A DNA stretch of 64,000 nucleotides from NCBI GenBank assembly GCA_900554815.1, contig USIO01000002.1, positions 192 through 64,191 of the forward strand, read 5' to 3'. The translations under genes were made by a program, and so were the position numbers. Below the pieces are notes generated by a model. That model saw nothing but the letters and a program-made list of their open reading frames with translations. It ran no database searches and was not told the DNA's origin. Positions 1 to 64,000 of the stretch are shown here, piece after piece. Within the stretch, counting starts at the first letter, position 1, and every line of letters starts with the position of its first letter. This stretch comes from an uncultured Clostridium sp. Lineage in GTDB: Bacteria > Bacillota > Clostridia > TANB77 > CAG-508.

Positions 1-240
1 GTATGTATAGTCTTTAAAAAAATATAGCAGTATTCTGTCTCTAAAAGTTAAATGTTTTCTTAATTCTTTCAACATTATATTTCTTTTACTCTTCATCTTT
101 ATGGTTCCTCCTATATAATTATTTTGACTATTTATATTTTACCATATTATGTAAATAAAAATAACTATATTAGAAGTTAGATATTAAATCCTCTTTTCGT
201 TGCTACATCCGTTATTTCAAATTTCGACACATTTCGACTT

Positions 241-408
241 TTATTTTAAATCTTTTATTAATTTATCCATATATTCACTTGAAGGATCTTTCTCGAGTTT
301 TATCTCGTTTTTCTTCTTTTCTATATATTCTGTAGCTTTATAATATTCTTCTCTATCTAAAAAATTGCTTATTTCATTTAATATGTTTAATACATCTGCA
401 TTTTTCAT
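241..408 (-). CDS. Small hypothetical protein (55 aa), below the ORF-track cutoff
   Basis: ATG at 408-406, TAA at 243-241. Translation MKNADVLNILNEISNFLDREEYYKATEYIEKKKNEIKLEKDPSSEYMDKLIKDLK. Flanked by 17-bp direct repeats aaataactatattagaa near 160 and 451. Confidence 0.2.
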   Translation of the reverse strand: MKNADVLNILNEISNFLDREEYYKATEYIEKKKNEIKLEKDPSSEYMDKLIKDLK

Positions 409-556
409 AGAACACTACCTCTTTTCTTTCTACAGATATATTATAACACAAATAACTATATTAGAATATAGTTATCTGCAATTTAAGTCAATTTGCAAAT
501 AGTTAAAATAATTGTTACTTTCCTTTAAAATAGGTATATTAGAGGGAGGTGATAAG

Positions 557-775
557 ATGATTCAAGTAAATGTAAAAGAATTACTAAAAAAGCAGAAAAA
601 AACGAAGTATTGGTTTGTCAAACAAATGGAAGGAGGTTATCAGTCACTTACTCGTATGATGGAAAACCAGACAACAGGTATTCGTTTTGATACACTAGAG
701 AAAATGTGTGATATTTTTAATTGTGAAATTGGAGATATTATTGTTAGAAAGAAAGGTAAGAAAAAAAATGAGTAA
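557..775 (+). CDS. XRE/Cro-C1-type HTH transcriptional regulator (YozG-like)
   Basis: RBS GGAGG upstream of ATG at 557. Motifs KTKYWFVKQMEGGYQSLTRM and FDTLEKMCDIFNCEIGDII are typical of small XRE-family regulators. Overlaps the next gene by 8 nt (coupled). Confidence 0.7.
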   Translation: MIQVNVKELLKKQKKTKYWFVKQMEGGYQSLTRMMENQTTGIRFDTLEKMCDIFNCEIGDIIVRKKGKKKNE

Positions 776-1148
776 ACTTTTAAAGCAATATCAAGAACTA
801 AAGAAAAAAGATTCTAATAAAATTTATATTTTTCAAGTAGGAATTTTTTATAATTTATTAAATGAAGATGCCCAATTAGTTTCTAACAAAATTGGATTGA
901 AGCTTACCAATTTAGGTCCAGAAATAGTAAAATGTGGTTTTCCTATCGCCAAATTAGAAAAATATACACATTTATTCGAAAGTCTCGACTTAAAATACGA
1001 ATTAGTTACTAATCAAGCACCTTTAAATCAAGGCTCCTACAGTAGTATTATAAAAAATATACAAAATATAGATTTAGAGAATACTACTTGTAAAGAAGCA
1101 TTTGATATATTATATAATATACAACAAAAATTGAAAAATATACAATAG
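768..1148 (+). CDS. Stand-alone MutS domain I (mismatch-recognition domain)-like protein, 126 aa
   Basis: LLKQYQELKKKDSNKIYIFQVGIFYNLLNEDAQLVSNKIGLKLTNLG...CGFPIAKLEKY aligns with MutS N-terminus MMQQYL..K...P..LLFFRMGDFYELF.DDA..AS.LL.I.LT.RG. The Phe of the GxFxE motif is retained but the Glu is replaced by Asn. Confidence 0.55.
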   Translation: MSKLLKQYQELKKKDSNKIYIFQVGIFYNLLNEDAQLVSNKIGLKLTNLGPEIVKCGFPIAKLEKYTHLFESLDLKYELVTNQAPLNQGSYSSIIKNIQNIDLENTTCKEAFDILYNIQQKLKNIQ

Positions 1149-1167
1149 AGGAGATTTTTTCTCCTCT
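1147..1167. terminator. Bidirectional hairpin terminator between convergent genes
   Basis: agaggaga-ttttt-tctcctct, 8-bp stem, lying between the 768..1148(+) gene and the endolysin 3' end. Confidence 0.4.
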
Positions 1168-1178
1168 TCTTTCATTGT

Positions 1179-2024
1179 TTATTTTAATTTTTGATTTACT
1201 ATTTTTTGAATAGCATTATAATCATATCCCGCTGCAGTTAATCTATTCTTTCTGTCTGTTCCATTGCCCCATTTTCCTTGGATAACTTCATTGACAATAG
1301 TTTCATTTGATTTTTTATTTGATGATGTACTTGAAGATGTTGCACCCAGTTTTTGATTTACTATTTTTTGAATAGCATTATAATCATATCCTGCTGCAGT
1401 TAATCTATTTTTTCTATCATCTCCATTACCCCATTTTCCTTGAATAACTTCTTCGGCAATGGTTTCATTTGATTTTTTATTTGATAATGTACTTGAAGAT
1501 TCTGTTGTACTTCCACTTAATTTAGCATTTACTGTATCAGCTAATTCTTGAAATCTATTTTGCAAATATTTACCCGGACAGCTTGTAGCTGCAAACATAT
1601 TGTGCCTTGTTAAACTTCCATTTTTAGTACCATCATATTTTAATGTAAAACCATATCTTTTACATATATCTACACATAGATTAACTAAAGAATTCCATGC
1701 AGCATCAGATATTGGCCAGTCCCCTCCTGTAGAACTATTAGATACTTCTATTGTAATTGCTTGGCAGTCATTTGAAGATGAACTAGATGTCCATGCTCTA
1801 TTATTTTCATCTACACATCCTACTATTCCACCATCGTTACCAATACAATAATTTGCACTTGCCTGTCTATTTGGATTTTGGAAAAGTTTTGCACATTGTT
1901 CTCCACTTAAAACACCTGCCATGTGATGTGGTGTTATTTTACATACTTTGTAACCTTTTCTTCCTTGTGTATAGTTACTTGAAGATGCTAAAACTTTACT
2001 TTTAATTAAACTTGAAAATCCCAT
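1179..2024 (-). CDS. Endolysin: N-acetylmuramoyl-L-alanine amidase (Amidase_2/PGRP) with two C-terminal CW_7-like cell-wall-binding repeats
   Basis: HHMAG...CIGNDGGIVGCVDENNRAW...TRHNMFAATSCPG amidase core. Tandem repeat GKWGNGxDRKNRLTAAGYDYNAIQKIVNQKL x2, seen as roughly 140-bp DNA direct repeats at 1186-1330 and 1360-1500. Confidence 0.85.
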   Translation of the reverse strand: MGFSSLIKSKVLASSSNYTQGRKGYKVCKITPHHMAGVLSGEQCAKLFQNPNRQASANYCIGNDGGIVGCVDENNRAWTSSSSSNDCQAITIEVSNSSTGGDWPISDAAWNSLVNLCVDICKRYGFTLKYDGTKNGSLTRHNMFAATSCPGKYLQNRFQELADTVNAKLSGSTTESSSTLSNKKSNETIAEEVIQGKWGNGDDRKNRLTAAGYDYNAIQKIVNQKLGATSSSTSSNKKSNETIVNEVIQGKWGNGTDRKNRLTAAGYDYNAIQKIVNQKLK

Positions 2025-2104
2025 TATTCTTCGCCCTCCTCTTTACCATTTGATAATTCTTCTTCCATTTCTGGTGTTAAAGTAATTTTTTCGTTTTCTT
2101 CCAT
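2024..2104 (-). CDS. Small acidic peptide (26 aa), translationally coupled to the endolysin (TAATG overlap)
   Basis: Strong RBS AAGGAGG 7 nt upstream of ATG at 2104-2102. Translation MEENEKITLTPEMEEELSNGKEEGEE. Stop overlaps the endolysin start. Sits between holin and endolysin. Confidence 0.3.
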   Translation of the reverse strand: MEENEKITLTPEMEEELSNGKEEGEE

Positions 2105-2180
2105 AACGAATACCTCCTTTTTTAAAATAAATAAAATCCAGAAATTATTTTTTCTGGATCTTTTGAAATAATTGTTATTT

Positions 2181-2432
2181 CTATTTTGTTTTTGTTGCAT
2201 CATATATTCCTCCTGCAGCTGTTGCAGAAAAAATACATAAAATTAATGAATATAGAATATTTGTGTTTAAACCTGTAGCAAATACTAATATACCTGCGAT
2301 AATACCAATTACTATATTTTGATATGGTATATAATCTTGAGTAGCCCAATTAAACTTCTTGGCCAATGTACCAAATATAGCTGTTACTATTGCCGTTGCT
2401 ACAGCAATTATTATATCTGCTGTTAGTTCCAT
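2181..2432 (-). CDS. Holin (small protein with two hydrophobic transmembrane helices and a charged C-terminus)
   Basis: 83 aa, hydrophobic segments IIIAVATAIVTAIFG and IVIGIIAGILVFATG, C-terminus DATKTK. Position directly upstream of the endolysin. Confidence 0.7.
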   Translation of the reverse strand: MELTADIIIAVATAIVTAIFGTLAKKFNWATQDYIPYQNIVIGIIAGILVFATGLNTNILYSLILCIFSATAAGGIYDATKTK

Positions 2433-2448
2433 AACATTTCCCTCCTTT

Positions 2449-3069
2449 CTACTTTTTACTGACCATTTTTTCTAGGTTTTCTTCAATAAAAAATTTTAAT
2501 TTTAAGATTTCGTTCATTTCATCATTTGAGAAATTTACACAATTTGTTTTTGAAAATTGTAATGCTAAAAATCCTATTGGATCTCCATTTTTATTATTTA
2601 AAATAATATCAAAAAAAGAACCTATTTCTTGTCCTTTTTTTAATCCATAAGTTGCTGGCATACATTCCTTTATATCTTCTAAATTACTAATTTTCATTTG
2701 CTTTTCATTTAATAATGTTCTAATAAAACTAGGAATACAACTTAATGGAACAGCTTGAAGTTCTTTTTGATGGCTTTTTATTCCTGTTCTTACCACTTCA
2801 AAAGTACATGAAGTTTTTAAAGCACTTCTTCCATTTGCATAATGACCACCATTATGAAAATCATAGATTTGTACACGATCAGCCTTAACAAATTCTTTCA
2901 AAGCTTCCATTTTATTTGTAATTTCCATATCTATTGAGCATTGCTTTTGTATTTTTCTAGGTAAGGTATTTTCGATTTCCTTTTTAGCTTTTAAAGCTGT
3001 AGCAATAAGTGTCCCAAGTGCTGCTATTAATGCAGTTATACTTATTATTGTAGTTGTTATACTTTCCAA
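2449..3069 (-). CDS. Membrane-anchored hypothetical protein (206 aa, N-terminal TM helix)
   Basis: N-terminal hydrophobic helix TTTIISITALIAALGTLIATAL, then a soluble domain. No recognisable motif. Sits between XkdX and the holin, after a terminator. Confidence 0.35.
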   Translation of the reverse strand: MESITTTIISITALIAALGTLIATALKAKKEIENTLPRKIQKQCSIDMEITNKMEALKEFVKADRVQIYDFHNGGHYANGRSALKTSCTFEVVRTGIKSHQKELQAVPLSCIPSFIRTLLNEKQMKISNLEDIKECMPATYGLKKGQEIGSFFDIILNNKNGDPIGFLALQFSKTNCVNFSNDEMNEILKLKFFIEENLEKMVSKK

Positions 3070-3119
3070 AAACCTTTTTCCTCCTCTCTTACAATTTTTC
3101 TATAAAAACCGCAAAAAAC

Positions 3120-3160
3120 AACGCTCTAAAATCAATTTTTAGGCGTTTATTTTTTTTATT
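3120..3160. terminator. Hairpin plus T/A run at the end of the late tail operon (bidirectional)
   Basis: aacgc(t)ctaaaa-tcaat-ttttaggcgtt followed by ttattttttttatt. RC side followed by gttttttgcggttttt. Confidence 0.4.
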
Positions 3161-3217
3161 AATATACTTTTATTACTTATTTTTAAGGCTTTTTTAGAAA
3201 ATTTTGTCGCAAAAGAT

Positions 3218-3352
3218 TTATTTGTAGTCTTCTCCTGTAATTTCTTTATATTCCTCTTCTGTAATCCATTTTCCAACGGCATTATATACTCTTGTTTGGT
3301 TCCACATTCCATTTTCATAATAATTTTTTACTTTTTCAAAATTTTTACTCAT
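3218..3352 (-). CDS. xkdX: XkdX-family small phage protein (44 aa)
   Basis: MSKNFEKVKNYYENGMWNQTRVYNAVGKWITEEEYKEITGEDYK. The GKWIT.EEYKEITG C-terminal motif is characteristic of Phage_XkdX. Below the ORF-track cutoff. Confidence 0.65.
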   Translation of the reverse strand: MSKNFEKVKNYYENGMWNQTRVYNAVGKWITEEEYKEITGEDYK

Positions 3353-3355
3353 AAT

Positions 3356-3685
3356 CTACTCCTCCTCCAAGTCAATATCTGACATCATTGCTAGATATTC
3401 AATATCAGATTGCATTTTCAATTTTTCTAGTTCTGCTTCAGATATATCTCTTAAAACGAAATAGTATCCATCTTTATAGTGTGCAATTTGTACTAATTCC
3501 ATATGATTATGTTCTTCAGTAATCTCTTGTCCATCTTCAGTAGTTCCTTCTATTTTGACTTTTATTAATTTTCCTTTGAAGTCCTCCTCTGTGATTTCAG
3601 TTTCTGATACAAAATTATTTCCATTTAAACCTAAGTTTTCAAGTTTTGTTCCATCAGCCAATGTAATTTTCCATGATTTTTCCAT
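3356..3685 (-). CDS. Hypothetical phage protein; XkdW-like call rests only on position and size
   Basis: 109 aa acidic protein immediately upstream of xkdX. Overlaps the RT 3' end by 55 nt. Confidence 0.3.
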   Translation of the reverse strand: MEKSWKITLADGTKLENLGLNGNNFVSETEITEEDFKGKLIKVKIEGTTEDGQEITEEHNHMELVQIAHYKDGYYFVLRDISEAELEKLKMQSDIEYLAMMSDIDLEEE

Positions 3686-4749
3686 GTTACCCTCCTTTTA
3701 AATAAATCATAATATAATTGTGACATATTACTTATTTGTAATCTTGACATATTTTTATAGTTTCCTGCCATCCAACTTTTAAATGTATTTTCTATCTCAT
3801 CATAAGTTAATCTTTTCTTTTCTAATAATCTTTTATATGCTTTCAATTTTCTGCGTTCTCGTGTTATTGCTTTAGGATGTATCTTCTTTATCAACCTACC
3901 TGTTTCAGTTAACTGATATTGTATTTGTAATATTCTAAAAGGTTGAGATAATTTGCACAAGTGTGTTTTTTTAGGATTAATTATTAAGCCTAATTTATCA
4001 GCTATTTCTTTTATTTCTCTCAATAACTTTTTTAAGAAGTCTTTATCTTCATGAATTATATAAAGATCATCCGTATATCTTCCATAATGTTTAACACCTT
4101 TTACGATTTTAATATAATTATCAATTTTTACAGGATAAGAAATTCCTATATTTTGTGAAGGTTGACTTCCTATATCAACACCTCTGTTATTTTTATTATC
4201 TATATTAAATATTTCAAATAAATTACTTAATATCCATAATGTTATTTTTGCTTCGTCTTTATCTGCTTTCTTTAATAAATTATATGTATTTTGTAAACAT
4301 AATTTGTGAGGAATACTAGCATAATAACTGCTAAAATCAATCAATAATATATATCCTTCATTATTTTTATGCTTTCTATAATATCTATGTAAGTGTGTTT
4401 CTAATCTTTTTCTGTGGAAGGATACTCCTTTGCCCTTTTGACTAGCTCCATTATCATAAATTAAATATGGAGAAATAGCTTTACTTAAAACATTATCACA
4501 AAGTAGATGATTTATAGTTTTATCCACCATATTGTCTGTTGTTATATGTCTTATTTTTCCTCTTTCTTTAATTATAAATTTTCTTCCTTTAGAAGGCCTA
4601 TACTTTCCTTCAATTAACTTTTTCTGTAATTCAGCAGTTTCTAATAATTGGTTCATTTCAAATAAGTGTGATTGATATTTGAAAGGAGCTCCTTTAATTG
4701 CTTTTTTTCCTGCCTCATATATTGCATTTGCATCATAAAAAACATTCAT
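3631..4749 (-). CDS. DGR reverse transcriptase
   Basis: RT motifs present: YILLIDFSSYYASIPH (motif A), IGSQPSQNIGISYP (DGR-typical I-G-x-x-x-S-Q motif B), RYTDDLYIIHED (YxDD motif C). 372 aa, typical DGR RT size. Lies adjacent to a TR/VR pair. Confidence 0.9.
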   Translation of the reverse strand: MNVFYDANAIYEAGKKAIKGAPFKYQSHLFEMNQLLETAELQKKLIEGKYRPSKGRKFIIKERGKIRHITTDNMVDKTINHLLCDNVLSKAISPYLIYDNGASQKGKGVSFHRKRLETHLHRYYRKHKNNEGYILLIDFSSYYASIPHKLCLQNTYNLLKKADKDEAKITLWILSNLFEIFNIDNKNNRGVDIGSQPSQNIGISYPVKIDNYIKIVKGVKHYGRYTDDLYIIHEDKDFLKKLLREIKEIADKLGLIINPKKTHLCKLSQPFRILQIQYQLTETGRLIKKIHPKAITRERRKLKAYKRLLEKKRLTYDEIENTFKSWMAGNYKNMSRLQISNMSQLYYDLFKRRVTWKNHGKLHWLMEQNLKT

Positions 4750-4894
4750 AAATCACTTTAATAGTATTACTGGTCGTAACCAAATACATAATGATTAGTA
4801 TTTATCAACATTTACTTGTTGAAGGGATAATCTTTCCTTTCCTTTTCCCATTGCCCTGCTATGAAAGCTTAGTTCATATATATTGCATGGTTGT

Positions 4895-4989
4895 GAAATC
4901 GGGACGAACGCCATTCGAGTTCGAAGCAGAGTTGTTGTTGGCATTGCCATTGCTGTTAACATTAGCGAAGTTCGAAGAAGAAGCGACAT
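4895..4989 (-). repeat. DGR template repeat (TR)
   Basis: About 91 bp homologous to 5662-5756. All 15 mismatches are at TR adenines on the coding (minus) strand. TR frame carries AAC/AAT codons (..NFANVNSNGNANNNSASNSNG..). Confidence 0.85.
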
Positions 4990-5008
4990 ATAAAGATTAC
5001 CCACTAAA

Positions 5009-5521
5009 TTATTTTTTTATGTTTTTTAGAAACCTATTGTCAGACTGTCTGAGTGCTTTTATCATATTAAATTCTTGTTGAATTAATAAAACTAAATTTG
5101 TATACTTATTAAGATCTGCATATAAACATTCTCCTACATACTGTAGTTCATCTTGAAGTGCGTTGCAGCACGACATTGCTCTATCCATTTCTATTCTTCT
5201 TTCTTCAAATTCAGAAATGTATGTTGGAAATATTGTATTTGCAATTCTTAAGTGTCTACTTATTCCTGTCGCTAGTTCTATTACACTATTTGTAGAACGG
5301 TTTAATTGTTGTTCAAAATATTGATAAGTTCTTTTTTTTATTTTTTGCTGTTCTTCTTCTGGAAATCTTTTAATTTTCTCTGCAATAATATTTTCTACCT
5401 TTGAACTATTTATATAGAAATCATTTTCAGCTAGCTTAGTTACCGCCATTCTAATTTTATATGCATTATGTATAGTCTGTAATTTTGATTCTTTCCTTTC
5501 ACTCTTTTTTATATCTGACAT
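5009..5521 (-). CDS. avd: Putative DGR accessory variability determinant (Avd-like), basic helical protein
   Basis: Sits between target gene and TR, which is the canonical avd position. 170 aa, K/R/E-rich and predicted helical. No direct motif proof. Confidence 0.45.
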   Translation of the reverse strand: MSDIKKSERKESKLQTIHNAYKIRMAVTKLAENDFYINSSKVENIIAEKIKRFPEEEQQKIKKRTYQYFEQQLNRSTNSVIELATGISRHLRIANTIFPTYISEFEERRIEMDRAMSCCNALQDELQYVGECLYADLNKYTNLVLLIQQEFNMIKALRQSDNRFLKNIKK

Positions 5522-5619
5522 TTAAAATAATACTATTTCTCCTTTTCTGCAATTTTCGACAAAATTATATCATTTTAAATTTATTAATTTAACTATTTTG
5601 AAGAACCACTATATTATAT

Positions 5620-5640
5620 GTCAGGGCATAAAGCCCTGAC
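5620..5640 (-). other. GC-rich hairpin immediately 3' of VR/IMH (candidate DGR homing-enhancing stem-loop)
   Basis: gtcagggc-ataaa-gccctgac, 8-bp perfect GC-rich stem. Sits 10 nt past the target stop codon and is not followed by a T-run on the transcript strand. Confidence 0.5.
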
Positions 5641-5649
5641 GATGTCTGA

Positions 5650-6510
5650 TTAGTAGATTAGGAAAGCGGGACGAACGCCACCCGAGCCCGAAGCAGAGCC
5701 GCTGTAGGCAAGGCCATAGCCGTTAACAAAAGCGAAGTACGAAGAAGAAGCGACATCCCTTAACCAATAATAATGTCTTGTTCCTGAATCATTAAAAGCT
5801 GTTATTAAATCTTTTCTATGTTGAAATAATGATAACTGAGACTTATCTATTGTAATATTGCCGGTTGGCAAGCTAGTTCCATTTATTACATTATGAAATA
5901 CATTAGTTCCATACACCATTATTTCATTCATTAGTTCTATTGTGCTATCAACCCATGAGCCTGCACTTTCATATCCGCTAGTTGTAGCATTAGCTAAATA
6001 ATTTCTATGTGATAGGATATGAGCAATTTCAAAATCATTTTGTATAATAGTTTTAAATGGAGCCAAATTTTCTGTGTACATTTTGCTTCCTACATAAGCA
6101 CCGGTTGTAACATTGGTTTCATTCATTTGAGCACTACCCATTGTTTTTTCTGGTATCATTAAAACATGATGAGTTGTACACTCTGTATCTCCACAGTGAA
6201 GTCTATAATCTAAGTCTGCTACTATATATTTTCTATTACTATTTTTCCCTATGATATAATCTCCTACAAATATATCATCAAATGTTCCTGCAGCTATTTG
6301 TTCGCTTAATGTTCCATCATAGAATAAGTCTGTTATATCTTGCCCTCTATAAATAGAATTATGAGCACCTGCATTTTGTGGTATTAACCCACTTAATAAT
6401 TTGGATAATAGCACTTTTTTAGTTTTTCCATTTGTAGTATCTACAATTGGAATTACATCATTATTATTTATTGTTAGTAATTCTTCTAATTCTGATATTT
6501 TTTTAATCAT
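5650..6510 (-). CDS. DGR variable target protein: tail-fibre/receptor-binding-like, C-terminal C-type-lectin-like variable domain (DUF1566/FGE-like ending ..HYYWLRD..VRPAF)
   Basis: 286 aa. VR covers the last 32 codons (DVASSSYFAFVNGYGLAYSGSASGSGGVRPAFLIY). First ORF after the tail genes. RBS AAGGAGGG. Confidence 0.8.
   Translation of the reverse strand: MIKKISELEELLTINNNDVIPIVDTTNGKTKKVLLSKLLSGLIPQNAGAHNSIYRGQDITDLFYDGTLSEQIAAGTFDDIFVGDYIIGKNSNRKYIVADLDYRLHCGDTECTTHHVLMIPEKTMGSAQMNETNVTTGAYVGSKMYTENLAPFKTIIQNDFEIAHILSHRNYLANATTSGYESAGSWVDSTIELMNEIMVYGTNVFHNVINGTSLPTGNITIDKSQLSLFQHRKDLITAFNDSGTRHYYWLRDVASSSYFAFVNGYGLAYSGSASGSGGVRPAFLIY
5662..5756 (-). repeat. DGR variable repeat (VR) with IMH-like GC element (ggcgttcgtcccg) at its 3' end
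   Basis: Differs from TR only at positions where TR has A on the coding strand (A to C/G/T). Invariant GC-rich 3' segment shared with TR, then divergent flanks (IMH versus IMH*). Confidence 0.85.
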
Positions 6511-6523
6511 TTTTACCCTCCTT

Positions 6524-7369
6524 TTACATTCCGCAAGCTAGATATTCATTATCTTCTGTTACTAGATAATCTCCATCCTCTGTTACTATTGCAGAAATTG
6601 ATTCCATCAACATTTGTGTTAAATTATCTATTTGTAATTGCAAGTTTCCTGCTGCATCTTCAGATAATTGGTCTTTCATTTGTTGAAACCAAGTATCAAA
6701 TGCATTTTCTTCTTGAGAAAAGAAATTTGCCATTGCTTGCTTAAATTCTGTAAAATATTCATCGTGTTCCGCTTCTTGATCTTCATAATATTTTTGATAT
6801 GCAGCCTGCCATTGGGCATATAATGTTGAAGTATCTACTTGGTATATTAAACTTGTAACCCAAGGACATTCATTACTTCCTCTGCAGTCTGTTATTAGAT
6901 TTTGTGTGACTTTTACACAAGAAGGACTAATAATTATATCAGCTAATCTTAACTCAAAAATATTTTCCTCAGTATTAATTTCTGGATGTACAGGATTACT
7001 TGAAGCAGACCCCTGTCTATATACTATATTTCCTACTCTTCCTGCTTGTGTTTTATCTACTTGAGCCACTATACTGTCTATTCTTGATAAAACTTCCGAG
7101 TTTTGTGATATAGTTATTATCAAGTCGCTTGGATTTTCAAACCATTTGTCTCCAATTATTGCATTACCTGCGGAAACTATTACATTCATTCCATTATTTG
7201 CAGAAAATACTTGTAAATCATCGGATGCTTCGCCCTTTGGTGTTGCAAAAACACCATTGCTTACTAATCTTCTGTAAGGTCTATTCATATCATCTGCAGA
7301 ATAAGTTCTATCCTCATTTATTGCATCAAAAAATCCTGCATTTACATTATATTTTACATCGCTTGACAT
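6524..7369 (-). CDS. Phage tail fibre/baseplate-associated structural protein (hypothetical)
   Basis: 281 aa between the Tal-like gene and the DGR target. Q/E-rich coiled C-terminal part. No motif recognised. Confidence 0.35.
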   Translation of the reverse strand: MSSDVKYNVNAGFFDAINEDRTYSADDMNRPYRRLVSNGVFATPKGEASDDLQVFSANNGMNVIVSAGNAIIGDKWFENPSDLIITISQNSEVLSRIDSIVAQVDKTQAGRVGNIVYRQGSASSNPVHPEINTEENIFELRLADIIISPSCVKVTQNLITDCRGSNECPWVTSLIYQVDTSTLYAQWQAAYQKYYEDQEAEHDEYFTEFKQAMANFFSQEENAFDTWFQQMKDQLSEDAAGNLQLQIDNLTQMLMESISAIVTEDGDYLVTEDNEYLACGM

Positions 7370-7381
7370 ATTTTCCTCCTT

Positions 7382-8533
7382 TTAAACATTTTCAAATGTA
7401 GGCTCCATTGAATATCCTTTTTCATTTCTGCTTTCTATTATTTCTGTTATTCTCGCATTAACTGACATTCCATATTCATTCAATATTCTTACAATATCGC
7501 CTAAGTTATAATCTTTTTTGTATATATAATTAACACCTGTGATAATTTTTCCAGAGAAGGATGTAACCTGTACACATTCTGACATTTTTTCATATCCCAC
7601 ACCTTTTAAATTTTCAGTATATACATTATTACATAGTTTTACCTCTTCTACTTCTCCTTCTTCGTTCTTTGTGATAATTGCTATGTTATTTCCATTTACT
7701 TGATAATAAATTACATTGTTAATTGTTTTTTCTATTCCATTTGGATAACTACTTACAAGTTCATCATAATCTATTGTACTTGAAACATCTCGAGCATCAA
7801 CATACAATTCGTTTCTGTCAATTCCTCTTTCACTTCCAATAGTAGTCGTTTTCCTATCTACTCCTTCGCCTTCTCCTGCTATTAATGCAACATTTTTAAT
7901 ATTGCTATTATCTTCTACATAATCCGTGGTTGATATATTGTCATAGTTTTGTGAAAAAGTAATATACTGACTTCTATCTTCTCCTTTATACAATGAAAAA
8001 ACAAAGTTACCATTTTTTATAGTAACTTTGTATCCCCATCCAAATTGTTGACAAATTTCTTGTACCTTATCTCCTATATAATCATATGTTACTTGTTCTC
8101 GAATAGTTTCAGTAAATCCTTTTTTGTCATCAAGTATAAAATTACTAATTTTACGATTAGGATCCTTTGGATTAATAAATGCATCGGTAATTAGCTTTCT
8201 TATGTAGTCCTCAGCTAACCCATTAAAATTAGTTTGATTCATAACTATTCTTTTATTTAGAATATCTTTTATATCTGTACCTGTAATAATTATTTGGTCT
8301 CCATTTTCTTCATCAGTCTGTATCTCTATCTTCTTAATTTCACAGGACATTTCGTCATCTTCACGAGAAATATACCTACATTCTTTTACTTTGTTTAAAT
8401 TTTCTTTTGATGCTTGAATAACTAATTCACAATCTCCTAATGTATTATATCTTGGTGACCATATAGCACTTGAATATGTGTCAATTATATATATTTTTTT
8501 TAAGTTTTCATCTAATAAATATAGTTCCTCCAT
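7382..8533 (-). CDS. Tail-associated protein (Tal-like / phage minor structural protein, siphovirus tail tip)
   Basis: Follows Dit in gene order. N-terminus MEELYLLDENLKKIYIIDTYSSAIWSPRYN resembles the prophage tail endopeptidase N-domain. Confidence 0.5.
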   Translation of the reverse strand: MEELYLLDENLKKIYIIDTYSSAIWSPRYNTLGDCELVIQASKENLNKVKECRYISREDDEMSCEIKKIEIQTDEENGDQIIITGTDIKDILNKRIVMNQTNFNGLAEDYIRKLITDAFINPKDPNRKISNFILDDKKGFTETIREQVTYDYIGDKVQEICQQFGWGYKVTIKNGNFVFSLYKGEDRSQYITFSQNYDNISTTDYVEDNSNIKNVALIAGEGEGVDRKTTTIGSERGIDRNELYVDARDVSSTIDYDELVSSYPNGIEKTINNVIYYQVNGNNIAIITKNEEGEVEEVKLCNNVYTENLKGVGYEKMSECVQVTSFSGKIITGVNYIYKKDYNLGDIVRILNEYGMSVNARITEIIESRNEKGYSMEPTFENV

Positions 8534-8535
8534 AA

Positions 8536-9396
8536 CTAAACTCCTAAATAAACCTTATAGTAATTAAATTGAATATCTACTGACATATCAGAAGTTCCAT
8601 CATCAGCTAAGAAACTAAAATTATTGTCTCCTATACCTAATTGAAAGAAAGTGGATCCACTTCTTACATAAGGTATTAAATTATATGCTAAAGCATCTCT
8701 AGTTAATATAACTGATTTACTTCCTCTATTGCAATTTATAATCAATTTATCGTTTGCCATAAAATTATAATCTATTATAAAATTCTGGCCATTATCTATG
8801 TTACGAATTTCTAATTTATCTACTCTGCCCATAAATGTTACATTAACAATAAGACCTGTTTCGCTCTCACTTTCATTAATAACATTTGTTATTTTTTCTA
8901 ATTCTATTTCTGAAAAAGCGATTGGTTCTCCTATATTTATTGAAAATGGAAAAGTAAATTTTTTTAGAGCCTTTGAGATACTTTGTACTATTGTTTCTAT
9001 ATCTTTAAAATATGGATCTGGGCATAATATAGAAATTTGTGCAACTTGTTTTTGTGTAAAAATAGGAGCTTCAAAGGCTTGTACATATCCTTCAATATAT
9101 ACATCCCTTTGGTCATCGGTATAATAAATTTTACACCAATTCTTATTTCTAAAATATTGATATAATGTTAATCTATTGGTTTGAACATCTCCATTAATAT
9201 AAACGGTGATAACTATTTCTCTATTAGGTATTTTAGAACTATTAAAAGCTGAGCCATCTCCATTTGCAAAATCTGATGTATTTATCGTTGCATTTGGAGG
9301 ATTCAAACCTTCAACATTAGTTACTTGAAAATTTGTTTCATCATTTGTAAGTTCTAAAATCGCACCTTTAGCATTTTCAACTTTTAAACTAAACAT
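8536..9396 (-). CDS. Distal tail protein (Dit, phage tail family protein)
   Basis: 286 aa gene immediately downstream of the tape measure gene, the canonical Dit position. Confidence 0.5.
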   Translation of the reverse strand: MFSLKVENAKGAILELTNDETNFQVTNVEGLNPPNATINTSDFANGDGSAFNSSKIPNREIVITVYINGDVQTNRLTLYQYFRNKNWCKIYYTDDQRDVYIEGYVQAFEAPIFTQKQVAQISILCPDPYFKDIETIVQSISKALKKFTFPFSINIGEPIAFSEIELEKITNVINESESETGLIVNVTFMGRVDKLEIRNIDNGQNFIIDYNFMANDKLIINCNRGSKSVILTRDALAYNLIPYVRSGSTFFQLGIGDNNFSFLADDGTSDMSVDIQFNYYKVYLGV

Positions 9397-9406
9397 ATTT
9401 TCCCTC

Positions 9407-12400
9407 CTATTTTACTGTTACTAGGTTTAATAAGTTTTTTGTTTGTCTATATAATTCTAATCTTGAAGGTTGTTTTGGAGCATTTATTACTTGAGTAAAA
9501 TTATTTACATTCGATGTTGTATTAGATACATTATTTATATTTGATGCATTGGTTTTTACTATTTGGTCTTTCATTTCATTGGCCACAGCTTTTATCCAAT
9601 GTTTATTTCTTTCAAGTGGTACTACAGCCTCAGCACCAGAACCTTCTAATAATCCAACTTCTCCTTTTCTTAATACTCCACCCTTTGCAAGTCTTGGAAG
9701 ATTAACTCTATTAAAGTTACCTATATTTACTCCGGGTATATTATTAATTAAATTTATTGCACCATTTATCATATCAATACCTTTATTAATTACATTTTCA
9801 ATCATTGATATAATACCATTAATTCCTGACTTTACTGCTCCTCCAATGGCATCTCCTATTGTTGTTCCTAAACTTGAAAATTTATTACTAATTGTATTCC
9901 AAAGTCCTCCAAAGAAGTCTCCTACTTTTCCGAATATACTTGTAATATTATTCCAAGCCTCTTGGAATTTGTCTTTAAACCAGTTTCCTACATTTGAAAA
10001 TGCACCACTGATACTACTCCATGCATTAGATGCCCATTCTTTGGCTGTTGACCATGCTTTTTTAGAATTTTCATTTGCTTGTGTAAATTTTTCTTTAAAC
10101 CAATTCCCTGCATTTGAAAAAGCACTTGTAATATTATTCCAAGTATTAGATGCCCATTCTTTAGTATTTGCCCACGCATTTTGTATATTTTCTTTTGCAT
10201 TAGAGAACTTCTCTCCAAACCAACTACCAACATTTGAAAATACATTTTTTATTCCTTCCCATGCTCCACTAAAGAATTCTCCTAATTGGGCAGGTAATTG
10301 TGCAAGTCCTTGGAATATTGCTGTAATAATTTGTGGTATTGCTTTTATTAATTCAATACAAATTTGAGGTATTGCAGTAACAAGTCCCATAAATAATTGT
10401 ACTGCTCCTGCAATTAATGTTGGTAGATTTTGAAGTAGGGTTGTTACTATTGTGGTAATTATTTTTGGAATTTCTGGAATTAATGCTTGTATAATTTGTG
10501 GAATTGCTTGTACTATTCCCATAAGTAATTGTACAGCACCATTTATAATAGCATCTAATCCATTAATTAGTCCATTTACTATTGCTTGTATTATTGTTGG
10601 TAATGCATCAATAAGAGCAGCTATAATCTCTGGAATTGCATCTATAATACCCATTAATAATTGTATTGCTCCATCAATTATAAGAGGTATTCCAGTAATT
10701 AAGCCATTAACAATACTATTTATAATCTGTGGTAGAGCATTTAAAATAGCCTTAATAACTGTTGGTATTGCATCTATAATTGCCATAAAAAAATCAATCG
10801 CTCCTTGAATTAATTGTGGTATTCCATCAACGAGAGATTGAACTATTTGTGGTATTATATTAACTATTTGTACTAAAATTTCTGGTATCATTTGGCCTAG
10901 ACCTGTTAGCAAACTTTGTATTATTTGAGCTCCTACTGATACTAACTTTGGTAACATACTTAACAATGATTGTGTTATCTGCGGTATTAAATTCATTATG
11001 GTTTGAATTACTTGTGGCAATGCATTTATAATTCCTTGTATCAAAGATGTTATTATTTGTACGCCTATGTTTAAGATTGTTGGTAATGCCTCAGTTAGTT
11101 TTGATAGTAGCATATCTAAAGTTACAGATATTCCACTTGTCAATAATTCTGCTGCTCCAGTAGTTCCTTCCATTAGACCTCTAACGCCATCTCCAATTTG
11201 TTCAAGGCCAGGTAACATTGTATTTACCAAATCAGCAATTCCTTGCTTAAATGCAGTTATTATTGGCATTGCCACTCTACCCATTTCTGACATTGCTGTA
11301 CTCATATTAGCTGTTGCTTCTCTCGATGCTATTAAATCTCCATTAACATCTTTGTAGGCATCTGTAGCACTTTGATATGTTTTGCTCAATGTTTCTGTAA
11401 TTAATGTTGCTCTTTCTTGTTCACTATTACATTGAGCTAATTGCTGATTGAATTTATCTTCAGATATACCTGCCCAATTTAAAGCATCAGCTAGAGGACC
11501 TGTAACTTGTCCCACTTTTGCAGTTTCGTTAGCCGCTTCTGTTAATCCTTCCAGAGGTAAGCTATCGCCAAATGTTGCATACACACCTGTTGCTATGTCA
11601 GTCCACTTTGAAAGTTCTTCTTCGCTCTTTGTTAACTTAGCCAAGTGGTTTACTGCTTCAACAGATTGGTCTGTTTCTCCTAATATTCCAACCATTCCTT
11701 GAAAAGATTTTTGTGCAGCTTCTGTAGAGTGTCCTGCACTTGTAAAAGCAGCTTCGAGTTTTCCCATATCCTCCATAGTATCTTGTGTTGCTGCTCCAGT
11801 AGCCAAAAAACCCGCAACAGCTCCTGCTGCCGCGGTTGCTATACCCATTAAACCTTTTTTAAGTCCTCCACCTAATTTGCTTGCTAAACTATCACTATTT
11901 TTTTCTGCTTTTTGTGCAGCATCTCCTACTTCTTTTAATCCCTTAGCTGCTTTGCTACTTGATTTGTTCGTATCATTTGAATTACTTTCTACTTCGTCAA
12001 GAGCACTACTATATTGTCTTATTTCTTTTTCTGTCTTATTTACTGCAGCTTGTTGATTTAAAATAGTTACTTTTAATTTATCTGCCATATTTGCATTTGC
12101 AGTTTGCTCTTTTTCTACATCTGTTAAGGCTTTTTCATATTTTTTATATTCATCGGATGTCTTTGAAATTCCTTGACTAGATAATTGTTGAAGTTTTGCT
12201 TTTAATTCATCTGCTTTTTTCCCATTTTCTTGCTCTGCTTTTTCAACTGCTTGCAATTGAGATTTATAATTATCAAGTTTCTTATTTTCTTCAATTAATA
12301 CTGAGTTTAATTGTTTTAATTTTGCATTTAATCCATCACTTGATTTTGTCCAGTCATCCATACCTGCACTAGCTGCTTTAAATTCTGCATTTGCGAGTTT

Positions 12401-12487
12401 TATATTTTTGTTTGCTTCAGTTATACCTTTTTTTAATTCAGATATATCGACTTTAAATTTTGTTGTTATATCTTCTCCTTTTGGCAT
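9407..12487 (-). CDS. Tail tape measure protein
   Basis: 1026 aa. N-terminal coiled coil. Long hydrophobic repeat block (IIPQIVQSL.., roughly 33-aa repeats) and 3-4 copies of NAWANTKEWASN..FSNAGNWFKEKF. Lies between chaperone and Dit. Confidence 0.85.
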   Translation of the reverse strand: MPKGEDITTKFKVDISELKKGITEANKNIKLANAEFKAASAGMDDWTKSSDGLNAKLKQLNSVLIEENKKLDNYKSQLQAVEKAEQENGKKADELKAKLQQLSSQGISKTSDEYKKYEKALTDVEKEQTANANMADKLKVTILNQQAAVNKTEKEIRQYSSALDEVESNSNDTNKSSSKAAKGLKEVGDAAQKAEKNSDSLASKLGGGLKKGLMGIATAAAGAVAGFLATGAATQDTMEDMGKLEAAFTSAGHSTEAAQKSFQGMVGILGETDQSVEAVNHLAKLTKSEEELSKWTDIATGVYATFGDSLPLEGLTEAANETAKVGQVTGPLADALNWAGISEDKFNQQLAQCNSEQERATLITETLSKTYQSATDAYKDVNGDLIASREATANMSTAMSEMGRVAMPIITAFKQGIADLVNTMLPGLEQIGDGVRGLMEGTTGAAELLTSGISVTLDMLLSKLTEALPTILNIGVQIITSLIQGIINALPQVIQTIMNLIPQITQSLLSMLPKLVSVGAQIIQSLLTGLGQMIPEILVQIVNIIPQIVQSLVDGIPQLIQGAIDFFMAIIDAIPTVIKAILNALPQIINSIVNGLITGIPLIIDGAIQLLMGIIDAIPEIIAALIDALPTIIQAIVNGLINGLDAIINGAVQLLMGIVQAIPQIIQALIPEIPKIITTIVTTLLQNLPTLIAGAVQLFMGLVTAIPQICIELIKAIPQIITAIFQGLAQLPAQLGEFFSGAWEGIKNVFSNVGSWFGEKFSNAKENIQNAWANTKEWASNTWNNITSAFSNAGNWFKEKFTQANENSKKAWSTAKEWASNAWSSISGAFSNVGNWFKDKFQEAWNNITSIFGKVGDFFGGLWNTISNKFSSLGTTIGDAIGGAVKSGINGIISMIENVINKGIDMINGAINLINNIPGVNIGNFNRVNLPRLAKGGVLRKGEVGLLEGSGAEAVVPLERNKHWIKAVANEMKDQIVKTNASNINNVSNTTSNVNNFTQVINAPKQPSRLELYRQTKNLLNLVTVK

Positions 12488-12507
12488 TTGTCTACCTCCC
12501 TTTTAAA

Positions 12508-13052
12508 TTAAAACCATGTATCACTCGCTCGCCTCCTAATCTTTTTAGGTTTCTTTTCTTGCTCGTTATACACATTTAATCTTCTAATCAATAAGAAAAC
12601 TTCGTGAAATCTTTTCTGTCTAACATCAAATGGAGATAAACTTGGGAATCGATCACAAATCGACATTTCAACTTCAAATAAAATTTGATAAAGGGTGACA
12701 TTCACATCACCCTCATTTAGTTTTTTCCATTTGTTCCTTTAGTAATTTGTGAAATTGAAAATTTAACAATTTCTACTAAAGCTGTACTAATTTCAGATAC
12801 TTTTGTTTTCTTCAATTCCTCATCTGTTAGTCCTTCAAAGATATCTTTTAGTAATGGTTTAATAATTCTCATTCCATTAATTATTACTTTACCTACTAAC
12901 TTAATTATTTCAGCATCTGTTCCGTTTTTTAATTGGTCTAAATCTATAAGATCAATTAAATCTTCAACGGTTCCAAACATTAAATCGTATGTTTCTGCTG
13001 TATAGGTTTTTACGATTTTTTTCTTTTCATAGATATTTAATTTTAAATCCAT
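12508..13052 (-). CDS. Predicted G-T fusion made by a programmed -1 ribosomal frameshift (gpGT-like)
   Basis: Heptamer A_AAA_AAC (plus 12720-12726) sits directly before the G stop. The -1 frame stays open (KWKKLNEGDVNVTLYQ...) for about 70 codons and ends 20 nt before the TMP start. Confidence 0.5.
12717..13052 (-). CDS. Tail assembly chaperone (gpG-like)
   Basis: 111 aa acidic protein between major tail and TMP. Ends in slippery AAAAAAC followed by TAA. Confidence 0.6.
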   Translation of the reverse strand: MDLKLNIYEKKKIVKTYTAETYDLMFGTVEDLIDLIDLDQLKNGTDAEIIKLVGKVIINGMRIIKPLLKDIFEGLTDEELKKTKVSEISTALVEIVKFSISQITKGTNGKN

Positions 13053-13073
13053 TTTTCTCCTCCTATTATGTTT

Positions 13074-13700
13074 TTATGCTTTTGCTGTTAGTGTGTCTGG
13101 TGTAACTACTTCATCAAAGAATGTACTTACATCTGCTAATCCTTTTGCAACATCAACATTTATAGCTTTTGCACCTTTCTTGTTACCATTTTTATCAGTA
13201 ACTTTTGTAAATTTGTGTGTTGTATTAATTCCTGTATATGTTAATTCTTGTCCATTTGCATCTGTACCATCATTTTCTGTTGCATGAGTAGATTCTGGAA
13301 TATTAAATGTTCCTTTTAATCTCCAAACATATACATAATCTCCATTAGTTTTCTTTGTCTTATATCCTATTGCAAAGTATTTTGTTTCTCTTTCTCCTTC
13401 TATTAAAGCTCCTGTAAGTTCATCATATTTTTGCCCTGTAATCTTTGCTAGTATATCAAGTGGAATTGCAGATACTGATAATGTTACTTCATCAGCTCCT
13501 GTAGAACTTACAACTACTGCTGGCATATTATTATAATAATGAGATTCATTTGAACTACTTGTACTTTTACTTATTTCTGCAACTCCAGCAATATCAAATA
13601 CCTCTCCTGTTGTATATCCTTCTTCTTCGTTATTATTATCTGTCAAAACCTCTGCTGCAACTAAATCTTCGACACCTCTGTACTCAGTAATTTCATCCAT
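13074..13700 (-). CDS. Major tail protein
   Basis: 208 aa, acidic. Typical position upstream of the chaperone. Composition and size match TP901-1/phi13-type major tail proteins. Confidence 0.7.
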   Translation of the reverse strand: MDEITEYRGVEDLVAAEVLTDNNNEEEGYTTGEVFDIAGVAEISKSTSSSNESHYYNNMPAVVVSSTGADEVTLSVSAIPLDILAKITGQKYDELTGALIEGERETKYFAIGYKTKKTNGDYVYVWRLKGTFNIPESTHATENDGTDANGQELTYTGINTTHKFTKVTDKNGNKKGAKAINVDVAKGLADVSTFFDEVVTPDTLTAKA

Positions 13701-13711
13701 GTTTTTTCCTC

Positions 13712-14056
13712 CTATCTTTCTATTATCTTTACATCTATTCCACGACCCGTATGCGTTGGTTCATCGCTTACAACATCGTGTCCTTTGCCTGTAACAATAA
13801 AATTATTTTCTTTTAATATTTTTTTAGCTTCCATTAATTTGGTATTAACTAATTTTGGATCACTTGAATAAAAGTTCAAATCAAAATACCATATTGTTGA
13901 ATGTTCTTTATTGTCATAAAACTCATTTCCTTCAGATAAATTATTCCAAAAAGTAAAAAAGCTATCTGGATATGGTTCATCTGCTCCAAGTGAGCCTTGT
14001 CGAAATATTGGATAGCCCAACGATTCGATTAATTCTATTAATAAATCTTCCATCAA
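13712..14056 (-). CDS. Tail completion / neck protein (hypothetical)
   Basis: 114 aa. Position between the gp10-like gene and the major tail gene. Confidence 0.3.
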   Translation of the reverse strand: MMEDLLIELIESLGYPIFRQGSLGADEPYPDSFFTFWNNLSEGNEFYDNKEHSTIWYFDLNFYSSDPKLVNTKLMEAKKILKENNFIVTGKGHDVVSDEPTHTGRGIDVKIIER

Positions 14057-14463
14057 CCGTTTAACCTCCTTATTTCGTTATAAAATATTTCTTCTTGGGC
14101 TTTCTGTACTTCATCTCTAGTTCTTTTGCTCCAAAATGCGTTATACATTTTTTGATCCTTGCTTTGTCTTGGAGTTCCATACATTAAAAATATAGAAGCA
14201 AGTCCACCTTCCGAAATACTAAAACCTGTTTTTACACTTGCTATTGTTCCTGCCCATTCAATTTTTGCATTTTTTCTCAAGCTTTTTTCTGTTTGACGAG
14301 TTTTATTATGTGGAGCTATAGCTTCTTCGGCTTTTTGAGTAATAATAGAATGTGTTTTCTTTAATGCTTTTTCAGTAGTTCCTTTTATATCTCCACCTAA
14401 TTTATTTAATCTTGATATTACCTTATCGAACCCATCAAATTCTAAATAAACTTTGTTACTCAT
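14053..14463 (-). CDS. HK97 gp10-family phage protein (tail component)
   Basis: 136 aa. Size and gene order in the head-tail joining block. Confidence 0.45.
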   Translation of the reverse strand: MSNKVYLEFDGFDKVISRLNKLGGDIKGTTEKALKKTHSIITQKAEEAIAPHNKTRQTEKSLRKNAKIEWAGTIASVKTGFSISEGGLASIFLMYGTPRQSKDQKMYNAFWSKRTRDEVQKAQEEIFYNEIRRLNG

Positions 14464-14672
14464 TCTTCAACCACTTCTGTAGCTGTAACTGTACCATCAT
14501 CTGTTACAGTAATTTCAAACTTCTTTGTACTTTCAGCAGTAGAAGATGCTAATATTATTTTCTTTGGTGTTACGGCAAACATATTGTCTAACACTTCGCA
14601 TATTGTTTCTCCGTCAATTTCTTCTCCTGTTGCTCTTTTATACAATTCTTTTAAGCTTTCAACTTTACTCAT
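14460..14672 (-). CDS. Hypothetical phage protein (70 aa)
   Basis: Small acidic ORF in the head-tail joining block, start/stop-coupled to its neighbours. Confidence 0.3.
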   Translation of the reverse strand: MSKVESLKELYKRATGEEIDGETICEVLDNMFAVTPKKIILASSTAESTKKFEITVTDDGTVTATEVVEE

Positions 14673-15077
14673 TTAAGCTCCTCCTTTCACTCGTTTTACT
14701 TTGAATTTTAAAAATTGATTTCGCATATTAATATTTTCAGGTTCATTAATAATGTCAAAAACAGCCTCATCATTAGCTCTTGCTATTCTGCAGTTGCTCG
14801 TTATATCTGGCCTATACCATGTTGATATGTTTGCTGTATCTTCTATGGAGTAGATTCCATTTACTGTTTTCTCTGTACCTCCATAAGTTTGAAAACTTCC
14901 GAAGAATAGATTAACTGGATTATCATTTTTATCTTTTACTGATAAAGCTTCTTTGACTGTTGGATATTCCTTTTTGTTTACACCACTAATTTTTGAAGTA
15001 GATTTTGGTATTAAAAGCACAAGTGGAATAGGATTTTTTATTTCTAATCTAAAATCACTCATCTTTCTCCTCCTCAT
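14673..15077 (-). CDS. Head closure / head-tail adaptor protein
   Basis: 134 aa. Gene order downstream of the connector gene. Confidence 0.4.
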   Translation of the reverse strand: MRRRKMSDFRLEIKNPIPLVLLIPKSTSKISGVNKKEYPTVKEALSVKDKNDNPVNLFFGSFQTYGGTEKTVNGIYSIEDTANISTWYRPDITSNCRIARANDEAVFDIINEPENINMRNQFLKFKVKRVKGGA

Positions 15078-15387
15078 TCACTTCTTCATTAATTGGATCC
15101 AATTCTTCCACAGTTTTTCCACTTAATTGAATAGCTCTTTGAATAAAATATGGAGAGAACGATGTCCCTCCACTTCCATAATTCCATAGGTCTGATACTC
15201 CTCTAGTTATAATTCCTACTGACGAAGGATGTTCGACAACTTCTTTTAGCACTCCTCCATCAATAAGAAATCTTTTTACTTCATCAATATATTCTTGTAT
15301 TGTACCGTCTTGATATGAGCCTGTAATACCAAGGCCTTTTTTTACTTTTTCTAACATATTAATTACTCCTTTAGTTTTGCTTTTCAA
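15055..15387 (-). CDS. Head-tail connector (gp6-like DNA-packaging protein)
   Basis: 110 aa. Immediately downstream of the capsid and acidic-repeat genes. Confidence 0.4.
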   Translation of the reverse strand: MKSKTKGVINMLEKVKKGLGITGSYQDGTIQEYIDEVKRFLIDGGVLKEVVEHPSSVGIITRGVSDLWNYGSGGTSFSPYFIQRAIQLSGKTVEELDPINEEVNEEEKDE

Positions 15388-15781
15388 CTAATTTTCTTTT
15401 GTCTTTCAATAACTCTTCTGCTCTTGTTTTATCAACAGTTATTACATCATTTACTTTATATTTGTCATTAGTATATTTATCAGTAAATGCTATTAAAACT
15501 TTTAATTTCACTTTTGAGCTATTGCTTTTTGATTTTGTAGTATTTTCTTTTTTATTTTTCTCTGTTTCCTCTTCTTCTGTTTTTTCTTCTTCCTCTGCTG
15601 TTGCTTCTTCCTTTACTTCTTCTGTCTTTGTTTCTTCTTTTACTTCCTCTGTTTTTGCCTCTTCTTTTACTTTCTCTGTTTTTGTTTCTTCTACTTTTTC
15701 TTCTGTAGAAACTGCTGTTTCTTCAACAGCAGTTTCCTTAACTTCTTCATTATTTACAATTTCTTCTTTTTTAGTTGCCAT
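15371..15781 (-). CDS. Acidic Glu/Lys-rich repeat protein (possible head decoration or scaffold-like protein)
   Basis: Repeats of TEEVKEE(A/T)KTEEVKEE seen as tandem DNA repeats at 15540-15720. Directly downstream of the major capsid gene. Confidence 0.4.
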   Translation of the reverse strand: MATKKEEIVNNEEVKETAVEETAVSTEEKVEETKTEKVKEEAKTEEVKEETKTEEVKEEATAEEEEKTEEEETEKNKKENTTKSKSNSSKVKLKVLIAFTDKYTNDKYKVNDVITVDKTRAEELLKDKRKLVEKQN

Positions 15782-15794
15782 AATAAACTCCTTT

Positions 15795-17168
15795 CTAAGC
15801 TGTTACGCTTTTCTTTAATAAATAAATATATTTTGGATCTAATATTTTTCCATCATTGATTACTAGTGCTTTCTTTATGTATTGATTCTTTTCATGATCA
15901 AAATAATCAACAACAGTAAATTCCATATTACTATTAATTGCATAAGCTTCTTCTGGAACCCAATACATTCCAAAGTAATCTCCATCTGCTGCATCATTAA
16001 AGTTTTTCAATACATCTTCCTCTACAAATGCAACATTCTTTCCTTTGAATTTTGAAATTTCAGAACCATCAACAGGATTAAATGTTTCATTATATACTGG
16101 TCTATTGTTATCATCTGTTAATGTTTTTATATTTGCTTCATAAGTATTTGCAGTCATAGCAAATTCAGGATTTAAACCTCTCATTGCTAATGGGATTTTA
16201 GCAAATAATTTTTCTTGCCATGCTTTCCAGTCTGCCATTTCAGCAGCAGTAAATGTGATTATATTTGCTGCAGGTATTCTTGAACCACTTGATTTTTTTG
16301 CTTCTGTTAATATACCAACACATTCATTATTAGCATCTTGTCCATTCATAATTTCTTTATCCATTGCTTGAACATAAGCTTTTACAATTACTTTGGCAAA
16401 TTCTTCTTCAAATACTGGAACACTTAATATTGTTTGTAATAATGTTCTTGCCATTCTAATTTCACCAATTTTATATGAGAACTCTACTGAGCCTGTAACT
16501 CCACCAGCATTTTGTCTGTCGCTTACAGTAGTTTCTGTAATACGCTTGAATGTTGCACTAAAACTTCCAATTGGATATTTTACACCACCTTGTAAGTTGG
16601 TCTTTAATACCCTTGAATAAAGTTGTCCATATACTTTTTCTACATCTGTAATTATTTTTTGAATTACAGTAGTTGGAATTAATACTCCTAATTCACTAGA
16701 TGTTCCTGTTGCATCAGTTCTTGACTCAAATAATAAAACATCTCTGTTGATTTCTCCTCTTTGGATGTAATTCATGAATGCTTTTCTATATTCCATAGTT
16801 GCTCTAGGATCATTGCTATCTATATCAAATTCTTGTCCTCTGTTATTCATTCTAGCTTGCCCTAAAACATTTAGAGTTGCATTTGGATTAAATCCATTTG
16901 CACTTCTTCCTTCATTTGCATTTGCATCATCATTATTATCATCTGTATTATTATCTTTGTCAGCATCTTTGTTGTCATCTTTGTTGTTATCATCTTCTTC
17001 TAATTTAGCTAATTGTTCTTCAGCATCATTAATCTCATCTCGCAATGCGATTAATGTTTCTCCTAGACTTCTAACTTCCTCAATGTCTTGAGAATTTTTC
17101 ATTTTTTCTTCCTTTGCTTTTAATTCATTTTTCTTTCTAGCAATTAATTTTTTTAAATAATCTTTCAT
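15795..17168 (-). CDS. Major capsid protein, HK97 family (with N-terminal coiled-coil delta region)
   Basis: 457 aa. Coiled-coil and acidic N-terminal 110 aa, then an HK97-like core. Gene order protease-capsid. Confidence 0.85.
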   Translation of the reverse strand: MKDYLKKLIARKKNELKAKEEKMKNSQDIEEVRSLGETLIALRDEINDAEEQLAKLEEDDNNKDDNKDADKDNNTDDNNDDANANEGRSANGFNPNATLNVLGQARMNNRGQEFDIDSNDPRATMEYRKAFMNYIQRGEINRDVLLFESRTDATGTSSELGVLIPTTVIQKIITDVEKVYGQLYSRVLKTNLQGGVKYPIGSFSATFKRITETTVSDRQNAGGVTGSVEFSYKIGEIRMARTLLQTILSVPVFEEEFAKVIVKAYVQAMDKEIMNGQDANNECVGILTEAKKSSGSRIPAANIITFTAAEMADWKAWQEKLFAKIPLAMRGLNPEFAMTANTYEANIKTLTDDNNRPVYNETFNPVDGSEISKFKGKNVAFVEEDVLKNFNDAADGDYFGMYWVPEEAYAINSNMEFTVVDYFDHEKNQYIKKALVINDGKILDPKYIYLLKKSVTA

Positions 17169-17169
17169 T

Positions 17170-17799
17170 TTACATTCCTCCTAATAAATATTTTAATTTT
17201 AATTTTTCTAACTCTAAAGAAGTGTCCACCTCTTTACTTCTAGCAGTCTCCACCGCTAGGCGTGCAGTGTCCACCGCACTTTTATCTCTAGCAGATATTG
17301 AAGTAGCCTCGTAAGCTGGAAATGTTACTGCACTAACTTCAACAACTGTTGAAATTGATTTTATATGTCTTGTTGGATAATCACTATCAAGGTTTTCCCA
17401 TTCTTCGTCATCGATTCCAAACATAAAAGACATACCTGTTATGTCTCCTCTCTCTATTGCACTATATAAATTTCTTGCCTCTGTATTATTTTCTACATCT
17501 AGTTCGACATTAATTTCCATTCCTTCGTCATCAACAGATAATTGCATAGTAGAATTCTTGGAATTTCTTCTTGACCTTGCAAGTGGTATTTTAGATTGAT
17601 CATGATTTACTAAAAATCTTACATCTTCTAAATTTGTTTTCTTTAATGCTCCTTTTTCTATAATCTCTGCAAACATTCCACCTATATCTGTTTTACTTCC
17701 ATAAACAATTGGCCTTCCTACAATTATGTTTCCTCTTCTTTCATCTTTTTCTGCTCTAATTTGAAAATCGTAATTTCTTCTAATTAATTCATTCTTCAT
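17170..17799 (-). CDS. Prohead protease, HK97 family (S78/U35)
   Basis: Start assigned to the ATG at 17799 with RBS GGAGG, since the ORF-track start at 17880 overlaps the portal. Position between portal and capsid. The acidic tail EVDTSLELEKLKLKY resembles a scaffold-like C-terminus. Confidence 0.75.
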   Translation of the reverse strand: MKNELIRRNYDFQIRAEKDERRGNIIVGRPIVYGSKTDIGGMFAEIIEKGALKKTNLEDVRFLVNHDQSKIPLARSRRNSKNSTMQLSVDDEGMEINVELDVENNTEARNLYSAIERGDITGMSFMFGIDDEEWENLDSDYPTRHIKSISTVVEVSAVTFPAYEATSISARDKSAVDTARLAVETARSKEVDTSLELEKLKLKYLLGGM

Positions 17800-19021
17800 T
17801 TTCACTACCTCCAATACTCGAGTTATTCTCATTTTCAACTTTATTGTTTTCTGCATTTGCTTTATTACTTGACATTGCAATTTGTCCTGCTAGCTCTGGA
17901 AGTGGTCTCATTCCAAATGCTGTACGAAGTTCGTTTTTATAACAGCTTGCACTATCAACCAATAAATCAAATAATTCTATCTTTTGGCTTGTATCCATAA
18001 AAATTAATTCATGTGGGTACATCATAATTTTGTTTCCAAATCCTTTTTCTCTAACACTAAACATAGACATTGTAAAAGATTCGCCTGTTCTTTTTAAAAT
18101 TGGCTCTAAGCTTTTTTGATAAAAAGCTTCGTATTGTGCTTTTGTATAATCTCCAGTTAATATTGGAAGAGAGACTCCAAAATTTCTCAATATTTTTTCA
18201 TCAATAAATTTTAAAGTAGTAGCATCTACTAATTGAATTTTGTTTTGTAATGGTATATATTCCCCTTTAATATCTAGTGGTAAAAATCCGCTTTCATTAT
18301 TAGAAAGTCTTTTCTCCATATTCTTTATGTTTTCTTCCATTTTGCCATCGTCCATTAAAGTATTATATTTAATAACTCCATTTATGGAAAAAGAGCTTTT
18401 CAATGCTTTTGCTACTCCTTGCAATAATGTGTGGTTAAGTTCTAGCGTTTTTAATAATGCTTTGTTATCAGGTTGTCCTTTTTCATTGCCACCCATAAAT
18501 TCATTAACTGAATACCTATACTTTATATGTATTACATCTGAATATGCTAAAATTGTTTCATATCCATTTATGAATTTGAATTGAATTCCTAGTTTTCCCT
18601 CTGGATCTTGCAAAAAAGTAACATCTATTGGTTGTATAGGATATAAGCCAGTATATTTTTTATTTCCTTTATTGTCTCTATAATATGTTGGAACAATAAA
18701 AGCATTATAATTTAAAAATAATTGCCAATATACCTTTTCAAAAAAGTCCGTTTGTGTCATTCTTTCATTTGGTTCTTCTAATAGTCTTTGAATTTCACTA
18801 TTCTCAACTGGTACTAAGTCACTTCCGTCTTTTTTTATATGATATGGATTTGCCTTTGTTAATTCTGTTACTAAGCAAGATATTGCTTGTTGTACAACAT
18901 CACTTGCATATATATCTTGACCAAATTGTGAAAAGATAGGGGTATATCCATTCAACATTTGAGCATATTTAAAATTTTGCTTAATCTTCTTAAATTTGTT
19001 AATAAAATCAATTAGTCCCAA
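17789..19021 (-). CDS. Portal protein, HK97 family
   Basis: 410 aa. Lies between terminase large subunit and protease. Acidic C-terminus. Confidence 0.8.
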   Translation of the reverse strand: MGLIDFINKFKKIKQNFKYAQMLNGYTPIFSQFGQDIYASDVVQQAISCLVTELTKANPYHIKKDGSDLVPVENSEIQRLLEEPNERMTQTDFFEKVYWQLFLNYNAFIVPTYYRDNKGNKKYTGLYPIQPIDVTFLQDPEGKLGIQFKFINGYETILAYSDVIHIKYRYSVNEFMGGNEKGQPDNKALLKTLELNHTLLQGVAKALKSSFSINGVIKYNTLMDDGKMEENIKNMEKRLSNNESGFLPLDIKGEYIPLQNKIQLVDATTLKFIDEKILRNFGVSLPILTGDYTKAQYEAFYQKSLEPILKRTGESFTMSMFSVREKGFGNKIMMYPHELIFMDTSQKIELFDLLVDSASCYKNELRTAFGMRPLPELAGQIAMSSNKANAENNKVENENNSSIGGSENEE

Positions 19022-19175
19022 GGTCTTTTACCTCCTTAATCTCTAAAATATCTGTATTTCTATTATTCATATAAAAAATATATCTTGCTTCTGTTTGGCT
19101 AGTTGCTTTTATTTTTTCAACATAAATGTCAAAACCTTTTTGATATTTAATTTCATATTCTTTCATATCTACACC

Positions 19176-20843
19176 TTACCCATTAACTAACTTGTGGAAT
19201 TCATTTCGATATCTTCTATATATTTCATATAGAATTATCAATGTTACAGCTCCATCAATTCTTTTATTTGCTTGTTTCTTTACTTTGACACACATAATAT
19301 TTCCTAAGTTATCCATTTCTATTGCGGAATTTCCTAGACACCACTTATCAATTTCATTGCTATTGTAATTTATAAGTCTATCCTTCAAGTCTGCTTCCAC
19401 ATATTTCATTGCATTACTTAAAACCTTACCTTGCAATATCATTTCTACTTCTAAATTGTAATCATTCATTCTGTCTGTAAAAGCTTTTGAAAATCTTTGG
19501 TCATATCCTGCTATATATGACTTAATATTGTAATCTTTATATAATTGATAAAACCAATCTGCTATTTTAGTAATATCTATTTCATTACCATCATGGATTG
19601 TTAATAAACCTTTTCTTGCCCATTCTTCATAATTAGCTCCTGCAGCTTTATCGTCACTATCTTCTAGTTTACTTTCTGGTATCCAATAATGTGAAAATAC
19701 ATATTTTGTTTTATCGTTTGGTTTCATTAATAATATTTTTGCATTTGATAAGTCTGTTGTTGCTGAGAGGTCAACTGCACCCAAACAAAAAGAACCTCTA
19801 AAGTCCTCTAGACTAAATGGTTCTTGTTCATAACTATAATCTTCATACATCAACCATGCTTGAGCATTGTTTTGTTTAATATTAAAGTCCTTGCAAAGTG
19901 TGTGCATTCTTTTTGATTTTGAAGTTTTTGATTTTTCTATTTCACTTCGTAATGATTTCCATTTTTTTACCACTCCTAATCCCGGATTTGATTTATACCA
20001 ACTTTGTTCATCTTGCCATATTTCTTCTTCACTGTCTTGTGTATAAAGCCATGGTAAATAATGAATATCATCGGTTTCGTCAAATAAAACTTCTCTTGCA
20101 TATTTTAGTTCATTGTCTAGATATCCATCATTAATAAATCCTTCTGTTGTTAGATTTATAAATAATGGTTCATCTTTTGTCGACATTGATTTCTGACCTG
20201 CTTCAGCAATTTCATCATTTGGTGCATCGTGGCTTTCATCCATATACATTTTGTCTATGTTTCTACCATCTTTATTTTGAGTTTTACCTGACATTTTAAA
20301 TATTGTTATATTTTTTTGTGTATTACAGATTTCAGACATATTTTTGTGAGTAACTTTTGAGTGTGGATCTATTCTTTTTCTCATATTGTCTATTTCATTC
20401 CAAAGTAAGCTAGCTTGCTTATCATCGTTAGATGCACAGACTATATCCATTCCACCTTCGCCAATTCTCAAATCTGCATGAGCATCTGCTGCCATAAGTG
20501 TTGTTTTTCCATTCTTTCTTGCTATCAATAAAAGTATATTTTGAAATCTTCTTACCCATCTTTTTAATTCTGGATCATATACTTTAAAAGAATATATTAC
20601 TTCAATAAAAGCCTTTTCCCAGAGTAATAATTGCATTGGCATATTATAAAAAGGTCTTTTGCTTTGCAAACATAAATGTTCCATAAAATCAATTCTTAAA
20701 TGTGCCTCTTCTGTGTCATATTTATAGTTAGGATTTTTTAAATCTTTAATTAGTTTTTGTAATTCTGTTTTTAATTCTAAGCCTACTATTATATTTCCAC
20801 TTTTAATTTCTTCATAATATTGTTCTAAGAAGTATTTACTCAT
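19176..20843 (-). CDS. terL: Terminase large subunit
   Basis: Walker A LLIARKNGKTTLMA. C-terminal nuclease-like region. 555 aa. Confidence 0.9.
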   Translation of the reverse strand: MSKYFLEQYYEEIKSGNIIVGLELKTELQKLIKDLKNPNYKYDTEEAHLRIDFMEHLCLQSKRPFYNMPMQLLLWEKAFIEVIYSFKVYDPELKRWVRRFQNILLLIARKNGKTTLMAADAHADLRIGEGGMDIVCASNDDKQASLLWNEIDNMRKRIDPHSKVTHKNMSEICNTQKNITIFKMSGKTQNKDGRNIDKMYMDESHDAPNDEIAEAGQKSMSTKDEPLFINLTTEGFINDGYLDNELKYAREVLFDETDDIHYLPWLYTQDSEEEIWQDEQSWYKSNPGLGVVKKWKSLRSEIEKSKTSKSKRMHTLCKDFNIKQNNAQAWLMYEDYSYEQEPFSLEDFRGSFCLGAVDLSATTDLSNAKILLMKPNDKTKYVFSHYWIPESKLEDSDDKAAGANYEEWARKGLLTIHDGNEIDITKIADWFYQLYKDYNIKSYIAGYDQRFSKAFTDRMNDYNLEVEMILQGKVLSNAMKYVEADLKDRLINYNSNEIDKWCLGNSAIEMDNLGNIMCVKVKKQANKRIDGAVTLIILYEIYRRYRNEFHKLVNG

Positions 20844-21153
20844 ATTGTTGCCTTTTTCTTTCTTCTAGCCATTTTGTAACAGCATCTTCTTCAACTTCAT
20901 GTCCATTTATCATTGAATATAACATTCTTATCGCATTCATGTAACTTTGTGAGTGTTCCTTATATAATTTAGCTGCTGTTGTGGCTCTTTGTTTTGTTGG
21001 ATCTTTAGGATGAACTTGTATAAATGGATGTTTTTTTAATTCTTCCATTCGTTCTTCCAAAAAGGCTATATTATCTAAAAGTGGATTAATTAATTTTTTC
21101 TTGTTTTCATCAATATCCTTAAAAATATTGTCTAATTCTTCCCTTCTTGTCAC
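20836..21153 (-). CDS. terS: Terminase small subunit (P27 family-like)
   Basis: 105 aa. Overlaps the terL start by 8 nt. Directly downstream of the HNH gene (HNH-TerS-TerL is the cos-type packaging arrangement). Confidence 0.55.
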   Translation of the reverse strand: MTRREELDNIFKDIDENKKKLINPLLDNIAFLEERMEELKKHPFIQVHPKDPTKQRATTAAKLYKEHSQSYMNAIRMLYSMINGHEVEEDAVTKWLEERKRQQYE

Positions 21154-21278
21154 TTAACCTTCCTTCTTCCTATATATATTTCTATTTTTTCAAAAAAAAT
21201 GAAATTTTTGCCTCGTGTGAAAAAGAGGTACCCCTTACAGTCCCCAGCCAATGTATTTTATATCTTGATAGGGGGGGA

Positions 21279-21947
21279 CTATGGTTGAAAGCTTTCAAAC
21301 CATTCTTCTATATATTCTTTCCAATTATCATTTTTTGCACGATTTAAACAAATATCTTTACTACATTCAATGAATATCGTTTCAGCTCCGAGCTTGTCTG
21401 CTAGTCTTTGTCTTTCCATCTTTAATGGATAAGTACCTACTATAAAAGCATTCTGCCAGTTGCCTAGTCTCATCTTGATTTGTTCAAGTAGATTATTCCT
21501 TGTTTCAAAAACATTTTGCTGTAATTTCTTAGGTTTGTTATACTTGTCGCAGAAGCTAATGCACTCCCATATTTTGTCTATATCTATGATTAAATCATCA
21601 GTTGTTGCCATTTCTTCTACCCATGTTGACTTACCAGAACATGGAGAACCATAAACTATATATACTTTCTTAGGTAATTCATATCCAAATCTATGATGTA
21701 CTGCATTATGGCATTTAAAATGTATCAACATTATATTGTCTTTGTTAAGGCTTATATTATAGTCATTTACATTTGCATTGTTTAATGGTATCTTATGATG
21801 TCCTATGCAGTCATAGGCTTTTACTATTTCTTTTCCACAGTATTCACATATTAGCTGTCCTTCCTTATTTGTTCTTTCTAGTTTCAATTCTTCGAGTAGT
21901 TTCTGCCATTCTTTAGATTTATATAATTCATGAGGATTTGCAAACAT
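21279..21947 (-). CDS. HNH endonuclease fused to a C-terminal P-loop NTPase/kinase-like domain
   Basis: N-terminus CEYCGK..HHKIPL..N....CHNAVHH (HNH). C-terminus VYIVYGSPCSGKSTWVEE (Walker A). Adjacent to the terminase genes. Confidence 0.7.
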   Translation of the reverse strand: MFANPHELYKSKEWQKLLEELKLERTNKEGQLICEYCGKEIVKAYDCIGHHKIPLNNANVNDYNISLNKDNIMLIHFKCHNAVHHRFGYELPKKVYIVYGSPCSGKSTWVEEMATTDDLIIDIDKIWECISFCDKYNKPKKLQQNVFETRNNLLEQIKMRLGNWQNAFIVGTYPLKMERQRLADKLGAETIFIECSKDICLNRAKNDNWKEYIEEWFESFQP

Positions 21948-21961
21948 ATTTTTCTATCTCC

Positions 21962-22594
21962 TTACCAAATATCATTTTCAATTTGTTTTTCTTTTAGCTC
22001 TAACATCTTCTTACTAAATCCTAATTTTAGCATATTCTCTCTGCTCTTACGTTTTGATTCTTGAACTCTTGTAAGTCCATCTTCTATTCTTTGTATTGTG
22101 TTCAATGTTGGTTCCGCTTCTGTTACTGTTTCAGTATCTCCTCCATTATTCTTTTTACGAATAAATCCTATTGTCATATCTTTATCTTTTCCTTCTAGAG
22201 TTCTTATTCTTTTTAGCATTCTCTTTTCTCTTATTGTAAGTAGCTTATATTCATTGACATATTCTTTCATCATTAAGCTATCTATGTCATTATCATTAAT
22301 TGTATAATTGTTATATAATTCAAGCTCCTCTTCTGTCAGTACATCTTTATATATTTGTTCATATTCTCCAGTAACAACAGCATTTTTATTATTGCTAGTT
22401 GCTCCTGTTCCTCCTTTGTTTTTCTTGGCATTTTGGTTTCCCTTATATAGTTCACTTTTATTTCTAGTCAAATTATATTTATATATAATCTTCTTTAAAT
22501 CAGACAAAGTAATGTTGTGTTTTTTATAAATGTCTTTGTATGTCATTCCATTTAAATAATCATTTTTTATGTTCTCTATTTTCTTAAATGTCAA
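21962..22594 (-). CDS. DNA-binding protein with N-terminal HTH (packaging-associated or terminase small subunit-like; uncertain)
   Basis: N-terminus NGMTYKDIYKKHNITLSDLKKIIYKY is HTH-like. 210 aa. Upstream of HNH and terminase. Confidence 0.3.
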   Translation of the reverse strand: MTFKKIENIKNDYLNGMTYKDIYKKHNITLSDLKKIIYKYNLTRNKSELYKGNQNAKKNKGGTGATSNNKNAVVTGEYEQIYKDVLTEEELELYNNYTINDNDIDSLMMKEYVNEYKLLTIREKRMLKRIRTLEGKDKDMTIGFIRKKNNGGDTETVTEAEPTLNTIQRIEDGLTRVQESKRKSRENMLKLGFSKKMLELKEKQIENDIW

Positions 22595-22613
22595 TGCATC
22601 TCACCCACCTCCA

Positions 22614-23648
22614 TTACCTTTTTAATTTATCTAATAACTGTTCTTTAATCTTCTCAGCAATTTTTTTCATCATTACTGGTGGAACACTCATTCCACATAT
22701 GTATTGAACATTTTGTCCACAAAAGTTATAATCTTGTGGAAATGTTTGAATTAGTTTAATATCTCTATCACTTATTGATGCTGGCACATCGAATCTTAAA
22801 AATAAGCTTCCAGATGCTAATGTGTTTGGTATCCTATTATCTTTAACAAATTGTGTATTGAAGCTACTAATCTTACCATTTTCTGTTCTTTCAATAGTAT
22901 CACATAAATTGTTGTCCCTTTTACTTCTCTTTAACCATCTTTTGTATAACATAGTATCCTTATTTATTAATTTGTACTCTGTATCTTTTATTTCTCCATA
23001 GGTTATAAATTTTTCATTAAATTCTAATTGTATCTTCGGCAAATCTAAATCTTCTCTTATCGAAATAAAAAATACTCTTTCTCTCTTTTGAGGAACTCCC
23101 ATTCTTGCAGAGTTTAATAGAAATATTTGTGTTCTATATCCTATTTTTTCTAATTCTTTTATTATTAAGTTTACATATCCTCTAGCATTGCCCATTATTA
23201 TTCCTTTTACATTTTCTGCTACAATTATTTTGGGTTTTAATCTTCCTGCTAACTTTATAAATTCAAAAAACAAATCATCCAAAACTTGAAATGCCTGTCC
23301 TTCTCTAAACTTTTTACTTTTTCCCCAGTTTTTTTCTCTTTCTCCTGCTAGTGAAAAGGTACTACATGGAGGGCTTCCATCTAATATATCTAAATCATAT
23401 AATTCTTGTGGATAATCTTCTAATTTATTCATTTCTTGTATTGGCATACAAAAATTATATTTTGGATGATGGTTACAGATATACACTTTATTTATTTTTT
23501 TATCAATTTCACAATTTCCTATAACATTGTATCCTGCTAGTTTATATCCCATAGTTGATCCTCCACCACAGGAAAAACATGAAAATACCTTATAATTATT
23601 TTTAGGAATATGTTTTAAATCCGTTAAATTCCATTCATACTCTGGCAT
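22614..23648 (-). CDS. DNA (cytosine-5)-methyltransferase
   Basis: Motif I FSCFSCGGGSTMG, motif IV GSPPCSTFS (catalytic Cys), motif VI AENVKG. 344 aa. Confidence 0.85.
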   Translation of the reverse strand: MPEYEWNLTDLKHIPKNNYKVFSCFSCGGGSTMGYKLAGYNVIGNCEIDKKINKVYICNHHPKYNFCMPIQEMNKLEDYPQELYDLDILDGSPPCSTFSLAGEREKNWGKSKKFREGQAFQVLDDLFFEFIKLAGRLKPKIIVAENVKGIIMGNARGYVNLIIKELEKIGYRTQIFLLNSARMGVPQKRERVFFISIREDLDLPKIQLEFNEKFITYGEIKDTEYKLINKDTMLYKRWLKRSKRDNNLCDTIERTENGKISSFNTQFVKDNRIPNTLASGSLFLRFDVPASISDRDIKLIQTFPQDYNFCGQNVQYICGMSVPPVMMKKIAEKIKEQLLDKLKR

Positions 23649-23658
23649 TATATTTTCC

Positions 23659-24249
23659 TCATTTCTTTATATCAAACATAAATCCACATTTTGGGCATTG
23701 ACATTGAAATTTATCATCTTTAAATTCTGACAAATCCACTTCTTCATTATCATTTATTATTTCTTCTGATTCTTTTAGTAATTTTTCAATTTCTTCATTA
23801 TCAAATCCTGTTAATAATAAATCTATATCCGCTTCTTTTAATTCTAGAAGTAAATCTTCTAACTTATCATAATCCCATTCTCCACTAATCTTATTTAGTG
23901 CAACATTTAATGCTTTTTCTTTTACTTTGTCTAGTTCAACAACATTACATTCAATTTCAGTATATCCTAATGTTTTTAATACTTTTAACCTTTGATGTCC
24001 ACCTATTACAGTCATATCTTTATTAACTATAATAGGATCCACATATCCAAATTCTTCAATACTTCTTTGAATCTTTTTCCATTCTTCATCTTCGGGTTGA
24101 AGAGATCTTTTCTTGGATTGTATTCTGCTAGTTTTAATTTTTCTATGTTTATTTTTTGAATGTTCATTTTCTTTCTCCTTAAAACAATTTATTTCATATT
24201 TACAATTTTTACATTCTCTTAACATACAGATTTTATAATTCATAGGCAT
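23659..24249 (-). CDS. ParB-like nuclease domain protein with Cys-rich N- and C-terminal zinc-ribbon-like segments
   Basis: GYVDPIIVNKDMTVIGGHQRLKVLKTLGYTEIECNVVEL matches the ParB N-domain (ParBc). Start set at MPMNYK (24249) because the longer ORF would overlap the tRNA-like element. Confidence 0.6.
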   Translation of the reverse strand: MPMNYKICMLRECKNCKYEINCFKEKENEHSKNKHRKIKTSRIQSKKRSLQPEDEEWKKIQRSIEEFGYVDPIIVNKDMTVIGGHQRLKVLKTLGYTEIECNVVELDKVKEKALNVALNKISGEWDYDKLEDLLLELKEADIDLLLTGFDNEEIEKLLKESEEIINDNEEVDLSEFKDDKFQCQCPKCGFMFDIKK

Positions 24250-24261
24250 ATATCCTTTTTT

Positions 24262-24335
24262 CTTTGGTTGCGGACATAGGATTCGAACCTCGTCTATGGG
24301 ATATGACCCCATCGTGCTGCCTTTGCACCATCTCC
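24262..24335 (-). ncRNA. Degenerate tRNA-fMet-like element (CAU anticodon loop), possible phage-borne tRNA or pseudo-tRNA
   Basis: GGTTCGAATCC T-loop and acceptor ..CCGCAACCA. D-stem GTGC/GCAC and anticodon stem ATGGG/CCCAT with loop GTCATAT. T-stem only 3 bp and one acceptor mismatch. Confidence 0.4.
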
Positions 24336-24487
24336 GCAATATAAAAAGCTACCTAAAGGGGAAGGTAGCTCTACAAAATTGGAAAAAGATATATGAAATT
24401 TCATATTTGCAATTTTTTGCAATTATAATTGTAACATATTATTTTTTTTAATAATACGGACAAAATATATAAATTTTATGTACAAAA

Positions 24488-24931
24488 CTAAGACATTTTT
24501 TTATTCTTATCATATTCCTTTTGCATTTTCTTAATCGATCTATCTATTGTTTTTTGTATAGCACCATATCCTCTATCCTTTTTTACTGCTATTTCCTCTA
24601 TGCTTATTTTCTGATAATAACGCATATCAATAATATCTTGATTATATTTCTTTAATGTTTTTACTAAATCTTCTACAATTTTCAAATCACTTTTTAAGTC
24701 ATCTATATATCTTTGTTTTTTATCTATCTTCTCATCTGCATTTACAACGGCCTCTTCTATTTTTGAAATTGTATAACCTTTAGCTTTTGGCATGCCATCT
24801 AATTTCGAGCTTTTTAAATCATATATTTCACTTTTTAATTCTCGAATTTCTTTTTCTGTAATACTAATCCTCAATTTATATACATTATAGTTTTCCAAAA
24901 CTTCTTGTACATTCATCATTTGCACCTCCAA
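24488..24931 (-). CDS. Putative late-gene transcriptional activator (sigma-70 region-4-like/ArpU-like)
   Basis: C-terminus DIIDMRYYQKISIEEIAVKKDRGYGAIQKTIDRSIKKM resembles a region 4 HTH. Located upstream of the packaging block. Confidence 0.35.
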   Translation of the reverse strand: MEVQMMNVQEVLENYNVYKLRISITEKEIRELKSEIYDLKSSKLDGMPKAKGYTISKIEEAVVNADEKIDKKQRYIDDLKSDLKIVEDLVKTLKKYNQDIIDMRYYQKISIEEIAVKKDRGYGAIQKTIDRSIKKMQKEYDKNKKMS

Positions 24932-25059
24932 TATATTTTTATAACTTGTAGCACTTTATACACCTGCCTTTCCTCTTCTCATTTTTCTATTGTGTTAGTT
25001 TTTGTTTTTTTCTTAATTAGAAATTATTTTTATTTAATTTTATTTACATATTGCTGTCG

Positions 25060-25497
25060 TTATCGTTTTTTATTTTTTTGAAAATTAGAAATTATATTAT
25101 AATATCTTAGATAAGTATATTTTTCTGTATTATTTTTAATAATTTGGTTTATTTCATTTTGTTGCATTCCTGCACATCTTAATAATTTTATAAACCTCTT
25201 CTTAGTAATCTTTTTATTCATATTTTTAGTAAGGCTCTCAGCTAATTCTACTATCGCTTTAGTAACGGTTTCTGCTACTTGTACAATTGTTTCAAATGTT
25301 TTTGCCAATGCATCTGATACTGGTTCTATTACATCTTTTATAGTTTGCTGTATTGCTTTTTCCATTAACGCATATTCTTCATCTGATATTATTATTGCTT
25401 GTTTATCTGCATCACATATAACTTCAGTAATATATCCAAACTTCACTATATTTTGTATGTTTTCTATTGAAATTTTTTCATACCCATATTTTTTCAT
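25060..25497 (-). CDS. Hypothetical early protein; shares the KKRFIKLL..G.Q.NE motif with 29407..29829
   Basis: 145 aa. ITKKRFIKLLRCAGMQQNEINQIIKN versus ITKKRFIKLLMGMGYQKNEAIKMHNEF. Confidence 0.3.
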   Translation of the reverse strand: MKKYGYEKISIENIQNIVKFGYITEVICDADKQAIIISDEEYALMEKAIQQTIKDVIEPVSDALAKTFETIVQVAETVTKAIVELAESLTKNMNKKITKKRFIKLLRCAGMQQNEINQIIKNNTEKYTYLRYYNIISNFQKNKKR

Positions 25498-25500
25498 CTT

Positions 25501-25719
25501 CTACTCCTCTTGATTTAGAATTACTTTTTCTATTTCTTCTATGCACTCTTTGCAATATTCCTTTTCGTTATTAAACATTTTTCTCATATTCTGTTGTATA
25601 TTATTTGCAACACCTTCAGTAGTCAGTCTCATTGTTCTATCTTCTTTTTCGTAAATATTTATAGTCCAATAGTTCCCTTTTATTTCTTTTTTGCATCTGT
25701 CACAAATTCTTTTTAACAT
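25501..25719 (-). CDS. Small zinc-ribbon protein
   Basis: CDRCKK...CKEC. Confidence 0.3.
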   Translation of the reverse strand: MLKRICDRCKKEIKGNYWTINIYEKEDRTMRLTTEGVANNIQQNMRKMFNNEKEYCKECIEEIEKVILNQEE

Positions 25720-26415
25720 ATTATCCCTCCTCTATATCATCAAATAGTTCTTCATATTTTTCTATATCATTTAAAGCATTTAATATGCCTTTTACTTCAT
25801 CTTCAGATATAAGTTCTATATAATCTTTATTTCTATATGTTATATCTGGTTGACCAACATATTCTCCTATGTGTACAAAGAATTGTCCTTTTTTTGTTTT
25901 ATACAATGTATGTCTATATTTTGGATATGTAGTAATAAATAATCCATCGTGTGGAATTTGTTTTATATATGTTATTATCTTTTCAGATGTTTCTGTATCA
26001 TATATTTTATTATTTTTTAAATATTTCACTTTAATTCTCCCTTCTTTATTTTTTATAAGCATTTTGATAATATTGTTCATGTGTAAGTATGCTAGTTATT
26101 TCCTCTTCTTTAATATGCCTATAATAAGCCCCTTTTCCACATTTAAATATACATACTGTGATTTGCTCGTCTGGTGTATAATTATCTGGTGAAATAATTT
26201 CTACTTCTGGAACTTGTATCTCTATAATTTTTTCTCCATTTATGTAATCTCCTACTTCTGCAATAGCGACTAATGTATCACTACTTTTTACAATTTTTCC
26301 ATATTCAAATTCATAATGTTTGTCTCCGTCTACTAATTTTTTTATTATATCGCCATGGCCTCCAATTGTATTTTCAAGAATATATCCATACTCTGTTCTT
26401 ACATATTTTTTTATT

Positions 26416-26781
26416 TCATTCTTTATCATTTTGCACCCCCAAAGATTTTAATATATCTCTTGCAAATTCATAATTTGTCAAGGCTATAGTTTTGCTTCTT
26501 AACCAACTTCTTCTATCGTGAGTGTCCTCATCCGTGCTTTGTATTAGTCTTTCAAAATGCTTCACTGTTTCTATATTATTTTTCATGCTTTGTTTTAATT
26601 TCATAATTAGTCTGTCTATCATACGGTCTTTTTCAATTATTTCAAATACATATTTTCTATTGCTTTCAATTTCTCTTTCTAAGCCTTCTTTATAAAATTT
26701 CAGATGCTGTAATACTATATTTATTGCTGATTCACTTGGACTTAGGGTCTCTAATTCTTTGATTGCTTCTTCAATTAACAT
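26416..26781 (-). CDS. Hypothetical early protein
   Basis: Start trimmed to MLIEEAIKELE to avoid a 100-nt overlap with the upstream ORF. Confidence 0.25.
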   Translation of the reverse strand: MLIEEAIKELETLSPSESAINIVLQHLKFYKEGLEREIESNRKYVFEIIEKDRMIDRLIMKLKQSMKNNIETVKHFERLIQSTDEDTHDRRSWLRSKTIALTNYEFARDILKSLGVQNDKE

Positions 26782-26782
26782 T

Positions 26783-27169
26783 TTATTTTTTCTCCTTCCT
26801 TTCAGACTTATCTTTGTCATGTATTCCAAATGGTAATTCAAAACCTTTTTCGAATACCCATATATGATACATATTGGCTGCATCTACTAACCTATCTTTT
26901 TGTGGGAATACTTCTATTGCGACTCTATCTTCTCCAAATAAGCTATCTTTTAGCCATTGTTTCTCTTTCCATGTTATTTCAGTTCCGTCCTTATTTCTAA
27001 AAGCACAATGTATCACTTTCCCCCATTCTGTATTAATTTCTCTTGTAATTGCTGCATATTCTCCATTATATGTATAATCTCTATTCATCTGACCAAACCA
27101 ACCGCTTCCTTTTCTCATTGATTTTGGTGATGGTTTTTCTATCCATCTATCATTTAAATTTATGCTCAT
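26783..27169 (-). CDS. Hypothetical early protein
   Basis: 128 aa, no motif recognised. Confidence 0.3.
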   Translation of the reverse strand: MSINLNDRWIEKPSPKSMRKGSGWFGQMNRDYTYNGEYAAITREINTEWGKVIHCAFRNKDGTEITWKEKQWLKDSLFGEDRVAIEVFPQKDRLVDAANMYHIWVFEKGFELPFGIHDKDKSERKEKK

Positions 27170-27801
27170 TATTCAGTCTCCTTCCTTTTCTTTGCACATT
27201 TTAAGTCCTGTATTACTCTTGGTGTATATTGCCTATTTTCTTGATTACTTTTTAATGTTGCTATGTTTTTTATTGTTACATCTGTTTCTGCACAAATGCC
27301 TTTTGTTATAAATTTGCTTGTATAAGGTTTAATTGTATTTATTAATTCTATTTTGTCTTTAATCATTCTTCTTTCTTTCAGCACTTTTTCTAATCTTTTA
27401 TATGTACTCATTATTTCTATTGCATTTAATTTACTTAATTCAATTTCATGTAATAGATCATCTCTTTCTCCTTCTTTTTTATACAATTCAGCATTTAATT
27501 TCTTTTCTGTATCTTCTATATTGAAGAAGAAATATTTTATATTTTCTAATAAATCTAATGTTTGTTTCATATCTTCAATTATCATAGTTTTCTTCCTTTC
27601 CTTTGTGTTTTTATTTTATAAATTAGATACTAATATGGTTTCCAGTCCTATCTTTGTAATTATTACAACTTTCAGATGAATTAAGCGTTTTTAGTTTTAA
27701 TAAACAATATGAAAACTTATCGTTTAATGTTGGAATACACCATTCACAATTTTCACAGTTTTCAGTTGTTTTTCTTTTTAATATTTTTTCCATTTCTTCA
27801 T

Positions 27802-28347
27802 TTACTCCTTTTCTATCAATTCTTCAGCCCAATATAATTTGTACATAGGATTATTAACTTTTTTGTTACAGTAATCACTTACAGTCTGTCTACTTATAAA
27901 TAATTTTTTTGATGCATCTCTTGTTCCCTTAAAAACCTTTGATATAACTCCTTTTTCGTCGAGCATAACTATTGATTTTCTATGTGACTGCCAACCAGTT
28001 CTTTTTCCCGCTTCCGATCGTGTAACTATAATTAAGTTTGATAATTTATTATCAGAAATGATACCGTTTTTGTGATAGACTACTTCATTTTTCTTTAATT
28101 TTCTTACAAATGTTTCCATTACTGTCTTCGCAACATTAAAGTTTTTTCTTTTTCCATCAATAGTCAAAATTATTATTTGCAAAGATCCTTTTTTAAATGT
28201 CTTTAGATATCTATACTTATATTTATAAATTTTTCTAAATCTTCCGTAATTACTAACTTCATATCTTGAATTTAATATATTTCTCCAAATTTCATCTTTG
28301 TACTTAATTTCATATTCTTTAATCATTTTTTCTCCTCTGTATCTCAT
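27802..28347 (-). CDS. HNH homing endonuclease (NUMOD4 + HNH_3-type)
   Basis: YEVSNYGRFRKIY (NUMOD4) and VYHKNGIISDNKLSNLII (HNH). C-terminal HTH-like SRQTVSDYC. Confidence 0.6.
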   Translation of the reverse strand: MRYRGEKMIKEYEIKYKDEIWRNILNSRYEVSNYGRFRKIYKYKYRYLKTFKKGSLQIIILTIDGKRKNFNVAKTVMETFVRKLKKNEVVYHKNGIISDNKLSNLIIVTRSEAGKRTGWQSHRKSIVMLDEKGVISKVFKGTRDASKKLFISRQTVSDYCNKKVNNPMYKLYWAEELIEKE

Positions 28348-28717
28348 AACAAGCTTCTCTTACTTCTTGATATATCTCTTTTGTACTCCATTTTTTGCCT
28401 CCCACTCTAATTTTTCGTGGTAATAATTCTTCGTAACCTGCATAGTCTCCATAGTGAGCATAGTCCCAACCTATAAACCACCCATCTATTTTTTGGTTCT
28501 CTGACACATATAAATAGTCATTTGCATAGGTTACTCCTCCATGAACATTTAAATCGATTTCTTCCATATCTTTACCATAATATTTTGAATTTTCTGGTAC
28601 TTTTATATATGCTGTTGGATGTAACCCTAAGTTGAAAATAAAATATAATAAACCTAGACAATATCCTGTATCAAGAACTTCTCTTTTATATTCAGCTTGA
28701 TATATCATTTCTTTCAT
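28319..28717 (-). CDS. Hypothetical early protein
   Basis: 132 aa. Confidence 0.3.
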   Translation of the reverse strand: MKEMIYQAEYKREVLDTGYCLGLLYFIFNLGLHPTAYIKVPENSKYYGKDMEEIDLNVHGGVTYANDYLYVSENQKIDGWFIGWDYAHYGDYAGYEELLPRKIRVGGKKWSTKEIYQEVREACYEIQRRKND

Positions 28718-28726
28718 AGTTACCTC

Positions 28727-29137
28727 CTAATATTCTGATATTTTGACTATAACCTTTGGTGTTTTTGCATATTTTTTAAATATTCTTACATCTGTTATTT
28801 GTGCATCATCTTTAAAAGCAAACTTATTTAACGCATCACTTATTATTTTTCCTATATTATCCCAATCTGGTTTCTTTGTTGGACTTATTCCTCCTGATAG
28901 CATTTCCGCTTCTTTCTTCTTGCTTGTACTCTTTGGTATATCAAAGTATGCTATTATTGTCATAGTTACTCTTCCTTCAATTGGCTTGTAATTTGGATAT
29001 TTATATAAAAATATTTGACGCACTAAATATTCATAGTTCTTTGTTTTGGTTGGAGTATAGGCTCGTCCTGTATATGTATTCATTCGTGGTCTTGCCTTTC
29101 CTGTTATTTGTTCATTTATCTCAATTTCATAATTCAT
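28727..29137 (-). CDS. rusA: RusA-family Holliday junction resolvase
   Basis: TGKARPR near the N-terminus and KPDWDNIGKIISDALNKFAFKDDAQI (RusA D..DN..K..DAL...DD motif). Confidence 0.75.
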   Translation of the reverse strand: MNYEIEINEQITGKARPRMNTYTGRAYTPTKTKNYEYLVRQIFLYKYPNYKPIEGRVTMTIIAYFDIPKSTSKKKEAEMLSGGISPTKKPDWDNIGKIISDALNKFAFKDDAQITDVRIFKKYAKTPKVIVKISEY

Positions 29138-29150
29138 TTGTTACACCTCT

Positions 29151-29435
29151 TTATTTTTCTGGCATATAATATACTTTTGGTATGTTATAAAATTCTGATT
29201 GCATAGTATTTTGTCTATTTACTTTTAATACTACTCTTTTAAATTCTTGTGTAATTGCATTTAAAATCTCTTTGCATTTTTCATAACTATCATAGGTTCC
29301 TATTACATCCCAATAATCATCTCCATAGTTTATTTCTATGTCAAATTCAATTTCATCTGGTTCTATTTTTATGAAATTTACTCTTTGTAAATTCACTATT
29401 ACATCTTTATTCTGACTCACAATTAACATCTTCAA
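29151..29435 (-). CDS. Hypothetical early protein, paralog of 29826..30089
   Basis: Shares (I)IVSQ..K.I.N..R...I, EILNAI versus EKILEYI, and C-terminal IP..Y.MP. Confidence 0.3.
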   Translation of the reverse strand: MKMLIVSQNKDVIVNLQRVNFIKIEPDEIEFDIEINYGDDYWDVIGTYDSYEKCKEILNAITQEFKRVVLKVNRQNTMQSEFYNIPKVYYMPEK

Positions 29436-29829
29436 ATCCTCCTATCTTAAATTCAATTGTTGTTTCTATTCTATAATCTATTTCAAAACAGAATAATCCT
29501 ATTACTGATCTAAATTTATATTTTTTCATAAATTCATTATGCATTTTAATTGCCTCATTTTTTTGATATCCCATTCCCATTAAGAGTTTTATAAATCTTT
29601 TCTTTGTTATCGCCCTTGGCATAACTTCAAGAGTAAGCTCTCCAGTTTGATTTGCTCCAACATTGTACAATCCTACACATTCATTTTTTTCTCCTGTTGC
29701 TTTTCCTACTTTAGCTTCAGATATCGAAGTTATCTTTCCTAACTCTTTCATCTCTCCTGTTTCTCCGTTTAATGAATAACAAACTATACTTGCTATACTT
29801 GGTTTATTTTCTTCTCCCATATATTTCAC
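29407..29829 (-). CDS. Hypothetical early protein with KKRFIKLL motif
   Basis: 140 aa. Confidence 0.3.
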   Translation of the reverse strand: MKYMGEENKPSIASIVCYSLNGETGEMKELGKITSISEAKVGKATGEKNECVGLYNVGANQTGELTLEVMPRAITKKRFIKLLMGMGYQKNEAIKMHNEFMKKYKFRSVIGLFCFEIDYRIETTIEFKIGGFEDVNCESE

Positions 29830-30089
29830 TCCTTTGGCATCACATACGCTGATGGTATAGTATGTATGCTTTTTATGTCTCCAGTAAGATTCTTCACTGA
29901 TGCATAAGATAAATATGTTTTTATAATATATTCTAAAATCTTTTCTGCTCTTTCTTCTGTTTTATAATTTCCTAATAGCTCTCCATCGGCATTAATCTCA
30001 AAATATTCTTCTGTATCATTACTTATCCATATACTCTTTATTCTCTCAAAATTTATAATTTTCTTTCTGTCTTGACTTACTATTATCAT
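29826..30089 (-). CDS. Hypothetical early protein, paralog of 29151..29435
   Basis: 87 aa. Confidence 0.3.
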   Translation of the reverse strand: MIIVSQDRKKIINFERIKSIWISNDTEEYFEINADGELLGNYKTEERAEKILEYIIKTYLSYASVKNLTGDIKSIHTIPSAYVMPKE

Positions 30090-30323
30090 TATTTATTTTC
30101 ACTCCTTCCATATTTTCCTGTATCGTTACCATAATTGCTTTTTGTTTTCTGTGCAAATTCTTCCATTGCTTTTACTACATCTTCTCTATTAGCATTTGAT
30201 ACATATAACATCTCTCTGCCATCACTGTCTCCAAATTCAAATGCTAATACTACAAATCCCCAGTTTTCTGGTAGTTCTTCTTTTACTTTTCTTGCAATTT
30301 CTTGCATTTTTCCTTTTATAATT

Positions 30324-30662
30324 TCATTTCCCATAATTTTCTTCCCTTTCTTTCTCAAATTCTTTTATTACTGGATTTAAACATTTATTGCATAATGCCA
30401 ATTTTATTTCTCCTCTTCTAGTAACCGTATGTGGTATTATTGCAATTCCTCCTGTCATATCTTGCCTCTTCTTAGTAATCTTTATTTCGGATCCGCAATA
30501 ATCACATTTGTAATAGTTGTATAGCTTTTCTTTTTTATAATTAACTACATTTCCTCCATCTGGAGTTGGTTTATATTTTGTGTAAATTGGTACTTCACTC
30601 CTGCAAGATAATTCATAAAACTTATTCATGTTATATTCCTTTCTCCTTCTCCATTTCTTCAT
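30324..30662 (-). CDS. Zinc-ribbon protein
   Basis: CDYCGSE ... CNKC. Confidence 0.3.
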   Translation of the reverse strand: MKKWRRRKEYNMNKFYELSCRSEVPIYTKYKPTPDGGNVVNYKKEKLYNYYKCDYCGSEIKITKKRQDMTGGIAIIPHTVTRRGEIKLALCNKCLNPVIKEFEKEREENYGK

Positions 30663-31456
30663 GCAGACAAACTATAAAATAATTTATAATTTCTTCTAGT
30701 CTGTAGTATGGTTTTTCTGTTATGTACTTCTTGGTCTTGTAATATTTCAATGTGAATTTTTCCCTTGTAAGCTTATTTAAATAAACTCTATGCGGACTAA
30801 GATATATTTCTTTCAATGCCCAGAACATTATTTTTTCATCTAAAACTCTTTCCTGTGGCATCAGATTATATATTTCAATATTTCCGGCAATACATTTCTA
30901 ACCTTTTTAGTAGAACTATTAAGCATTCTCTGTCATTTTCGTTCAGTCCAATTTCTTCTCCGCTATCTCCTTTATAAATATAATTAAATAATAAGTTTAG
31001 TTTAGTTATAATGTGTTCGTCTGCCTGTTCTTCCGCTTGTGCGTTCGGCTGTGCGTTCGGTTGTTCTTCCGCTTGTTCAAATTGCTCATTATACAATTTC
31101 GTTATTGTATATGAAGAAGCATCATTTTGATTTATTCCGCTTCTTGTATAAAATATACTGATTATTAATCAATTCATTTCTTGCTCTTTGTAGAGCTGAT
31201 ATATTTAAACCTTTCACTTTGCTCATTAGAATAGTATTTGTTACTTTAAACTCTCGAAGCCAGTCTGTCTTGCAAGCTATCTGCAGTAATACTAAATATA
31301 TTGAGATAGCATTTGCAGAGATAGGCTTGAAGTCTAATGTAGAATAAAATTCAGAGAGCTGTTTTTCAAGGTCTATTTGGCATTTTCTGTTCACACATTC
31401 CCCACTCCTTTCTTAATGTTGTCCTATTCGACAAAATCTCTTGTTGCACAAATAAC

Positions 31457-31843
31457 TTATTCATTTTGTGCTTCTGGAGTGTTATGCACTCTATTCATGA
31501 CTTCTTCTTTTAATAAAAATAGCAAAGCTGTATTATTAATAGGATAATCAACATCAAATTGTTGTTTTAAGTCTAATTCTAAATGTACATAACGCATTGC
31601 TCTTTCAACCTTTGAAAATGTTGTTTTATGTTTTCTTGCAATTCTTGAATATAACTTCATCATTACTATATTTCCATTTTCTGAGTTTTCTTCATCTTCT
31701 ATTACAAGTAACAATGCTGTTACCCAATACTTAAAACCTAGAATATGTGTTTTTATTCCTATTTCTTTTAATACCTGCTTTGCTATTTTCTTTATTTTTT
31801 CTGATTCTTCTAGTTTTATATTTTCTTGCATATCTTTTTCCAT
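31457..31843 (-). CDS. Stand-alone Spo0A C-terminal (DNA-binding) domain-like protein, no receiver domain
   Basis: HILGFKYWVTALLLVIED and MMKLYSRIARKHKTTFSKVERAMRYV align with Spo0A-C HIKGYQYLREAITMVVND and [25 protein letters not shown]. Confidence 0.55.
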   Translation of the reverse strand: MEKDMQENIKLEESEKIKKIAKQVLKEIGIKTHILGFKYWVTALLLVIEDEENSENGNIVMMKLYSRIARKHKTTFSKVERAMRYVHLELDLKQQFDVDYPINNTALLFLLKEEVMNRVHNTPEAQNE

Positions 31844-32012
31844 TGTCCCTTTCCCCCTTTCTTTATAAATTCAAGGTGTCTTTCGTGCTTATTTTCCCCT
31901 TTTTGATTGTTCTTCCTCTTCTTTTGCACTTTCGCTACTTGCCCTTAATAATGTGAGTATTACAAATGATGCTATGTAGCCTATAATAAATCCTAAAATA
32001 AACTTGCCCATT

Positions 32013-32534
32013 TTATTCTTCTATCTCCTTCCACATTTCAAGCAAATGTTGTTTTGCTTTTTTCAAATGTTGTTCAATCTCAGGCATATCCATTTGTGTT
32101 ATGTTATATATAACTGCGTGCCATTGTTCACTTCCATGTCTTTGTAAAGCATGGTGTAATTTTAATGTATATGTACCATAATGTTCATCTTCTGGATCAT
32201 CTGCGAAATCTATATCAAATCTAAATAGTAGATTGTAGTCTAAATCATAGTCTAATCCTTCATCTTCTTTAAATTGTTTCCAATTATCATATTCTGATGT
32301 TCTTTTTGTCTCCCAACATTCACAATAATAACTATGATTTGTAGGCTCCAATTTGAGCTTTTTATTTTCTTCAATTTTATTTTGATGTTCTTGTATTCTC
32401 CTTGGAATTACTATCATTGCATTACAATAATCACAGCATCTTCCGTTGTTTATCGGCTCTGCATTATTTCCATATCCTTCATAACTTTTTCCACAAATGC
32501 TGCAAAAGTTTTTATTTTTTATTTCTTTTTCCAT
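32013..32534 (-). CDS. Cys-rich (zinc-finger-like) hypothetical protein
   Basis: CSICGK..CCDYC...CEC. 173 aa. Confidence 0.3.
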   Translation of the reverse strand: MEKEIKNKNFCSICGKSYEGYGNNAEPINNGRCCDYCNAMIVIPRRIQEHQNKIEENKKLKLEPTNHSYYCECWETKRTSEYDNWKQFKEDEGLDYDLDYNLLFRFDIDFADDPEDEHYGTYTLKLHHALQRHGSEQWHAVIYNITQMDMPEIEQHLKKAKQHLLEMWKEIEE

Positions 32535-33228
32535 TTTCTTGCCCTTTCTAACTTTCTGTGATAAAATATAAACAGAAAGTATTTATATAAATATTTTTCA
32601 AAAAGAGTTTAATTTTTTATACTTTGGTCGGTATTTGAGATTAGCTCTTTTTTCCTTATTAATTTCAATTTGCTTTTCATTTTGGCTAAGGTTATAATGT
32701 GCCAATAATAACATTTATCTAAACTATCCATTTTATTTCTCCATCCTTTCTGAATGTTCCTAAAATAACATTCAATGCTTTGATTTCTCTAATTTGTTCC
32801 TTTGTTCTAGCTTTATGTTCTGGTTTTCCATATCTGTAACACATTTTCTCTAATATACTAACGGCTTCTTTTATATCCATATTCTATTTCCTCCTTCAAA
32901 ACCCACTCTAAGGCTTCTACTACTGCTGAATGCATTTTTTGTTCTGTTGTTCTATCTTTAAAACTTGTATTTTCCAGATATTCTTTATGCCTTTTTATTT
33001 CTTCCCTTATTTGTTTTTCTGTTTTCATATTTTTTCTTTTCCTCGCTTTCTTCATAGATTGTTTCTATAACCAATATTATTAATAATCCTAAGATAGGTA
33101 TTAAATATTCCCCTCCAAATGCATCATAACCTCTCATTTTAGTTGCATAATCAATTGATATTATTGTTAGTATAATTGTCGCTATAATTATTAATATTTC
33201 TATTATCCTTACTATAAATTTTTTCTTA

Positions 33229-33576
33229 TTAACTATTTTCATTTTCTACACTTTCCTTTCCTTTTTCAAAATCGCTCTTCAGTATATCAATTTCATTATT
33301 GGCAGTTATCTTTCTTAGTTCAAAATAGATCATACTAAGAAGAGCTTCTTTACTATTATTTTTAATCTTTATACCTTGAATATATAGTCTGGCCGCTTCT
33401 TTATCAGCTTTTCCTATGTTTCCTATATCTGCTTTAGATATTTTAGGAAAATCCGGCTTGTCAAATATGTTTCTTGCATTATTTATTCCTATTCCTAAAA
33501 TCTTTGCCAATTCTTTAGGAGATATAGTATCTGGAGCTTCCTCCCAAGTCATTGTTGGTTTGCATTCTCCTCTCAT
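33229..33576 (-). CDS. HTH DNA-binding early protein (excisionase/regulator-like)
   Basis: ISPKELAKILGIGINNARNIF is HTH-like. Confidence 0.35.
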   Translation of the reverse strand: MRGECKPTMTWEEAPDTISPKELAKILGIGINNARNIFDKPDFPKISKADIGNIGKADKEAARLYIQGIKIKNNSKEALLSMIYFELRKITANNEIDILKSDFEKGKESVENENS

Positions 33577-33644
33577 TTTCCTCCCTCCTTGTAATTTTGT
33601 GTGTCGTTCCGCAATTTTTTATTTTTTTCATAGCATTCTCCTTT

Positions 33645-33896
33645 TTATGAATTTAATTCATATTTTTTAGTAAAAAAATATTTGGTTGATTCTTCAATAG
33701 GTATTCCTAATAAATTACAAATTTCTATTATTTCCATTTGATTAAATGGAGATTTGCAATTTATTTTGTTTGAAAAACTTCCTGTACTCATTTCAACGCC
33801 TCTCTTTTGTAGCTCTCTTACAAAGTTAGCTTCACTTCCAAAATATGTTCTTATTCTTCCTCTTAATAGTGAATAGTCTAATAATTTTAACATCAT
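33645..33896 (-). CDS. Cro-like early regulator (DUF739-like), divergent from the cI-like gene
   Basis: 83 aa, HTH-like. Divergent promoter region shared with the repressor gene contains a palindromic operator. Confidence 0.4.
   Translation of the reverse strand: MMLKLLDYSLLRGRIRTYFGSEANFVRELQKRGVEMSTGSFSNKINCKSPFNQMEIIEICNLLGIPIEESTKYFFTKKYELNS
33647..33661. promoter_or_regulatory. Operator palindrome ATGAATTTAATTCAT (copy 1)
   Basis: Perfect 7-1-7 palindrome inside a 24-bp repeat ttttatgaatttaattcatatttt. About 70 bp upstream of the 33576 gene start. Confidence 0.4.
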
Positions 33897-33919
33897 ATCA
33901 CTTCCTTTCTTTTGATTTT

Positions 33920-33934
33920 ATGAATTTAATTCAT
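33920..33934. promoter_or_regulatory. Operator palindrome ATGAATTTAATTCAT (copy 2). A degenerate third copy lies at 33982-33996
   Basis: Identical 24-bp context. Lies in the cro/cI divergent promoter region. Confidence 0.45.
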
Positions 33935-34076
33935 ATTTTCCATTATAATATATTAGACTTTAAAAAATGTCAATACTTTTTATGAATTTTTTTCATTTTT
34001 TTGTATTTTCTTTCAAAACTATTGATTTTATTTCATTTTTTTGATATGATGTTATATATATTTAAGGAGGATTGCC

Positions 34077-34637
34077 ATGAGTAACGAAAGAACTGATAGT
34101 TTTGCTAATAGATTAGCAATTGCTATGCAATTAAATAATATAAATCAAATTGAATTATCAGAAAAGACAAAAACCTTTTCTAAAACTATATCTCAATCTC
34201 TTATAAATAAATATTTAAAAGGTAAAGCTTTAGCTAGACAAGATAATATATATATATTATGTAAGATTTTAAATGTTGATGAAGCTTGGATGATGGGGTT
34301 TGATGTTCCAATGGAAAGAACTCCTGATGAATTAAGAACTAACAATGATATATTTCAATATACTGCTACTGATTCTGCAATGTTACCTTTACTTGATGTA
34401 GGAGATATTGCCTTTATTCAAAAATGTAATAAATACGAAAATGGTCAAACAATTTTATTTAGATTAAATAATGAAGAATATATTAGAAAAGTAACTGATA
34501 ATAATGATAGCGTTGAATTTCAAGCTATGAATGTTTATTATCCTGTCATGAAATTTACAAAAGAAGAATTAAAAAAGAACAATTTTCAAATTATAGGTAG
34601 AGTAATAAAAGTTGAAAATAAAAGTGCTTTTAAATAA
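34077..34637 (+). CDS. CI-like phage repressor: N-terminal XRE HTH plus C-terminal LexA-like S24 autopeptidase
   Basis: RBS AAGGAGG. HTH NINQIELSEKTKTFSKTISQ. S24 motifs TDSAM (Ser) and IGRVIKVENK (Lys). Confidence 0.8.
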   Translation: MSNERTDSFANRLAIAMQLNNINQIELSEKTKTFSKTISQSLINKYLKGKALARQDNIYILCKILNVDEAWMMGFDVPMERTPDELRTNNDIFQYTATDSAMLPLLDVGDIAFIQKCNKYENGQTILFRLNNEEYIRKVTDNNDSVEFQAMNVYYPVMKFTKEELKKNNFQIIGRVIKVENKSAFK

Positions 34638-34655
34638 ATTTATATACTGGAGGTT

Positions 34656-35207
34656 ATGATGAATAATCAAATTAATAAAAAAGTAGATTTTATCCTATGT
34701 TTGTTTTTAGGTTATCTAGGTGTTCATAAATTCTATGAGAAGAAAACCTCAGTTGGTATATTATATCTATTCACAATTGGACTTTTTCTTCTAGGATGGG
34801 TTTATGATTGCATCAAATTAGGAATTGAATTATACAAATCTAAAAATATTGTTAATATTTATGAAAATTCATTAAATTCAGTAGCACCTAGTACACCAAA
34901 ATTCACTCCTCTTAAAGAACACTTTGTAACTATTGCACATCCAGATGGAAAAATAGAGCAAGCACCTGATAATGTTATACTTGATACAGATTCTCATGTT
35001 TTGGTTTGTGATGGTGGTCATACTTATCATAAATGTACTGGTTGTTTTAAAAAATGGTCAAATACTTATCAAGAAAACTTTAAAGGTTGGAAATTAATCT
35101 CTTTAGAAGAAGCTAAGCAACAAGGATTAACTTTATGTAGTTTCTGCGAAGAAGCTCTTAATTTTAGTATTGATAATTTATTAGAAAATGACAAAGATAC
35201 TGAATAA
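34656..35207 (+). CDS. TM2-domain membrane protein with Cys-rich C-terminal domain (candidate superinfection-exclusion or abortive-infection protein)
   Basis: N-terminus FILCLFLGYLGVHKFY...LFTIGLFLLGWVYD matches the TM2 domain. C-terminus has CDGGHTYHKCTGC..CSFC. Sits between repressor and integrase. Confidence 0.5.
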   Translation: MMNNQINKKVDFILCLFLGYLGVHKFYEKKTSVGILYLFTIGLFLLGWVYDCIKLGIELYKSKNIVNIYENSLNSVAPSTPKFTPLKEHFVTIAHPDGKIEQAPDNVILDTDSHVLVCDGGHTYHKCTGCFKKWSNTYQENFKGWKLISLEEAKQQGLTLCSFCEEALNFSIDNLLENDKDTE

Positions 35208-35407
35208 ACAACATTTTCTAATATTATAGTTATTTTTAATAAAAAGAGGATAATGTGTTTCATTTTTTGCGGAACGACACACATTATCCAAGGTATAAAA
35301 AGTCCTTGAAACAAGGTCTCTTTATGTTATGAATTATAACATATAACAAAACCTTTTTTCAAGAGATTTTAAATAATTTTAAAGTAAAAGAGAAAGAAGG
35401 TTTTATT

Positions 35408-36796
35408 ATGAATACTACAGGTACTCGTAGAGCTAATGGCGAAGGATCTATCTACGATACTATACAAAAGATACCTAGAAGAAAAAAATTGGATCGTGAA
35501 TGCGATATTTGTAAAAACTGTACTGATAGAAATATATGTAATAATCGTACTGGCTCAGCCAAATGTCAGAAGTGCGTTGAGTGTACTGACTGCTTAAAAT
35601 ATTGTGACCGCTTCTATTGTTATTTTAGATATCAAGCTCAGATTTCCATAGATAAAAAACAGACTACTGTTGCTAATGAAGAAAAGAAAAAAGCTGCAGT
35701 TGATAAAAAATTAAATGTAGAAGCAAAAGTCCATACTAAGAGCTATGTAAAAAAACATGGTATCACTATTATTGAAGTATGTAAAAAAATAGGAAATACA
35801 AAATTTGAAGCAGGAAAAATCGTAAAAAATACAAAGGATAAAGATAAATATCATTACAAATATATTGAGAACTGGCCAGATTTTCAAAAGCCAGTACAAA
35901 AAGTAACTTATAATGAAGTCCAAGATTTTCTTAATTCCATAAGGCATCTCTCACAAGGAGAAATAGAAAAAATAGTTGCTAAACTAAAAGCAGGCTTTAT
36001 GCAATGTGTATTAGATAAAATAATAGCCTATCCAGATAATCCTATGTTAAGGATATATATTCCTGTTTCCTTACAGAAAAAAGAACCTGTGCAGGCTTTT
36101 GAAATTGAGGAGCAAAGAAAATTAATAAAATATTTACTAACTAAGCCTTTGGTAAAAAGTTCTAGATGTAATTATGATGAAGAAACTCTAAGGAATTTAT
36201 TTATATGTGCATTATTATCTGCTGCAAGAATTGGAGAATTAGGATCCATTGATATTGATAAAAATATAGATTTAAAGGCTAGCGGATTCACAATAAATCG
36301 AACATTATCTAGTGATGGTGGAAAAATCATTATGGGCAAAACTACTAAAACTGGTCGTAAAAAAGTAGAGCAAGGCTTGTTAGATGAAAGGTTTGTACCA
36401 TTTGATATTTTTGATGAAAACTTCATGCTAGACATTGTCAAAAATCAAATAAAAAATGCACGAAGTAATCCAAATAATAAGGAAAATCTTTTGTTTTGTC
36501 AGTTAGATGGTAGTTATATAGACCATCGTTCCATAAATAATATATTTAAAAGGATTTGTAGAGAAGCAGGTGTAAAATTAGAACTTCCTAAGGGATGTCA
36601 TACTCACATGTGTAGGCATACTGCTGTTACTAGGATGATTGAAGCCGGAATGGATCTTCTGGTTATTGCAGCTATCCTTGGCCATGTTGATGACCGCCAA
36701 ATAAGAGAGACTTATGGTCATATTCTCGCACGATATATAAACAAGCAGTTAAAGGATTGTAGAGTTTATTCTAAAAAGATAAAACTTTGTGCTTAG
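35408..36796 (+). CDS. int: Tyrosine integrase (phage integrase family) with an unusual Cys-rich N-terminal extension
   Basis: Catalytic region CRHTAVTRMIEAG...LGHVDDRQIRETYGHI (HxxR...Y). N-terminus has 10 or more Cys (CDICKNC..C..C..CQKCVEC..C..C). Confidence 0.85.
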   Translation: MNTTGTRRANGEGSIYDTIQKIPRRKKLDRECDICKNCTDRNICNNRTGSAKCQKCVECTDCLKYCDRFYCYFRYQAQISIDKKQTTVANEEKKKAAVDKKLNVEAKVHTKSYVKKHGITIIEVCKKIGNTKFEAGKIVKNTKDKDKYHYKYIENWPDFQKPVQKVTYNEVQDFLNSIRHLSQGEIEKIVAKLKAGFMQCVLDKIIAYPDNPMLRIYIPVSLQKKEPVQAFEIEEQRKLIKYLLTKPLVKSSRCNYDEETLRNLFICALLSAARIGELGSIDIDKNIDLKASGFTINRTLSSDGGKIIMGKTTKTGRKKVEQGLLDERFVPFDIFDENFMLDIVKNQIKNARSNPNNKENLLFCQLDGSYIDHRSINNIFKRICREAGVKLELPKGCHTHMCRHTAVTRMIEAGMDLLVIAAILGHVDDRQIRETYGHILARYINKQLKDCRVYSKKIKLCA

Positions 36797-36799
36797 ATA

Positions 36800-37191
36800 T
36801 ACAAATATTTACATTAAAATTACATTAAAAACCTATTCGTAAAAAATTCATACCCAATGTATTGTAGCTATTTCAGTACATTGGGTAAATTACTCTAGGA
36901 GTTATTTCCGACTACCCGCTTTTTCTATTTCCAGAAAAAATGAAAGCTAGTAATATCAAATACTAGCTTTTTTCATATTAAAAAATTTTAATGTAAATAT
37001 GTTTTTTAATGTAAATATTTTTAGAGTTTTAATGTAATTTTAATGTAGTTTTTCCATAATTTTAAGAATTTTTAAGAAGTTTTAAAAAGTTCAAAAATAT
37101 TTTTGCTATCAAAAAACCTTGATTTTTCAATACTTATGTGTTTTTAAGAACTTTTAAGAAGTTTTAAAAACTTTTAAAAATATAAATTCTT
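36800..37191. promoter_or_regulatory. attL region with integrase arm-type-like repeats
   Basis: 30-bp direct repeat ttttaagaaNttttaagaagttttaaaaa at 37060 and 37142. taatgtaaatat x2 at 36980-37010 and acattaaaa x2 (inverted) at 36808-36828. 11-bp inverted repeat tacccaatgta/tacattgggta at 36851-36887. Confidence 0.4.
36944..36975 (+). terminator. Intrinsic terminator of int
   Basis: aagctagta-atatcaaa-tactagctt followed by tttttt. Confidence 0.6.
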
Positions 37192-37265
<74 letters not shown>

Positions 37266-37605
37266 ACTCTGTTTTTATTTTATCATATTTTTTAGTTTTA
37301 GTCTAGTAAAATAATATTTTTTTGTAACTTCTTAAAAATATAATAAGAATTCATGCAAAATATGTAATATTAATTTAAATTGGTATTATATACACTATAT
37401 ATTTTGTAGGATTTTGTAATAGTTTCGTAATTTTTTTGTAATATTTTATTGTGGTTTATAATCTATGTATTATATCTTTCTTCCTTTGTTTGTCTGGATT
37501 TGTTTGTTTTATTGTTACGATTATTTTACATAAAAATTACAAAACCATTACTTTTTTGGCTTTTATGTAACCTTGTTTTCTTTTAATTATTACAAAAGTA
37601 CTTCC

Positions 37606-37673
37606 TGTGGAAACTGTGGATAACTCTGTGAATAATTGTTAAATGTACATTTTTTGTTCACAGTTTATTCACA
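37606..37673. promoter_or_regulatory. DnaA-box cluster (5 boxes, convergent) in a 470-bp AT-rich intergenic region
   Basis: tgtggataa (RC TTATCCACA, perfect) at 37615-37623. tgtgaataa at 37627. ttgttcaca at 37654. ttattcaca at 37665. Weaker tgtggaaac at 37606. Confidence 0.45.
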
Positions 37674-37738
37674 ATTAATTTTTAGTAATGTTGTTATGTT
37701 ATCTATTATATATTTTTTTTACTATTTATGTGTACTCT

Positions 37739-38170
37739 TTATTGTAAATTTTGTCTTCTATCTTTTTTATGTAATTTTAAATTTACACCTATTATTCCTC
37801 CAATTATACCTGATAATATAGCAGATATAACCATAATTATTGTATTTGTATTAATACTAAAATTTTGGTATAAAACACTTGATAATATATATATATAAAT
37901 TATATAAATGCTTCCCACAGTTGCTCCATTTACAATACCTTGCTTTTTAATTTTTATAGAACTAAAAATACTTCCAATCAAAATGCTTACTGCTGTTGTA
38001 ATGATAATAACAGGAATAATAACATTTTCTGAAATAGTTGTATAAGATAATAATATTGCTAGAAAAAGTAAAATAATTAATGTAATAGTAATAGCTAGAA
38101 TACTTCCTTTTATTATTTTAGTAACATTGTTTTGAGGTATTATTTCTGTGTTTTTGTTTTTAATTATCAT
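37739..38170 (-). CDS. Small multi-pass membrane protein (TIGR04086-like)
   Basis: 143 aa, 3-4 hydrophobic helices, basic termini. Confidence 0.45.
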   Translation of the reverse strand: MIIKNKNTEIIPQNNVTKIIKGSILAITITLIILLFLAILLSYTTISENVIIPVIIITTAVSILIGSIFSSIKIKKQGIVNGATVGSIYIIYIYILSSVLYQNFSINTNTIIMVISAILSGIIGGIIGVNLKLHKKDRRQNLQ

Positions 38171-38237
38171 ATAAAAACCTCCTTTAATATATAATTTACA
38201 ATTAATATATTAAAGGAGGTTTTATTTTATTCCATTA

Positions 38238-39734
38238 TTATCTAGTATTGGTTTTATTATCTAATACTGTATTATCGTTTAAAACTATAACATTTTTATA
38301 GTCACTAATTAGTCCCCTAAGTCTAACCTGATTAGAATTTACATATTCTTGAACACTTGTTATTCTTCCGTCTTTTTCCATGTAATACACATTTTCCCCT
38401 TCATTTGTAATAGAATAAATTCTATCATATTCACATGGTATTAATTCATTTCCTATTGAATTTACTATTCCATATTTTCCATTTTTTCCAACAACAATTC
38501 CTTTTATGCTTACATCATCTAATTCAACATTTGGAATAATTACCGCATTATTAACACTTCTTTCCGGCATTTCTGTTCCTTCTGAAATTTCATTTTTATT
38601 ATTGTTATTGTTGTTGCTATTGTCTGATGGTTCACTTGTTGGGTGATTTGCAACATATCCTATCTCATCATATTCTAAATTTAATATAATTTGACCTGAT
38701 TTATTTGCAATTCCCCATTTGTTGCCTTTTTTTATTGGAATACAGTTTTCGTATAGAAACATGCCATTTTCTATTTCATCACTTGGAAATAATTGTTTGT
38801 CAATGCCAATATCATTATACTCAATGTTAACCAATATATTTCCCCTTCTACCTAAAACACCATATAAATTATCTTTTTTTACATAGTATAGTTTTAGTTG
38901 ACTATCAATTAAACCAATTTCCTCATATTCTAGCGTTATATTAATATCTCCTGTTTTAGAAATTACTCCTGTTTGTCCAGAATTAGTTGCTAAAAATTCA
39001 TCTGTACTTTCTAAATAAGTTAAATTATCATATTTTGCACCTATAATTTCACTAAAATCTTCTGTAGATAAGACTCCATATTTACCATTTTTTTGTACAA
39101 CTAGCATATTCCCAATAATTGCTTTTTGTGTCATAAAATCTTCTGTTACTGATGTATATTGATTTCTTTCTGCCTGTTTATTATAATAGTCTACTAAATA
39201 TGGCAATGTGTAAATATATAATGTTTTATTTTCGGTTTCATAATAAACTGTAATATTAAATGCCGTCTGAATTGCTTTTTGAGTAGCATATAGTTCATCT
39301 TTATATGTTTTAACTGGTAAGTCTATTTTATAATTGTCAAAATTTACTTTATCCTCTGATGTGTTTTTATAAATGATGTCAGAATTTAGTTCTAATGTAG
39401 CAACTTGTTTTTCGCTTTCTACATAACATTTTGTTTTATCTTCCGAAAATTGTCTAAAATCTCCATTATAATAGTTGTATCCGGCTAAGTCTGCTATTTT
39501 TTTTATAGAAAAATACGTAATCCCAGTAGCATTATCAATGATTGTTAGATCAGATGGCAATGTTACTCTTTTTCCATTAACATTCAGTTTTTCTTTATTT
39601 TTTTCTGCCTGTTGTAAAACCAACATAATTACAAATACAAGTATTAGCAAAATAATTGCGATAATAATTGCAAATGCAACATATTTTTTACTTTTATTTT
39701 CTTTTTCATTTTTTTCTTCACTTAGTAATTCCAT
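38238..39734 (-). CDS. Membrane-anchored WG/KWG-repeat protein
   Basis: N-terminal TM helix. Repeated KNGKYGVL, KGNKWGIANKSGQ and KNGKYGIVNSIGNELIPCEYD modules. Confidence 0.55.
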   Translation of the reverse strand: MELLSEEKNEKENKSKKYVAFAIIIAIILLILVFVIMLVLQQAEKNKEKLNVNGKRVTLPSDLTIIDNATGITYFSIKKIADLAGYNYYNGDFRQFSEDKTKCYVESEKQVATLELNSDIIYKNTSEDKVNFDNYKIDLPVKTYKDELYATQKAIQTAFNITVYYETENKTLYIYTLPYLVDYYNKQAERNQYTSVTEDFMTQKAIIGNMLVVQKNGKYGVLSTEDFSEIIGAKYDNLTYLESTDEFLATNSGQTGVISKTGDINITLEYEEIGLIDSQLKLYYVKKDNLYGVLGRRGNILVNIEYNDIGIDKQLFPSDEIENGMFLYENCIPIKKGNKWGIANKSGQIILNLEYDEIGYVANHPTSEPSDNSNNNNNNKNEISEGTEMPERSVNNAVIIPNVELDDVSIKGIVVGKNGKYGIVNSIGNELIPCEYDRIYSITNEGENVYYMEKDGRITSVQEYVNSNQVRLRGLISDYKNVIVLNDNTVLDNKTNTR

Positions 39735-39743
39735 AAAAACCCC

Positions 39744-40884
<1,141 letters not shown>

Positions 40885-40894
40885 CTATTATTTT

Positions 40895-41920
40895 TTAATA
40901 AATAAACATTGCATCACCAAAACTAAAAAATTTATATTTTTTATTAACAGCTTCTTTATATGCTTCCATAATGTAGTCTTTTCCAGCAAGTGCAGATACT
41001 AACATAATCAAAGTTGATTTTGGCAAATGAAAATTTGTTATTAGTGCATCAATACATTTAAATTTATACCCTGGATAAATAAAAATATTTGTATCTCCTT
41101 CTATTTCTTTTACCATTCCGTTTTCATCTGCTACGCTTTCTAAAACTCTACAAGATGTTGTCCCACATGCAATTATCTTCTTTTTGCTTTGCTTAGCATA
41201 ATTAATTTTTTCAGCATCTTCTTGTTTTATATAATAATGCTCTGTGTGCATCTTATGTTCTTCTACTTTTTCTACCTTTACTGGTCTAAATGTTCCTATT
41301 CCAACATGTAGTGTTACATTTGCAATTTGAACTCCTTTTTCAGATAAATTTTGTAATAATTCATTTGTAAAATGTAGACCTGCAGTTGGTGCTGCTGCTG
41401 ATCCTTCGTGTTGTGCATATACAGTTTGATATCTGTCTTTTTCTTTTAATGTTTCTTTAATATATGGTGGTAAAGGCATTAAACCTATGTTGTCTAATAT
41501 CTCGTTAAAGATTCCATTGTATTTAAATTCTACTAGCCTGTTACCATTTGGTAATACTTCTAAAAGTTCTGCTTTCAATATTCCATTGCCAAAAGAGACT
41601 TTTGCTCCTTTTAATAATTTTCTTCCAGGTCTTACAATTACTTCCCATATATCATCTTTTTTTCTATTTAATAGCAAAAATTCAACATTTGCTCCTGTTA
41701 TTTCTTTTATTCCATATAGTCTTGCTGGAATTACCTTTGTATTATTAATTACTAAACAATCTCCAGATTCTAAATAGTTAATAATGTCTTTAAAAATCTT
41801 ATGTTCTATTGTGTGTTTTTGTTTATTTAAAATTAGTAATCTGGATTCATCTCTTTTTTCATTTGGGTGTTGTGCAATTAATTGCTCTGGTAAATTATAG
41901 TCAAAATCTGCTACATTCAT
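40895..41920 (-). CDS. queA: S-adenosylmethionine:tRNA ribosyltransferase-isomerase
   Basis: [19 protein letters not shown]...ESRLL. 341 aa, typical QueA. Confidence 0.9.
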
Positions 41921-41949
41921 TTTGTTGTTCCTTTCTGTAAAGAAAATAC

Positions 41950-43318
41950 TTACGTTCCTATTACAGTATTATTTTGTTTTTGTAATATATTAATTTTTTC
42001 AAATATTGCTTTAAAAAATATTCTAATTTCTTCAATAATGTTTTTAGGTTCATTATCAAATTCTAGTTCCATTGAATAAATAAATTGACTATTATGAATC
42101 GGTTTAAAAGTAAATACTTGTTTTTCTAATCCAACTGTACTGTCTCCTAATTTTATATTTTTACACATATAGTCTGAATACCATTGTTTTAGCCCTTCAC
42201 TTGAAGATACTTTATATCCGTATTTTTCGTAGTCATGTAAAGCGGGGGCTTCCATTCCATGTTCTTTTGATTCTCTTTCTAATGTGTGCAAGAATTCGTG
42301 AATGTAAACTTCTTCTGGGAAAGTGTTATTGCCTGCATATTGATAAATATCGTTTTGTTGGGTATCTGAAAGTCGAATATTTGAAAAACCTATATTTTGA
42401 TATGTCATTCCTCCCAGTCCAATCCAGTCGTTTTCTTTATTTTCTGGGTGTAAAATATTTCCTAGTTTTACTATAGCAAAAATATAGTCATATTCCGCTT
42501 TTTTAATATAAGGTTCTATTATGTCGGAAATATCATTTGTTGAAATATAATAGCCATTTTGCTGATCATAGCTAACAGATTGAATTGGCTCTTCAATGTT
42601 AATAATTTGATAATGCATAGTCATAGCATTATTTGATAAATTTTTAAAACTTGTCTTTGCTCTTTCTAAGTTTTGTTGCATTGTTAGCATTTCATTTTGG
42701 TTAATAGATGTTTTTATATTTGTGTTTGTACCATTTATGTTTACATTAGCATCTAAATTTTCGAATATAAAACATATCATATTCCAATTTGTGTCTTCTC
42801 TAGGAGAACCTCTTTCTAATTTTAAATCTTTAAACCAAGCGTCTCCTTTGCAATTCCCCAAATAAGTTCCTAAGCGAAAGCCTACTTGTATTTGTGTTCT
42901 ATCTTTAGAATTAAAACAAAAAGTTAGCTGCTTCCAGTCATTGGTTCCTTTTAAAACCTCTGACATTTCTGTTGTATCTAAAATTGATATACATGCTCCT
43001 GAATTTGAAATTTCTTTTTCTGTTTCAATATTTCCGTGTTTTTACCATACAGCTTACTCTATATGGAGTATTTTTTTCTACCTCAATAGTTTTATAAAAC
43101 ATAGCATCATTATAAGTAGGAGAAGTTATTTTATAGCTGTATTGATTATCTACTTCTTTTTCTCTTGAAAAAGTACTAACTCCTTGTATATATTCTGCTT
43201 TTACAAAATCATTGAAATATTTTCTTCTATATAAATTATATATTATATATATCCCATAAATTATTATAATAATTAAGATAAGTGAAATTAATCGACTAAC
43301 CCAGATTTTTTTCTTCAT
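41950..43318 (-). pseudogene. Membrane-anchored protein with HExxH motif (IHEFLHTLE), split by a +1 frameshift (C insertion near 43036)
   Basis: N-terminal ORF (TM anchor) ends ..MVKTRKY*. Next frame continues KHGNIETEKEISNSGAC..MSEVLKG. acaCgga should read acagga. Confidence 0.5.
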
Positions 43319-43568
43319 AAGTACTCCTCTTATAAATAAATTTATTTTAATTATACTGTTTTTCTATAATAAGTGCAATACATTTTAATATTATTTCTTT
43401 TATATTAGAGCTTGCTCTAATGATGTACAAAATGTTGCGGGAATTTTGTAAAATACTAGGCAGCTTTAAATTGTTGTATATATTTTTATATTTTCATATA
43501 TTAATCAAATTATACACAAAAATCACTTGCTTTCATGTATAATAAAAAGAGGTATTCCCCTCTTTTTA

Positions 43569-46346
43569 TTATACTTTAATAGCGTCACTACATCTATGGC
43601 AAATTGTTGGATTATCTTTATCTTCTCCTACTGTTGTAGAATACATCCAGCATCTTTCGCATTTTTTTCCATCAGCCATTTCTACTTTTACCCCTATTTT
43701 TTCGTTTTCATCTTTTCTTGCATTTTCTTCTATAAATACTTGAGAAACAATTAAAACCGGTTGTAAGTGTTCTTCCACTTCTTTTAAGAATTTATAATTT
43801 TCTCCTTCTGCATATAAAGTAACTTTCGCATTTAAAGAATGTCCAATAACTTTTTCTGTTCTTGCTATTTCTAATTTTTTAGCAACTAATTCTTTTATTT
43901 TTTCAATTTTATTCCACTTTTTAACTAATTCTTTATTATTATATTCTTCGTTTAAATTTGGCCAAGATGTTAGCATTGGGCTTTGGGTACTCTCATCCTT
44001 TTTATGTGGCATAAAATTCCAAATTTCCTCTGCCGTAAAAACTGTCATTGGTGCTAATAGCTTTACTAATACATCCAATATTATGTACATAGTAGTTTGT
44101 GCAGCTCTTCTTTCTTTAGATTTTGGTTTTGAAGTATATAATCTATCTTTAATAATATCTAAATAGAAATTACTCATATCGTTTACGCAAAATTTATTAA
44201 TTTCATGGTAAGCTACGTGGAAGTCATAGTTGTCATAACTTTGTGTAACATTTTTAATTAATTCATTTAATTTATATAATGCATATTTATCTATTTCCAA
44301 TAAACTTTCATATTCTAGTGGTTCATTAGGATCATAGTCAGATATATTTCCCAATATATATCTTGCTGTATTTCTTATTTTCCTATATACTTCTGTAATT
44401 TGCTTTAAAATATCTTTAGATAAACTAATTTCTGATTTGTAATCTGAAGATAATACCCATAGTCTTAAAATATCTGCACCATATTCTTTTATAATATCTT
44501 GTGGGCTAATTACATTTCCCTCTGATTTAGACATTTTTCTGCCCTTATCATCAATTACAAATCCATGTGTTAACACTTCTTTATATGGTGCAACACCATG
44601 TGCAGCAACAGATGTAAGTAATGAACTTTGGAACCAACCTCTATATTGATCGTTTCCTTCTAAGTACATATCTGCTGATGGTAAACCTCTTGCAGCTAGC
44701 ACTCCTTCATATGTAGTTCCAGAGTCAAACCATACATCCATGATGTCTGTCTCAATTTTAAAGTCTTTATTACCACAAGAAGAACATGTAGCTCCTTTTG
44801 GCATTAATTCTTCTATAGGTAATTCATACCAAGATGTAGATCCTTTTTCTTTAAATATTTTTATAATTTTTTGGATAGATTCTTCAGTAATATATTCATT
44901 ACCACATTCTTTGCAGTAAAATATAGGAATAGGCACTCCCCATGTACGTTGTCTAGAAATGCACCAATCTGCTCTTTCTTGTACCATACTTGCAATTCTT
45001 TCTTCTCCCCAAGCAGGGTACCATTTTACCTTTTTTATTTCTTCTAATGCTTTTTCTCTAAAGTCTTCTATAGAAGCAAACCATTGGTCTGTAGCTCTAA
45101 AAATAATTGGATTTTTGCATCTCCAGCAGTGTGGATATTGATGAACGATTTTTTCTTTGCTTAGCAAATATCCATTTCCCTCAAGCCATTCAATAATTGC
45201 CTCATTTGATTTTGCATAATATAATCCATTAAATGGTCCTGCTCCTTCTGTTTGATATCCTTTTCCATCTACTGTAACAACAATTTCTAATCCATTTTTT
45301 AGTCCACATAAATAGTCTTCTTTACCATACCCAGGAGCTGTATGTACTGCTCCTGTTCCTGTATCCAATTCAACTACAATTGTATCTTCACTACCCAGAA
45401 CAACTTTTGAATCTCTGTCTAAAAATGGGTGCTTGCAAATAGTTCCTACTAATTCTTTTCCACTAAATTGCTGAATTGTATTGTAATTTGTTATTTTAGC
45501 CAATTTCATTACTTGTTCAACTAATTGCGTTGCTAAAATATAGTTTTCTTTTTCTGTTTCTACTACACTATATTCAAAATCCTCTCCAATTGTAATAGCA
45601 ACATTACCTGGTAAAGTCCATGGAGTTGTTGTCCATATTACAAAATAGGTTGGTTTTTTTGTTAATAATTTTGTTGAAGGCTTACTTACTTCAAATTTTA
45701 CATAAATAGATGTTGTTTCATGTTCTTTATATTCAATTTCGGCTTCTGCTAATGCTGTTTCACAATCTGTACACCAGTAAACCGGTTTTAAGCCCTTGTA
45801 AATATATCCCTTTTTAAACATCTCCCAAAATATTTCAATCTGTTTAGCCTCAAACTCTGGTTGTAAAGTAATGTATGGATGATCCCAGTCTCCTAAAACT
45901 CCAAGTCTTTTAAAACCTTCTGTTTGTTTTTCTACAAAGCTTAAAGCAAAATCTCTACAAGTATTTCTAAATTTGGCAACACTTACTTCGTCTCTGTTGA
46001 TTCCTAAAACTTGAATTGCTCTTTTTTCTGTTGGTAAGCCATGTGTATCGTATCCTGGAATATATGGCGTATTATATCCTTTTAAATTTTTATACCTAAC
46101 AACTGTATCTTTCAATATTTTATTTAATGCATGTCCTATGTGAATTTCTCCATTTGCATATGGAGGTCCATCATGCAAAATAAAATATTCATTTTTTTCA
46201 TTTTTCTTTAGCATTTTTTCATATAGTCCATCATTAAAAACTCTTTCCATTACTTTCGGCTCATTTTCTGGCAAATTTGCCCTCATTGGAAAATCTGTTT
46301 TTGGTAAATTTAATGTTGTTCCATAGTCTTTCTTTTTTTCTTCCAT
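43569..46346 (-). CDS. ileS: Isoleucine--tRNA ligase
   Basis: HIGH motif PYANGEIHIGH. KMSKS motif GRKMSKSEGN. C-terminal zinc finger CERCW...CHRC. 925 aa. Confidence 0.95.
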   Translation of the reverse strand: MEEKKKDYGTTLNLPKTDFPMRANLPENEPKVMERVFNDGLYEKMLKKNEKNEYFILHDGPPYANGEIHIGHALNKILKDTVVRYKNLKGYNTPYIPGYDTHGLPTEKRAIQVLGINRDEVSVAKFRNTCRDFALSFVEKQTEGFKRLGVLGDWDHPYITLQPEFEAKQIEIFWEMFKKGYIYKGLKPVYWCTDCETALAEAEIEYKEHETTSIYVKFEVSKPSTKLLTKKPTYFVIWTTTPWTLPGNVAITIGEDFEYSVVETEKENYILATQLVEQVMKLAKITNYNTIQQFSGKELVGTICKHPFLDRDSKVVLGSEDTIVVELDTGTGAVHTAPGYGKEDYLCGLKNGLEIVVTVDGKGYQTEGAGPFNGLYYAKSNEAIIEWLEGNGYLLSKEKIVHQYPHCWRCKNPIIFRATDQWFASIEDFREKALEEIKKVKWYPAWGEERIASMVQERADWCISRQRTWGVPIPIFYCKECGNEYITEESIQKIIKIFKEKGSTSWYELPIEELMPKGATCSSCGNKDFKIETDIMDVWFDSGTTYEGVLAARGLPSADMYLEGNDQYRGWFQSSLLTSVAAHGVAPYKEVLTHGFVIDDKGRKMSKSEGNVISPQDIIKEYGADILRLWVLSSDYKSEISLSKDILKQITEVYRKIRNTARYILGNISDYDPNEPLEYESLLEIDKYALYKLNELIKNVTQSYDNYDFHVAYHEINKFCVNDMSNFYLDIIKDRLYTSKPKSKERRAAQTTMYIILDVLVKLLAPMTVFTAEEIWNFMPHKKDESTQSPMLTSWPNLNEEYNNKELVKKWNKIEKIKELVAKKLEIARTEKVIGHSLNAKVTLYAEGENYKFLKEVEEHLQPVLIVSQVFIEENARKDENEKIGVKVEMADGKKCERCWMYSTTVGEDKDNPTICHRCSDAIKV

Positions 46347-46349
46347 TAT

Positions 46350-46620
46350 AGTTCCCCCTTTAAATAATCATTTTTTAAATTAAATCAATTATAAAAAAAT
46401 TCGCCCTATTAATAGGACGAATTTTTTTCCGTGGTACCACCTAATTTAAAAATAATTATACATTATTTTTCTCTTTAAAATCTGTAACGAAGATTAACGT
46501 CTTATTCTACTTAGTTCAAATAAGCAACTTAAAAAGGTGATAACAATCATTTTTATCTTACTAGAATTTCAGCAGTATCTAGCTCTCTTTAAAGAATATT
46601 ACATAATTGTCTTGTCCTCA
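46350..46620 (-). promoter_or_regulatory. T-box riboswitch leader of ileS
   Basis: T-box sequence AATTAGGTGGTACCACGG (RC of about 46428-46447). Terminator hairpin aattcgtcct-attaat-agggcgaatt plus U-run at about 46395-46430. Confidence 0.55.
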
Positions 46621-46740
46621 TCATGGTCTTTTAATTTATAAAATATATATAAGAATATCATTTTTTTCTTTATATTGCAAGCATTTTTACAATGGGCAAC
46701 ATCCTTTTTTTGGAATTGCCACAAAATATTTTATATTAGT

Positions 46741-47619
46741 TTATTTAATTTGTTTCATAACTTCTTCTGCAAAATTTTCTTCTTTTTTTTCTATTCCTTC
46801 GCCTTTTTCAAATCTAGCAAATCTAACAACTTCTGCATTTTTAGATTTAACTAGGTCTTCAACTTTAATATCTGGATTTTTTACAAATGGTTGTTCTAAT
46901 AAGCAAATTTCTCCATAGAATTTTCCAATTCTTCCTTTTACCATTTTTTCAGCTATTTCAGCTGGTTTACCCTCATTCATTGCTTGTGCTTTTAGTATTT
47001 CCATTTCCTTTTGTACTTTTTCTTCTGGAACTTCTTGTCTATTTAAATATTCAGGTCTAGCTGCTGCAACTTGCATACAAATATCTTTTGCTAAGTCACT
47101 TTCGCCTTTTGCTAAATCTACTAATACTCCAATTTTTCCGTCTCCATGTATATAACTTTCTATTAATCCATCACTTTCAAATCTAACAAATCTTCTAATA
47201 GACATATTTTCTCCAATTGTTGCGATTTTGTCTGTAAGTACTTCTTGTATAGTTTTACCATACACTTTAACTGATTCTTGGTTTAGTAAATCTGTTACGT
47301 CCTTTGGATTTTTAATTGCAATTTGTTCTGCAACATCTAGTACAAAAGCTCTAAAATCTTCATTTTTGGCTACAAAGTCAGTTTCAGAATTAACCTCTAC
47401 TAATACTCCAACTTTTTTGTCTGCTGTTACATAAGCGCATACTAGTCCTTCTGCTGCAATTCTTTCAGACTTTTTTGCTGCTTTTGCAATTCCTCTTTCT
47501 CTTAAAAGTTCAATTGCCTTTTCCATATCTCCATTAGTTTCTGTTAAAACTTTTTTGCAATCCATCATACCTGCACCAGTTTTTTCTCTTAAATTTTTCA
47601 CAAGTTCTGCAGTAATCAT
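46741..47619 (-). CDS. tsf: Elongation factor Ts
   Basis: MITAELVKNLREKTGAGMMDCKKVL, the conserved EF-Ts N-terminus. Confidence 0.9.
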   Translation of the reverse strand: MITAELVKNLREKTGAGMMDCKKVLTETNGDMEKAIELLRERGIAKAAKKSERIAAEGLVCAYVTADKKVGVLVEVNSETDFVAKNEDFRAFVLDVAEQIAIKNPKDVTDLLNQESVKVYGKTIQEVLTDKIATIGENMSIRRFVRFESDGLIESYIHGDGKIGVLVDLAKGESDLAKDICMQVAAARPEYLNRQEVPEEKVQKEMEILKAQAMNEGKPAEIAEKMVKGRIGKFYGEICLLEQPFVKNPDIKVEDLVKSKNAEVVRFARFEKGEGIEKKEENFAEEVMKQIK

Positions 47620-47774
47620 TTATTCTTCCTCCCCTAATATATTTTATATAAGTCGCCATAAAGACGACTTTTTAAATATTACAAATTTAATCTTATATGC
47701 TATAAAATTAAGTTTTATTAAATAGTATAAAATGCAAAATAATTTTTTATGCAAATATCAAAACTGCTTTTTAA

Positions 47775-48554
47775 TTATTCTTGTTCTTCAGATGTTTCTA
47801 CAACTTCTTCTATACTAGTTGGTTCTGCTACTTTTTCGGTAATCTCTTCTGTAGGTATTTCTTCAGCAGTTTCTCCTTGTCTTCCTTCAATAACTGCATT
47901 TGCCATTACATCTGCAATTAATTTAACTGCTCTTATAGCATCATCATTTCCTGGAATTGCATAGTCTACATCATTTGGGTTGCAGTTTGTGTCTACCAAT
48001 CCAACAACAGGAATTTTTAATTTTCTTGCCTCTAATATTGCAATTCTTTCTTTTTTTGGATCTACTATAAATAATGCACCTGGTAATTTCTCCATATTCT
48101 TAATTCCACCAAGATTTTTTTCTAGTTTTTCCATTTCTCCTTTTAATTTAATAACCTCTTTTTTAGGTAATAAGTCAAAAGTACCGTCCTCTTGCATTTT
48201 TTCTAATTCATTTAATCTTTCAATTCTTTTTCTAATAGTTCCAAAATTGGTTAACATTCCGCCTAACCATCTTTGGTCAACATAGAACATATTGCATTTT
48301 TGAGCTGCTTCTTTCATACATTCTTGTGCTTGTTTTTTTGTTCCCACAAAAAGAATATCTTTTCCTTCTTCTGCTTGTTCTTTGATAAAAGCATATGCTT
48401 CATCTAATTTTTTTGATGTTTTTTGTAAGTCAATAATGTGAATTCCATTTCTGGCTTGGAAAATATATTCAGCCATTTTAGGATCCCATCTTCTTGTTTG
48501 ATGTCCAAAATGAACACCTGCTTCAAGTAGTTGTTTCATCGCTACTACTGCCAT
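47775..48554 (-). CDS. rpsB: 30S ribosomal protein S2
   Basis: [22 protein letters not shown]. Confidence 0.95.
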
Positions 48555-48720
48555 TTTAATTTCCTCCTTTTAGTTTTTCCTCCGCACATATCTTAATTCT
48601 AGAAGACTTAAAGTATAAGCACTATTTCTAGAACTCCTTATGCGTGTGTTTTTAACGTGTATTATTATAGCAAATCTGTTTTAAGATTTCAAGTATTTTT
48701 ATTAAATTTTATACAGAAAC

Positions 48721-48750
48721 TGGGAAACAAGCAATGCTTGCTTCCCAGAA
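48721..48750 (-). terminator. GC-rich hairpin terminator downstream of the 48756..49298 gene
   Basis: ctgggaaacaagc-aatg-cttgcttcccag. Confidence 0.4.
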
Positions 48751-48755
48751 AGGAG

Positions 48756-49298
48756 TTATTCCCAAATATACTCATAGTCAGCATATCTAGAAATATAGCC
48801 CTCAACGGGATTTTCAATTGTTAAAACATGGAGACACTCCACAGTTTCGTCAACTACAATTAAAATCTCGTTGACGCGGTCTCCTACGCCGCTTCCGACA
48901 CCCAAGTCTCCATTTATACAAGCCCATTCGGAAGTATAAATGTTTTGAGTATGGTCCCCGTTTAGGAAGATTTTGTAACCATAGGTTAAGTACCTCATAA
49001 TTACAAATCCCTCTATGCCATCTAATGTCCTAATATAGCAATATTCGCCATATTCGGGACGGTGGAATACCCTGTTTGTGCTTTCGTAGACTACGTCACC
49101 CATTCTAAGCTGAATAGACTTATTGTTATTATCCTTGACCGGTTCTGCATTCCTGTTCGGTTCAGTTCTAAGCGTAAGCTTAGAAACCCGTACCATCAGG
49201 TTCATGGGTGGTGGTACTTCTTCTTGAGCCAACGTTGTTGTAATTCCTCCTAACATAGTTAAACTCAAAACTAGCAGCAAAGAGATTAGCCGTTTCAT
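48756..49298 (-). CDS. Secreted hypothetical protein with signal peptide; gene has anomalously high GC
   Basis: Signal peptide MKRLISLLLVLSLTMLGGITTTLAQE. The gene DNA is visibly GC-richer (roughly 40-45%) than the roughly 27% surroundings. Confidence 0.5.
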   Translation of the reverse strand: MKRLISLLLVLSLTMLGGITTTLAQEEVPPPMNLMVRVSKLTLRTEPNRNAEPVKDNNNKSIQLRMGDVVYESTNRVFHRPEYGEYCYIRTLDGIEGFVIMRYLTYGYKIFLNGDHTQNIYTSEWACINGDLGVGSGVGDRVNEILIVVDETVECLHVLTIENPVEGYISRYADYEYIWE

Positions 49299-49368
49299 TT
49301 TTTTATCCTCCTTTTTTGTTTTATGGCTTTGCCATCTATATTTATATTACCATTTTTTATGTTTTATG

Positions 49369-49773
49369 TCAATTTATGGTTTTATTTAATACTTCTTTTA
49401 AACGTTTTATTTGTTTAGTTAAATATAAATATCCTATTAAACCCTCAAAAGCTGTTGCATACATGTATTCTTGTATACTTGCATTTTTAGGCAAATGATG
49501 GTTTTGAGTATTTCTTGCTCTTCTTACAATGTCTTTTTCTTCTTCTGTTAAATCTTGTTCTAAATTTTTTAAAATTTCTGATTGAGCCTTTGCCTTTACA
49601 TATTTAATAGTTTCAATATGTAAACTATGAGGTTTTAACTGTGTATTATTTACTAAATAACTCCTAATATATAAGTCATATACGCAGTCTCCTACATATG
49701 CCCAAACCAAAGGTGACATTAATTCTATTTCTTTTTTGCTTTTTGTTATATTCATTAATTCATTTAGTTCCAA
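49369..49773 (-). CDS. mrnC: Mini-ribonuclease 3
   Basis: LVWAYVGDCVYDLYIR and ATAFEGLIGYLYL match Mini-III (YazC). Confidence 0.8.
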   Translation of the reverse strand: MELNELMNITKSKKEIELMSPLVWAYVGDCVYDLYIRSYLVNNTQLKPHSLHIETIKYVKAKAQSEILKNLEQDLTEEEKDIVRRARNTQNHHLPKNASIQEYMYATAFEGLIGYLYLTKQIKRLKEVLNKTIN

Positions 49774-49843
49774 ATAATTTTCCTTCTTCTTGTTATATAT
49801 TTAGGTTTTTAAATTAAGGTTACCTATAAACCAATTTATAGTA

Positions 49844-50720
49844 TTATAATATTGCTTTTTCTAAAGTAATTTTTCCTATCCTTCCACTTCTGAAATCCTC
49901 TAATACTATTTTTGCTGTTTTTGTTTCATCAATTTTTCCTCCAGCTAATAGTGCTCCTCTTTTTTTTCCAATTAGATGCATTATTTGTGTTAAAATATTT
50001 ACATTATTATTTATTTCCTGTTCACTTATTTTATATCTAGAAAATAATTCATGCTTATTGTTACTATATAAATATTTTATCAAATGATACGATACCTCTA
50101 TTGGTTCAATTACATCTTCTTTTATTGTACCAATATATGCCAAATTTAATGCCACTTCTTCTTTTTCAAGCTTAGGCCATAATATACCAGGTGTATCTAA
50201 TAATTCAATATTATTTTGAATGCGAATCCATTGCTTTTGCTTTGTTATTCCTGGTTGATTTCCCACATTTGCTGTATTTCTTTTTGCAATCCTATTAATA
50301 AAAGAAGATTTGCCTACATTAGGTATTCCTACTACTAATAGTTTAATATTTTTTCCTATTCTACCTTTCTCTACTTGCTTTTTTATTTCTGCTTCCATTA
50401 CATAATCTACATTTTTTAATACATCTTTAATTCCAAATCCTGTATTTGAGTCTGTAGCCACACATGGAATTCCTTTATTTTCAAAATATGTTTTCCACAT
50501 TTTGGTTTGGTAATCATTTGCTAAGTCGCTCTTATTTAAAACTATAATCCTTTTTTTATTTTGTACTAATTTATTTATATCTGGGTTTTGGCTTGATATA
50601 GGAATTCGTGCATCTAATATTTCAATCACAACATCTATTAACTTTAAATCTTGTTCTATTTGTTTTTTTGCTTTTACCATATGTCCGTGGATACCAGTTA
50701 ATATTCAAATTATTACTCAT
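49844..50720 (-). pseudogene. rbgA: Ribosome biogenesis GTPase A (RbgA/YlqF) with a +1 frameshift near its 5' end (C insertion near 50687)
   Basis: Upstream frame MSNNLNINWYP then ccaCgga, then GHMVKAKKQIEQDLKLIDVV. B. subtilis RbgA is ..[25 protein letters not shown]. G4/G1 motifs LNKSDL and GIPNVGKSS. Confidence 0.8.
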
Positions 50721-50962
50721 CGTTTTCACTCTCCTACTTTTCCACTTCTTCTAACAATAAATCAAAATCTCTTTTTCACTATTTATCTCTTATATGTACA
50801 TTTTAACTACCGAGGAATCCTCGGTAGTTGAGTTAATCCTATTTACTCTATATAATTTTAAATTGCATCAGCATGTATCAAATAATTGTTTTTCGTTAAT
50901 ATATCAAAATTTGATTTATATATTTTATATTTTTTTGCTCTATAATTTTTAAGTTATATTTT

Positions 50963-51427
50963 TTACATTAGCCTGTAATTATTTTTATCTGCTCTTTCAT
51001 CTAATTTTCTATCAAATTCTTTGTTTTGATAAAACCAATCCGTTTTTTGGACTGTCTTTTTGCTTATATTTCCTCTATTTTTATTTGTTAGTAAGTCTAA
51101 CATATTGGCAAAAGAAATTAGAATTCCAATAGCCCCCATAAATATAGCATAATATGCTTCTAATGAATTTACAGCAAGTAAGCTATATATTTCATATCCA
51201 AAGTAAGTAGTATATAGTGCAAAATATAACATTCCACCAATTAGTTTTCTTTTTGTTACCAATAATAATATAGCTAATGTTATAAATAAAAATATAATTT
51301 CATAATTTATATTTGTTATTGCAATTGGTATATCTATTTTTAGAGACAACATTAAAGTAATAATTATTCTAAATACCCAAAACATATATGAAAATATATT
51401 AATTAAATAACTAAATAGCGTTTTCAT
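50963..51427 (-). CDS. Polytopic membrane protein, unknown function
   Basis: 154 aa, 4 hydrophobic helices. Confidence 0.4.
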   Translation of the reverse strand: MKTLFSYLINIFSYMFWVFRIIITLMLSLKIDIPIAITNINYEIIFLFITLAILLLVTKRKLIGGMLYFALYTTYFGYEIYSLLAVNSLEAYYAIFMGAIGILISFANMLDLLTNKNRGNISKKTVQKTDWFYQNKEFDRKLDERADKNNYRLM

Positions 51428-51583
51428 TAGTTAAACCACTCCTTATATTAAGTATTTTATATTATTTTAATATTTTTTGCAATATTACAAAAAACTTTTG
51501 TATTTAGTGTTTATTTTTTAAATTTTTTATGATAAACTGTTACTTGTAAAAAATAGTTTAATAGATTTTTGGGGGGCTTTATA

Positions 51584-51838
51584 ATGGAATTTAAAAAGTG
51601 TATAAGATGTGGTTGTTTCTTTTTATCTGATGATGAAGTTTGTTGTAATTGTAAGCCAAAAGATTTATGTGACTCTAAAAAATTAGGCGATTTTTTAGAA
51701 AATACACCTAATTTTACATCTATTGAAGATATTTCAATTAATACTGGAATATCAATAAAAAATGTTTCTAGATTTATAGAATCTGGAAAATATAGCTCAG
51801 GTATAATTAATAAAAATAATGCTAATATTAATTTGTAA
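51584..51838 (+). CDS. Small zinc-ribbon protein
   Basis: MEFKKCIRCGCFF...CCNC. Start chosen at Met-6 of the track ORF. Confidence 0.35.
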   Translation: MEFKKCIRCGCFFLSDDEVCCNCKPKDLCDSKKLGDFLENTPNFTSIEDISINTGISIKNVSRFIESGKYSSGIINKNNANINL

Positions 51839-52205
51839 TAAATATATCGTCTTCTGGATATGCTCTTATTCCATCTTTTAAATGGTATAAGTTAGTGTAT
51901 CCTATTTTTTTTAACAATTCTATTACTCTTTTGCTCCTAGAACCGCTAAAACAATATACAATAATTGTTTGGTTTTTATCTTTTAGCGTTTCTTCTACTA
52001 TGTTTTTATTTATTTCGTAACTTGGTATTAAAATAGCACTTCTAATATGCTTTTCTTTGTATTCTTGTGGACTTCTAACATCTAGTATTATAGCATTTCC
52101 TTTTTTCATTATTTCCTTTAAATTTTCTAAGTTAACATTTCCTTCGTCTATATTTCTTTTTCCTTTCAAAACATATTTAGTCAAAGTTTTAAATATTGTT
52201 TTCAA
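51828..52205 (-). CDS. Rhodanese-domain protein
   Basis: IILDVRSPQEYKEKHIRSAILIP...YCFSGSRS (active-site Cys loop). Confidence 0.7.
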   Translation of the reverse strand: MKTIFKTLTKYVLKGKRNIDEGNVNLENLKEIMKKGNAIILDVRSPQEYKEKHIRSAILIPSYEINKNIVEETLKDKNQTIIVYCFSGSRSKRVIELLKKIGYTNLYHLKDGIRAYPEDDIFITN

Positions 52206-52299
52206 TTATTTTACCTTCCTTGCTTTAAGTTTTACATATTTATAAAATATTTGTTATGTTTTATAATTATTTGCAAAAAAAAGATCTTAATATATTATA

Positions 52300-52956
52300 T
52301 TAAGATCTTACTTTTTTTGTACTATTTTGTAAAATAATTTTTTCATAAACTTTTGCTAAATAAACAGTTACAAATAACATAATCGCAACAGCTCCTATTA
52401 GTATTGTTTGCGAAACTTTTATATTAAAAATAGAAACAAGGATTGAATATAATATTTCTGCTCCAATTACCAAAGCTAGTTCAGTTAATAAAAATTTAAA
52501 AAATCCTTTTTTACGATAAATTATACTATAAATAGCTAAAATAATTGCAAAAGAAATTGCTGTTGGCCATATATATGGTTTTACTATATCATATAAATTA
52601 CTTGATGGTATATTGTATATAGATATATCTGTAGTTTCTAATTCTGTATTATATTTTTCATTTAATTTTATTATTAGTTGTTTATTTTTTTCTTCATTTG
52701 ATTCTTTCATTGTAATTCCAATTGTGTCTTTAAAAGCTCCCACCATTTCAACTTTAAACTGTTCTTCTGAGTATACTTCTTTTACAATGGTATTTATTTC
52801 ATTAATATCTAATTGTTTGTTAATTGCAATTTCAATTCTTACTGCATTTTCATAATTAGAATTTAACTTAAATCCATTAAATACTATTATTAAAACGCCT
52901 AATATTAATAGCACAATAAATATTATTAAAATTTTTATACTTCTTTTTGTATCCAT
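52300..52956 (-). CDS. Membrane protein, unknown function
   Basis: N-terminal TM helix, extracellular domain of about 100 aa, then C-terminal TM helices. Confidence 0.35.
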   Translation of the reverse strand: MDTKRSIKILIIFIVLLILGVLIIVFNGFKLNSNYENAVRIEIAINKQLDINEINTIVKEVYSEEQFKVEMVGAFKDTIGITMKESNEEKNKQLIIKLNEKYNTELETTDISIYNIPSSNLYDIVKPYIWPTAISFAIILAIYSIIYRKKGFFKFLLTELALVIGAEILYSILVSIFNIKVSQTILIGAVAIMLFVTVYLAKVYEKIILQNSTKKVRS

Positions 52957-52977
52957 TTTATTTACTCCTCCAAAAAT

Positions 52978-54354
52978 CTACTTATTTTTTGTTATTGTTA
53001 AATATTTTATTGTTACTAAATTGTATAATAAGAATGTAATAATTCCCCAAAATACAATCATACCAAAGCTATTTATAATTGATAATTTTGAAAATGTAAA
53101 TACAATAGCAACAGCACATAAAGGTATTCCTAGTTTTAAATATTTAAAATAAGTATCTTTAAATATAATGCTTATATTCTCTTTGTTTTTGCGTAAATTT
53201 TTTAAGTAGCTTAGTAAGAACAAATACTCAAATATGCTAATTATAATAATTCCCATAATGCTATTAGTTGTAATTATACAGTTACCATATCTAACAAATA
53301 ATAATAAAATTGCTATGAATCCTACAAATCCAATTCCCATATTTAGCCCATTTATGTCATTTCTAATAATTAAGTATATTATCATAATACCAACAGAAAT
53401 TATAGCAATTACACTTACTATCTTTATGTCTGTTTCTGTTATATTAGGGTTAATCGTATTGTTATATTCTAAAACATATTGAATTGGAAGTTCTCCTTGT
53501 TTTATTAAAGTAGAAATAAGGGTAGCTTCTGTAACAATATTCTCTAGTTCTTCTTGTGTTGTTATATTACTTCCTAGAGGAAGTTGTAAAATTCCATTAG
53601 ACATGGTTTGTCCAAAATAAGTTGTAGTAAGTATTTCGTCATCTAACTTTAAAGTTACATTTTTAGTTGTATCATTGCCTTCTTCGTCTTGTGTTTTTAC
53701 ATAAGTTTTGCTAATTTCTTCTAATTTAGCCCTATCTTCTTTTTTAAATTCAATATTTAAATATACAGTTGTTCCATTTTCTGTTGTATTATATAAAACA
53801 TCTGTTGTCTTTATATTATTACTATTTAGCAAAACTTCGTTAGTATCACTATCTATTAATTCAAATCCTCCATTTGCAGCAATTAGTTGGACATATGTAT
53901 CGGTTAAAGAATTTTCTGGTAAGCTAACCCAAACAGTTCCATTTTCTCCTTTTCTTAGGTCATATTCTGGAACTTGAAAATCGTTAAGTCTATTTTCAAT
54001 TATTGTTTTTGTTAAATTAAAATTTTCTTCTATTAAAATATCTTGGCTATTTATTGGTACTTCTTTAGTTGTCTGTCCCTCTGGTAATTCTTCATCTTCT
54101 GAATGTTCTTCTCCTTCTTCGTGTGTATGTTCTACCATATTCCCCTCTGCATCATAATAAACAGTTTCTGTAGTATCATCTACTTTTAGAATAACTTCTC
54201 TTCTTTTTCCAAACTCCATTCCAGTTTGATAATCTGGTATAACATTTTCATACTTGTTTAGTCTTTTTTGGTATATACCAATAAAAGAAATAATTGATAA
54301 TAATATTATTATTAAAATAATTGTTAGCGTTCTTAAAAAATTATTTTGTTTCAC
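52978..54354 (-). CDS. Membrane protein with large extracytoplasmic domain, unknown function
   Basis: N-terminal TM helix, acidic domain of about 280 aa, then 4-5 C-terminal TM helices. Confidence 0.35.
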   Translation of the reverse strand: MKQNNFLRTLTIILIIILLSIISFIGIYQKRLNKYENVIPDYQTGMEFGKRREVILKVDDTTETVYYDAEGNMVEHTHEEGEEHSEDEELPEGQTTKEVPINSQDILIEENFNLTKTIIENRLNDFQVPEYDLRKGENGTVWVSLPENSLTDTYVQLIAANGGFELIDSDTNEVLLNSNNIKTTDVLYNTTENGTTVYLNIEFKKEDRAKLEEISKTYVKTQDEEGNDTTKNVTLKLDDEILTTTYFGQTMSNGILQLPLGSNITTQEELENIVTEATLISTLIKQGELPIQYVLEYNNTINPNITETDIKIVSVIAIISVGIMIIYLIIRNDINGLNMGIGFVGFIAILLLFVRYGNCIITTNSIMGIIIISIFEYLFLLSYLKNLRKNKENISIIFKDTYFKYLKLGIPLCAVAIVFTFSKLSIINSFGMIVFWGIITFLLYNLVTIKYLTITKNK

Positions 54355-54365
54355 AGTTTTTCCTC

Positions 54366-55025
54366 CTACAATAGTTTTGTATCATTAATAATTAATTCAA
54401 ACCATATTTTTAAAAATTTTGCTGCGTATTTGCTCATCATTGTTCTATGCATAAATATTTCAAAATAATCTAATACAGGGCAAATATTTGTATCTATAGT
54501 TAAATCTAATGTAATAGTTCTTTTTGGTACATCTAATCTTAAATCAGCATCTGTAACTGCATAGTTTACTCTATCATGAATGTCAAACACTGAAATATTA
54601 GTTTTGCATACTCTGGCTCTATGAACGTCAGACTTATCGGCTAAAATTAAGGCTGCTGAAATTTCATTAACTGCTGTTCCAGTTTCTTCATCATGATTAC
54701 CTATTGCCATCATTATTTCTGTTCTTTCTTTAACATCCATTCCTAAATCTTTTAATATATTATAAGCCAAAATAGCACCAGTATGAGCATGGTCTACTCT
54801 ATTTACACAATTTCCAATGTCGTGCATATATCCTGCAATTTGCGCTAATTCGACTTTTCTTTCATCATAGCCTAAATCCTTTAAAATTTGTCCTGCTCTT
54901 TTCGAAACAATGTTTACATGTCTAACAGAATGCTCTGTATATCCAAGAACATCTAATTGTTTTTGCGAGCCAACTACTAGTTCTTTAATCTCCGCATTTT
55001 CTTTAACATCTTTTAGAGTTACCAC
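54366..55025 (-). CDS. HD-domain phosphohydrolase
   Basis: HSVRHVN...GYMHDIGN...H..H (HD motif). Confidence 0.6.
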   Translation of the reverse strand: MVTLKDVKENAEIKELVVGSQKQLDVLGYTEHSVRHVNIVSKRAGQILKDLGYDERKVELAQIAGYMHDIGNCVNRVDHAHTGAILAYNILKDLGMDVKERTEIMMAIGNHDEETGTAVNEISAALILADKSDVHRARVCKTNISVFDIHDRVNYAVTDADLRLDVPKRTITLDLTIDTNICPVLDYFEIFMHRTMMSKYAAKFLKIWFELIINDTKLL

Positions 55026-55082
55026 TGTTTTATCCTCCTTGGGAATAATTTTTTTATTTTATGTTATTAATTCAAAATATTG

Positions 55083-56246
55083 TTAATCTCCTAAACAAAT
55101 TCCTATATTTCTTGCTGTTTTTGTTAAGTCGTGGTCTTCTGTTACAACTCTTGTATTGCTTTCTTCTGTTCCGCCCTGTACAGCTCCTATTTTTTTGTTG
55201 TCCCCCACAACATCTTCTAATGGAACACAATCTAGTTTTCCATTTTTTATAACAGTTAATACATTAAATTTTCCTTGCATAGCTAGTTCTATTGCTTTTG
55301 CACCATATTTTGTAGATAATACCCTATCAAATGAAGTTGGTGTACCTCCTCTTTGCATATAACCTAAAGTTGTATTTCTAGTAACTAATCCTGTTCTTTT
55401 TTCTAATTCTCTTGCTACTTTATCTCCTGCTCCACCTAATTTTATATTAATAACTCCTTCTCCTCCATCTCTTACCTCTTGTACTTCCATGTTTCCACCT
55501 TTTGGTGTTGCACCTTCTCCAACTACAACCACTGCAAAGTTTTTTCCCATAGCTTGTCTTTTTTTTATGCTTGCTACTACTTTATCAATATCATATGGAA
55601 TTTCTGGAATTAAAGCAACGTCTGCTCCACCTGCTATTGCAGATTCTAGTGCAATCCATCCAGCATATCTTCCCATAACTTCTAAGCACATAATTCTATT
55701 ATGTGTTTCTGCTGTTGTATGTAACCTATCTATTGCATCTGTTGCAACTTGCACAGCAGTATTATATCCAAAAGTAATATCTGTGCATGCTACGTCATTG
55801 TCTATTGTCTTTGGAACTCCAATTACTTTTAATCCTCTTAGTGTAAAATCTCTTGCTGATTTTTGTGTACTGTCTCCACCTAATGTAAAAATACAATCAA
55901 TTTCATCTTTCTTTACATTTTGTACACATTTTTCCGATAAATCTTGGTATGTTATATTTCCTTTATCATCAACTACTTTATAATTAAATACATTGGCATT
56001 TAAAGATGAACCTATAATAGAACCACCTTTGTGTAATATTCCCGAAGCATTATCTTTAGTACTTAATTTTACGTAATTATTGTTTAGTAATCCATTATAG
56101 CCATCAATAAAACCCAAGCATTCAATGTTATTTTCTTCCGCTGTTTTTACAATTGCTCTTATTACTGCATTAAAACCAGATACATCTCCACCATTTGCAA
56201 GTATTGCAACTCTTTTTATCATAAAATTTTCCTCCTTTAGAATCAT
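55083..56246 (-). CDS. pfk: 6-phosphofructokinase family protein (ATP- or PPi-dependent not resolved)
   Basis: VAILANGGDVSGFNAVIRA, TLGGDSTQKSA, MGRYAGWIAL, RNTTLGYMQRGGTPT. Confidence 0.85.
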   Translation of the reverse strand: MILKEENFMIKRVAILANGGDVSGFNAVIRAIVKTAEENNIECLGFIDGYNGLLNNNYVKLSTKDNASGILHKGGSIIGSSLNANVFNYKVVDDKGNITYQDLSEKCVQNVKKDEIDCIFTLGGDSTQKSARDFTLRGLKVIGVPKTIDNDVACTDITFGYNTAVQVATDAIDRLHTTAETHNRIMCLEVMGRYAGWIALESAIAGGADVALIPEIPYDIDKVVASIKKRQAMGKNFAVVVVGEGATPKGGNMEVQEVRDGGEGVINIKLGGAGDKVARELEKRTGLVTRNTTLGYMQRGGTPTSFDRVLSTKYGAKAIELAMQGKFNVLTVIKNGKLDCVPLEDVVGDNKKIGAVQGGTEESNTRVVTEDHDLTKTARNIGICLGD

Positions 56247-56371
56247 TTAAACTAATCACATTATATCAGTTTTAATCATATTTGCAATAGTAATTTATTT
56301 TTTATTCCAAAAATATATAAAAATTAAAAAGAGATGTTTAGTTTTGTTCTCTAAACATCTCTTTTTAATTT

Positions 56372-57802
56372 TTATACTTTAAGAATTCCGCCTATCATTC
56401 TGTTTAAGCTGTTTTGTGTTTCTAATTCCGTTTTTCCACCAGATATAACAATACAATCTCCAGTTCTAATAATTCCTTCATTTTTTAGATTTTCAATTAC
56501 TTTTTCTAATATTTTTTCTATATTATTTTCATTTTCAGTTATAAGAATAGGCTTAATGTTCCAGCTTAAACCTAATTGGCGATAAGTAATTTCACTTTTG
56601 GTTACAGCATATATTGGGCATTGTGGTCCAAAACTAGAAATTAGCCTTGGAGTGTCTCCACACTCTGTATAAACTAAAATTAATTTAGCGTCTACATTCA
56701 TTGCATTAGAACATATTGAATGATTAATATGGAATTCATAATTAGAAGATGGTTCTTCATATACTCTATTCCTAAACCTTTTCCAATATTTGATGCTCCC
56801 TTCTACTTTTTTGGCAATAGTATCCATGGCTCTTACACATTCAACTGGAAATTTTCCCATTGCTGTTTCTCCAGACAACATAATTGCTGAACTACCGTCA
56901 AATACTGCATTTGCAACATCACTTACTTCTGCCCTTGTAGGTCTTGGGTTGTCGCACATAGATTCTAACATTTGTGTAGCAGTAATAACTGGTTTTCCTG
57001 CTCTATAGGTTTTTTTAATAAATTGTTTTTGTAAAATTGGAACTTCTTCCATAGGTATTTCTACTCCTAAATCACCACGAGCTATCATAATTCCATCCGA
57101 TACTTCTAGTATTTGGTCAAAGTTATCAATTCCTTCTCTATTTTCTATTTTAGAAATAATTTTAATATGATTACCATCATTTTGTTTTAATACTTCTTTA
57201 ATAGCTAATACATCTGCTGGCTTTCTAACAAAAGATGCCGCAATATAATCAAATCCAACTTTAATTCCATATTTAATGTCTTCTTCATCTTTTTCTGTAA
57301 TACTTGGTAAATTTAATACTAAATTTGGAATATTAATGCTTTTGGTATTTGTTAATTTCCCACCATGAATAACTGTACAAACTATATCTTTATTTTTTAT
57401 TTCCTTTACTGTTAATTCAATAGTTCCATCATTAACTAATATGGTGCTTCCTATAGATACATCTTTATATAATTCCTTATAACTTACTGAAACTTCATTT
57501 TCGTTTCCGAGTTTATCTTCATTTAATAAAATAAATGTTTCTCCATTGTTTAAATTAATACCATTGTTTTCAAACTTGCCAATTCTAATTTCTGGTCCTT
57601 TTGTATCCAATAGTAGCGGGATTGGTAAGCCTAATTCTGCTCTTACTTTTTTAAATAAGTTTATTCTTTCTTCTTGATCTTGGTAGTTTCCATGTGAAAA
57701 ATTTATTCTTCCTACGTTCATTCCAGCAAGCATTAATTCTCTTAGTTTTTCTTCGTTATCTACTGCTGGTCCCATTGTACAAACTATTTTTGTCTTCCTC
57801 AA
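56372..57802 (-). CDS. pyk: Pyruvate kinase
   Basis: KIVCTMGPA...NVGRINFSHG...LLDTKGPEIR. 476 aa. Confidence 0.95.
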   Translation of the reverse strand: MRKTKIVCTMGPAVDNEEKLRELMLAGMNVGRINFSHGNYQDQEERINLFKKVRAELGLPIPLLLDTKGPEIRIGKFENNGINLNNGETFILLNEDKLGNENEVSVSYKELYKDVSIGSTILVNDGTIELTVKEIKNKDIVCTVIHGGKLTNTKSINIPNLVLNLPSITEKDEEDIKYGIKVGFDYIAASFVRKPADVLAIKEVLKQNDGNHIKIISKIENREGIDNFDQILEVSDGIMIARGDLGVEIPMEEVPILQKQFIKKTYRAGKPVITATQMLESMCDNPRPTRAEVSDVANAVFDGSSAIMLSGETAMGKFPVECVRAMDTIAKKVEGSIKYWKRFRNRVYEEPSSNYEFHINHSICSNAMNVDAKLILVYTECGDTPRLISSFGPQCPIYAVTKSEITYRQLGLSWNIKPILITENENNIEKILEKVIENLKNEGIIRTGDCIVISGGKTELETQNSLNRMIGGILKV

Positions 57803-57878
57803 AATATTTCATTCCTTCCTTTTTTGTTATATATGTATTACAAATTATATATATTTTATTAGTATATGTGTTATTGTG

Positions 57879-60447
57879 TTACTTTGTTATCCATTTTACT
57901 AAATTCATATTTTCTGAATCTATAAGCATTTTATGTTTTGGCATAATTCTAAATGTATATCCATAATTACCACCTGTAGTTAGTTCAATCTTTCCTGCAA
58001 AAGTGTATGTTTTATTTTCTTCGTCTTCATTTATTAGTTTCATTGGAATAATTGCAATATTTTCTATTGTTCCATTTTCCAAAATTTTTCCATAATAAGT
58101 TTGCACTTCTATATTTTCTACTGAAATATTAGGTAATTTTACACTACACATTACATCAATATTATTGCCAGCATCTATTGTAATGTTATCTAAATTATTA
58201 ATTTGGGAAATTTCAATATCATTCCAATTTGCAACTATATTTTCTTTCCATGTATTGTATTCTGTTACTAAATCAAGTTTGCTAAAGTATTCATTAGTCA
58301 TATCACAAAGTGGCATATATAGTTTTTCTATATAGTCTATTAGCATTCTTGCTGTGCTGAATTTTCCTCCTGTACTAATAATAGAATTTTTCATTAACTT
58401 AATCCATTGGCTTGATAGTCCATTTTTATCTTTATTATAATAAGCTTGTATGATTTTGTTTTCTAATGTTGTATAAATGCTTTCACTATCTGCTAAATCT
58501 TGTGCTTCATAAGATTCATATTCCTCATTTGTCCCAATTGCCCAACCGTTTTTTTGGTTATATCCTTCTGCCCACCAACCATCTAATACACTAAAATTTA
58601 TTACTCCATTAATGGCTGCTTTTTGTCCACTCGTTCCTGAGGCTTCCATTGGTCTTCTAGGATTGTTTAGCCATATGTCTACTCCACTTACTAAATATCT
58701 TGCTATAGCAATATTATAATCCTCTAGTAAGAAAATTTTTCCCTTGAATTGTGGCATTGCAGATATTTCATGAATATATTTAATTAGATTTTGTCCTTCT
58801 TTGTCTGCTGGATGTGCCTTACCTGCAAATATAATTTGAACTGGTTTATCTGCATCATTTAGTATTTGAGTAATTCTTTCTAAATCTTTAAAAATTAAAG
58901 TTGCTCTTTTATATGTAGCAAATCTTCTTGCGAATCCTATTGTTAGAATATCTGATTTTAATTCTGGAACCATATCTTTTATAATGTCGTAGCTCATTCC
59001 TGATTTTCGTAGTCGACTTATTAAGTTACTTTTTGTTAAGTCTAGTAATTTTTCTTTTCTTTTCATGTGCTCATTCCAAAGTTTTTCATCCGGTATAGAG
59101 TCAATTTTTTTCCAAACTGTGTCGTCATATATATTATCTTGCCAATATGGAATTAAATATTTGTTATATAATTCTTTAATTCCTGGTGCTAACCATGAAC
59201 AAGTGTGTACTCCGTTTGTTACATATGTAATTGGTGATTCATTTGCTGCTATTTCTGGCCATATGTCTGAAAATAGTTCTCTAGAGACTGCCCCATGTAA
59301 TTTGCTTACACCATTTTTTTTGCCTGCAATTTTAAGAGCTAATATGCCCATATTAAACCCAGTTCCTAATTCTTTATCTTTCGTACTCATTCCTAGTCTT
59401 AAAAATTCTTCTCTAGAAAGTCCAATTCTTCCCCAGAAATTTTTAAAATATTTTTCTACAAGTGCTATATCAAATATATCATTTCCTGCTGGCACAGGAG
59501 TATGTGTTGTAAATACTGTTTTAGCTGTTACAATTTCTTTAGCAATATTAAAAGATACTTGTTTTTCAGCCATTATATCTTTTATTAGTTCAACTGTAAC
59601 AAAAGAAGAATGTCCTTCATTCATATGGTATATGGTTGGATTTAGCCCTAATTTTTTTAGTAAGTTTACTCCACCCATTCCAAGCACAATTTCTTGTTGA
59701 ATTCTCATTTCTCTGTCTCCACCATATAAATGTAGAGTAACATTTTTATAGTCATCTGTGTTTTGGTCAATATCAGAATCTAATAAATATAGAGTTACTC
59801 TTCCAACATTAATTTTCCATACTTTTAAATATATTTTTTTTCTAGGGAATCTTACATCTATTATTAATTCCTCTCCATTTTCATTTACAACAGGTATAAT
59901 AGGTAAATTATATAAATCTATATTTTTATATTCTGTTTCTTGTACTCCATATTTATTAATTTTTTGATGAAAATAACCGTTTTTATATAGTAGTCCTACA
60001 GCAACAAAAGGAACTCCTAAATCACTTGCAGATTTTAAATGGTCTCCAGACAAAATTCCGCAATCCACCAGAATATATTGGTAATATTTCATCTAATCCA
60101 TATTCTGCTGAAAAATATGCTATTAAGTCATTTTTATGGTTAGGATATTTTTTAGAAAACCATGTGGATTTGCTATTCATGTATCCTTCAAAATTTTCTA
60201 CAATTTTATCATATTCTTTTAAAAATTCGTTATCTGTTGTGACTTTCTCTAGTTTTGATTGTTCTACTAGTTTTAAAAATTTAACTGGATTCTTCCCGCA
60301 TGTTTCCCATAAGTCTATATCTAACATCTTAAATAGCCTCAAAAATTCTGTATTCCAAGACCACCATAAGTTCTTGGCTATATCTGATAATTTTTCAATT
60401 CTTTTAGGTAATTGTGGGTTAACTGTTATTCTATTAAAAACGTACAT
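57879..60447 (-). pseudogene. glgP: Alpha-glucan (glycogen/maltodextrin) phosphorylase family (GT35, DUF3417 N-terminus) split by a +1 frameshift (C insertion near 60060)
   Basis: N-terminal ORF ..FSAEYGLDEILPIYSGGLRNFVWRPFKICK*. Other frame continues GILSGDHLKSASDLG. ttgCgga should read ttggga. Confidence 0.75.
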
Positions 60448-60528
60448 TAAATTTTCCTCCTATGTATTTCTTATATAATTTTAACTTCATTTTGTTAAAT
60501 TATATATTTTATAACTTTTTTAAATAAT

Positions 60529-61215
60529 TTACTTATTCTTCTTTTTTATTATAGTAATAATTATTATAACAATTATTACTACAATAATTCCTGCAATCAT
60601 AATTGGTGAAACTGTAATAATTGGTTTTTCTTGTATTTCATTAAATTGAATTGTATCTACAATATTTTTTAATTCATCTTGTTGTACATTAGAATATTTG
60701 CTATTTAATGTTATAGTAATTGCCTTTCCATTTACTATTGTATAATATTGGTATATTGTTGTTGTACCATTTATAAATTTAGTATATATGTATTTTATTT
60801 CATTATGTTCATAAAGATTTTGTTCTTCTACTTGTGCATCTCCAGCAGTTGCTAAAATTTCTTTTTTTAAATCTTCTATTTCTTTTTCGTCTAAAGAAGT
60901 TAAATGGAAATTATTTTTAGTTCTCGTATTTTCAATTACAGAAATTATAAGCTCTTTAGATAAATTACTGCTTAATCCATTATATACTATTCCATTTTGA
61001 TTATATTGATTTTTTAATTCCTCACTTGTTACTCTCAATACTGTTTCATAATAAGAAATTTTGGTATCATTATTATCTATACCCGATTTTAGGTCATAAT
61101 ACTCATCTGGTAATTCTATTTTCATTCCAATTTCAGAAAATTCTTCTGCCATAACACAAATACTAGTAGATAAAAGCATTACTGCTAAAATAAATCCTAC
61201 AATTATTTTTTTCAT
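60529..61215 (-). CDS. Secreted protein with C-terminal TM anchor, unknown function
   Basis: Signal peptide MKKIIVGFILAVMLLSTSICVMA. C-terminus IMIAGIIVVIIVIIIITIIKKKNK. Confidence 0.4.
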   Translation of the reverse strand: MKKIIVGFILAVMLLSTSICVMAEEFSEIGMKIELPDEYYDLKSGIDNNDTKISYYETVLRVTSEELKNQYNQNGIVYNGLSSNLSKELIISVIENTRTKNNFHLTSLDEKEIEDLKKEILATAGDAQVEEQNLYEHNEIKYIYTKFINGTTTIYQYYTIVNGKAITITLNSKYSNVQQDELKNIVDTIQFNEIQEKPIITVSPIMIAGIIVVIIVIIIITIIKKKNK

Positions 61216-61284
61216 TTTTTAGTTCTCCTTTTTATATATTTTTTTCATCTTTATTATTATAAACATTAAATAAAAAGTTGTAAA

Positions 61285-61969
61285 CTATTTTAATAAATCT
61301 TTTACAACTTCTCCTGCAATAATTAGTCCTGCAACTGGTGGAACAAACGAAACACTCCCCGGAATTGGTGTATTTGTTTTCTTTGGCTCTTCTTTAGAAT
61401 AAATTACTTTTAGTTTTTTTACACCAATATTTCTTAACTGTTTTCTTAATGCTTTTGCTAGTGGGCACACCTGTGTTTTATAAATATCCGATACTTCTAG
61501 CATAGTTGGATTAAGTTTATTTCCTGTTCCCATACAAGAAATTATTGGAATATTATATCTTCCGAGCAATTTCTACTAAACTAACCTTTGCAGTCACATT
61601 ATCTATTGCATCTATAATGTACGAATAAGAAGAGTCTACTAATTCTTCTACATTATTTGGTAAGCAGTATTGCTTTATTACCTCTATTTTTGCTTCTGGA
61701 TTAATATCTAACATTCTATTTTTCATTACATCTACTTTATATTTTCCAATTGTATTGTGGCTTGCATGGATTTGTCTATTTAGATTTGTTAATGAAATTT
61801 TGTCTTTATCTATTAGGACAAAATTGCCTATTCCAGCTCTTATTAGTCCTTCTGCTACAAATGATCCTACTCCACCTATTCCAAAGATTACTACTTTAGA
61901 TTGGTGGAGTTTTTGCAAACCATCTTTCCCAATTAGCATTTCTGTTCTTGAAAACTGATTTTCTTCCAT
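61285..61969 (-). pseudogene. tcdA: tRNA threonylcarbamoyladenosine dehydratase (TcdA/CsdL, ThiF family) split by a +1 frameshift (C insertion near 61564)
   Basis: N-terminal part VVIFGIGGVGSFVAEGLIRAGIGNFVLIDKDKISLTNLNRQIH...SLVEIARKI*. C-terminal part (L)GRYNIPIISCMGTGNKLNPT. gctCgga should read gctgga. Confidence 0.75.
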
Positions 61970-61972
61970 AGC

Positions 61973-62617
61973 TTAATTTTTACGCTTTCCAAAGATTGAT
62001 AGCAACCTTAAGAATATATTAATAAAATCAAGATATATTTCCATAGCACCATATATGTGCAATTTATTCTCTGGTATAATGTCTGTATATTGTAATCGTT
62101 TTATTCTTTGAATATCATAGGCAGTTATTCCAAAAAATACTATTAAAACAACCCATGAAATAACAAGATCAAAAGTTGAACTTTGTGTAAATAAATTAAT
62201 AACACTTGTAATAATAGCTGCAATTAAAAAACCATATAGCATTGGTGCAAACCTTCCTAAGTCCATATTAGTTTTATAACCTAAAAATCCTATTGTTGCA
62301 AATCCAATTGCTGCTGTAAAAAAGCAAATAAAAATAGATTCAATTTCAAATGCAAAAAAGATTGTAGATAGAGTAACACCATTAATAATTGCATAAACAA
62401 AATATAAAATTGCAACTACTGCTGGAGGTAATTTTTTAAATAAAAATGAAAATAATAATACCACTATTATTTCTACAATTAGTAATATTGAAAATGTGTT
62501 ATTAAATACAAATTGAAACATCAATCCTGTTTTAAAAGTATACCATGATACAATTCCTGTTACCAATAATCCTAAAAACATCCATAATAACGTTTTGCTT
62601 AAAACTTTATTTTCCAT
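61973..62617 (-). CDS. Bax inhibitor-1/YccA family membrane protein
   Basis: 7 TM helices. C-terminus AMEIYLDFINIFLRLLSIFG is typical of the BI-1 family. Confidence 0.6.
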   Translation of the reverse strand: MENKVLSKTLLWMFLGLLVTGIVSWYTFKTGLMFQFVFNNTFSILLIVEIIVVLLFSFLFKKLPPAVVAILYFVYAIINGVTLSTIFFAFEIESIFICFFTAAIGFATIGFLGYKTNMDLGRFAPMLYGFLIAAIITSVINLFTQSSTFDLVISWVVLIVFFGITAYDIQRIKRLQYTDIIPENKLHIYGAMEIYLDFINIFLRLLSIFGKRKN

Positions 62618-62646
62618 ATATTCACTTCCTTATTTTTTTGCGTTTT

Positions 62647-63090
62647 TTATAATGCATTAACAATATCTTGTTTGTCTTTCACTCCAACAAATGTTGCTGT
62701 AGGTTTGCCATTTTTAAAAATAATAATTGTTGGTATGCTCATAACACTATATTTCATTGCTAGGTCTTGGTTTTTGTCAACATCTACTTTTACCACTTTT
62801 ACATTGCTGTTTTCTTCTGCAATGTTTTCAATTATAGGGGACATCATTTTACATGGCCCACACCAAGTAGCAAAAAAGTCTACTAATACAGTAGTTTGTG
62901 AATCGAGTACCTCCTTTTCAAAATCTTGGCTCATAATTTCTGCTACATTCATTTTGTTTTCCTCCTTTTCACTTTTATTTATTTGTTTATTTATATAAGA
63001 ATTCATTATATAGTTATATAAAACTGTAAGTATTACTACTATTATAATAAATATTATTATTTGTAGTATTAGTTTCTTCTTTTTATCCAT
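62647..63090 (-). CDS. Membrane-anchored thioredoxin
   Basis: N-terminal TM helix. FFATWCGPCKMMSP active site. Confidence 0.75.
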   Translation of the reverse strand: MDKKKKLILQIIIFIIIVVILTVLYNYIMNSYINKQINKSEKEENKMNVAEIMSQDFEKEVLDSQTTVLVDFFATWCGPCKMMSPIIENIAEENSNVKVVKVDVDKNQDLAMKYSVMSIPTIIIFKNGKPTATFVGVKDKQDIVNAL

Positions 63091-63117
63091 TTACATATCC
63101 TTTCTTTTAAGTTTATT

Positions 63118-63750
63118 TTATTTAATAATAACTATAATCCCACTTATTATTAAAATAATTCCTGCAATTTTATTAATTATATTATAATTATTTTTAATTA
63201 ATTGAAAGGTTGTTTTTAGTTTTTCTAAAAATATTGCTGTTATTATAAAAGGAATTCCTAGCCCTAAAGAGTATAAAAATAGCATAATAACTCCCTGTGT
63301 AATACAACCATATGTTGCACTCATTATCAAGGCAGAACTTAAAAAAACTCCAACGCATGGCGTCCAGCAAATCGAAAACAATATTCCAAATAAAATAGAA
63401 GAAAAAAAGCTTAAGTCTTTTTCTTTTCGTTTTATTCCTTTTGTTTTGTTTAATATTTTAATTCGTAATATTCCCATATAATGCAATCCAAATAATATAA
63501 TAATTATTCCAAAAACAATATTAATATAATAAATATATTTTTGAATTATTTTCCCAAGTGTGCTTGCAAATACTCCTAACAATATAAACAAAATTGTAAA
63601 TCCTAGTATAAACCCTAGTGCATTAATTATAGTTTTTTTTAAGCTTTTATCTTGTCCTGCAAAATATGATATATACATTGGTAGCATTGGCAAAACACAA
63701 GGAGAAATAAAAGACGCAAATCCTTCTATAAAAATTAATAAATAATCCAT
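63118..63750 (-). CDS. ccdA: Cytochrome c-type biogenesis/thiol-disulfide transporter CcdA (DsbD family)
   Basis: FISPCVLPMLPMYISYFAG and a second Cys in ICWTPCVG. Confidence 0.7.
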   Translation of the reverse strand: MDYLLIFIEGFASFISPCVLPMLPMYISYFAGQDKSLKKTIINALGFILGFTILFILLGVFASTLGKIIQKYIYYINIVFGIIIILFGLHYMGILRIKILNKTKGIKRKEKDLSFFSSILFGILFSICWTPCVGVFLSSALIMSATYGCITQGVIMLFLYSLGLGIPFIITAIFLEKLKTTFQLIKNNYNIINKIAGIILIISGIIVIIK

Positions 63751-63753
63751 TTT

Positions 63754-64000
63754 TTATCCTCTTCTTAAATATTGTATAACAGAAAATCCTGCTTTCATGC
63801 CTTCATATACCGCCTTAGAAATTTGGTATATGCCTCCTGTGCAGTCTCCGCAAGCATACATACCAGGAATATTTGTTTCCATATTTTCATTTACAGCAAT
63901 AGTTTCATTTCTTAAAAGTATGCCTAATTTTTTTGCAAAGTCACTACTATTTGCTACTCCTTGGGCGATAAATACTCCATCCACCTTTAATTTTGTATTA
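63754..64000 (-). CDS. Thioredoxin-disulfide reductase-like FAD oxidoreductase, C-terminal end only (gene runs past the window end)
   Basis: ..PGMYACGDCTGGIYQISKAVYEGMKAGFSVIQYLRRG matches the TrxB C-terminus. Frame is open to position 64000. Confidence 0.5.
   Translation of the reverse strand, partial: NTKLKVDGVFIAQGVANSSDFAKKLGILLRNETIAVNENMETNIPGMYACGDCTGGIYQISKAVYEGMKAGFSVIQYLRRG

Follow-up and report, generated by a model that had tools for sequence, protein, structure and literature searches.

A two-gene XRE/mini-MutS module tied to DGR reverse transcriptases in a Clostridium prophage

Why would a prophage carry a gene for a small piece of MutS, the mismatch-repair protein, overlapping a gene for an XRE regulator and lying next to its lysis genes? 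The question was raised by the left end of a 64,000-nucleotide stretch of DNA (hereafter, the window) from an uncultured Clostridium sp. (contig USIO01000002.1). The initial annotation had described an XRE gene here that overlaps by 8 nt a gene for a 126-aa protein, beside the lysis cassette of a phage with a DGR. Our analysis recovered both genes and, as neighbours, an endolysin gene, a holin-like ORF and an intact DGR. The module and its immediate surroundings contain the following features:

1–99, minus strand: 5' portion of a small ORF with a good RBS and its start codon at 97–99, cut off by the left end of the window
158–174, no strand: 17-nt operator-like box present in three copies; this one, box 1 (AAAATAACTATATTAGA), lies upstream of the leftmost small ORF
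241–408, minus strand: 55-aa ORF, divergent from the XRE gene, which accompanies the module across loci
449–478, no strand: operator-like palindrome (CAAATAACTATATT/AATATAGTTATCTG) between the two divergent genes, with 14-nt arms that are 93% complementary
512–540, plus strand: promoter-like site TTGTTA-17-TATATT, 5' of the XRE gene, a consensus match only
557–775, plus strand: XRE/Cro-C1-type HTH gene (ATG at 557, TAA at 773–775, 72 aa; Pfam HTH_26), first gene of the putative operon
768–1148, plus strand: mini-MutS gene of the Msl (MutS-like) type (ATG at 768, TAG at 1146–1148, 126 aa; Pfam MutS_I)
1147–1167, no strand: hairpin resembling a bidirectional intrinsic terminator, between the convergent mini-MutS and endolysin genes
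1179–2024, minus strand: endolysin with Amidase_2 and two CW_7 repeats, from profile matches
2181–2432, minus strand: holin-like membrane protein of 83 aa, called from weak Pfam holin matches under the cut-off and from its position

The module is located inside the prophage, between the attP/integrase and the lysis cassette. At the far side of the prophage the window holds one further feature:

35408–36796, plus strand: tyrosine integrase at the other prophage end, next to a tRNA-Gly gene (37192–37265, minus strand), given as context only

No att repeat matching the 3' end of the tRNA-Gly gene was found in the window. Positions 1–128 aligned at 92–95% to the IMG/VR contigs L012–L014 and are thus still phage DNA in the closest relatives, so that the prophage end on that side lies outside the window. 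The same module was observed beside the endolysin gene in prophages with three different host flanks, and permuted phage contigs gave the order repressor, integrase, small ORF, XRE, msl and lysin. Both observations bear out the earlier placement of the module in the phage rather than in host DNA. Full-length MutS was found neither in the window nor in any fetched locus.

Profile searches assigned the 72-aa product to HTH_26 (PF13443; E 2.1e-11, 44.3 bits against a cut-off of 22) and the 126-aa product to MutS_I (E 3.9e-12, 46.8 bits against a cut-off of 20.6), the latter in agreement with the domain I similarity first read from the sequence. The match covers positions 3–73 of the 113 in the Pfam profile, i.e., the first two thirds of domain I, and the NCBIfam MutS models match at model positions 2–72 only. 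The protein comprises a domain I core (residues 1–81), a disordered linker (83–88) and a C-terminal helix-loop-helix (88–124). Approximately 82 residues of its AF2 model (pLDDT 84.9) can be superposed on domain I of MutS from Taq, E. coli and human, with an rmsd of 1.4–2.5 Å. The connector, lever, clamp and ABC ATPase domains are absent, as had been claimed; the description as domain I and nothing more did not hold, since one third of that domain is missing and a C-terminal hairpin is added. With MutS1 the protein shares the domain I core fold and the Phe of the Phe-X-Glu wedge, and it has a predicted C-terminal helix-loop-helix that aligns weakly to the last ~30 profile positions. The stretch of approximately 75–810 (the end of domain I, connector, lever, clamp, ABC ATPase and clamp-binding linker) is lacking, so that the protein can neither signal to MutL nor act as a sliding clamp. 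Tailed phages from gut metagenomes encode proteins with a similar stand-alone MutS domain I fold (BFVD A0A8S5PPT8, A0A8S5PL02 and A0A8S5L9N2), but their identity to the mini-MutS is only 13–25%.

HMMER aligned GIFYN of the mini-MutS opposite GDFYE in MutS from Taq and E. coli; the retained Phe and the replacement of Glu by Asn therefore stand as initially annotated. The description of this Glu as catalytically important does not, because the Glu of Phe-X-Glu contacts the mismatch and is not a catalytic residue. Phe27 was invariant in 18 of 18 unbiased family members. The Glu position, never conserved in the family in contrast to MutS1, was occupied by N, I, L, V, Y or C across 171 distinct sequences, none of which had E, D or Q; the loss is therefore a family-wide trait and not a peculiarity of the window protein, a point missed in the initial annotation.

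The helix-loop-helix at residues ~88–124 is conserved across the whole family and is predicted to form a hairpin in the AF2 model. C-terminal fragments matched the ends of MutS-type profiles in two libraries, namely phrog_8439 at 823–853 of 853 (E 0.0026–0.09, three of ten fragments) and TIGR01070 at 812–839 of 840 (E 0.03 and 0.12); these PHROG and NCBIfam matches, of weak similarity, are the sole basis for calling the hairpin MutS-like. Hairpin profiles searched against PDB sequences gave no significant MutS match, E. coli MutS included. Judged from these alignments, the 126-aa protein appears to be a "mini-MutS", a domain I core joined to a hairpin that resembles the C-terminal oligomerisation hairpin of MutS, and this combination looks new.

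Such a hairpin could act on host MutS directly. It would pair with the hairpin by which host MutS tetramerises at its C-terminus, direct mismatch binding being secondary. Msl would then either keep MutS from forming tetramers, with a dominant-negative effect on both repair and anti-recombination, or dock on MutS at the DGR target. Besides the two-library alignment with the last ~30 profile positions and the family-wide conservation, this idea draws on the HMMER placement of the segment on E. coli MutS 827–849 and on the "T-P" of the MutS motif, present in many members and aligned with E. coli P839, whose change to Glu (P839E) turns MutS into a dimer according to the title of PDB entry 6i5f. 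The placement on E. coli MutS is not significant, however, the window clade has Cys in place of the Pro, and a function of the hairpin alone would leave the domain I core and its invariant Phe without explanation. Poisoning or tethering of host MutS is thus an unlikely main function.

On the minus strand beyond the lysis genes, the window carries an intact DGR:

3631–4749, minus strand: DGR reverse transcriptase (RT), 372 aa, intact, called from an RT profile and from RVT_1 on identical or near-identical genes
4895–4989, minus strand: template repeat (TR), from TR/VR comparison
5009–5521, minus strand: p170, an all-helical 170-aa protein between VR and TR, the usual position of Avd
5622–5638, minus strand: GC-rich hairpin, 23 nt downstream of the VR, of a type known from DGR target sites
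5650–6510, minus strand: DGR target gene, 286 aa, with the VR at its 3' end and a DUF6273 match at its C-terminus
5662–5756, minus strand: variable repeat (VR) at the 3' end of the target gene, ending 10 nt before the stop codon

All 16 of the 16 TR/VR differences fall at TR adenines (A to N), which, with the RT and a VR in the target gene, identifies the element as a DGR by definition. The hairpin at 5622–5638 presumably serves as in the Bordetella phage DGR. The mini-MutS gene is 2.5 kb from the RT gene on the opposite strand, with seven ORFs between them, including those for the endolysin and the holin-like protein. Neither the first 12 kb of the window nor the window-type loci contained a bAvd-like ORF. 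The p170 protein, present in 56 related loci, had no similarity to bAvd (hhalign probability 0.35%), and its single-sequence AF2 model was helical and not informative (pTM 0.33). A DGR without bAvd and with a conserved 170-aa protein in its place looks new. Among the other neighbouring ORFs, the 55-aa ORF had no Pfam or PHROG match, and nothing informative was obtained from either library for those of 55, 109, 206 and 59 aa.

The initial annotation had guessed at a link with the DGR and suggested a survey of co-occurrence, and the survey upheld the guess. An RT gene was present 1.8–4.2 kb from msl in all 64 IMG/VR loci with enough downstream DNA, and within 4.2 kb at 80 loci in GTDB genomes, where every locus with flanks of 4 kb or more on each side had one. 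A-specific TR/VR pairs were detected in 41 of the 80 GTDB loci, as well as in the window. At least five gene arrangements of msl and RT were distinguished. The commonest was msl-avd-RT (44 loci, distant members), in which the spacer ORF is bAvd (PF22296, E 2.8e-22); a convergent RT lay less than 1.5 kb from msl at 11 loci, RT-msl on one strand was also seen (including target-p170-TR-RT-msl in L226), and the window-type arrangement is a further order of the two genes. The msl family is accordingly tied to DGR RTs in every assessable locus. Within the window clade, part of this linkage could reflect the common descent of one phage lineage.

The family comprises 255 clusters at 50% identity (E ≤ 1e-10); among those listed, nearly all are 110–145 aa long and match end to end. 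A tblastn search with the mini-MutS against 50,697 GenBank phage records returned nothing at E ≤ 1e-3; all known members come from metagenomic phages and MAGs. The presence of mere pieces of MutS might suggest a decayed, functionless mutS fragment of host or phage, an explanation that is ruled out by the number of clusters, the conserved start, motifs and length, the location in phage genomes, and a dN/dS of 0.07–0.13 against close relatives. The msl module is under purifying selection.

MutS-like (MSL) proteins have been described as a class of DGR accessory, comprising small proteins of 112–283 aa; all 16 of the 16 published MSL DGRs also carry avd, and their Architecture D corresponds to the MSL family (Wu et al. 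2018; PMC5758913). The class, under that name, had not been known to the initial annotation. By its length of 126 aa, MutS homology and fold match, compared with the published description, and by the distant members of its family in msl-avd-RT operons, the window protein appears to be an MSL-type accessory, so its kind is already known. It differs from the class in that its gene lies outside the DGR cassette, on the opposite strand and past the lysis genes, overlaps an XRE gene, has its own operator-like sites and terminator, and accompanies a DGR without detectable bAvd. This departure of msl from the DGR cassette in the window clade, with its own XRE gene, operator-like boxes and terminator, looks new. 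In being a small accessory gene of DGR cassettes the mini-MutS resembles bAvd, with which its distant members are co-encoded, although bAvd is an unrelated four-helix-bundle protein. Functional tests of Msl or MSL proteins were not found in the literature searched.

The msl-avd-RT operons, and the position of msl directly 3' of RT elsewhere, also suit a positive role in retrohoming that is unrelated to mismatch repair. Msl would then bind nucleic acid as a subunit alongside RT and Avd or p170, for example by stabilising the mismatched cDNA:target duplex or by aiding target recognition or priming. Some DGR RTs have a C-terminal MutS_I motif, an extension that implies physical proximity of the domain to RT (PMC5758913). 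The family-wide loss of the Glu likewise suggests a mode of binding unlike that of MutS. Against such a role, the Bordetella system needs no more than RT and Avd for adenine-mutagenic synthesis of cDNA, and the window-clade msl is transcribed separately on the opposite strand, which would be odd for a stoichiometric subunit. Moreover, related p170-type DGRs from higher-GC phages (17 loci, RT 53–57% identical) had no mini-MutS within flanks of up to 8 kb on each side, so close DGR relatives work without it and the mini-MutS is dispensable for that DGR type. Overall, we regard a retrohoming subunit as quite improbable.

Coupling of the two genes is a recurrent feature. The XRE gene was 5' of the mini-MutS gene in 62 of the 64 RT-containing IMG/VR loci, a stop/start overlap was present in 69 of 91 distinct operons, and in the cluster representative P0122 the HTH and mini-MutS are fused in a single ORF. 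The palindrome at 449–478 occupies the same position in relatives, with paired changes in its half-sites (ATACCTA...TAGGTAT in L015 and L029); box 1 is at the same relative position in L002 and L012–L014, and box 3 (527–543) overlaps the -10 of the promoter-like site. The sites at 449–478, 527–543 and 158–174 are candidate operators to which the XRE protein may bind. A toxin–antitoxin pair (XRE plus small protein) was also considered from a weak match to the PezA N-terminus (E 3.5e-5, far under the cut-off) and was dropped, since the gene next to XRE encodes a DNA-binding fold that is conserved and linked to DGRs.

The XRE-linked msl genes belong to essentially one clade, and their position next to attP at the end of the prophage, with the late genes on the other strand and with a promoter, operators and terminator of their own, is what would be expected of a lysogeny-expressed "moron". 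Its job would have nothing to do with the DGR (e.g., more recombination between diverged phage or host DNA, superinfection control or a regulatory switch), the closeness of the two being inheritance in one phage lineage. The region is mosaic, which would suit such a gene: the module is 83–86% identical to L002, and the adjoining 9.7 kb are 99% identical. On the other hand, RT was missing from none of the 64 clade loci with enough flank, members of the wider family adjoin DGRs in several arrangements that are unrelated to one another, and the L006-type phage, whose lysin and tail genes are different, nevertheless carries the module together with an RT. A moron of this kind is therefore very unlikely.

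Our main reading, to which we give a probability of approximately 0.5 for its two parts jointly, is that the XRE and mini-MutS genes form a self-contained, XRE-controlled operon for a MutS-like (Msl) DGR accessory protein, and that this protein probably shields the mismatch-rich cDNA:VR heteroduplex from host MutS or acts there as a decoy for it. During mutagenic retrohoming, adenine-mutagenised cDNA would pair with the parental VR and produce a mismatch-dense heteroduplex, the mismatches of which would be occupied by the mini-MutS, probably as a hairpin-mediated dimer. As the protein would neither hydrolyse ATP nor recruit MutL, it is proposed to block host MutS from starting repair or rejection, and with host MutS kept off the heteroduplex, more diversified VRs would survive. 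In the window clade, the move of msl out of the DGR operon would account for its own promoter and an autoregulating XRE repressor acting on palindromic boxes, a control by which the lysogen would make a potentially mutagenic protein only in small amounts or under certain conditions.

Deletion of host mutS raises DGR mutagenesis 5–10 fold, in an all-or-nothing manner, in Bacteroides (bioRxiv 10.1101/2024.11.15.621889). A masking or competing action, which the initial annotation had raised, fits because host MutS lowers DGR mutagenesis there by this factor. The proposed outcome, local or global silencing of mismatch repair with survival of mismatch-rich heteroduplexes, resembles that of dominant-negative MutL(E32K), although the latter is an unrelated protein and an engineered tool rather than a natural DGR component, and the mechanism of Msl is inferred. 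Dominant-negative MutL has been added in engineered DGR systems, and MutL(E32K) is also used in oligo recombineering.

Several points count against the shield. The clamp domains hold DNA in MutS, and the isolated domain I is without them, so binding of mismatches by a clamp-less mini-MutS may be weak. Further, the protein has lost the mismatch-contacting Glu and approximately one third of domain I, the similarity of its hairpin to that of MutS is weak, and the p170-type relatives do without it within the flanks covered.

Taken further, the shield reading would turn Msl into a natural antagonist of the host's mismatch repair, encoded by phages and derived from MutS by loss of everything between its two ends. 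The wedge would sit on mismatches, the hairpin would dimerise or plug into host MutS, and XRE would gate the protein so that the lysogen is no general mutator. We consider this stronger version less probable than not. If true, it would explain how DGRs pass dense tracts of mismatches by MutS. We know of no described example of a natural viral protein directed against mismatch repair.

DGRs are, to our knowledge, the only systems by which prokaryotes naturally carry out targeted hypermutation of proteins. Engineering of DGRs is under way, and host mismatch repair lowers their output, hence the added dominant-negative MutL. With a large and well-bounded family, a strict linkage to DGRs and a defined anatomy, the question of the MutS-like accessory becomes directly testable: the decoy reading predicts an effect of Msl in mutS+ cells and none where mutS has been deleted. 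Should that reading be correct, DGR-based or oligo-based mutagenesis could be boosted with Msl as a small tool of natural origin. For the family itself, the mini-MutS is an optional component of one DGR type, and in one clade its gene is probably under separate XRE control.

The initial annotation had placed a two-gene module, an XRE regulator overlapping a MutS-domain gene, beside the prophage lysis genes. Both ORFs, their 8-nt overlap, and the two profile matches were found, as were an adjoining endolysin and a holin-like ORF. The features of the module, the diversity-generating retroelement (DGR), and the opposite prophage end are as follows:

557-775 (+): XRE ORF, 72 aa, ATG at 557 and TAA at 773-775; Cro/C1-type HTH, Pfam HTH_26 (E 2.1e-11, above the cut-off)
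768-1148 (+): mini-MutS (msl) ORF, 126 aa, ATG at 768 and stop at 1146-1148; Pfam MutS_I match
1147-1167: terminator-like bidirectional hairpin, between the convergent module and endolysin
across this hairpin: endolysin gene (Amidase_2+CW_7), convergent with the module
beyond the endolysin: holin-like ORF
3631-4749 (-): DGR reverse transcriptase (RT), intact
4895-4989 (-): DGR template repeat (TR)
5009-5521 (-): ORF for p170, 170 aa
5662-5756 (-): DGR variable repeat (VR), at the 3' end of a 286-aa target gene
35408-36796: tyrosine integrase, at the opposite prophage end, with an S24/HTH repressor
37192-37265: tRNA-Gly, at the same end as the integrase

The mini-MutS protein (Msl) matched MutS_I (PF01624) at E 3.9e-12 (46.8 bits, cut-off 20.6), over only positions 3-73 of the 113-position profile, and full-length NCBIfam MutS models aligned solely at positions 2-72. 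An AlphaFold2 model using 15 family members (pLDDT 84.9) comprised an alpha/beta domain (residues 1-81), a disordered linker (83-88), and two helices (88-99 and 108-124). With Foldseek, the first ~82 residues superposed on domain I of Taq, E. coli, Neisseria, and human MutS (rmsd 1.4-2.5 A). In the HMMER alignment, GIFYN lies opposite GDFYE of Taq and E. coli MutS; thus, the wedge Phe is kept and Glu is replaced by Asn, as had been read from the sequence. In 171 distinct sequences, E, D, and Q were all absent from this position; N (79) and I (77) predominated, with L (10), V (3), Y, or C in the remainder. M1, S2, Y8, K12, G25, F27, D34, K55, G57, and F58 were invariant in 18 diverse members. 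When 1.84 billion cluster representatives were searched exhaustively with a profile, 255 clusters passed E<=1e-10; among the 150 listed, nearly all were 110-145 aa long and aligned from residue 1 to about 125. This uniform length and end-to-end matching indicate a genuine stand-alone family, which argues against the window gene being a dead fragment, an extremely improbable reading. The msl gene is under purifying selection (dN/dS 0.07-0.13).

The annotation of domain I as the sole domain held for the core, and not for the C-terminus, where a helical hairpin is also present. The last ~35 residues carry the motif I-x-x-I/L-D/N-x-x-x-x-T/S-P/C-x-E/K-A-x-x-x-L, reminiscent of the MutS end. Three of ten isolated C-terminal fragments matched positions 823-853 (E 0.0026-0.09) of phrog_8439, a profile of 853 positions that begins with a match to the N-terminal domain, and two matched positions 812-839 of 840 in TIGR01070, the curated MutS model (E 0.03 and 0.12). 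HMMER placed the segment on E. coli MutS 827-849 without significance, and C-terminal profile searches of the PDB gave no match. Judging from these sequence comparisons, mini-MutS is probably a domain I core joined to the C-terminal hairpin of MutS, the intervening positions (about 75-810) having been deleted; it has none of the parts that MutS requires for ATP-driven signals to MutL. Two giant multi-domain proteins, P0178 (2323 aa) and P0256 (1756 aa), contained 5-6 tandem MutS-domain-I-like units, some keeping GDFYH/FY motifs, with leucine-rich-type repeats alongside. They resemble 'polyvalent' proteins of mobile elements, and suggest a broader modular reuse of domain I in settings other than mismatch repair.

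The possibility that the module is host DNA was rejected, and the module is phage-borne. Proteins 71-98% identical to mini-MutS occupy the equivalent site beside a prophage endolysin, and the far-side host genes vary over three lineages (TruA; MiaB-like/AlaRS; NlpC-P60/ComEC). Relatives are encoded on 73 IMG/VR viral contigs, and those with an internal msl (e.g., L024) run from early genes through the S24 repressor, integrase, a small ORF, XRE, and mini-MutS to the lysin, an order that makes the module an internal part of the phage genome, with attP on one side and the lysis cassette on the other. Since bases 1-128 still align to phage contigs, the prophage end lies outside the window; no att duplicate of the tRNA-Gly 3' end was found within it. 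The gene was absent from deposited phage genomes (tblastn, 50,697 GenBank phage records, E<=1e-3). Short direct repeat arrays between the integrase gene and tRNA-Gly (36980-37190; TTTTAAGAA(N)TTTTAAGAAGTTTTAAAAA five times, plus TTAATGTAAAT-like units) may be integrase arm-type sites. Inside the prophage, a tRNA-Met (CAT; 24265-24338, -) overlaps the start of a 226-aa ORF (23659-24339). A 27-nt tandem repeat array (15548-15715, -) lies within the minus-strand ORF 15371-15781, and 120-nt repeats (9965-10244) lie in a 1026-aa tape-measure-like gene.

Using an RT profile built from the loci, we found that all 64 IMG/VR loci with enough downstream DNA carry an opposite-strand RT at a distance of 1.8-4.2 kb; the five loci without RT all have <1.5 kb of flank. 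A degenerate DNA pattern specific to the family located the gene in at least 119 GTDB species, the carriers being uncultured Clostridia including Clostridium sp. CAG:508, Bacilli, 'Tenericutes', and Erysipelotrichaceae. Among 111 evaluable GTDB loci, 80 had an RT within 4.2 kb, 27 had short flanks, and 4 had one long flank only, and none with >=4 kb on both sides was without RT. A-specific TR/VR pairs were present in 41 of the 80, and all 16 TR/VR differences in the window fall at TR adenines, with a GC-rich hairpin just past the VR.

Arrangements of msl and RT in the 80 GTDB loci
44 of 80: msl, a ~118-aa ORF, and RT in this order on one strand, the ORF between them encoding bAvd, a DGR accessory protein (PF22296, E 2.8e-22)
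13 of 80: window-type arrangement
11 of 80: convergent RT <1.5 kb away
9 of 80: same-strand RT downstream, no avd in the interval
3 of 80: RT upstream on the same strand

One locus of the last type, L226, reads target-p170-TR-RT-msl, the window's DGR type with msl attached. These several independent arrangements indicate that DGR linkage belongs to the whole family and not to one phage lineage alone.

XRE-linked msl genes form essentially one clade, with 77 of 80 in one bipartition of a neighbour-joining tree and members 48-98% identical to the window protein. Its arrangement, with msl outside the DGR cassette, on the opposite strand, past the lysis genes, and with the XRE gene upstream, is derived. 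That Msl has been co-opted in this detached setting as a DGR-independent moron is improbable; the suspected DGR connection proved right, with an RT near msl wherever the flank sufficed. No bAvd was detectable in the loci of this clade, where p170, a conserved all-helical protein, is encoded between VR and TR, the usual place of Avd. It shows no detectable sequence similarity to bAvd and may be an undescribed Avd substitute; it was present in 56 mini-MutS loci and, in a separate scan, in all 24 RT-related loci, including 17 without mini-MutS.

Of 72 IMG/VR loci, 26 share a break in the RT frame, caused by an extra C (CCT ATT C GGT AAT) at one spot within the conserved RT motif G-L-P-I-G-N-F-T-S-Q-W (e.g., L052:8509-8546, L040:3351-3388, L053, L059, L065, L076, L026, and L046). 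Translation that stays in the zero frame gives P-I-Arg(CGG)-stop, and a shift to the +1 frame recovers the RT; the window RT is free of this break. The affected DGRs look active, since 21 of the 26 loci carry A-specific TR/VR pairs whose mismatch counts differ between near-identical phages. Programmed +1 frameshifting at the rare CGG codon is a candidate explanation of the break, and frameshifted yet active DGR RTs have been reported in Quimbyviridae (PMC8008677).

The module is a separate transcription unit with operator-like palindromes. A 55-aa ORF lies upstream of the XRE gene and is divergent from it, and a 17-nt box occurs at 158-174, 449-465, and 527-543, the middle copy forming part of a palindrome with 14-nt arms and the third overlapping a promoter-like -10 region. 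Relatives carry a palindrome at the equivalent position, and its half-sites are altered in concert in L015 and L029 (ATACCTA...TAGGTAT), as an operator would show. Of 91 distinct XRE-msl operons, 69 have the XRE stop overlapping the msl start, most commonly by 26, 8, or 4 nt, and P0122 (202 aa, one cluster representative) joins the HTH and mini-MutS parts in one reading frame. The module also behaves as a unit in recombination, being 83-86% identical to the related locus L002 against 99% for the adjoining 9.7 kb (1185-10931). At this mosaic junction (window 129-1500 versus L002-L005), the 83-86% part includes the 3' part of the endolysin gene (C-terminal CW_7 repeats). That gene contains a 162-nt tandem duplication (1188-1338 / 1350-1500, copies 91% identical), relatives have a 335-aa version with one extra repeat, and recombination may have taken place at these repeats.

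Genes of this kind have been described before: Wu et al. 2018 named MSL ('MutS-like') as a DGR accessory class in 16 of 372 DGRs, including that of Legionella, with proteins of 112-283 aa (PMC5758913). Msl is also mentioned for three Bacteroides DGRs (bioRxiv 10.1101/2024.11.15.621889); our literature search found no paper testing what it does. The msl-avd-RT loci found here agree with the MSL family as described in print (Architecture D, avd present), and the window protein is a full-length homologue of the proteins encoded at these loci (30-48% identity; profile matches). In contrast to the published class, in which avd is always present (PMC5758913), the window clade has no detectable bAvd. 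New are the separation of msl from the DGR cassette, under putative XRE control, across a large clade of gut Clostridia phages, the pairing of mini-MutS with a bAvd-less DGR, and the 'two ends of MutS' anatomy with Glu universally lost.

We propose, with a probability of about 0.5, that Msl would bind the cDNA:VR heteroduplex, which is dense in mismatches, and would thereby keep host MutS from triggering repair or rejection; it would probably act as a dimer formed through the hairpin, or while tethered to partners. On this proposal, the XRE protein would autoregulate the operon and so hold the amount of a potentially mutagenic protein low in the lysogen. Deletion of host mutS raised VR mutagenesis 5-10 fold in an all-or-nothing manner (bioRxiv 10.1101/2024.11.15.621889), and dominant-negative MutL has been added in engineered DGR systems. 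An isolated domain I may be a weak DNA binder, which speaks against heteroduplex binding; action through the MutS-like hairpin on host MutS itself is a rather unlikely alternative. The heteroduplex-binding proposal is further weakened because MutS was reported as not required by the Bordetella phage DGR (PMC5758913). A repair-independent role within the RT/Avd machinery would be slightly less likely again; three RTs with a MutS_I-like C-terminal extension are on record (PMC5758913).

Heteroduplex binding is also weakened by the dispensability of Msl in related DGRs. In the suggested co-occurrence survey, the link between DGRs and mini-MutS held in one direction, from msl loci to RT, and failed in the converse. 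Seventeen loci of higher-GC phages (L277, L281, L285, L287, L292, etc.) have a p170-TR-RT cassette; its RT is 53-57% identical to that of the window and bears a ~30-60 aa Ser/Thr/Pro-rich C-terminal tail, and mini-MutS was absent within the fetched flank of <=8 kb on each side. Mini-MutS is thus an optional accessory, and these phages form a natural comparison set for when Msl is needed.

Follow-up and report, generated by a model that had tools for sequence, protein, structure and literature searches.

The cassette at 3631..6510 of the 64-kb window (the whole stretch of DNA that was analysed) is, with high confidence, a complete and functional diversity-generating retroelement (DGR) carried by a temperate siphovirus-type prophage. 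The DGR is apparently active, diversifying the tip of a tail-region protein of a prophage from an uncultured gut Clostridia bacterium. The element is a textbook case of a well-known system and no new kind of DGR; none of these results changes the understanding of DGRs, and what they add is a clean, well-documented DGR of a phage in uncultured gut Clostridia, for whose activity there is comparative evidence.

All four DGR parts lie on the minus strand in the canonical order target/VR, accessory ORF, TR, spacer and RT. The ORFs and repeats are where the sequence-only reading of this DNA had placed them, within a few bases; its template repeat, given as 4989..4895, is off by 1 nt (found at 4989..4894).

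5650..6510, minus strand: DGR target gene, 286 aa, with a conserved N-terminal body and a C-terminal DUF6273 domain containing the VR
5661..5756, minus strand: variable repeat (VR), a 96-nt ungapped match to the TR; mutagenised core 5739..5681
5667..5679, minus strand: putative IMH box, the GC-rich 13-mer GGCGTTCGTCCCG at the 3' end of the VR, as read from the sequence
5620..5640, minus strand: hairpin/cruciform element GTCAGGGC-TTTAT-GCCCTGAC, 8-bp stem, 3' of the VR and IMH
5009..5521, minus strand: accessory protein, 170 aa, pI 9.17, modelled as an Avd-type four-helix bundle plus one extra short helix
4992..5002, minus strand: 5' arm GGGUAAUCUUU of an RNA duplex enclosing the TR; pairs with the 3' arm 4835..4824
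4894..4989, minus strand: template repeat (TR); the 21 adenines varying in the VR lie at 4972..4914
4750..4893, minus strand: structured TR–RT spacer RNA, 144 nt, with covariation; counterpart of BPP-1 'Sp'
3631..4749, minus strand: DGR reverse transcriptase (RT), 372 aa, intact (RVT_1, E=4.9e-14; phrog_1423, E=1.8e-53)

The surrounding prophage is complete. It encodes TerL, portal, protease, HK97 capsid, tail tube, TMP, Dit and Tal, as well as a holin, an endolysin, a CI-like repressor and an integrase adjoining tRNA-Gly. No direct repeat of at least 14 nt links the tRNA-Gly side to any other part of the window, and the left prophage end is therefore undefined. The cassette sits between the genes for TMP, Dit and a Tal-like Gp37 and the lysis genes, which agrees with its predicted place directly after the tail genes. 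A Clostridia-like host had also been proposed, and indeed the chromosome is low-GC and the relatives of the element are found in Clostridia MAGs.

Repeats and diversification

Over their 96 aligned positions the VR and TR have 17 mismatches. Every one of these coincides with one of the 24 TR adenines, and the 72 other bases are free of mismatches, an outcome with P=1.1e-13 if 17 positions were drawn at random. With its adenines masked, the TR pattern occurs exactly twice in the 64-kb window, as the VR and the TR (0 expected by chance), and this search of the whole window found no further TR/VR copy, second VR or remote target; nor did the pattern match any GTDB representative genome. The VR spans codons 252–285 of the 286-codon target, at the 3' end of the gene. 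Its mutable adenines occupy codon positions 1 and 2, in ten AAC/AAT codons and one AGC codon, and stop codons are unreachable by adenine mutagenesis. The 21 mutable adenines give a theoretical diversity of ~1e12 to 2e12 peptide variants.

The 13-mer of the VR is common to the TR, at 4900..4912. Immediately 3' of this GC box the repeats read CTTTCCTAATC in the VR and ATTTCACAACC in the TR; the difference is fixed, and relatives keep each of the two forms. The two A-to-C differences nearest the 3' end (TR 4899 and 4894; VR 5666 and 5661) are constant in every VR allele seen. Because they are fixed and lie 3' of the GC box, they are taken as IMH/IMH* differences and not as products of mutagenesis, which leaves TR 4972..4914 and VR 5739..5681 as the mutagenised stretch. 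A putative IMH in the VR and a non-identical IMH* in the TR, a criterion for DGRs, are thereby both recognisable in the sequence. Downstream, the hairpin at 5620..5640 has a fold energy of −15.2 kcal/mol (RNA parameters). Its position is conserved, and its stem carries compensatory substitutions in the relatives L005, L007, L012, L014 and L021. No terminator was found at this hairpin, where a T-run is absent and the terminator scan is empty. Homing in BPP-1 requires a hairpin/cruciform DNA element downstream of the VR (PMC3240598).

Four near-identical phage contigs from other samples (L001–L004) have a TR identical to that of the window and contribute three further VR alleles. The four alleles (window, L001, L002 and L003/L004) differ pairwise at 9–18 sites; among them all 21 of the 21 internal TR-adenine sites vary, and no other base does. 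Two of these contigs, L001 and L002, were found through RT protein identity, independently of the repeat pattern. L002 and the window differ at 18 positions in the VR and at none in the 754 nt of target gene upstream of it, nor in the accessory gene, TR or spacer. In 17 more distant loci (RT 53–80% identical) there is likewise a 94–95-nt VR/TR pair each, with all or nearly all mismatches at TR adenines.

An invariant TR and a variable VR across near-identical phages point to recent DGR activity, as comparative evidence from VR differences between samples. The sequence-only reading had held that an unvarying VR together with an inactivated RT would speak against its proposal; the RT is intact, and the VR varies between near-identical phages. 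It is very unlikely that the cassette is instead a recently inactivated relic whose VR differences between samples predate the loss of activity. The four contigs show 100% identity in TR, spacer and accessory gene, yet the VR differs at 9–18 sites, the ORFs are all intact with the catalytic YTDD and the IGSQPSQ motif kept, and the IMH box, the hairpin and the RNA helices are each intact. A relic would be compatible with evidence of activity that consists of between-sample VR differences. It might also be read from the RT region, which is mosaic between close relatives, with L002 departing from the window from about 4250 downwards; this mosaicism, however, shows recombination and says nothing on function.

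Proteins of the cassette

The RT has a single sequence match in the PDB, 8ub7 (E=3e-8), which we take to be the Bordetella phage BPP-1 bRT. In the 8ub7 alignment, R67, IGSQPSQ and YTDD of the RT align with R74, I181–Q187 and YMDD of bRT. The counterparts of bRT R74, I181 and Q187 are thus conserved (bioRxiv 10.1101/2023.10.23.563531). The DGR-type motifs described earlier are both present, as GVDIGSQPSQ and YTDD, and [I/V/L]GxxxSQ in place of QGxxxSP is the signature of the DGR clade of RTs (PMC7826257). The closest RT relatives, 70–97% identical, come from an uncultured Clostridia lineage, and among the tblastn matches in the phage collection are several phages with reported DGRs, including Faecalibacterium phages and nd4/nd12.

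That the RT belongs to another system (a retron, a group II intron or an Abi/DRT defence RT), with the VR/TR pair an unrelated duplication, is extremely improbable. Weak NCBIfam matches to group II (60.8 bits, cut-off 300), Drt3a (39.6, cut-off 200) and retron St85 (35, cut-off 235) could suggest such an origin, but all are far under their cut-offs, and sub-threshold matches of this kind are expected for any RT domain. A group II or retron affiliation had been named as the check on the DGR assignment; besides these scores, an origin in another RT system is refuted by the DGR bRT as sole PDB match, by the motif IGxxxSQ and not QGxxxSP (PMC7826257), by adenine-only mismatches (P~1e-13) that recur in the 17 distant relatives, and by an Rfam search that returned neither intron RNA domains nor retron msr/msd.

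The accessory protein is encoded by a small basic ORF between target and TR, the location of Avd/PF05635 accessory proteins. It had been described as basic and Avd-like from its sequence. The basic character holds (pI 9.17), and so does the Avd fold in a confident structure model, a four-helix bundle whose best fold matches are PF05635-type proteins and BPP-1 Avd; similarity to the Avd sequence does not. Sequence and profile searches of Pfam, NCBIfam and PHROGs gave no Avd/PF05635 match, and searches of the PDB with phmmer and with a 25-sequence profile did not recover the Avd chains of 4DWL and 8UB7. The predicted likeness to Avd is therefore only at the level of the fold and not of the sequence. 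A further mark of Avd/PF05635 proteins is a pentameric barrel that binds RT and DGR RNA; the structure model here is of the monomer. The family has 205 unannotated homologues and is, for specialists, a by-product of this analysis: an Avd-fold accessory family missed by sequence profiles.

The target matches Pfam DUF6273 over residues 224–285 (E=3.7e-5) with 24.1 bits, barely above the cut-off of 23.5. It has 4068 homologues, most with a precomputed PF19789 match, and in the target alignment (A2) variation is limited to AAY-templated codons. A resemblance of DUF6273 to C-type lectins has been reported (PMC10743442). For the target itself the AF2 model is poor (pLDDT 50), probably owing to the shallow 26-sequence alignment behind it, and a search of the PDB with the target profile gave no match.

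The target lies after the genes for TMP, Dit, the Tal-like Gp37 and one structural protein and before the lysis genes, and its position is the same in all relatives and in phage Fontainebleau. A position after the tail genes and before the lysis genes is the usual site of siphovirus fibres and receptor-binding proteins. By analogy, gene position and DUF6273 make a receptor-binding protein the most likely identity of the target, in line with the interpretation of other DUF6273 targets as receptor-binding proteins (PMC10743442). An unlikely alternative is that the DGR works but diversifies an accessory virion-surface adhesin, for example a mucus- or glycan-binding one, or a protein serving the lysogen. 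In favour of this alternative, the PHROG matches of the target include a weak one to phrog_10993, labelled 'Hoc-like head decoration' (E=0.0036), and the adjacent ORF 7369..6524 matches PHROG families labelled 'head protein'; adhesin-like DGR target architectures have moreover been discussed for Faecalibacterium phages (PMC11792537). A receptor-binding target predicts a prophage able to alter the binding specificity of its tail-end protein, with about 1e12 variants.

RNA of the template repeat and spacer

Besides the duplex that encloses the TR, the spacer RNA contains several local helices.

4898-4895 with 4841-4838, minus strand: helix H1
4890-4885 with 4859-4854, minus strand: helix H2
4878-4873 with 4865-4860, minus strand: helix H3
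4822-4817 with 4810-4805, minus strand: helix H5
4787-4779 with 4774-4764, minus strand: helix H7, capped by a UACG loop

On the RNA alignment A4 the fold comprises 42 pairs, 94.3% paired. Changes on both sides affect 28 of these pairs, compared with 4–9 when the partner columns are slid, and an independent RNAalifold run on alignment A3 gave compensatory changes in 19 of 30 pairs; because much of this covariation traces back to a single deep divergence of AT-rich from GC-rich relatives, independent covariation events are fewer than these cell counts suggest. The TR-enclosing duplex has 11 pairs with 97% of cells paired and compensatory changes in 6 pairs (18 sequences), and phage Fontainebleau has a variant of it, UGACUCUU/AAGAGUCA. 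A duplex of this type is known from BPP-1 and a further 207 DGRs (bioRxiv 10.1101/2023.10.23.563531). RNAalifold also proposed a local hairpin at spacer columns 70–82, which never varies; it was replaced by the long-range duplex with its 6 compensatory pairs. The 4-bp UUUC:GAAA duplex beside the 3' end of the TR is invariant and, for that reason, without covariation support. Taken as a by-product, this covariation-backed architecture parallels the cryo-EM-defined BPP-1 RNA and is also present in a cultivable mouse-gut phage.

The spacer RNA resembles RT-14 (RF02921), one of the RT-associated motifs of Weinberg et al. 2017. Both are located directly upstream of an RT gene, and both combine nested stems on the 5' side with a single-stranded stretch rich in purines, one small hairpin and a long hairpin on the 3' side; the match covers the full model, positions 1–144. 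However, this full-length match in the window is weak (28.5 bits against a gathering score of 48.1), and none of the relatives tested gave an RT-14 match that attained the gathering score or even E<=1. On these grounds the spacer RNA was not assigned to RT-14.

In the mechanism that we propose, a transcript would run from the end of the accessory gene through the TR and the 144-nt spacer into the RT gene. Its RNA would fold such that the duplex of 5002-4992 with 4835-4824 loops out the TR, while several hairpins form in the spacer. By analogy with BPP-1, the RT and the basic Avd-fold accessory protein may bind the folded RNA as a complex, and priming would probably occur from the spacer, at the UUUC:GAAA duplex. 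The TR would be reverse-transcribed to cDNA with misincorporation opposite adenines only, and homing, if it proceeds as in BPP-1, would rely for guidance on the GC-rich IMH box and on the DNA hairpin downstream. The diversified residues would then be located in the DUF6273 (C-type-lectin-like) domain that forms the C-terminal part of the target, whose gene is at the distal end of the tail module.

Comparison with known systems

The prototype DGR of BPP-1 (mtd-avd-TR-brt) shares with this cassette the order of target/VR, accessory gene, TR, spacer and RT, the adenine-only TR/VR differences and the AAY codon design of the TR. Common to both are also a GC-rich IMH box with a diverged IMH* in the TR, a hairpin 3' of the VR, the RT motif [I/V/L]GxxxSQ with counterparts of R74, I181 and Q187, and a small basic accessory protein that is predicted here to be a four-helix bundle. 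The RT match is distant (E=3e-8), however, and the accessory protein here, of 170 aa, has an extra helix and lacks sequence similarity to Avd/PF05635. The target is a 286-aa DUF6273 protein and not Mtd, and the host is a low-GC Gram-positive anaerobe. An RT-10 motif has been reported in the BPP-1 spacer (PMC5737381), whereas the spacer here has no Rfam RT-10 match and matches RT-14 weakly instead.

A DNA search of the phage collection returned no close relative, and its sole match to the cassette was a 91-nt TR stretch against Acutalibacter phage Fontainebleau (ON453893). This is the closest deposited phage, with an RT 46.5%, an accessory protein 46% and a target 50% identical to those of the window. 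Its cassette likewise lies between tail and lysis genes, and the IMH/IMH* sequences, the hairpin position and the RNA architecture, including the TR-enclosing duplex, are the same; of its 19 VR/TR mismatches, 3 fall on bases other than A, a difference from the cassette described here. Fontainebleau is an induced prophage of A. muris in OMM12 mice. The annotation of ON453893 names only a 'reverse transcriptase' and places a hypothetical ORF over the TR, and the paper naming the phage makes no mention of a DGR.

The cassette may belong to a large uncurated DGR lineage of gut Clostridia siphoviruses, a reading we hold with slightly more doubt than belief. Such a lineage would be marked by a 170-aa Avd-fold family undetected by current Avd profiles and by a DGR RNA absent from Rfam, the latter comprising the TR-enclosing duplex, the UUUC:GAAA duplex as candidate primer and the UACG-capped 9-bp hairpin. 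In that case, profile-based surveys would class these DGRs as Avd-less. The lineage would, in addition, provide a compact low-GC Gram-positive model, including the inducible cultured phage Fontainebleau, in which the generality of the RNA-guided priming and stop mechanism of BPP-1 could be probed.

DGRs of such architecture with DUF6273 targets are already known in gut Firmicutes phages (PMC11792537, PMC10743442). Gut Firmicutes phages with DGRs include the Faecalibacterium phages Taranis, Brigit, Lelie, Roos and Pioen, nd4/nd12 with their 'tentaclins', and Roseburia phage Shimadzu, which are similarly temperate or gut siphoviruses. In Lelie, Roos and Pioen the VR is at the C-terminus of the DUF6273 domain (PMC11792537), and the nd4/nd12 targets contain DUF6273 (PMC10743442). 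Their RTs are detectable homologues at 28–34% identity, far more distant than those of the Clostridia lineage (70–97%). Some of these Firmicutes phage DGRs have two targets or larger Ig-domain targets, whereas the cassette described here has a single target with one VR.

A complete DGR in an integrated prophage

All parts of a diversity-generating retroelement (DGR) are present on the minus strand. ORF limits come from the ORF list and raw sequence, and repeat limits from an ungapped 96-nt alignment of the two repeats.

Components of the cassette
6510..5650, minus: DGR target ORF, 286 aa
5756..5661, minus: VR
128 nt: gap between target ORF and accessory ORF
5521..5009, minus: accessory ORF, 170 aa
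4989..4894, minus: TR
259 nt: non-coding stretch between accessory ORF and RT ORF
4749..3631, minus: RT ORF, 372 aa

VR and TR differ at 17 of 96 nt, and all 17 mismatches fall on the 24 TR adenines, with none on the other 72 bases (P=1.1e-13). In the target frame, these adenines fall on the first two bases of ten AAC/AAT codons and one AGC codon, a design that allows about 2e12 peptides and no stop codons. The 64-kb window contains just two copies of the A-masked TR pattern (expected 0), indicating a single target. The ORF list, raw sequence and adenine-only mismatches confirm the complete DGR, with the same components, that had been proposed from sequence alone.

The RT matches RVT_1 and PHROG 1423 (E=1.8e-53). 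Its sole match among all PDB sequences is 8ub7 (E=3e-8), a chain labelled only 'Reverse transcriptase', which we take to be the Bordetella phage bRT of the bRT-Avd-RNA cryo-EM complex. In this alignment R67, IGSQPSQ and YTDD of the RT lie opposite bRT R74, I181-GSLTSQ187 and YMDD. The DGR RT signature motif is [I/V/L]GxxxSQ, versus QGxxxSP in group II and retroviral RTs, and both R74 and I181 favour mutagenesis at adenines (PMC7826257). In the cryo-EM structure these two residues, together with Q187, are in contact with the incoming nucleotide (bioRxiv 10.1101/2023.10.23.563531). Scores against the NCBIfam group II intron, retron and DRT RT models fell far short of the cut-offs. By these scores and the lone 8ub7 match, the enzyme lies outside the group II, retron and DRT classes, in keeping with the first reading as a DGR RT. 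Homologues in the phage collection are led by Acutalibacter phage Fontainebleau, followed by Roseburia phage Shimadzu. They include phages reported to carry DGRs (Faecalibacterium phages Taranis, Brigit, Toutatis, Lelie, Roos and Pioen; nd4 and nd12), and Bordetella phages are also among the matches.

The accessory protein is basic (pI 9.17), and all of its 205 homologues lack both annotation and Pfam domains. None of the Avd models in Pfam, NCBIfam or PHROGs matches it, and neither a single-sequence nor a 25-sequence-profile query found Avd in the PDB. The earlier label 'Avd-like' holds for the predicted fold but not for the sequence. Four-helix bundles are widespread, so the likeness in fold is support rather than proof. 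Taking predicted fold, gene position and charge together, we read the protein as a putative divergent, longer Avd.

Upstream (5') of the cassette on the same strand are genes for a 1026-aa tape-measure-like protein, Dit (Sipho_tail and SPP1_Dit), a Sipho_Gp37 tail protein and a 281-aa structural protein. On its 3' side are a 109-aa ORF, an XkdX-like ORF, small membrane proteins and an endolysin (Amidase_2 and CW_7). The left 37 kb also codes for TerL, portal, S78 prohead protease, HK97-type capsid and tail tube proteins and a CI-like repressor (HTH and S24). Housekeeping genes (IleRS, EF-Ts, pyruvate kinase, glucan phosphorylase, SecD) follow from 37.3 kb on, and GC is 26-31% across the whole window.

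Other prophage and boundary features
35408..36796, plus: tyrosine integrase, adjoining tRNA-Gly
37192..37265, minus: tRNA-Gly, adjoining the integrase
22614..23648, minus: C-5 cytosine DNA methylase, in prophage
21279..21947, minus: HNH and AAA protein, in prophage
27802..28347, minus: HNH_3/NUMOD4 endonuclease, in prophage

With tail genes on one side, the endolysin on the other and the integrase and housekeeping genes beyond, the cassette thus has the tail module and the lysis module as its neighbours in a complete prophage that is integrated in a low-GC bacterial genome. This setting, the intact parts and the adenine-only VR/TR changes support the interpretation as a prophage DGR. The tRNA-Gly is the probable attachment site. 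The integrase/tRNA-Gly junction (35408..37265) shares no direct repeat of at least 14 nt with the rest of the window, so either the left prophage end lies past base 1 or its core is shorter. Contigs of related metagenomic phages stop inside the endolysin gene. A tRNA-Met (CAT; 24265..24338, minus), which lies among early/replication-side genes of the prophage and overlaps the end of ORF 23659..24339, is a probable phage-encoded tRNA.

The 109-aa ORF (3685..3356, without a family match) overlaps the 3' end of the RT ORF by 55 nt (3631..3685) at its start. It and the 44-aa XkdX-like ORF (about 3352..3218, from gene calls on the near-identical phage contig L001) are both kept 3' of the RT in relatives. 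The 281-aa ORF (6524..7369, minus), between the Gp37-like tail protein and the target, matches PHROG 'head protein' families (phrog_1220, E=1.6e-66), a label that its Fontainebleau homologue also carries. Judged by position, it may be a tail or baseplate component, and the label may be misleading.

Variation of the target among related phages

The C-terminal 60 residues of the target match Pfam DUF6273 just above cut-off, and most of its 4068 homologues have a precomputed PF19789 match. In Faecalibacterium prophages and in the 'tentaclin' phages nd4 and nd12, the VR of DGR targets is reported to lie in DUF6273, described as a C-type-lectin-like domain (PMC11792537, PMC10743442). In the target alignment the body is strongly conserved, and most variation falls at the AAY-templated positions of ...WLRDVxSSxFAxVxxxGxAxxxxASxSxGVRPAFLIY. 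The structure model is poor (pLDDT 50), and a PDB profile search gave no matches. From gene position only, we infer a receptor-binding protein.

Four near-identical phage contigs from other samples were compared with the window: L001 (ENA assembly) and L002 (Logan assembly), retrieved via RT protein identity, and L003 (IMG/VR) and L004 (human gut metagenome), retrieved via the A-masked pattern. The TR is exactly identical in all five. L003 and L004, possibly one and the same phage, agree in their VR allele. Four VR alleles are thus present, and between these contigs of different samples they differ pairwise at 9-18 positions. Among the alleles, each of the 21 adenines from TR position 18 to 76 is variable; the first TR adenine is constant, and the last two (4899, 4894) are C in every VR. 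In the cleanest comparison, L002 versus the window, there are 18 differences in the VR and 0 in the 754 nt of target upstream of it, and the two sequences agree fully over the accessory gene, TR and spacer. Each of 17 further loci from Clostridia MAGs, which are more distant (RT identity 53-80%), has an equally spaced VR/TR pair of 94-95 nt, with mismatches all or nearly all at TR adenines. VR heterogeneity, whose absence together with RT-inactivating mutations would have told against the sequence-only reading, is seen between near-identical phage contigs, as four alleles over one TR. At the level of sequence comparison, adenine-only VR variation over a constant TR is the hallmark of mutagenic retrohoming and points to recent activity of the lineage.

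L002 is also mosaic. It is identical over the target (except the VR), accessory gene, TR, spacer and 5' part of the RT gene and diverges by ~5% from about 4250 downwards, through the RT 3' half and following ORFs (to ~3250), implying a recombination breakpoint inside the RT gene. In L001 the accessory gene, TR and RT are nearly identical to the window, and the target body has 119 substitutions and a 1-codon indel. When L001 and L003 were compared with the window over 5758..6436, the L001 target-body changes were concentrated in 5758..6250, just upstream of the VR. This pattern suggests that target-body modules may be exchanged independently of the DGR machinery.

Conserved elements at the target site and in the DGR RNA

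Hairpin and RNA helices
5640..5620, minus: 8-bp hairpin, 26 nt beyond the GC-rich 13-mer of the VR, -15.2 kcal/mol
5002-4992 with 4835-4824, minus: long-range duplex closing the TR into a loop, 11 pairs, 6 compensatory
4898-4895 with 4841-4838, minus: invariant UUUC:GAAA, UUUC immediately 3' of the TR GC box
4890-4885 with 4859-4854 and 4878-4873 with 4865-4860, minus: two nested stems just past the TR
4822-4817 with 4810-4805, minus: small hairpin
4787-4779 with 4774-4764, minus: 9-bp hairpin, UACG cap

The GC-rich 13-mer GGCGTTCGTCCCG ends both repeats (VR 5679..5667; TR 4912..4900). It is followed by CTTTCCTAATC in the VR versus ATTTCACAACC in the TR, each version conserved across the family. 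These 3' ends match the IMH/IMH* arrangement of BPP-1, which accounts for the two fixed A-to-C differences between TR and VR. In relatives, the stem of the hairpin beyond the VR carries compensatory substitutions (GTCAGGGC, CCTCAGGGC, GACAGGGC, GTCATGGC, GCTAGGG, CCCGGCCC), and its loop is conserved within clades. A terminator scan found none at the hairpin, and no T-run follows the stem. In BPP-1 a hairpin/cruciform is needed for efficient homing, and both stem structure and loop sequence matter (PMC3240598). A sigma-70-like promoter match (TCGTCA-18-TATAAT, 10/12; 5642..5613, minus) overlaps the hairpin upstream of the accessory gene and could drive an accessory-TR-RT transcript; in this AT-rich stretch, though, such matches are only slightly commoner than expected (33 versus 22).

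The DGR RNA was analyzed in an alignment of 18 non-identical sequences from 32 nt upstream of the TR to the RT start codon. Its nested fold has 42 pairs, 94.3% paired. Both sides change in 28 pairs; sliding the 3' partners by 1-3 columns lowers this number to 4-9, and the observed score was reached in 0 of 500 shuffles. In an independent RNAalifold run restricted to the spacer, 19 of 30 pairs were compensatory. Much of this covariation traces to one deep split between AT-rich and GC-rich relatives; phage Fontainebleau has a further sequence variant of the TR-enclosing duplex. UUUC:GAAA never varies, so covariation cannot probe it. By analogy, it would be the primer duplex, with an A of GAAA as the priming nucleotide. 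Similar RNA elements were predicted in 207 other DGRs (bioRxiv 10.1101/2023.10.23.563531).

Rfam RT-14 gives a weak full-length match in exactly the spacer interval (28.5 bits versus a gathering score of 48.1); an Rfam search of relatives gave no match. Weinberg et al. located RT-10 within the spacer of BPP-1 and raised the possibility that further RT motifs might serve different DGRs (PMC5737381). Mechanical ORFs also cross the TR and spacer (4795..5004, minus, 69 aa; 4791..5081, plus, 96 aa). These and the ORF annotated in Fontainebleau (L051 3247..3501) are probably spurious calls on non-coding DGR RNA.

Comparison with known elements

Public assemblies already contain the exact RT sequence, in a cluster of 81 members, and copies 89-97% identical occur in IMG/VR. 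The lineage is common in Clostridia MAGs, and one sample was identified as a human gut metagenome. The closest deposited phage, Fontainebleau, is an induced A. muris prophage from the OMM12 mouse consortium and carries the same cassette at 46-50% protein identity. Three of its 19 VR/TR mismatches fall at non-adenine TR positions (G, T, C; L051 2546..2639 versus 3261..3354), whereas the window and its close relatives have 0; these three may reflect ordinary drift or lower fidelity. Its GenBank record annotates only the reverse transcriptase, with a hypothetical ORF over the TR and spacer, and leaves the DGR unannotated; the paper naming the phage does not mention a DGR. Judged from its sequence, the window DGR is well formed, evidently active and would not surprise a specialist. 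DGRs with DUF6273 targets have already been described in gut Firmicutes phages (PMC11792537, PMC10743442), and the window element therefore belongs to a known type.

Follow-up and report, generated by a model that had tools for sequence, protein, structure and literature searches.

Gene content and early operon of the prophage

The window analyzed here, a 64-kb stretch of DNA taken as a whole, derives from an uncultured Clostridia bacterium with a GC content of 28%. Judging from its gene content, the window harbors a ~36-kb prophage of the siphovirus type that appears to be complete (~1150 to 36850). A tRNA-Gly gene (37192-37265) adjoins the integrase end of the prophage, and host genes (tgt, queA, ileS, tsf, rpsB, pyk, and pfk) were found on both of its sides. 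No sporulation, spo0A, or toxin gene was found within the 64-kb window; with no such toxin gene in the window and the host uncultured, the suggestion in a first-pass annotation of this DNA that a phage protein shifts toxin programmes was found to have no basis. The genes and sites of the prophage that are relevant to this study were as follows.

1179-2024, minus strand: endolysin (PHROG 7698, E=8e-95), at the left end of the prophage
3631-4749, minus strand: reverse transcriptase of a diversity-generating retroelement
9407-12487, minus strand: tape measure protein
15795-17168, minus strand: major head protein
17789-19021, minus strand: portal protein
19176-20843, minus strand: large terminase
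28727-29137, minus strand: RusA
31122-31394, minus strand: 90-aa gene next to the Spo0A_C gene, the product resembling the N-terminus of a replication initiator (PHROG 19658)
31457-31843, minus strand: Spo0A_C (effector-domain-only) gene, assigned by ORF listing, PF08769, AlphaFold2 model, Foldseek, and family alignments
33645-33896, minus strand: first early gene, 83 aa, at the Cro position (ORF listing and synteny)
33945-33973, minus strand: best sigma-70-type promoter of the early lytic operon (TTGACA-17-TATTAT, 11/12 matches)
34077-34637, plus strand: CI-like repressor (HTH_3 and Peptidase_S24), divergent from the early operon
35408-36796, plus strand: tyrosine integrase, at the right end of the prophage

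Reading from the early promoter on the minus strand, the 83-aa gene is followed by several small ORFs and then by the Spo0A_C gene, which thus lies ~2 kb inside the early lytic operon and has the replication-initiator-like gene directly downstream. In related loci, the syntenic genes of 71-83 aa at the Cro position carried PF05339 (DUF739). No terminator-like site was found on the minus strand between the promoter at 33945-33973 and the Spo0A_C gene. As judged from this arrangement, the Spo0A_C gene is an early lytic gene, and not a moron or lysogenic-conversion gene. Being part of a CI-controlled early lytic operon, the gene should therefore be silent in the lysogen, and the case for a prophage that steers host sporulation during lysogeny is accordingly weaker.

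The product of the downstream gene matched PHROG 19658, annotated as replication initiation protein, with E=4e-4, while a 253-aa version of the gene from a related locus (L001) matched the same family with E=3.6e-7. Across the loci, the 90-aa protein showed 69-93% identity.

The 128-aa protein and its family

The Spo0A_C gene is preceded by a strong G-rich ribosome-binding site (AAAGGGGGAAAGGGACA), starts with ATG, and encodes a product of 128 aa, its stop codon occupying 31457-31459. The translation contained both HILGFKYWVTALLLVIED and MMKLYSRIARKHKTTFSKVERAMRYV, the two peptides on which the first-pass annotation had based its assignment of a 128-aa stand-alone Spo0A_C homologue to a prophage. 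That assignment was borne out by the prophage genes surrounding the locus as well as by the analyses described below. In the profile search that had been proposed as a check, Pfam Spo0A_C (PF08769) gave 49.9 bits (E=3.4e-13), double the gathering cut-off of 25, and the alignment, which paired residues 23-86 with positions 3-63 of the 104-position profile, ended after the recognition helix. A phmmer search against PDB sequences matched nothing but the C-domains of Spo0A, 1fc3 and 1lq1, at E values of about 1e-6, and an hhalign comparison of the 62-member family with the C-domain of B. subtilis Spo0A gave a probability of 97% over 63 columns, which covered helices A-D.

An AlphaFold2 model of the protein built on 62 relatives (pLDDT 86, pTM 0.80) comprised six helices (residues 2-28, 35-53, 61-71, 76-85, 92-96, and 104-121) with the helix-turn-helix (HTH) in helices C-D. 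As the sole meaningful matches to this model in the PDB, Foldseek identified seven Spo0A effector-domain chains (1fc3 and 1lq1; TM 0.61-0.76, 104-116 aligned columns, probability 1.00), the next match having E>1. The protein has no receiver domain, and its residues 1-22 merely lengthen helix A; it therefore cannot be under phosphorelay control, as had been claimed at the outset. Meanwhile, its score against the Spo0A equivalog model TIGR02875 was 52.9 bits at a cut-off of 200. Since the protein lacks the receiver domain and falls far below this cut-off, it is a member of the Spo0A_C family and not an orthologue of Spo0A.

We considered whether the likeness might be that of a generic HTH, or the gene a decaying fragment without Spo0A-related function, given that the HMM and hhalign alignments span helices A-D only. 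The profile score at twice the cut-off, the model matching Spo0A structures exclusively over 104-116 columns, the residues of helices D, E, and F that do not vary within a family of 63 members, and the occurrence of the exact 128-aa sequence on many metagenomic contigs all speak against this explanation, which is thus highly improbable. In particular, as the match was exclusive to Spo0A_C in both sequence (phmmer) and structure (Foldseek), the generic HTH reading was rejected.

A search of a large protein database identified 63 relatives with 47-98% identity, 61 of which were of 115-186 aa; all of these 61 full-length relatives were stand-alone and PF08769-positive, and were unnamed or termed "hypothetical protein" in their sources. 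Among species-representative genomes, a relative was present in five MAGs only, all from uncultured Clostridia (rabbit, roe deer, and similar sources), and IMG/VR contained 11 loci with a Spo0A_C relative. At E<1e-3, an exhaustive profile search yielded 3,544 clusters; the top 150 consisted mostly of stand-alone proteins of 90-135 aa, and some other proteins carried three to five tandem Spo0A_C repeats. The stand-alone family is thus large, and the 128-aa group is one subfamily of it. A megablast search with 11 kb of the prophage for cultured-phage relatives in INPHARED gave no match. Four tblastn matches (H1-H4) were rejected as relatives, since they were full-length spo0A genes with receiver domains; they sit on "Bacteriophage sp." scaffolds of 43-57% GC, which are probably bacterial DNA.

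In all fetched loci, the layout was the same over the range of 47-98% protein identity, namely integrase, CI(S24), Cro-like gene, small early ORFs, Spo0A_C gene, a ~60-nt spacer, replication-initiator-like gene, and RusA. The gene after the spacer takes the form of a 90-aa gene, a 253-aa gene, or a pair of 45-aa and 246-aa genes, and the 90-aa, 253-aa, and 45-aa forms matched PHROG families annotated as replication initiation protein.

To relate the anatomy of the protein to that of Spo0A, 26 relatives were aligned together with the 128-aa protein and the B. subtilis Spo0A C-domain, for which we assumed a sequence numbered such that H162, F236, V240, and A257 fall at their known mutant positions. 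The recognition-helix motif T..VERA.R was retained, with the 128-aa protein reading FSKVERAMRYV. T75, E80, R81, and R84 were invariant in the 27 family members and B. subtilis Spo0A, where they correspond to T208, E213, R214, and R217; Glu213, Arg214, and Arg217 are the residues that we take to be the base-contacting ones of 1LQ1. The same alignment showed Y39, A43, Y65, F96 (equivalent to F236), and N104 to be invariant too. The protein lacks six residues of Spo0A after the recognition helix (EVAWSR) and five in the E-F loop, and its helix E is shortened, amounting to five residues in the AlphaFold2 model. Of the positions G227, S233, F236, and V240, which presumably make up the sigma-A-activating region of Spo0A helix E, F236 alone was kept, the others being changed to L (G227), K (S233), and Y (V240). 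The alignment and the model would thus suggest that the DNA-reading head looks intact while the sigma-A-activating surface does not; as the helix E region is largely unconserved and shortened, activation of host promoters by the protein appears doubtful.

These features bear on a possible role in the host. In the spirit of the first-pass annotation and of Schwartz et al. (2023; PMC10294663), the main job of the protein might be to bind host 0A boxes independently of phosphorylation; the Spo0A regulon would thereby be activated or, with greater likelihood, blocked by competition, and sporulation or its failure would turn to the advantage of the phage. The DNA-reading residues conserved with Spo0A favor such a role, as do the ability of the isolated Spo0A DNA-binding domain to bind genuine 0A boxes in unphosphorylated form (PMC3485338), the enrichment of PF08769 on mobile elements of gut Firmicutes noted in 2019 (PMC6907783), that of truncated spo0A genes in phages of spore-formers (PMC10294663), and the Spo0E-like gene additionally carried by one related prophage (L015). 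On the other hand, the gene belongs to the early lytic operon and does not occupy a lysogeny or moron position, its fixed syntenic slot beside the replication genes is typical of a core phage regulator, and the altered helix E region makes activation unlikely. Effects of the Spo0A_C protein on host sporulation are possible, but we regard host 0A boxes as its main target, and the gain to the phage derived from them, as rather doubtful.

The 0A-box element downstream of the gene

The spacer that follows the Spo0A_C gene, spanning 31395-31456, was found to contain three nested features.

31427-31456, minus strand: conserved ~30-nt element GTTATTTGTGCAACAAGAGATTTTGTCGAA, starting directly after the Spo0A_C stop codon
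31427-31445, minus strand: 19-nt core AACAAGAGATTTTGTCGAA, ending in the 0A box
31427-31433, minus strand: perfect 0A box TGTCGAA, 23 nt after the Spo0A_C stop codon

Beside TGTCGAA, the element carries the extension AACAAGAGA. The GTG start of the replication-initiator-like gene lies 32 nt after the box, with a ribosome-binding site (GGAG) in between.

The element was kept in 20 of 23 non-redundant Spo0A_C-positive loci, in which protein identity went down to 47%. The box itself was a perfect TGTCGAA in 18 of these loci, TGCCGAA in one, and TGTTGAA in another (L005), the last of which is known from footprinting to be bound by Spo0A in phage Nf (PMC2731898); of the other three loci, one had a two-mismatch remnant and two had no box. 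Since the loci are related, this conservation does not represent a set of independent events. In the spacer alignment, per-column information was highest from -13 to +7 while the flanks diverged, and the conserved block reached 12 nt 5' of the 7-bp core. An RNA element in the spacer was rejected, as RNAalifold gave a consensus of -0.84 kcal/mol and no covarying pair; the conservation would therefore be at the DNA level.

The box also remained with the Spo0A_C gene in four loci where the downstream gene had been exchanged (L018, L020, L025, and L002). As a comparison set, we used 22 IMG/VR loci encoding a homologue of the 90-aa downstream gene. The box was absent upstream of this homologue in the four lineages that have no Spo0A_C gene, and the difference in the occurrence of the box (18/23 against 0/4) gave p=0.007 in a Fisher test uncorrected for phylogeny. 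Binding to host boxes as the main function of the protein would be compatible with a box in cis, since all 0A boxes of the cell would be visible to the protein, but it leaves the co-inheritance of a perfect box with the gene unexplained.

Natural variation in the recognition helix was partly matched by variation in the box. In L048, the helix reads VRKAMSY in place of VERAMRY, a change that hits all three presumed contact residues (E, R, and R), and the box is absent. The covariation was imperfect, however: L014 lacks the box although E, R, and R are all present, L058 combines an intact VERAMRY with a degenerate box, and L031 has VEKDMRY with a perfect one.

The conserved block might alternatively be a promoter or module-boundary sequence that contains TGTCGAA by accident, with the protein regulating other sites. 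The sigma-H-type -10 element is RNNGAAT; GTCGAAT fits it, and GGAAC occurs roughly at the -35 position in several loci, so that the block could be a promoter instead of an operator. Furthermore, mosaic phages often carry short conserved sequences at their junctions, and the 19-mer was found elsewhere by chance too. Against these points, we estimate that a ~60-nt spacer of this base composition would show a perfect TGTCGAA on a given strand with a probability of about 0.003, TGTCGAA is the cognate site of the very protein family encoded by the neighboring gene, the box is lost in the locus with the changed recognition helix (L048), and no sigma-70 promoter was called at the box. An accidental box within a promoter or junction is thus distinctly unlikely.

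Within the 64-kb window, the 19-mer occurred once against 0 expected. An exact scan of IMG/VR for AACARGARATTTTGTCGAA returned 25 stretches, nine of them adjoining Spo0A_C genes. The other 16, from ~9 lineages of 33-50% GC, were mostly coding and had no Spo0A_C gene in the fetched DNA, their number being compatible with chance. In one group (L062), the 19-mer lay in the last codons of a distant replication-initiator-like homologue with no Spo0A_C gene nearby.

For the wider stand-alone family, an IMG/VR scan with a diverse alignment identified one locus (L032), a more distant stand-alone homologue with no clear adjacent perfect box but just TGACGAA 50 nt downstream; a metagenome scan for the same wider family found nothing.

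With regard to the arrangement of sites, a search on both sides of the box and in both orientations found no second 0A box 3 bp away. The site here is a single box, with no partner at the 10-bp spacing used by Spo0A dimers. Elsewhere in the prophage, one more perfect box was intergenic.

5555-5561, minus strand: second intergenic perfect 0A box of the prophage, before the ORF at 5009-5521

This box follows an extended -10 element (TGaTATAAT, 5572-5564) by 2 nt and precedes the ATG of the ORF by 33 nt, the box-to-start spacing being as at the first site, and may be a further candidate site tied to the Spo0A_C protein. In total, perfect 0A boxes numbered six in the prophage and one in the host flank, 2.0 being expected for the whole window. 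As four of the six prophage boxes were within coding sequence and unconserved in related loci, this count was given no weight as over-representation.

Proposed role and relation to known systems

The position of the gene and the element at its 3' side are best accommodated, albeit tentatively, by a phage regulator acting on a cis-linked 0A-box operator before the replication module, a reading inferred from the sequence. The Spo0A_C protein would be a regulator of phage transcription or replication built from the Spo0A effector domain, and would be made early after induction or infection from the CI-controlled early lytic operon. Its likeliest primary site would be the 0A-box element just downstream of its own gene, where the bound protein would most plausibly repress or time either the expression of the replication module or a nearby origin's firing. 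The Spo0A domain makes base contacts at G2, C4, and G5 of TGTCGAA (PMC3485338). Because the phage protein shares the DNA-reading residues of Spo0A, cross-talk would be expected both ways, with host Spo0A~P acting on the phage box and the phage protein on host 0A boxes. Still, a conserved box that stands before a replication-initiator-like gene and is co-inherited with Spo0A_C points first to a phage target. That the protein binds the box, in which direction it regulates, and what it may do to the host are thus put forward here as predictions.

In phi29, Spo0A bound to 0A boxes represses the early promoters and blocks the initiation of replication (PMC2731898). The box in the present prophage might likewise sense host Spo0A~P and arrest the phage when the cell sporulates, with the phage domain competing with host Spo0A~P for the box or imitating it there so as to override the signal of the host or forestall it. 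Besides the precedent of phi29 and Nf (PMC2731898), the 0A boxes noted in SPO1 (PMC12991052) are in line with such a scheme, and the L062 19-mer at the 3' end of a replication-initiator-like homologue hints at a box without a phage protein, although this case, being in coding sequence, may be due to chance. Meanwhile, the four lineages that share the downstream gene and lack Spo0A_C also lack the box, and the 12 conserved nt 5' of the core exceed the known needs of host Spo0A. We therefore consider sensing of the host regulator to be an unlikely primary function of the box. As the reading head equals that of Spo0A, such sensing and the occupation of host boxes by the phage protein are not exclusive, and differ in which interaction is under selection.

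Returning to the phage regulator with its own operator, a broader and more speculative extension, which we consider a fair possibility, is that in a lineage of temperate Clostridia phages the domesticated Spo0A output domain and its cognate operator constitute a portable module that gates phage replication and wires it to host sporulation in both directions. If this were true, host Spo0A~P might turn off the replication gene of the phage, and the protein of the phage might sit on 0A boxes of the host, oriC-type sites among them. Phage copies of the Spo0A output domain are known from sequence surveys only, and our literature search for experiments on phage spo0A found none. The candidate site, the place in the early operon, and the natural variants of both protein and site described herein make the function directly testable. 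If the box is bound, the view of the gene would shift from a host-sporulation auxiliary gene to a phage regulator that shares the DNA code of the developmental switch of the host, which would be relevant to the coordination of dormancy between gut spore-formers and their phages; if it is not bound, the gene would be one more member of a catalogued class.

When compared with the Spo0A effector domain (1FC3, 1LQ1, PF08769), the 128-aa protein has in common the six-helix fold with the HTH in helices C-D, the motif TT.S(K/R)VERA(I/M)R, F236, and the helix-F motif N..(F/L)(I/L). It differs from Spo0A in being phage-encoded, in lacking the receiver domain and linker, and in showing just 23-26% identity.

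The idea of a phage-borne effector-only Spo0A is already published: Schwartz, Rodriguez-Ramos, Shaffer, Flynn, Daly, Wrighton, and Lennon (mBio 2023; PMC10294663) described effector-only spo0A homologues in human-gut phages, with the same architecture, carriers among gut Firmicutes phages, and the same logic of freedom from the phosphorelay. In good agreement with that description, the effector-only gene in this study lies on a prophage of a Firmicutes host, complete with integrase, CI, terminase, portal, head, tape measure, and endolysin genes. Their report presents 29 virome sequences and an alignment, with genomic position, 0A boxes, and binding sites unmentioned (PMC10294663); the location within the early operon and the 0A box inherited together with the gene are new details insofar as the literature search could show.

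As in phi29 and Nf, where consensus TGTCGAA boxes and the TGTtGAA variant are located in early and replication regions of the phage and tie its replication to a Spo0A-type protein (PMC2731898), one 0A box in this prophage was located before the replication-initiator-like gene (31427-31433) and a second at an extended -10 promoter (5555-5561). In those phages, the boxes occur in pairs 3 bp apart and are bound by the full-length, phosphorylated dimer of the host (PMC2731898), whereas the present system has the phage's own receiver-less domain, a single box, and the conserved 12-nt 5' extension, which has no known counterpart.

Two further systems are comparable in part. In phages of Alphaproteobacteria, sites that CtrA binds within promoter regions are associated with lytic deferment (PMC9437464), and these are likewise sites for a developmental master regulator of the host. 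The regulator family and the host clade are different, and binding of host CtrA was shown experimentally, while binding is only predicted here. According to the passages of PMC10294663 that cite them, phage sigF/sigG-like sigma factors also represent phage-borne sporulation transcription machinery and lower the spore yield of B. subtilis when expressed; as described in those passages, they are experimentally tested sigma factors, in distinction from the Spo0A_C protein, which is a response-regulator output domain.

Second 0A box and diversity-generating retroelement

A complete diversity-generating retroelement (DGR) was identified within the tail region of the prophage, at 3631-6510 on the minus strand, and consists of the following features.

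3631-4749, minus strand: DGR reverse transcriptase
4895-4989, minus strand: DGR template repeat
5009-5521, minus strand: ORF in the DGR accessory (Avd) position
5650-6510, minus strand: DUF6273 gene of the tail region, containing the variable repeat
5662-5756, minus strand: DGR variable repeat, at the 3' end of the DUF6273 gene

On the coding strand, all mismatches between the template and variable repeats (16/16) were located at template adenines. In addition, a second perfect 0A box (TTTGTCGAAAA) was seen in the window sequence in an intergenic position (5555-5572, minus strand, including the -10 element). An extended -10 element (TGaTATAAT) precedes this box by 2 nt, and 33 nt separate the box from the ATG of the accessory-position ORF, a box-to-start distance identical to that at the 0A box linked to the Spo0A_C gene.

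Distribution of 0A-type sites

The density of TGNCGAA was shown to be approximately threefold higher in the prophage (1150-36850; 16 sites) than in the host part (36851-64000; 4 sites), and 13 of the 16 prophage sites lie on the transcribed strand. Since the majority of the 0A-type sites in the prophage are inside coding sequence, this enrichment may be a product of composition or codon usage. Perfect TGTCGAA sites in the window were all within the prophage, with the sole exception of a box at 223. This box belongs to a tandem pair of 0A-type boxes (GTCGAAatgTGTCGAA) at 223-239 on the minus strand, in the host flank left of the prophage, and the candidate gene served by the pair lies outside the window. 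The two boxes are 10 bp apart, which is the spacing of Spo0A dimers on abrB-type sites.

Beyond the window, the 19-mer containing the 0A box linked to the Spo0A_C gene was also found in viral contigs without a Spo0A_C gene (45-50% GC), namely, at 3850-3868 of L062 and in the near-identical L068, L069, L072, L075, L079, and L080. There it forms the final codons (..EQEILSN*) of a gene for a 254-aa protein, a distant homologue of the replication-initiator-like gene product, and may represent either a chance occurrence or a replication-linked 0A box. The replication-initiator-like gene of the window itself (31122-31394, 90 aa) showed 69-93% identity to its homologues, versus 47-74% for the Spo0A_C gene at the same loci (alignment A8). 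Its product corresponds to the N-terminus of a 253-aa protein in some relatives, and the window copy may therefore be a split or shortened form.

Other Spo0A- and sporulation-type genes

In a related prophage (L015), whose Spo0A_C protein is 47% identical to that of the window, a 47-aa Spo0E-like gene (PF09388) was found at 4954-5097 in the moron region, flanked by lysis genes on one side and the integrase on the other; this phage thus carries two sporulation-initiation-type genes. Exhaustive profile search further revealed proteins, including P0065 (439 aa) and P0079 (849 aa), with three to five Spo0A_C domains in tandem, the recognition helix being present in every repeat. To our knowledge, this architecture has not been described before. 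Four scaffolds labelled 'Bacteriophage sp.' (L033-L036; GenBank MT835781, MT835715, MT837510, and MT835737) from human faecal viromes, with 43-57% GC, encode a full-length spo0A with the receiver domain. Their probable origin is bacterial DNA present in the virome assemblies, or else transduced DNA, and such scaffolds could falsely raise counts of 'phage spo0A'.

Prophage ends and tRNA genes

Three further features were located within or next to the prophage.

708-1148, plus strand: ORF (146 aa) with MutS domain I only, adjoining the endolysin end of the prophage
24265-24338, minus strand: tRNA-Met gene within the prophage, overlapping the start of a ParB-like ORF
37192-37265, minus strand: tRNA-Gly gene, approximately 400 nt past the integrase

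Comparison of the two prophage ends revealed no att repeat of more than 13 nt; the tRNA-Gly gene is a likely attachment-site region. The MutS-domain ORF may stem from truncation of a host mutS, or it may be a fragment carried by the phage.
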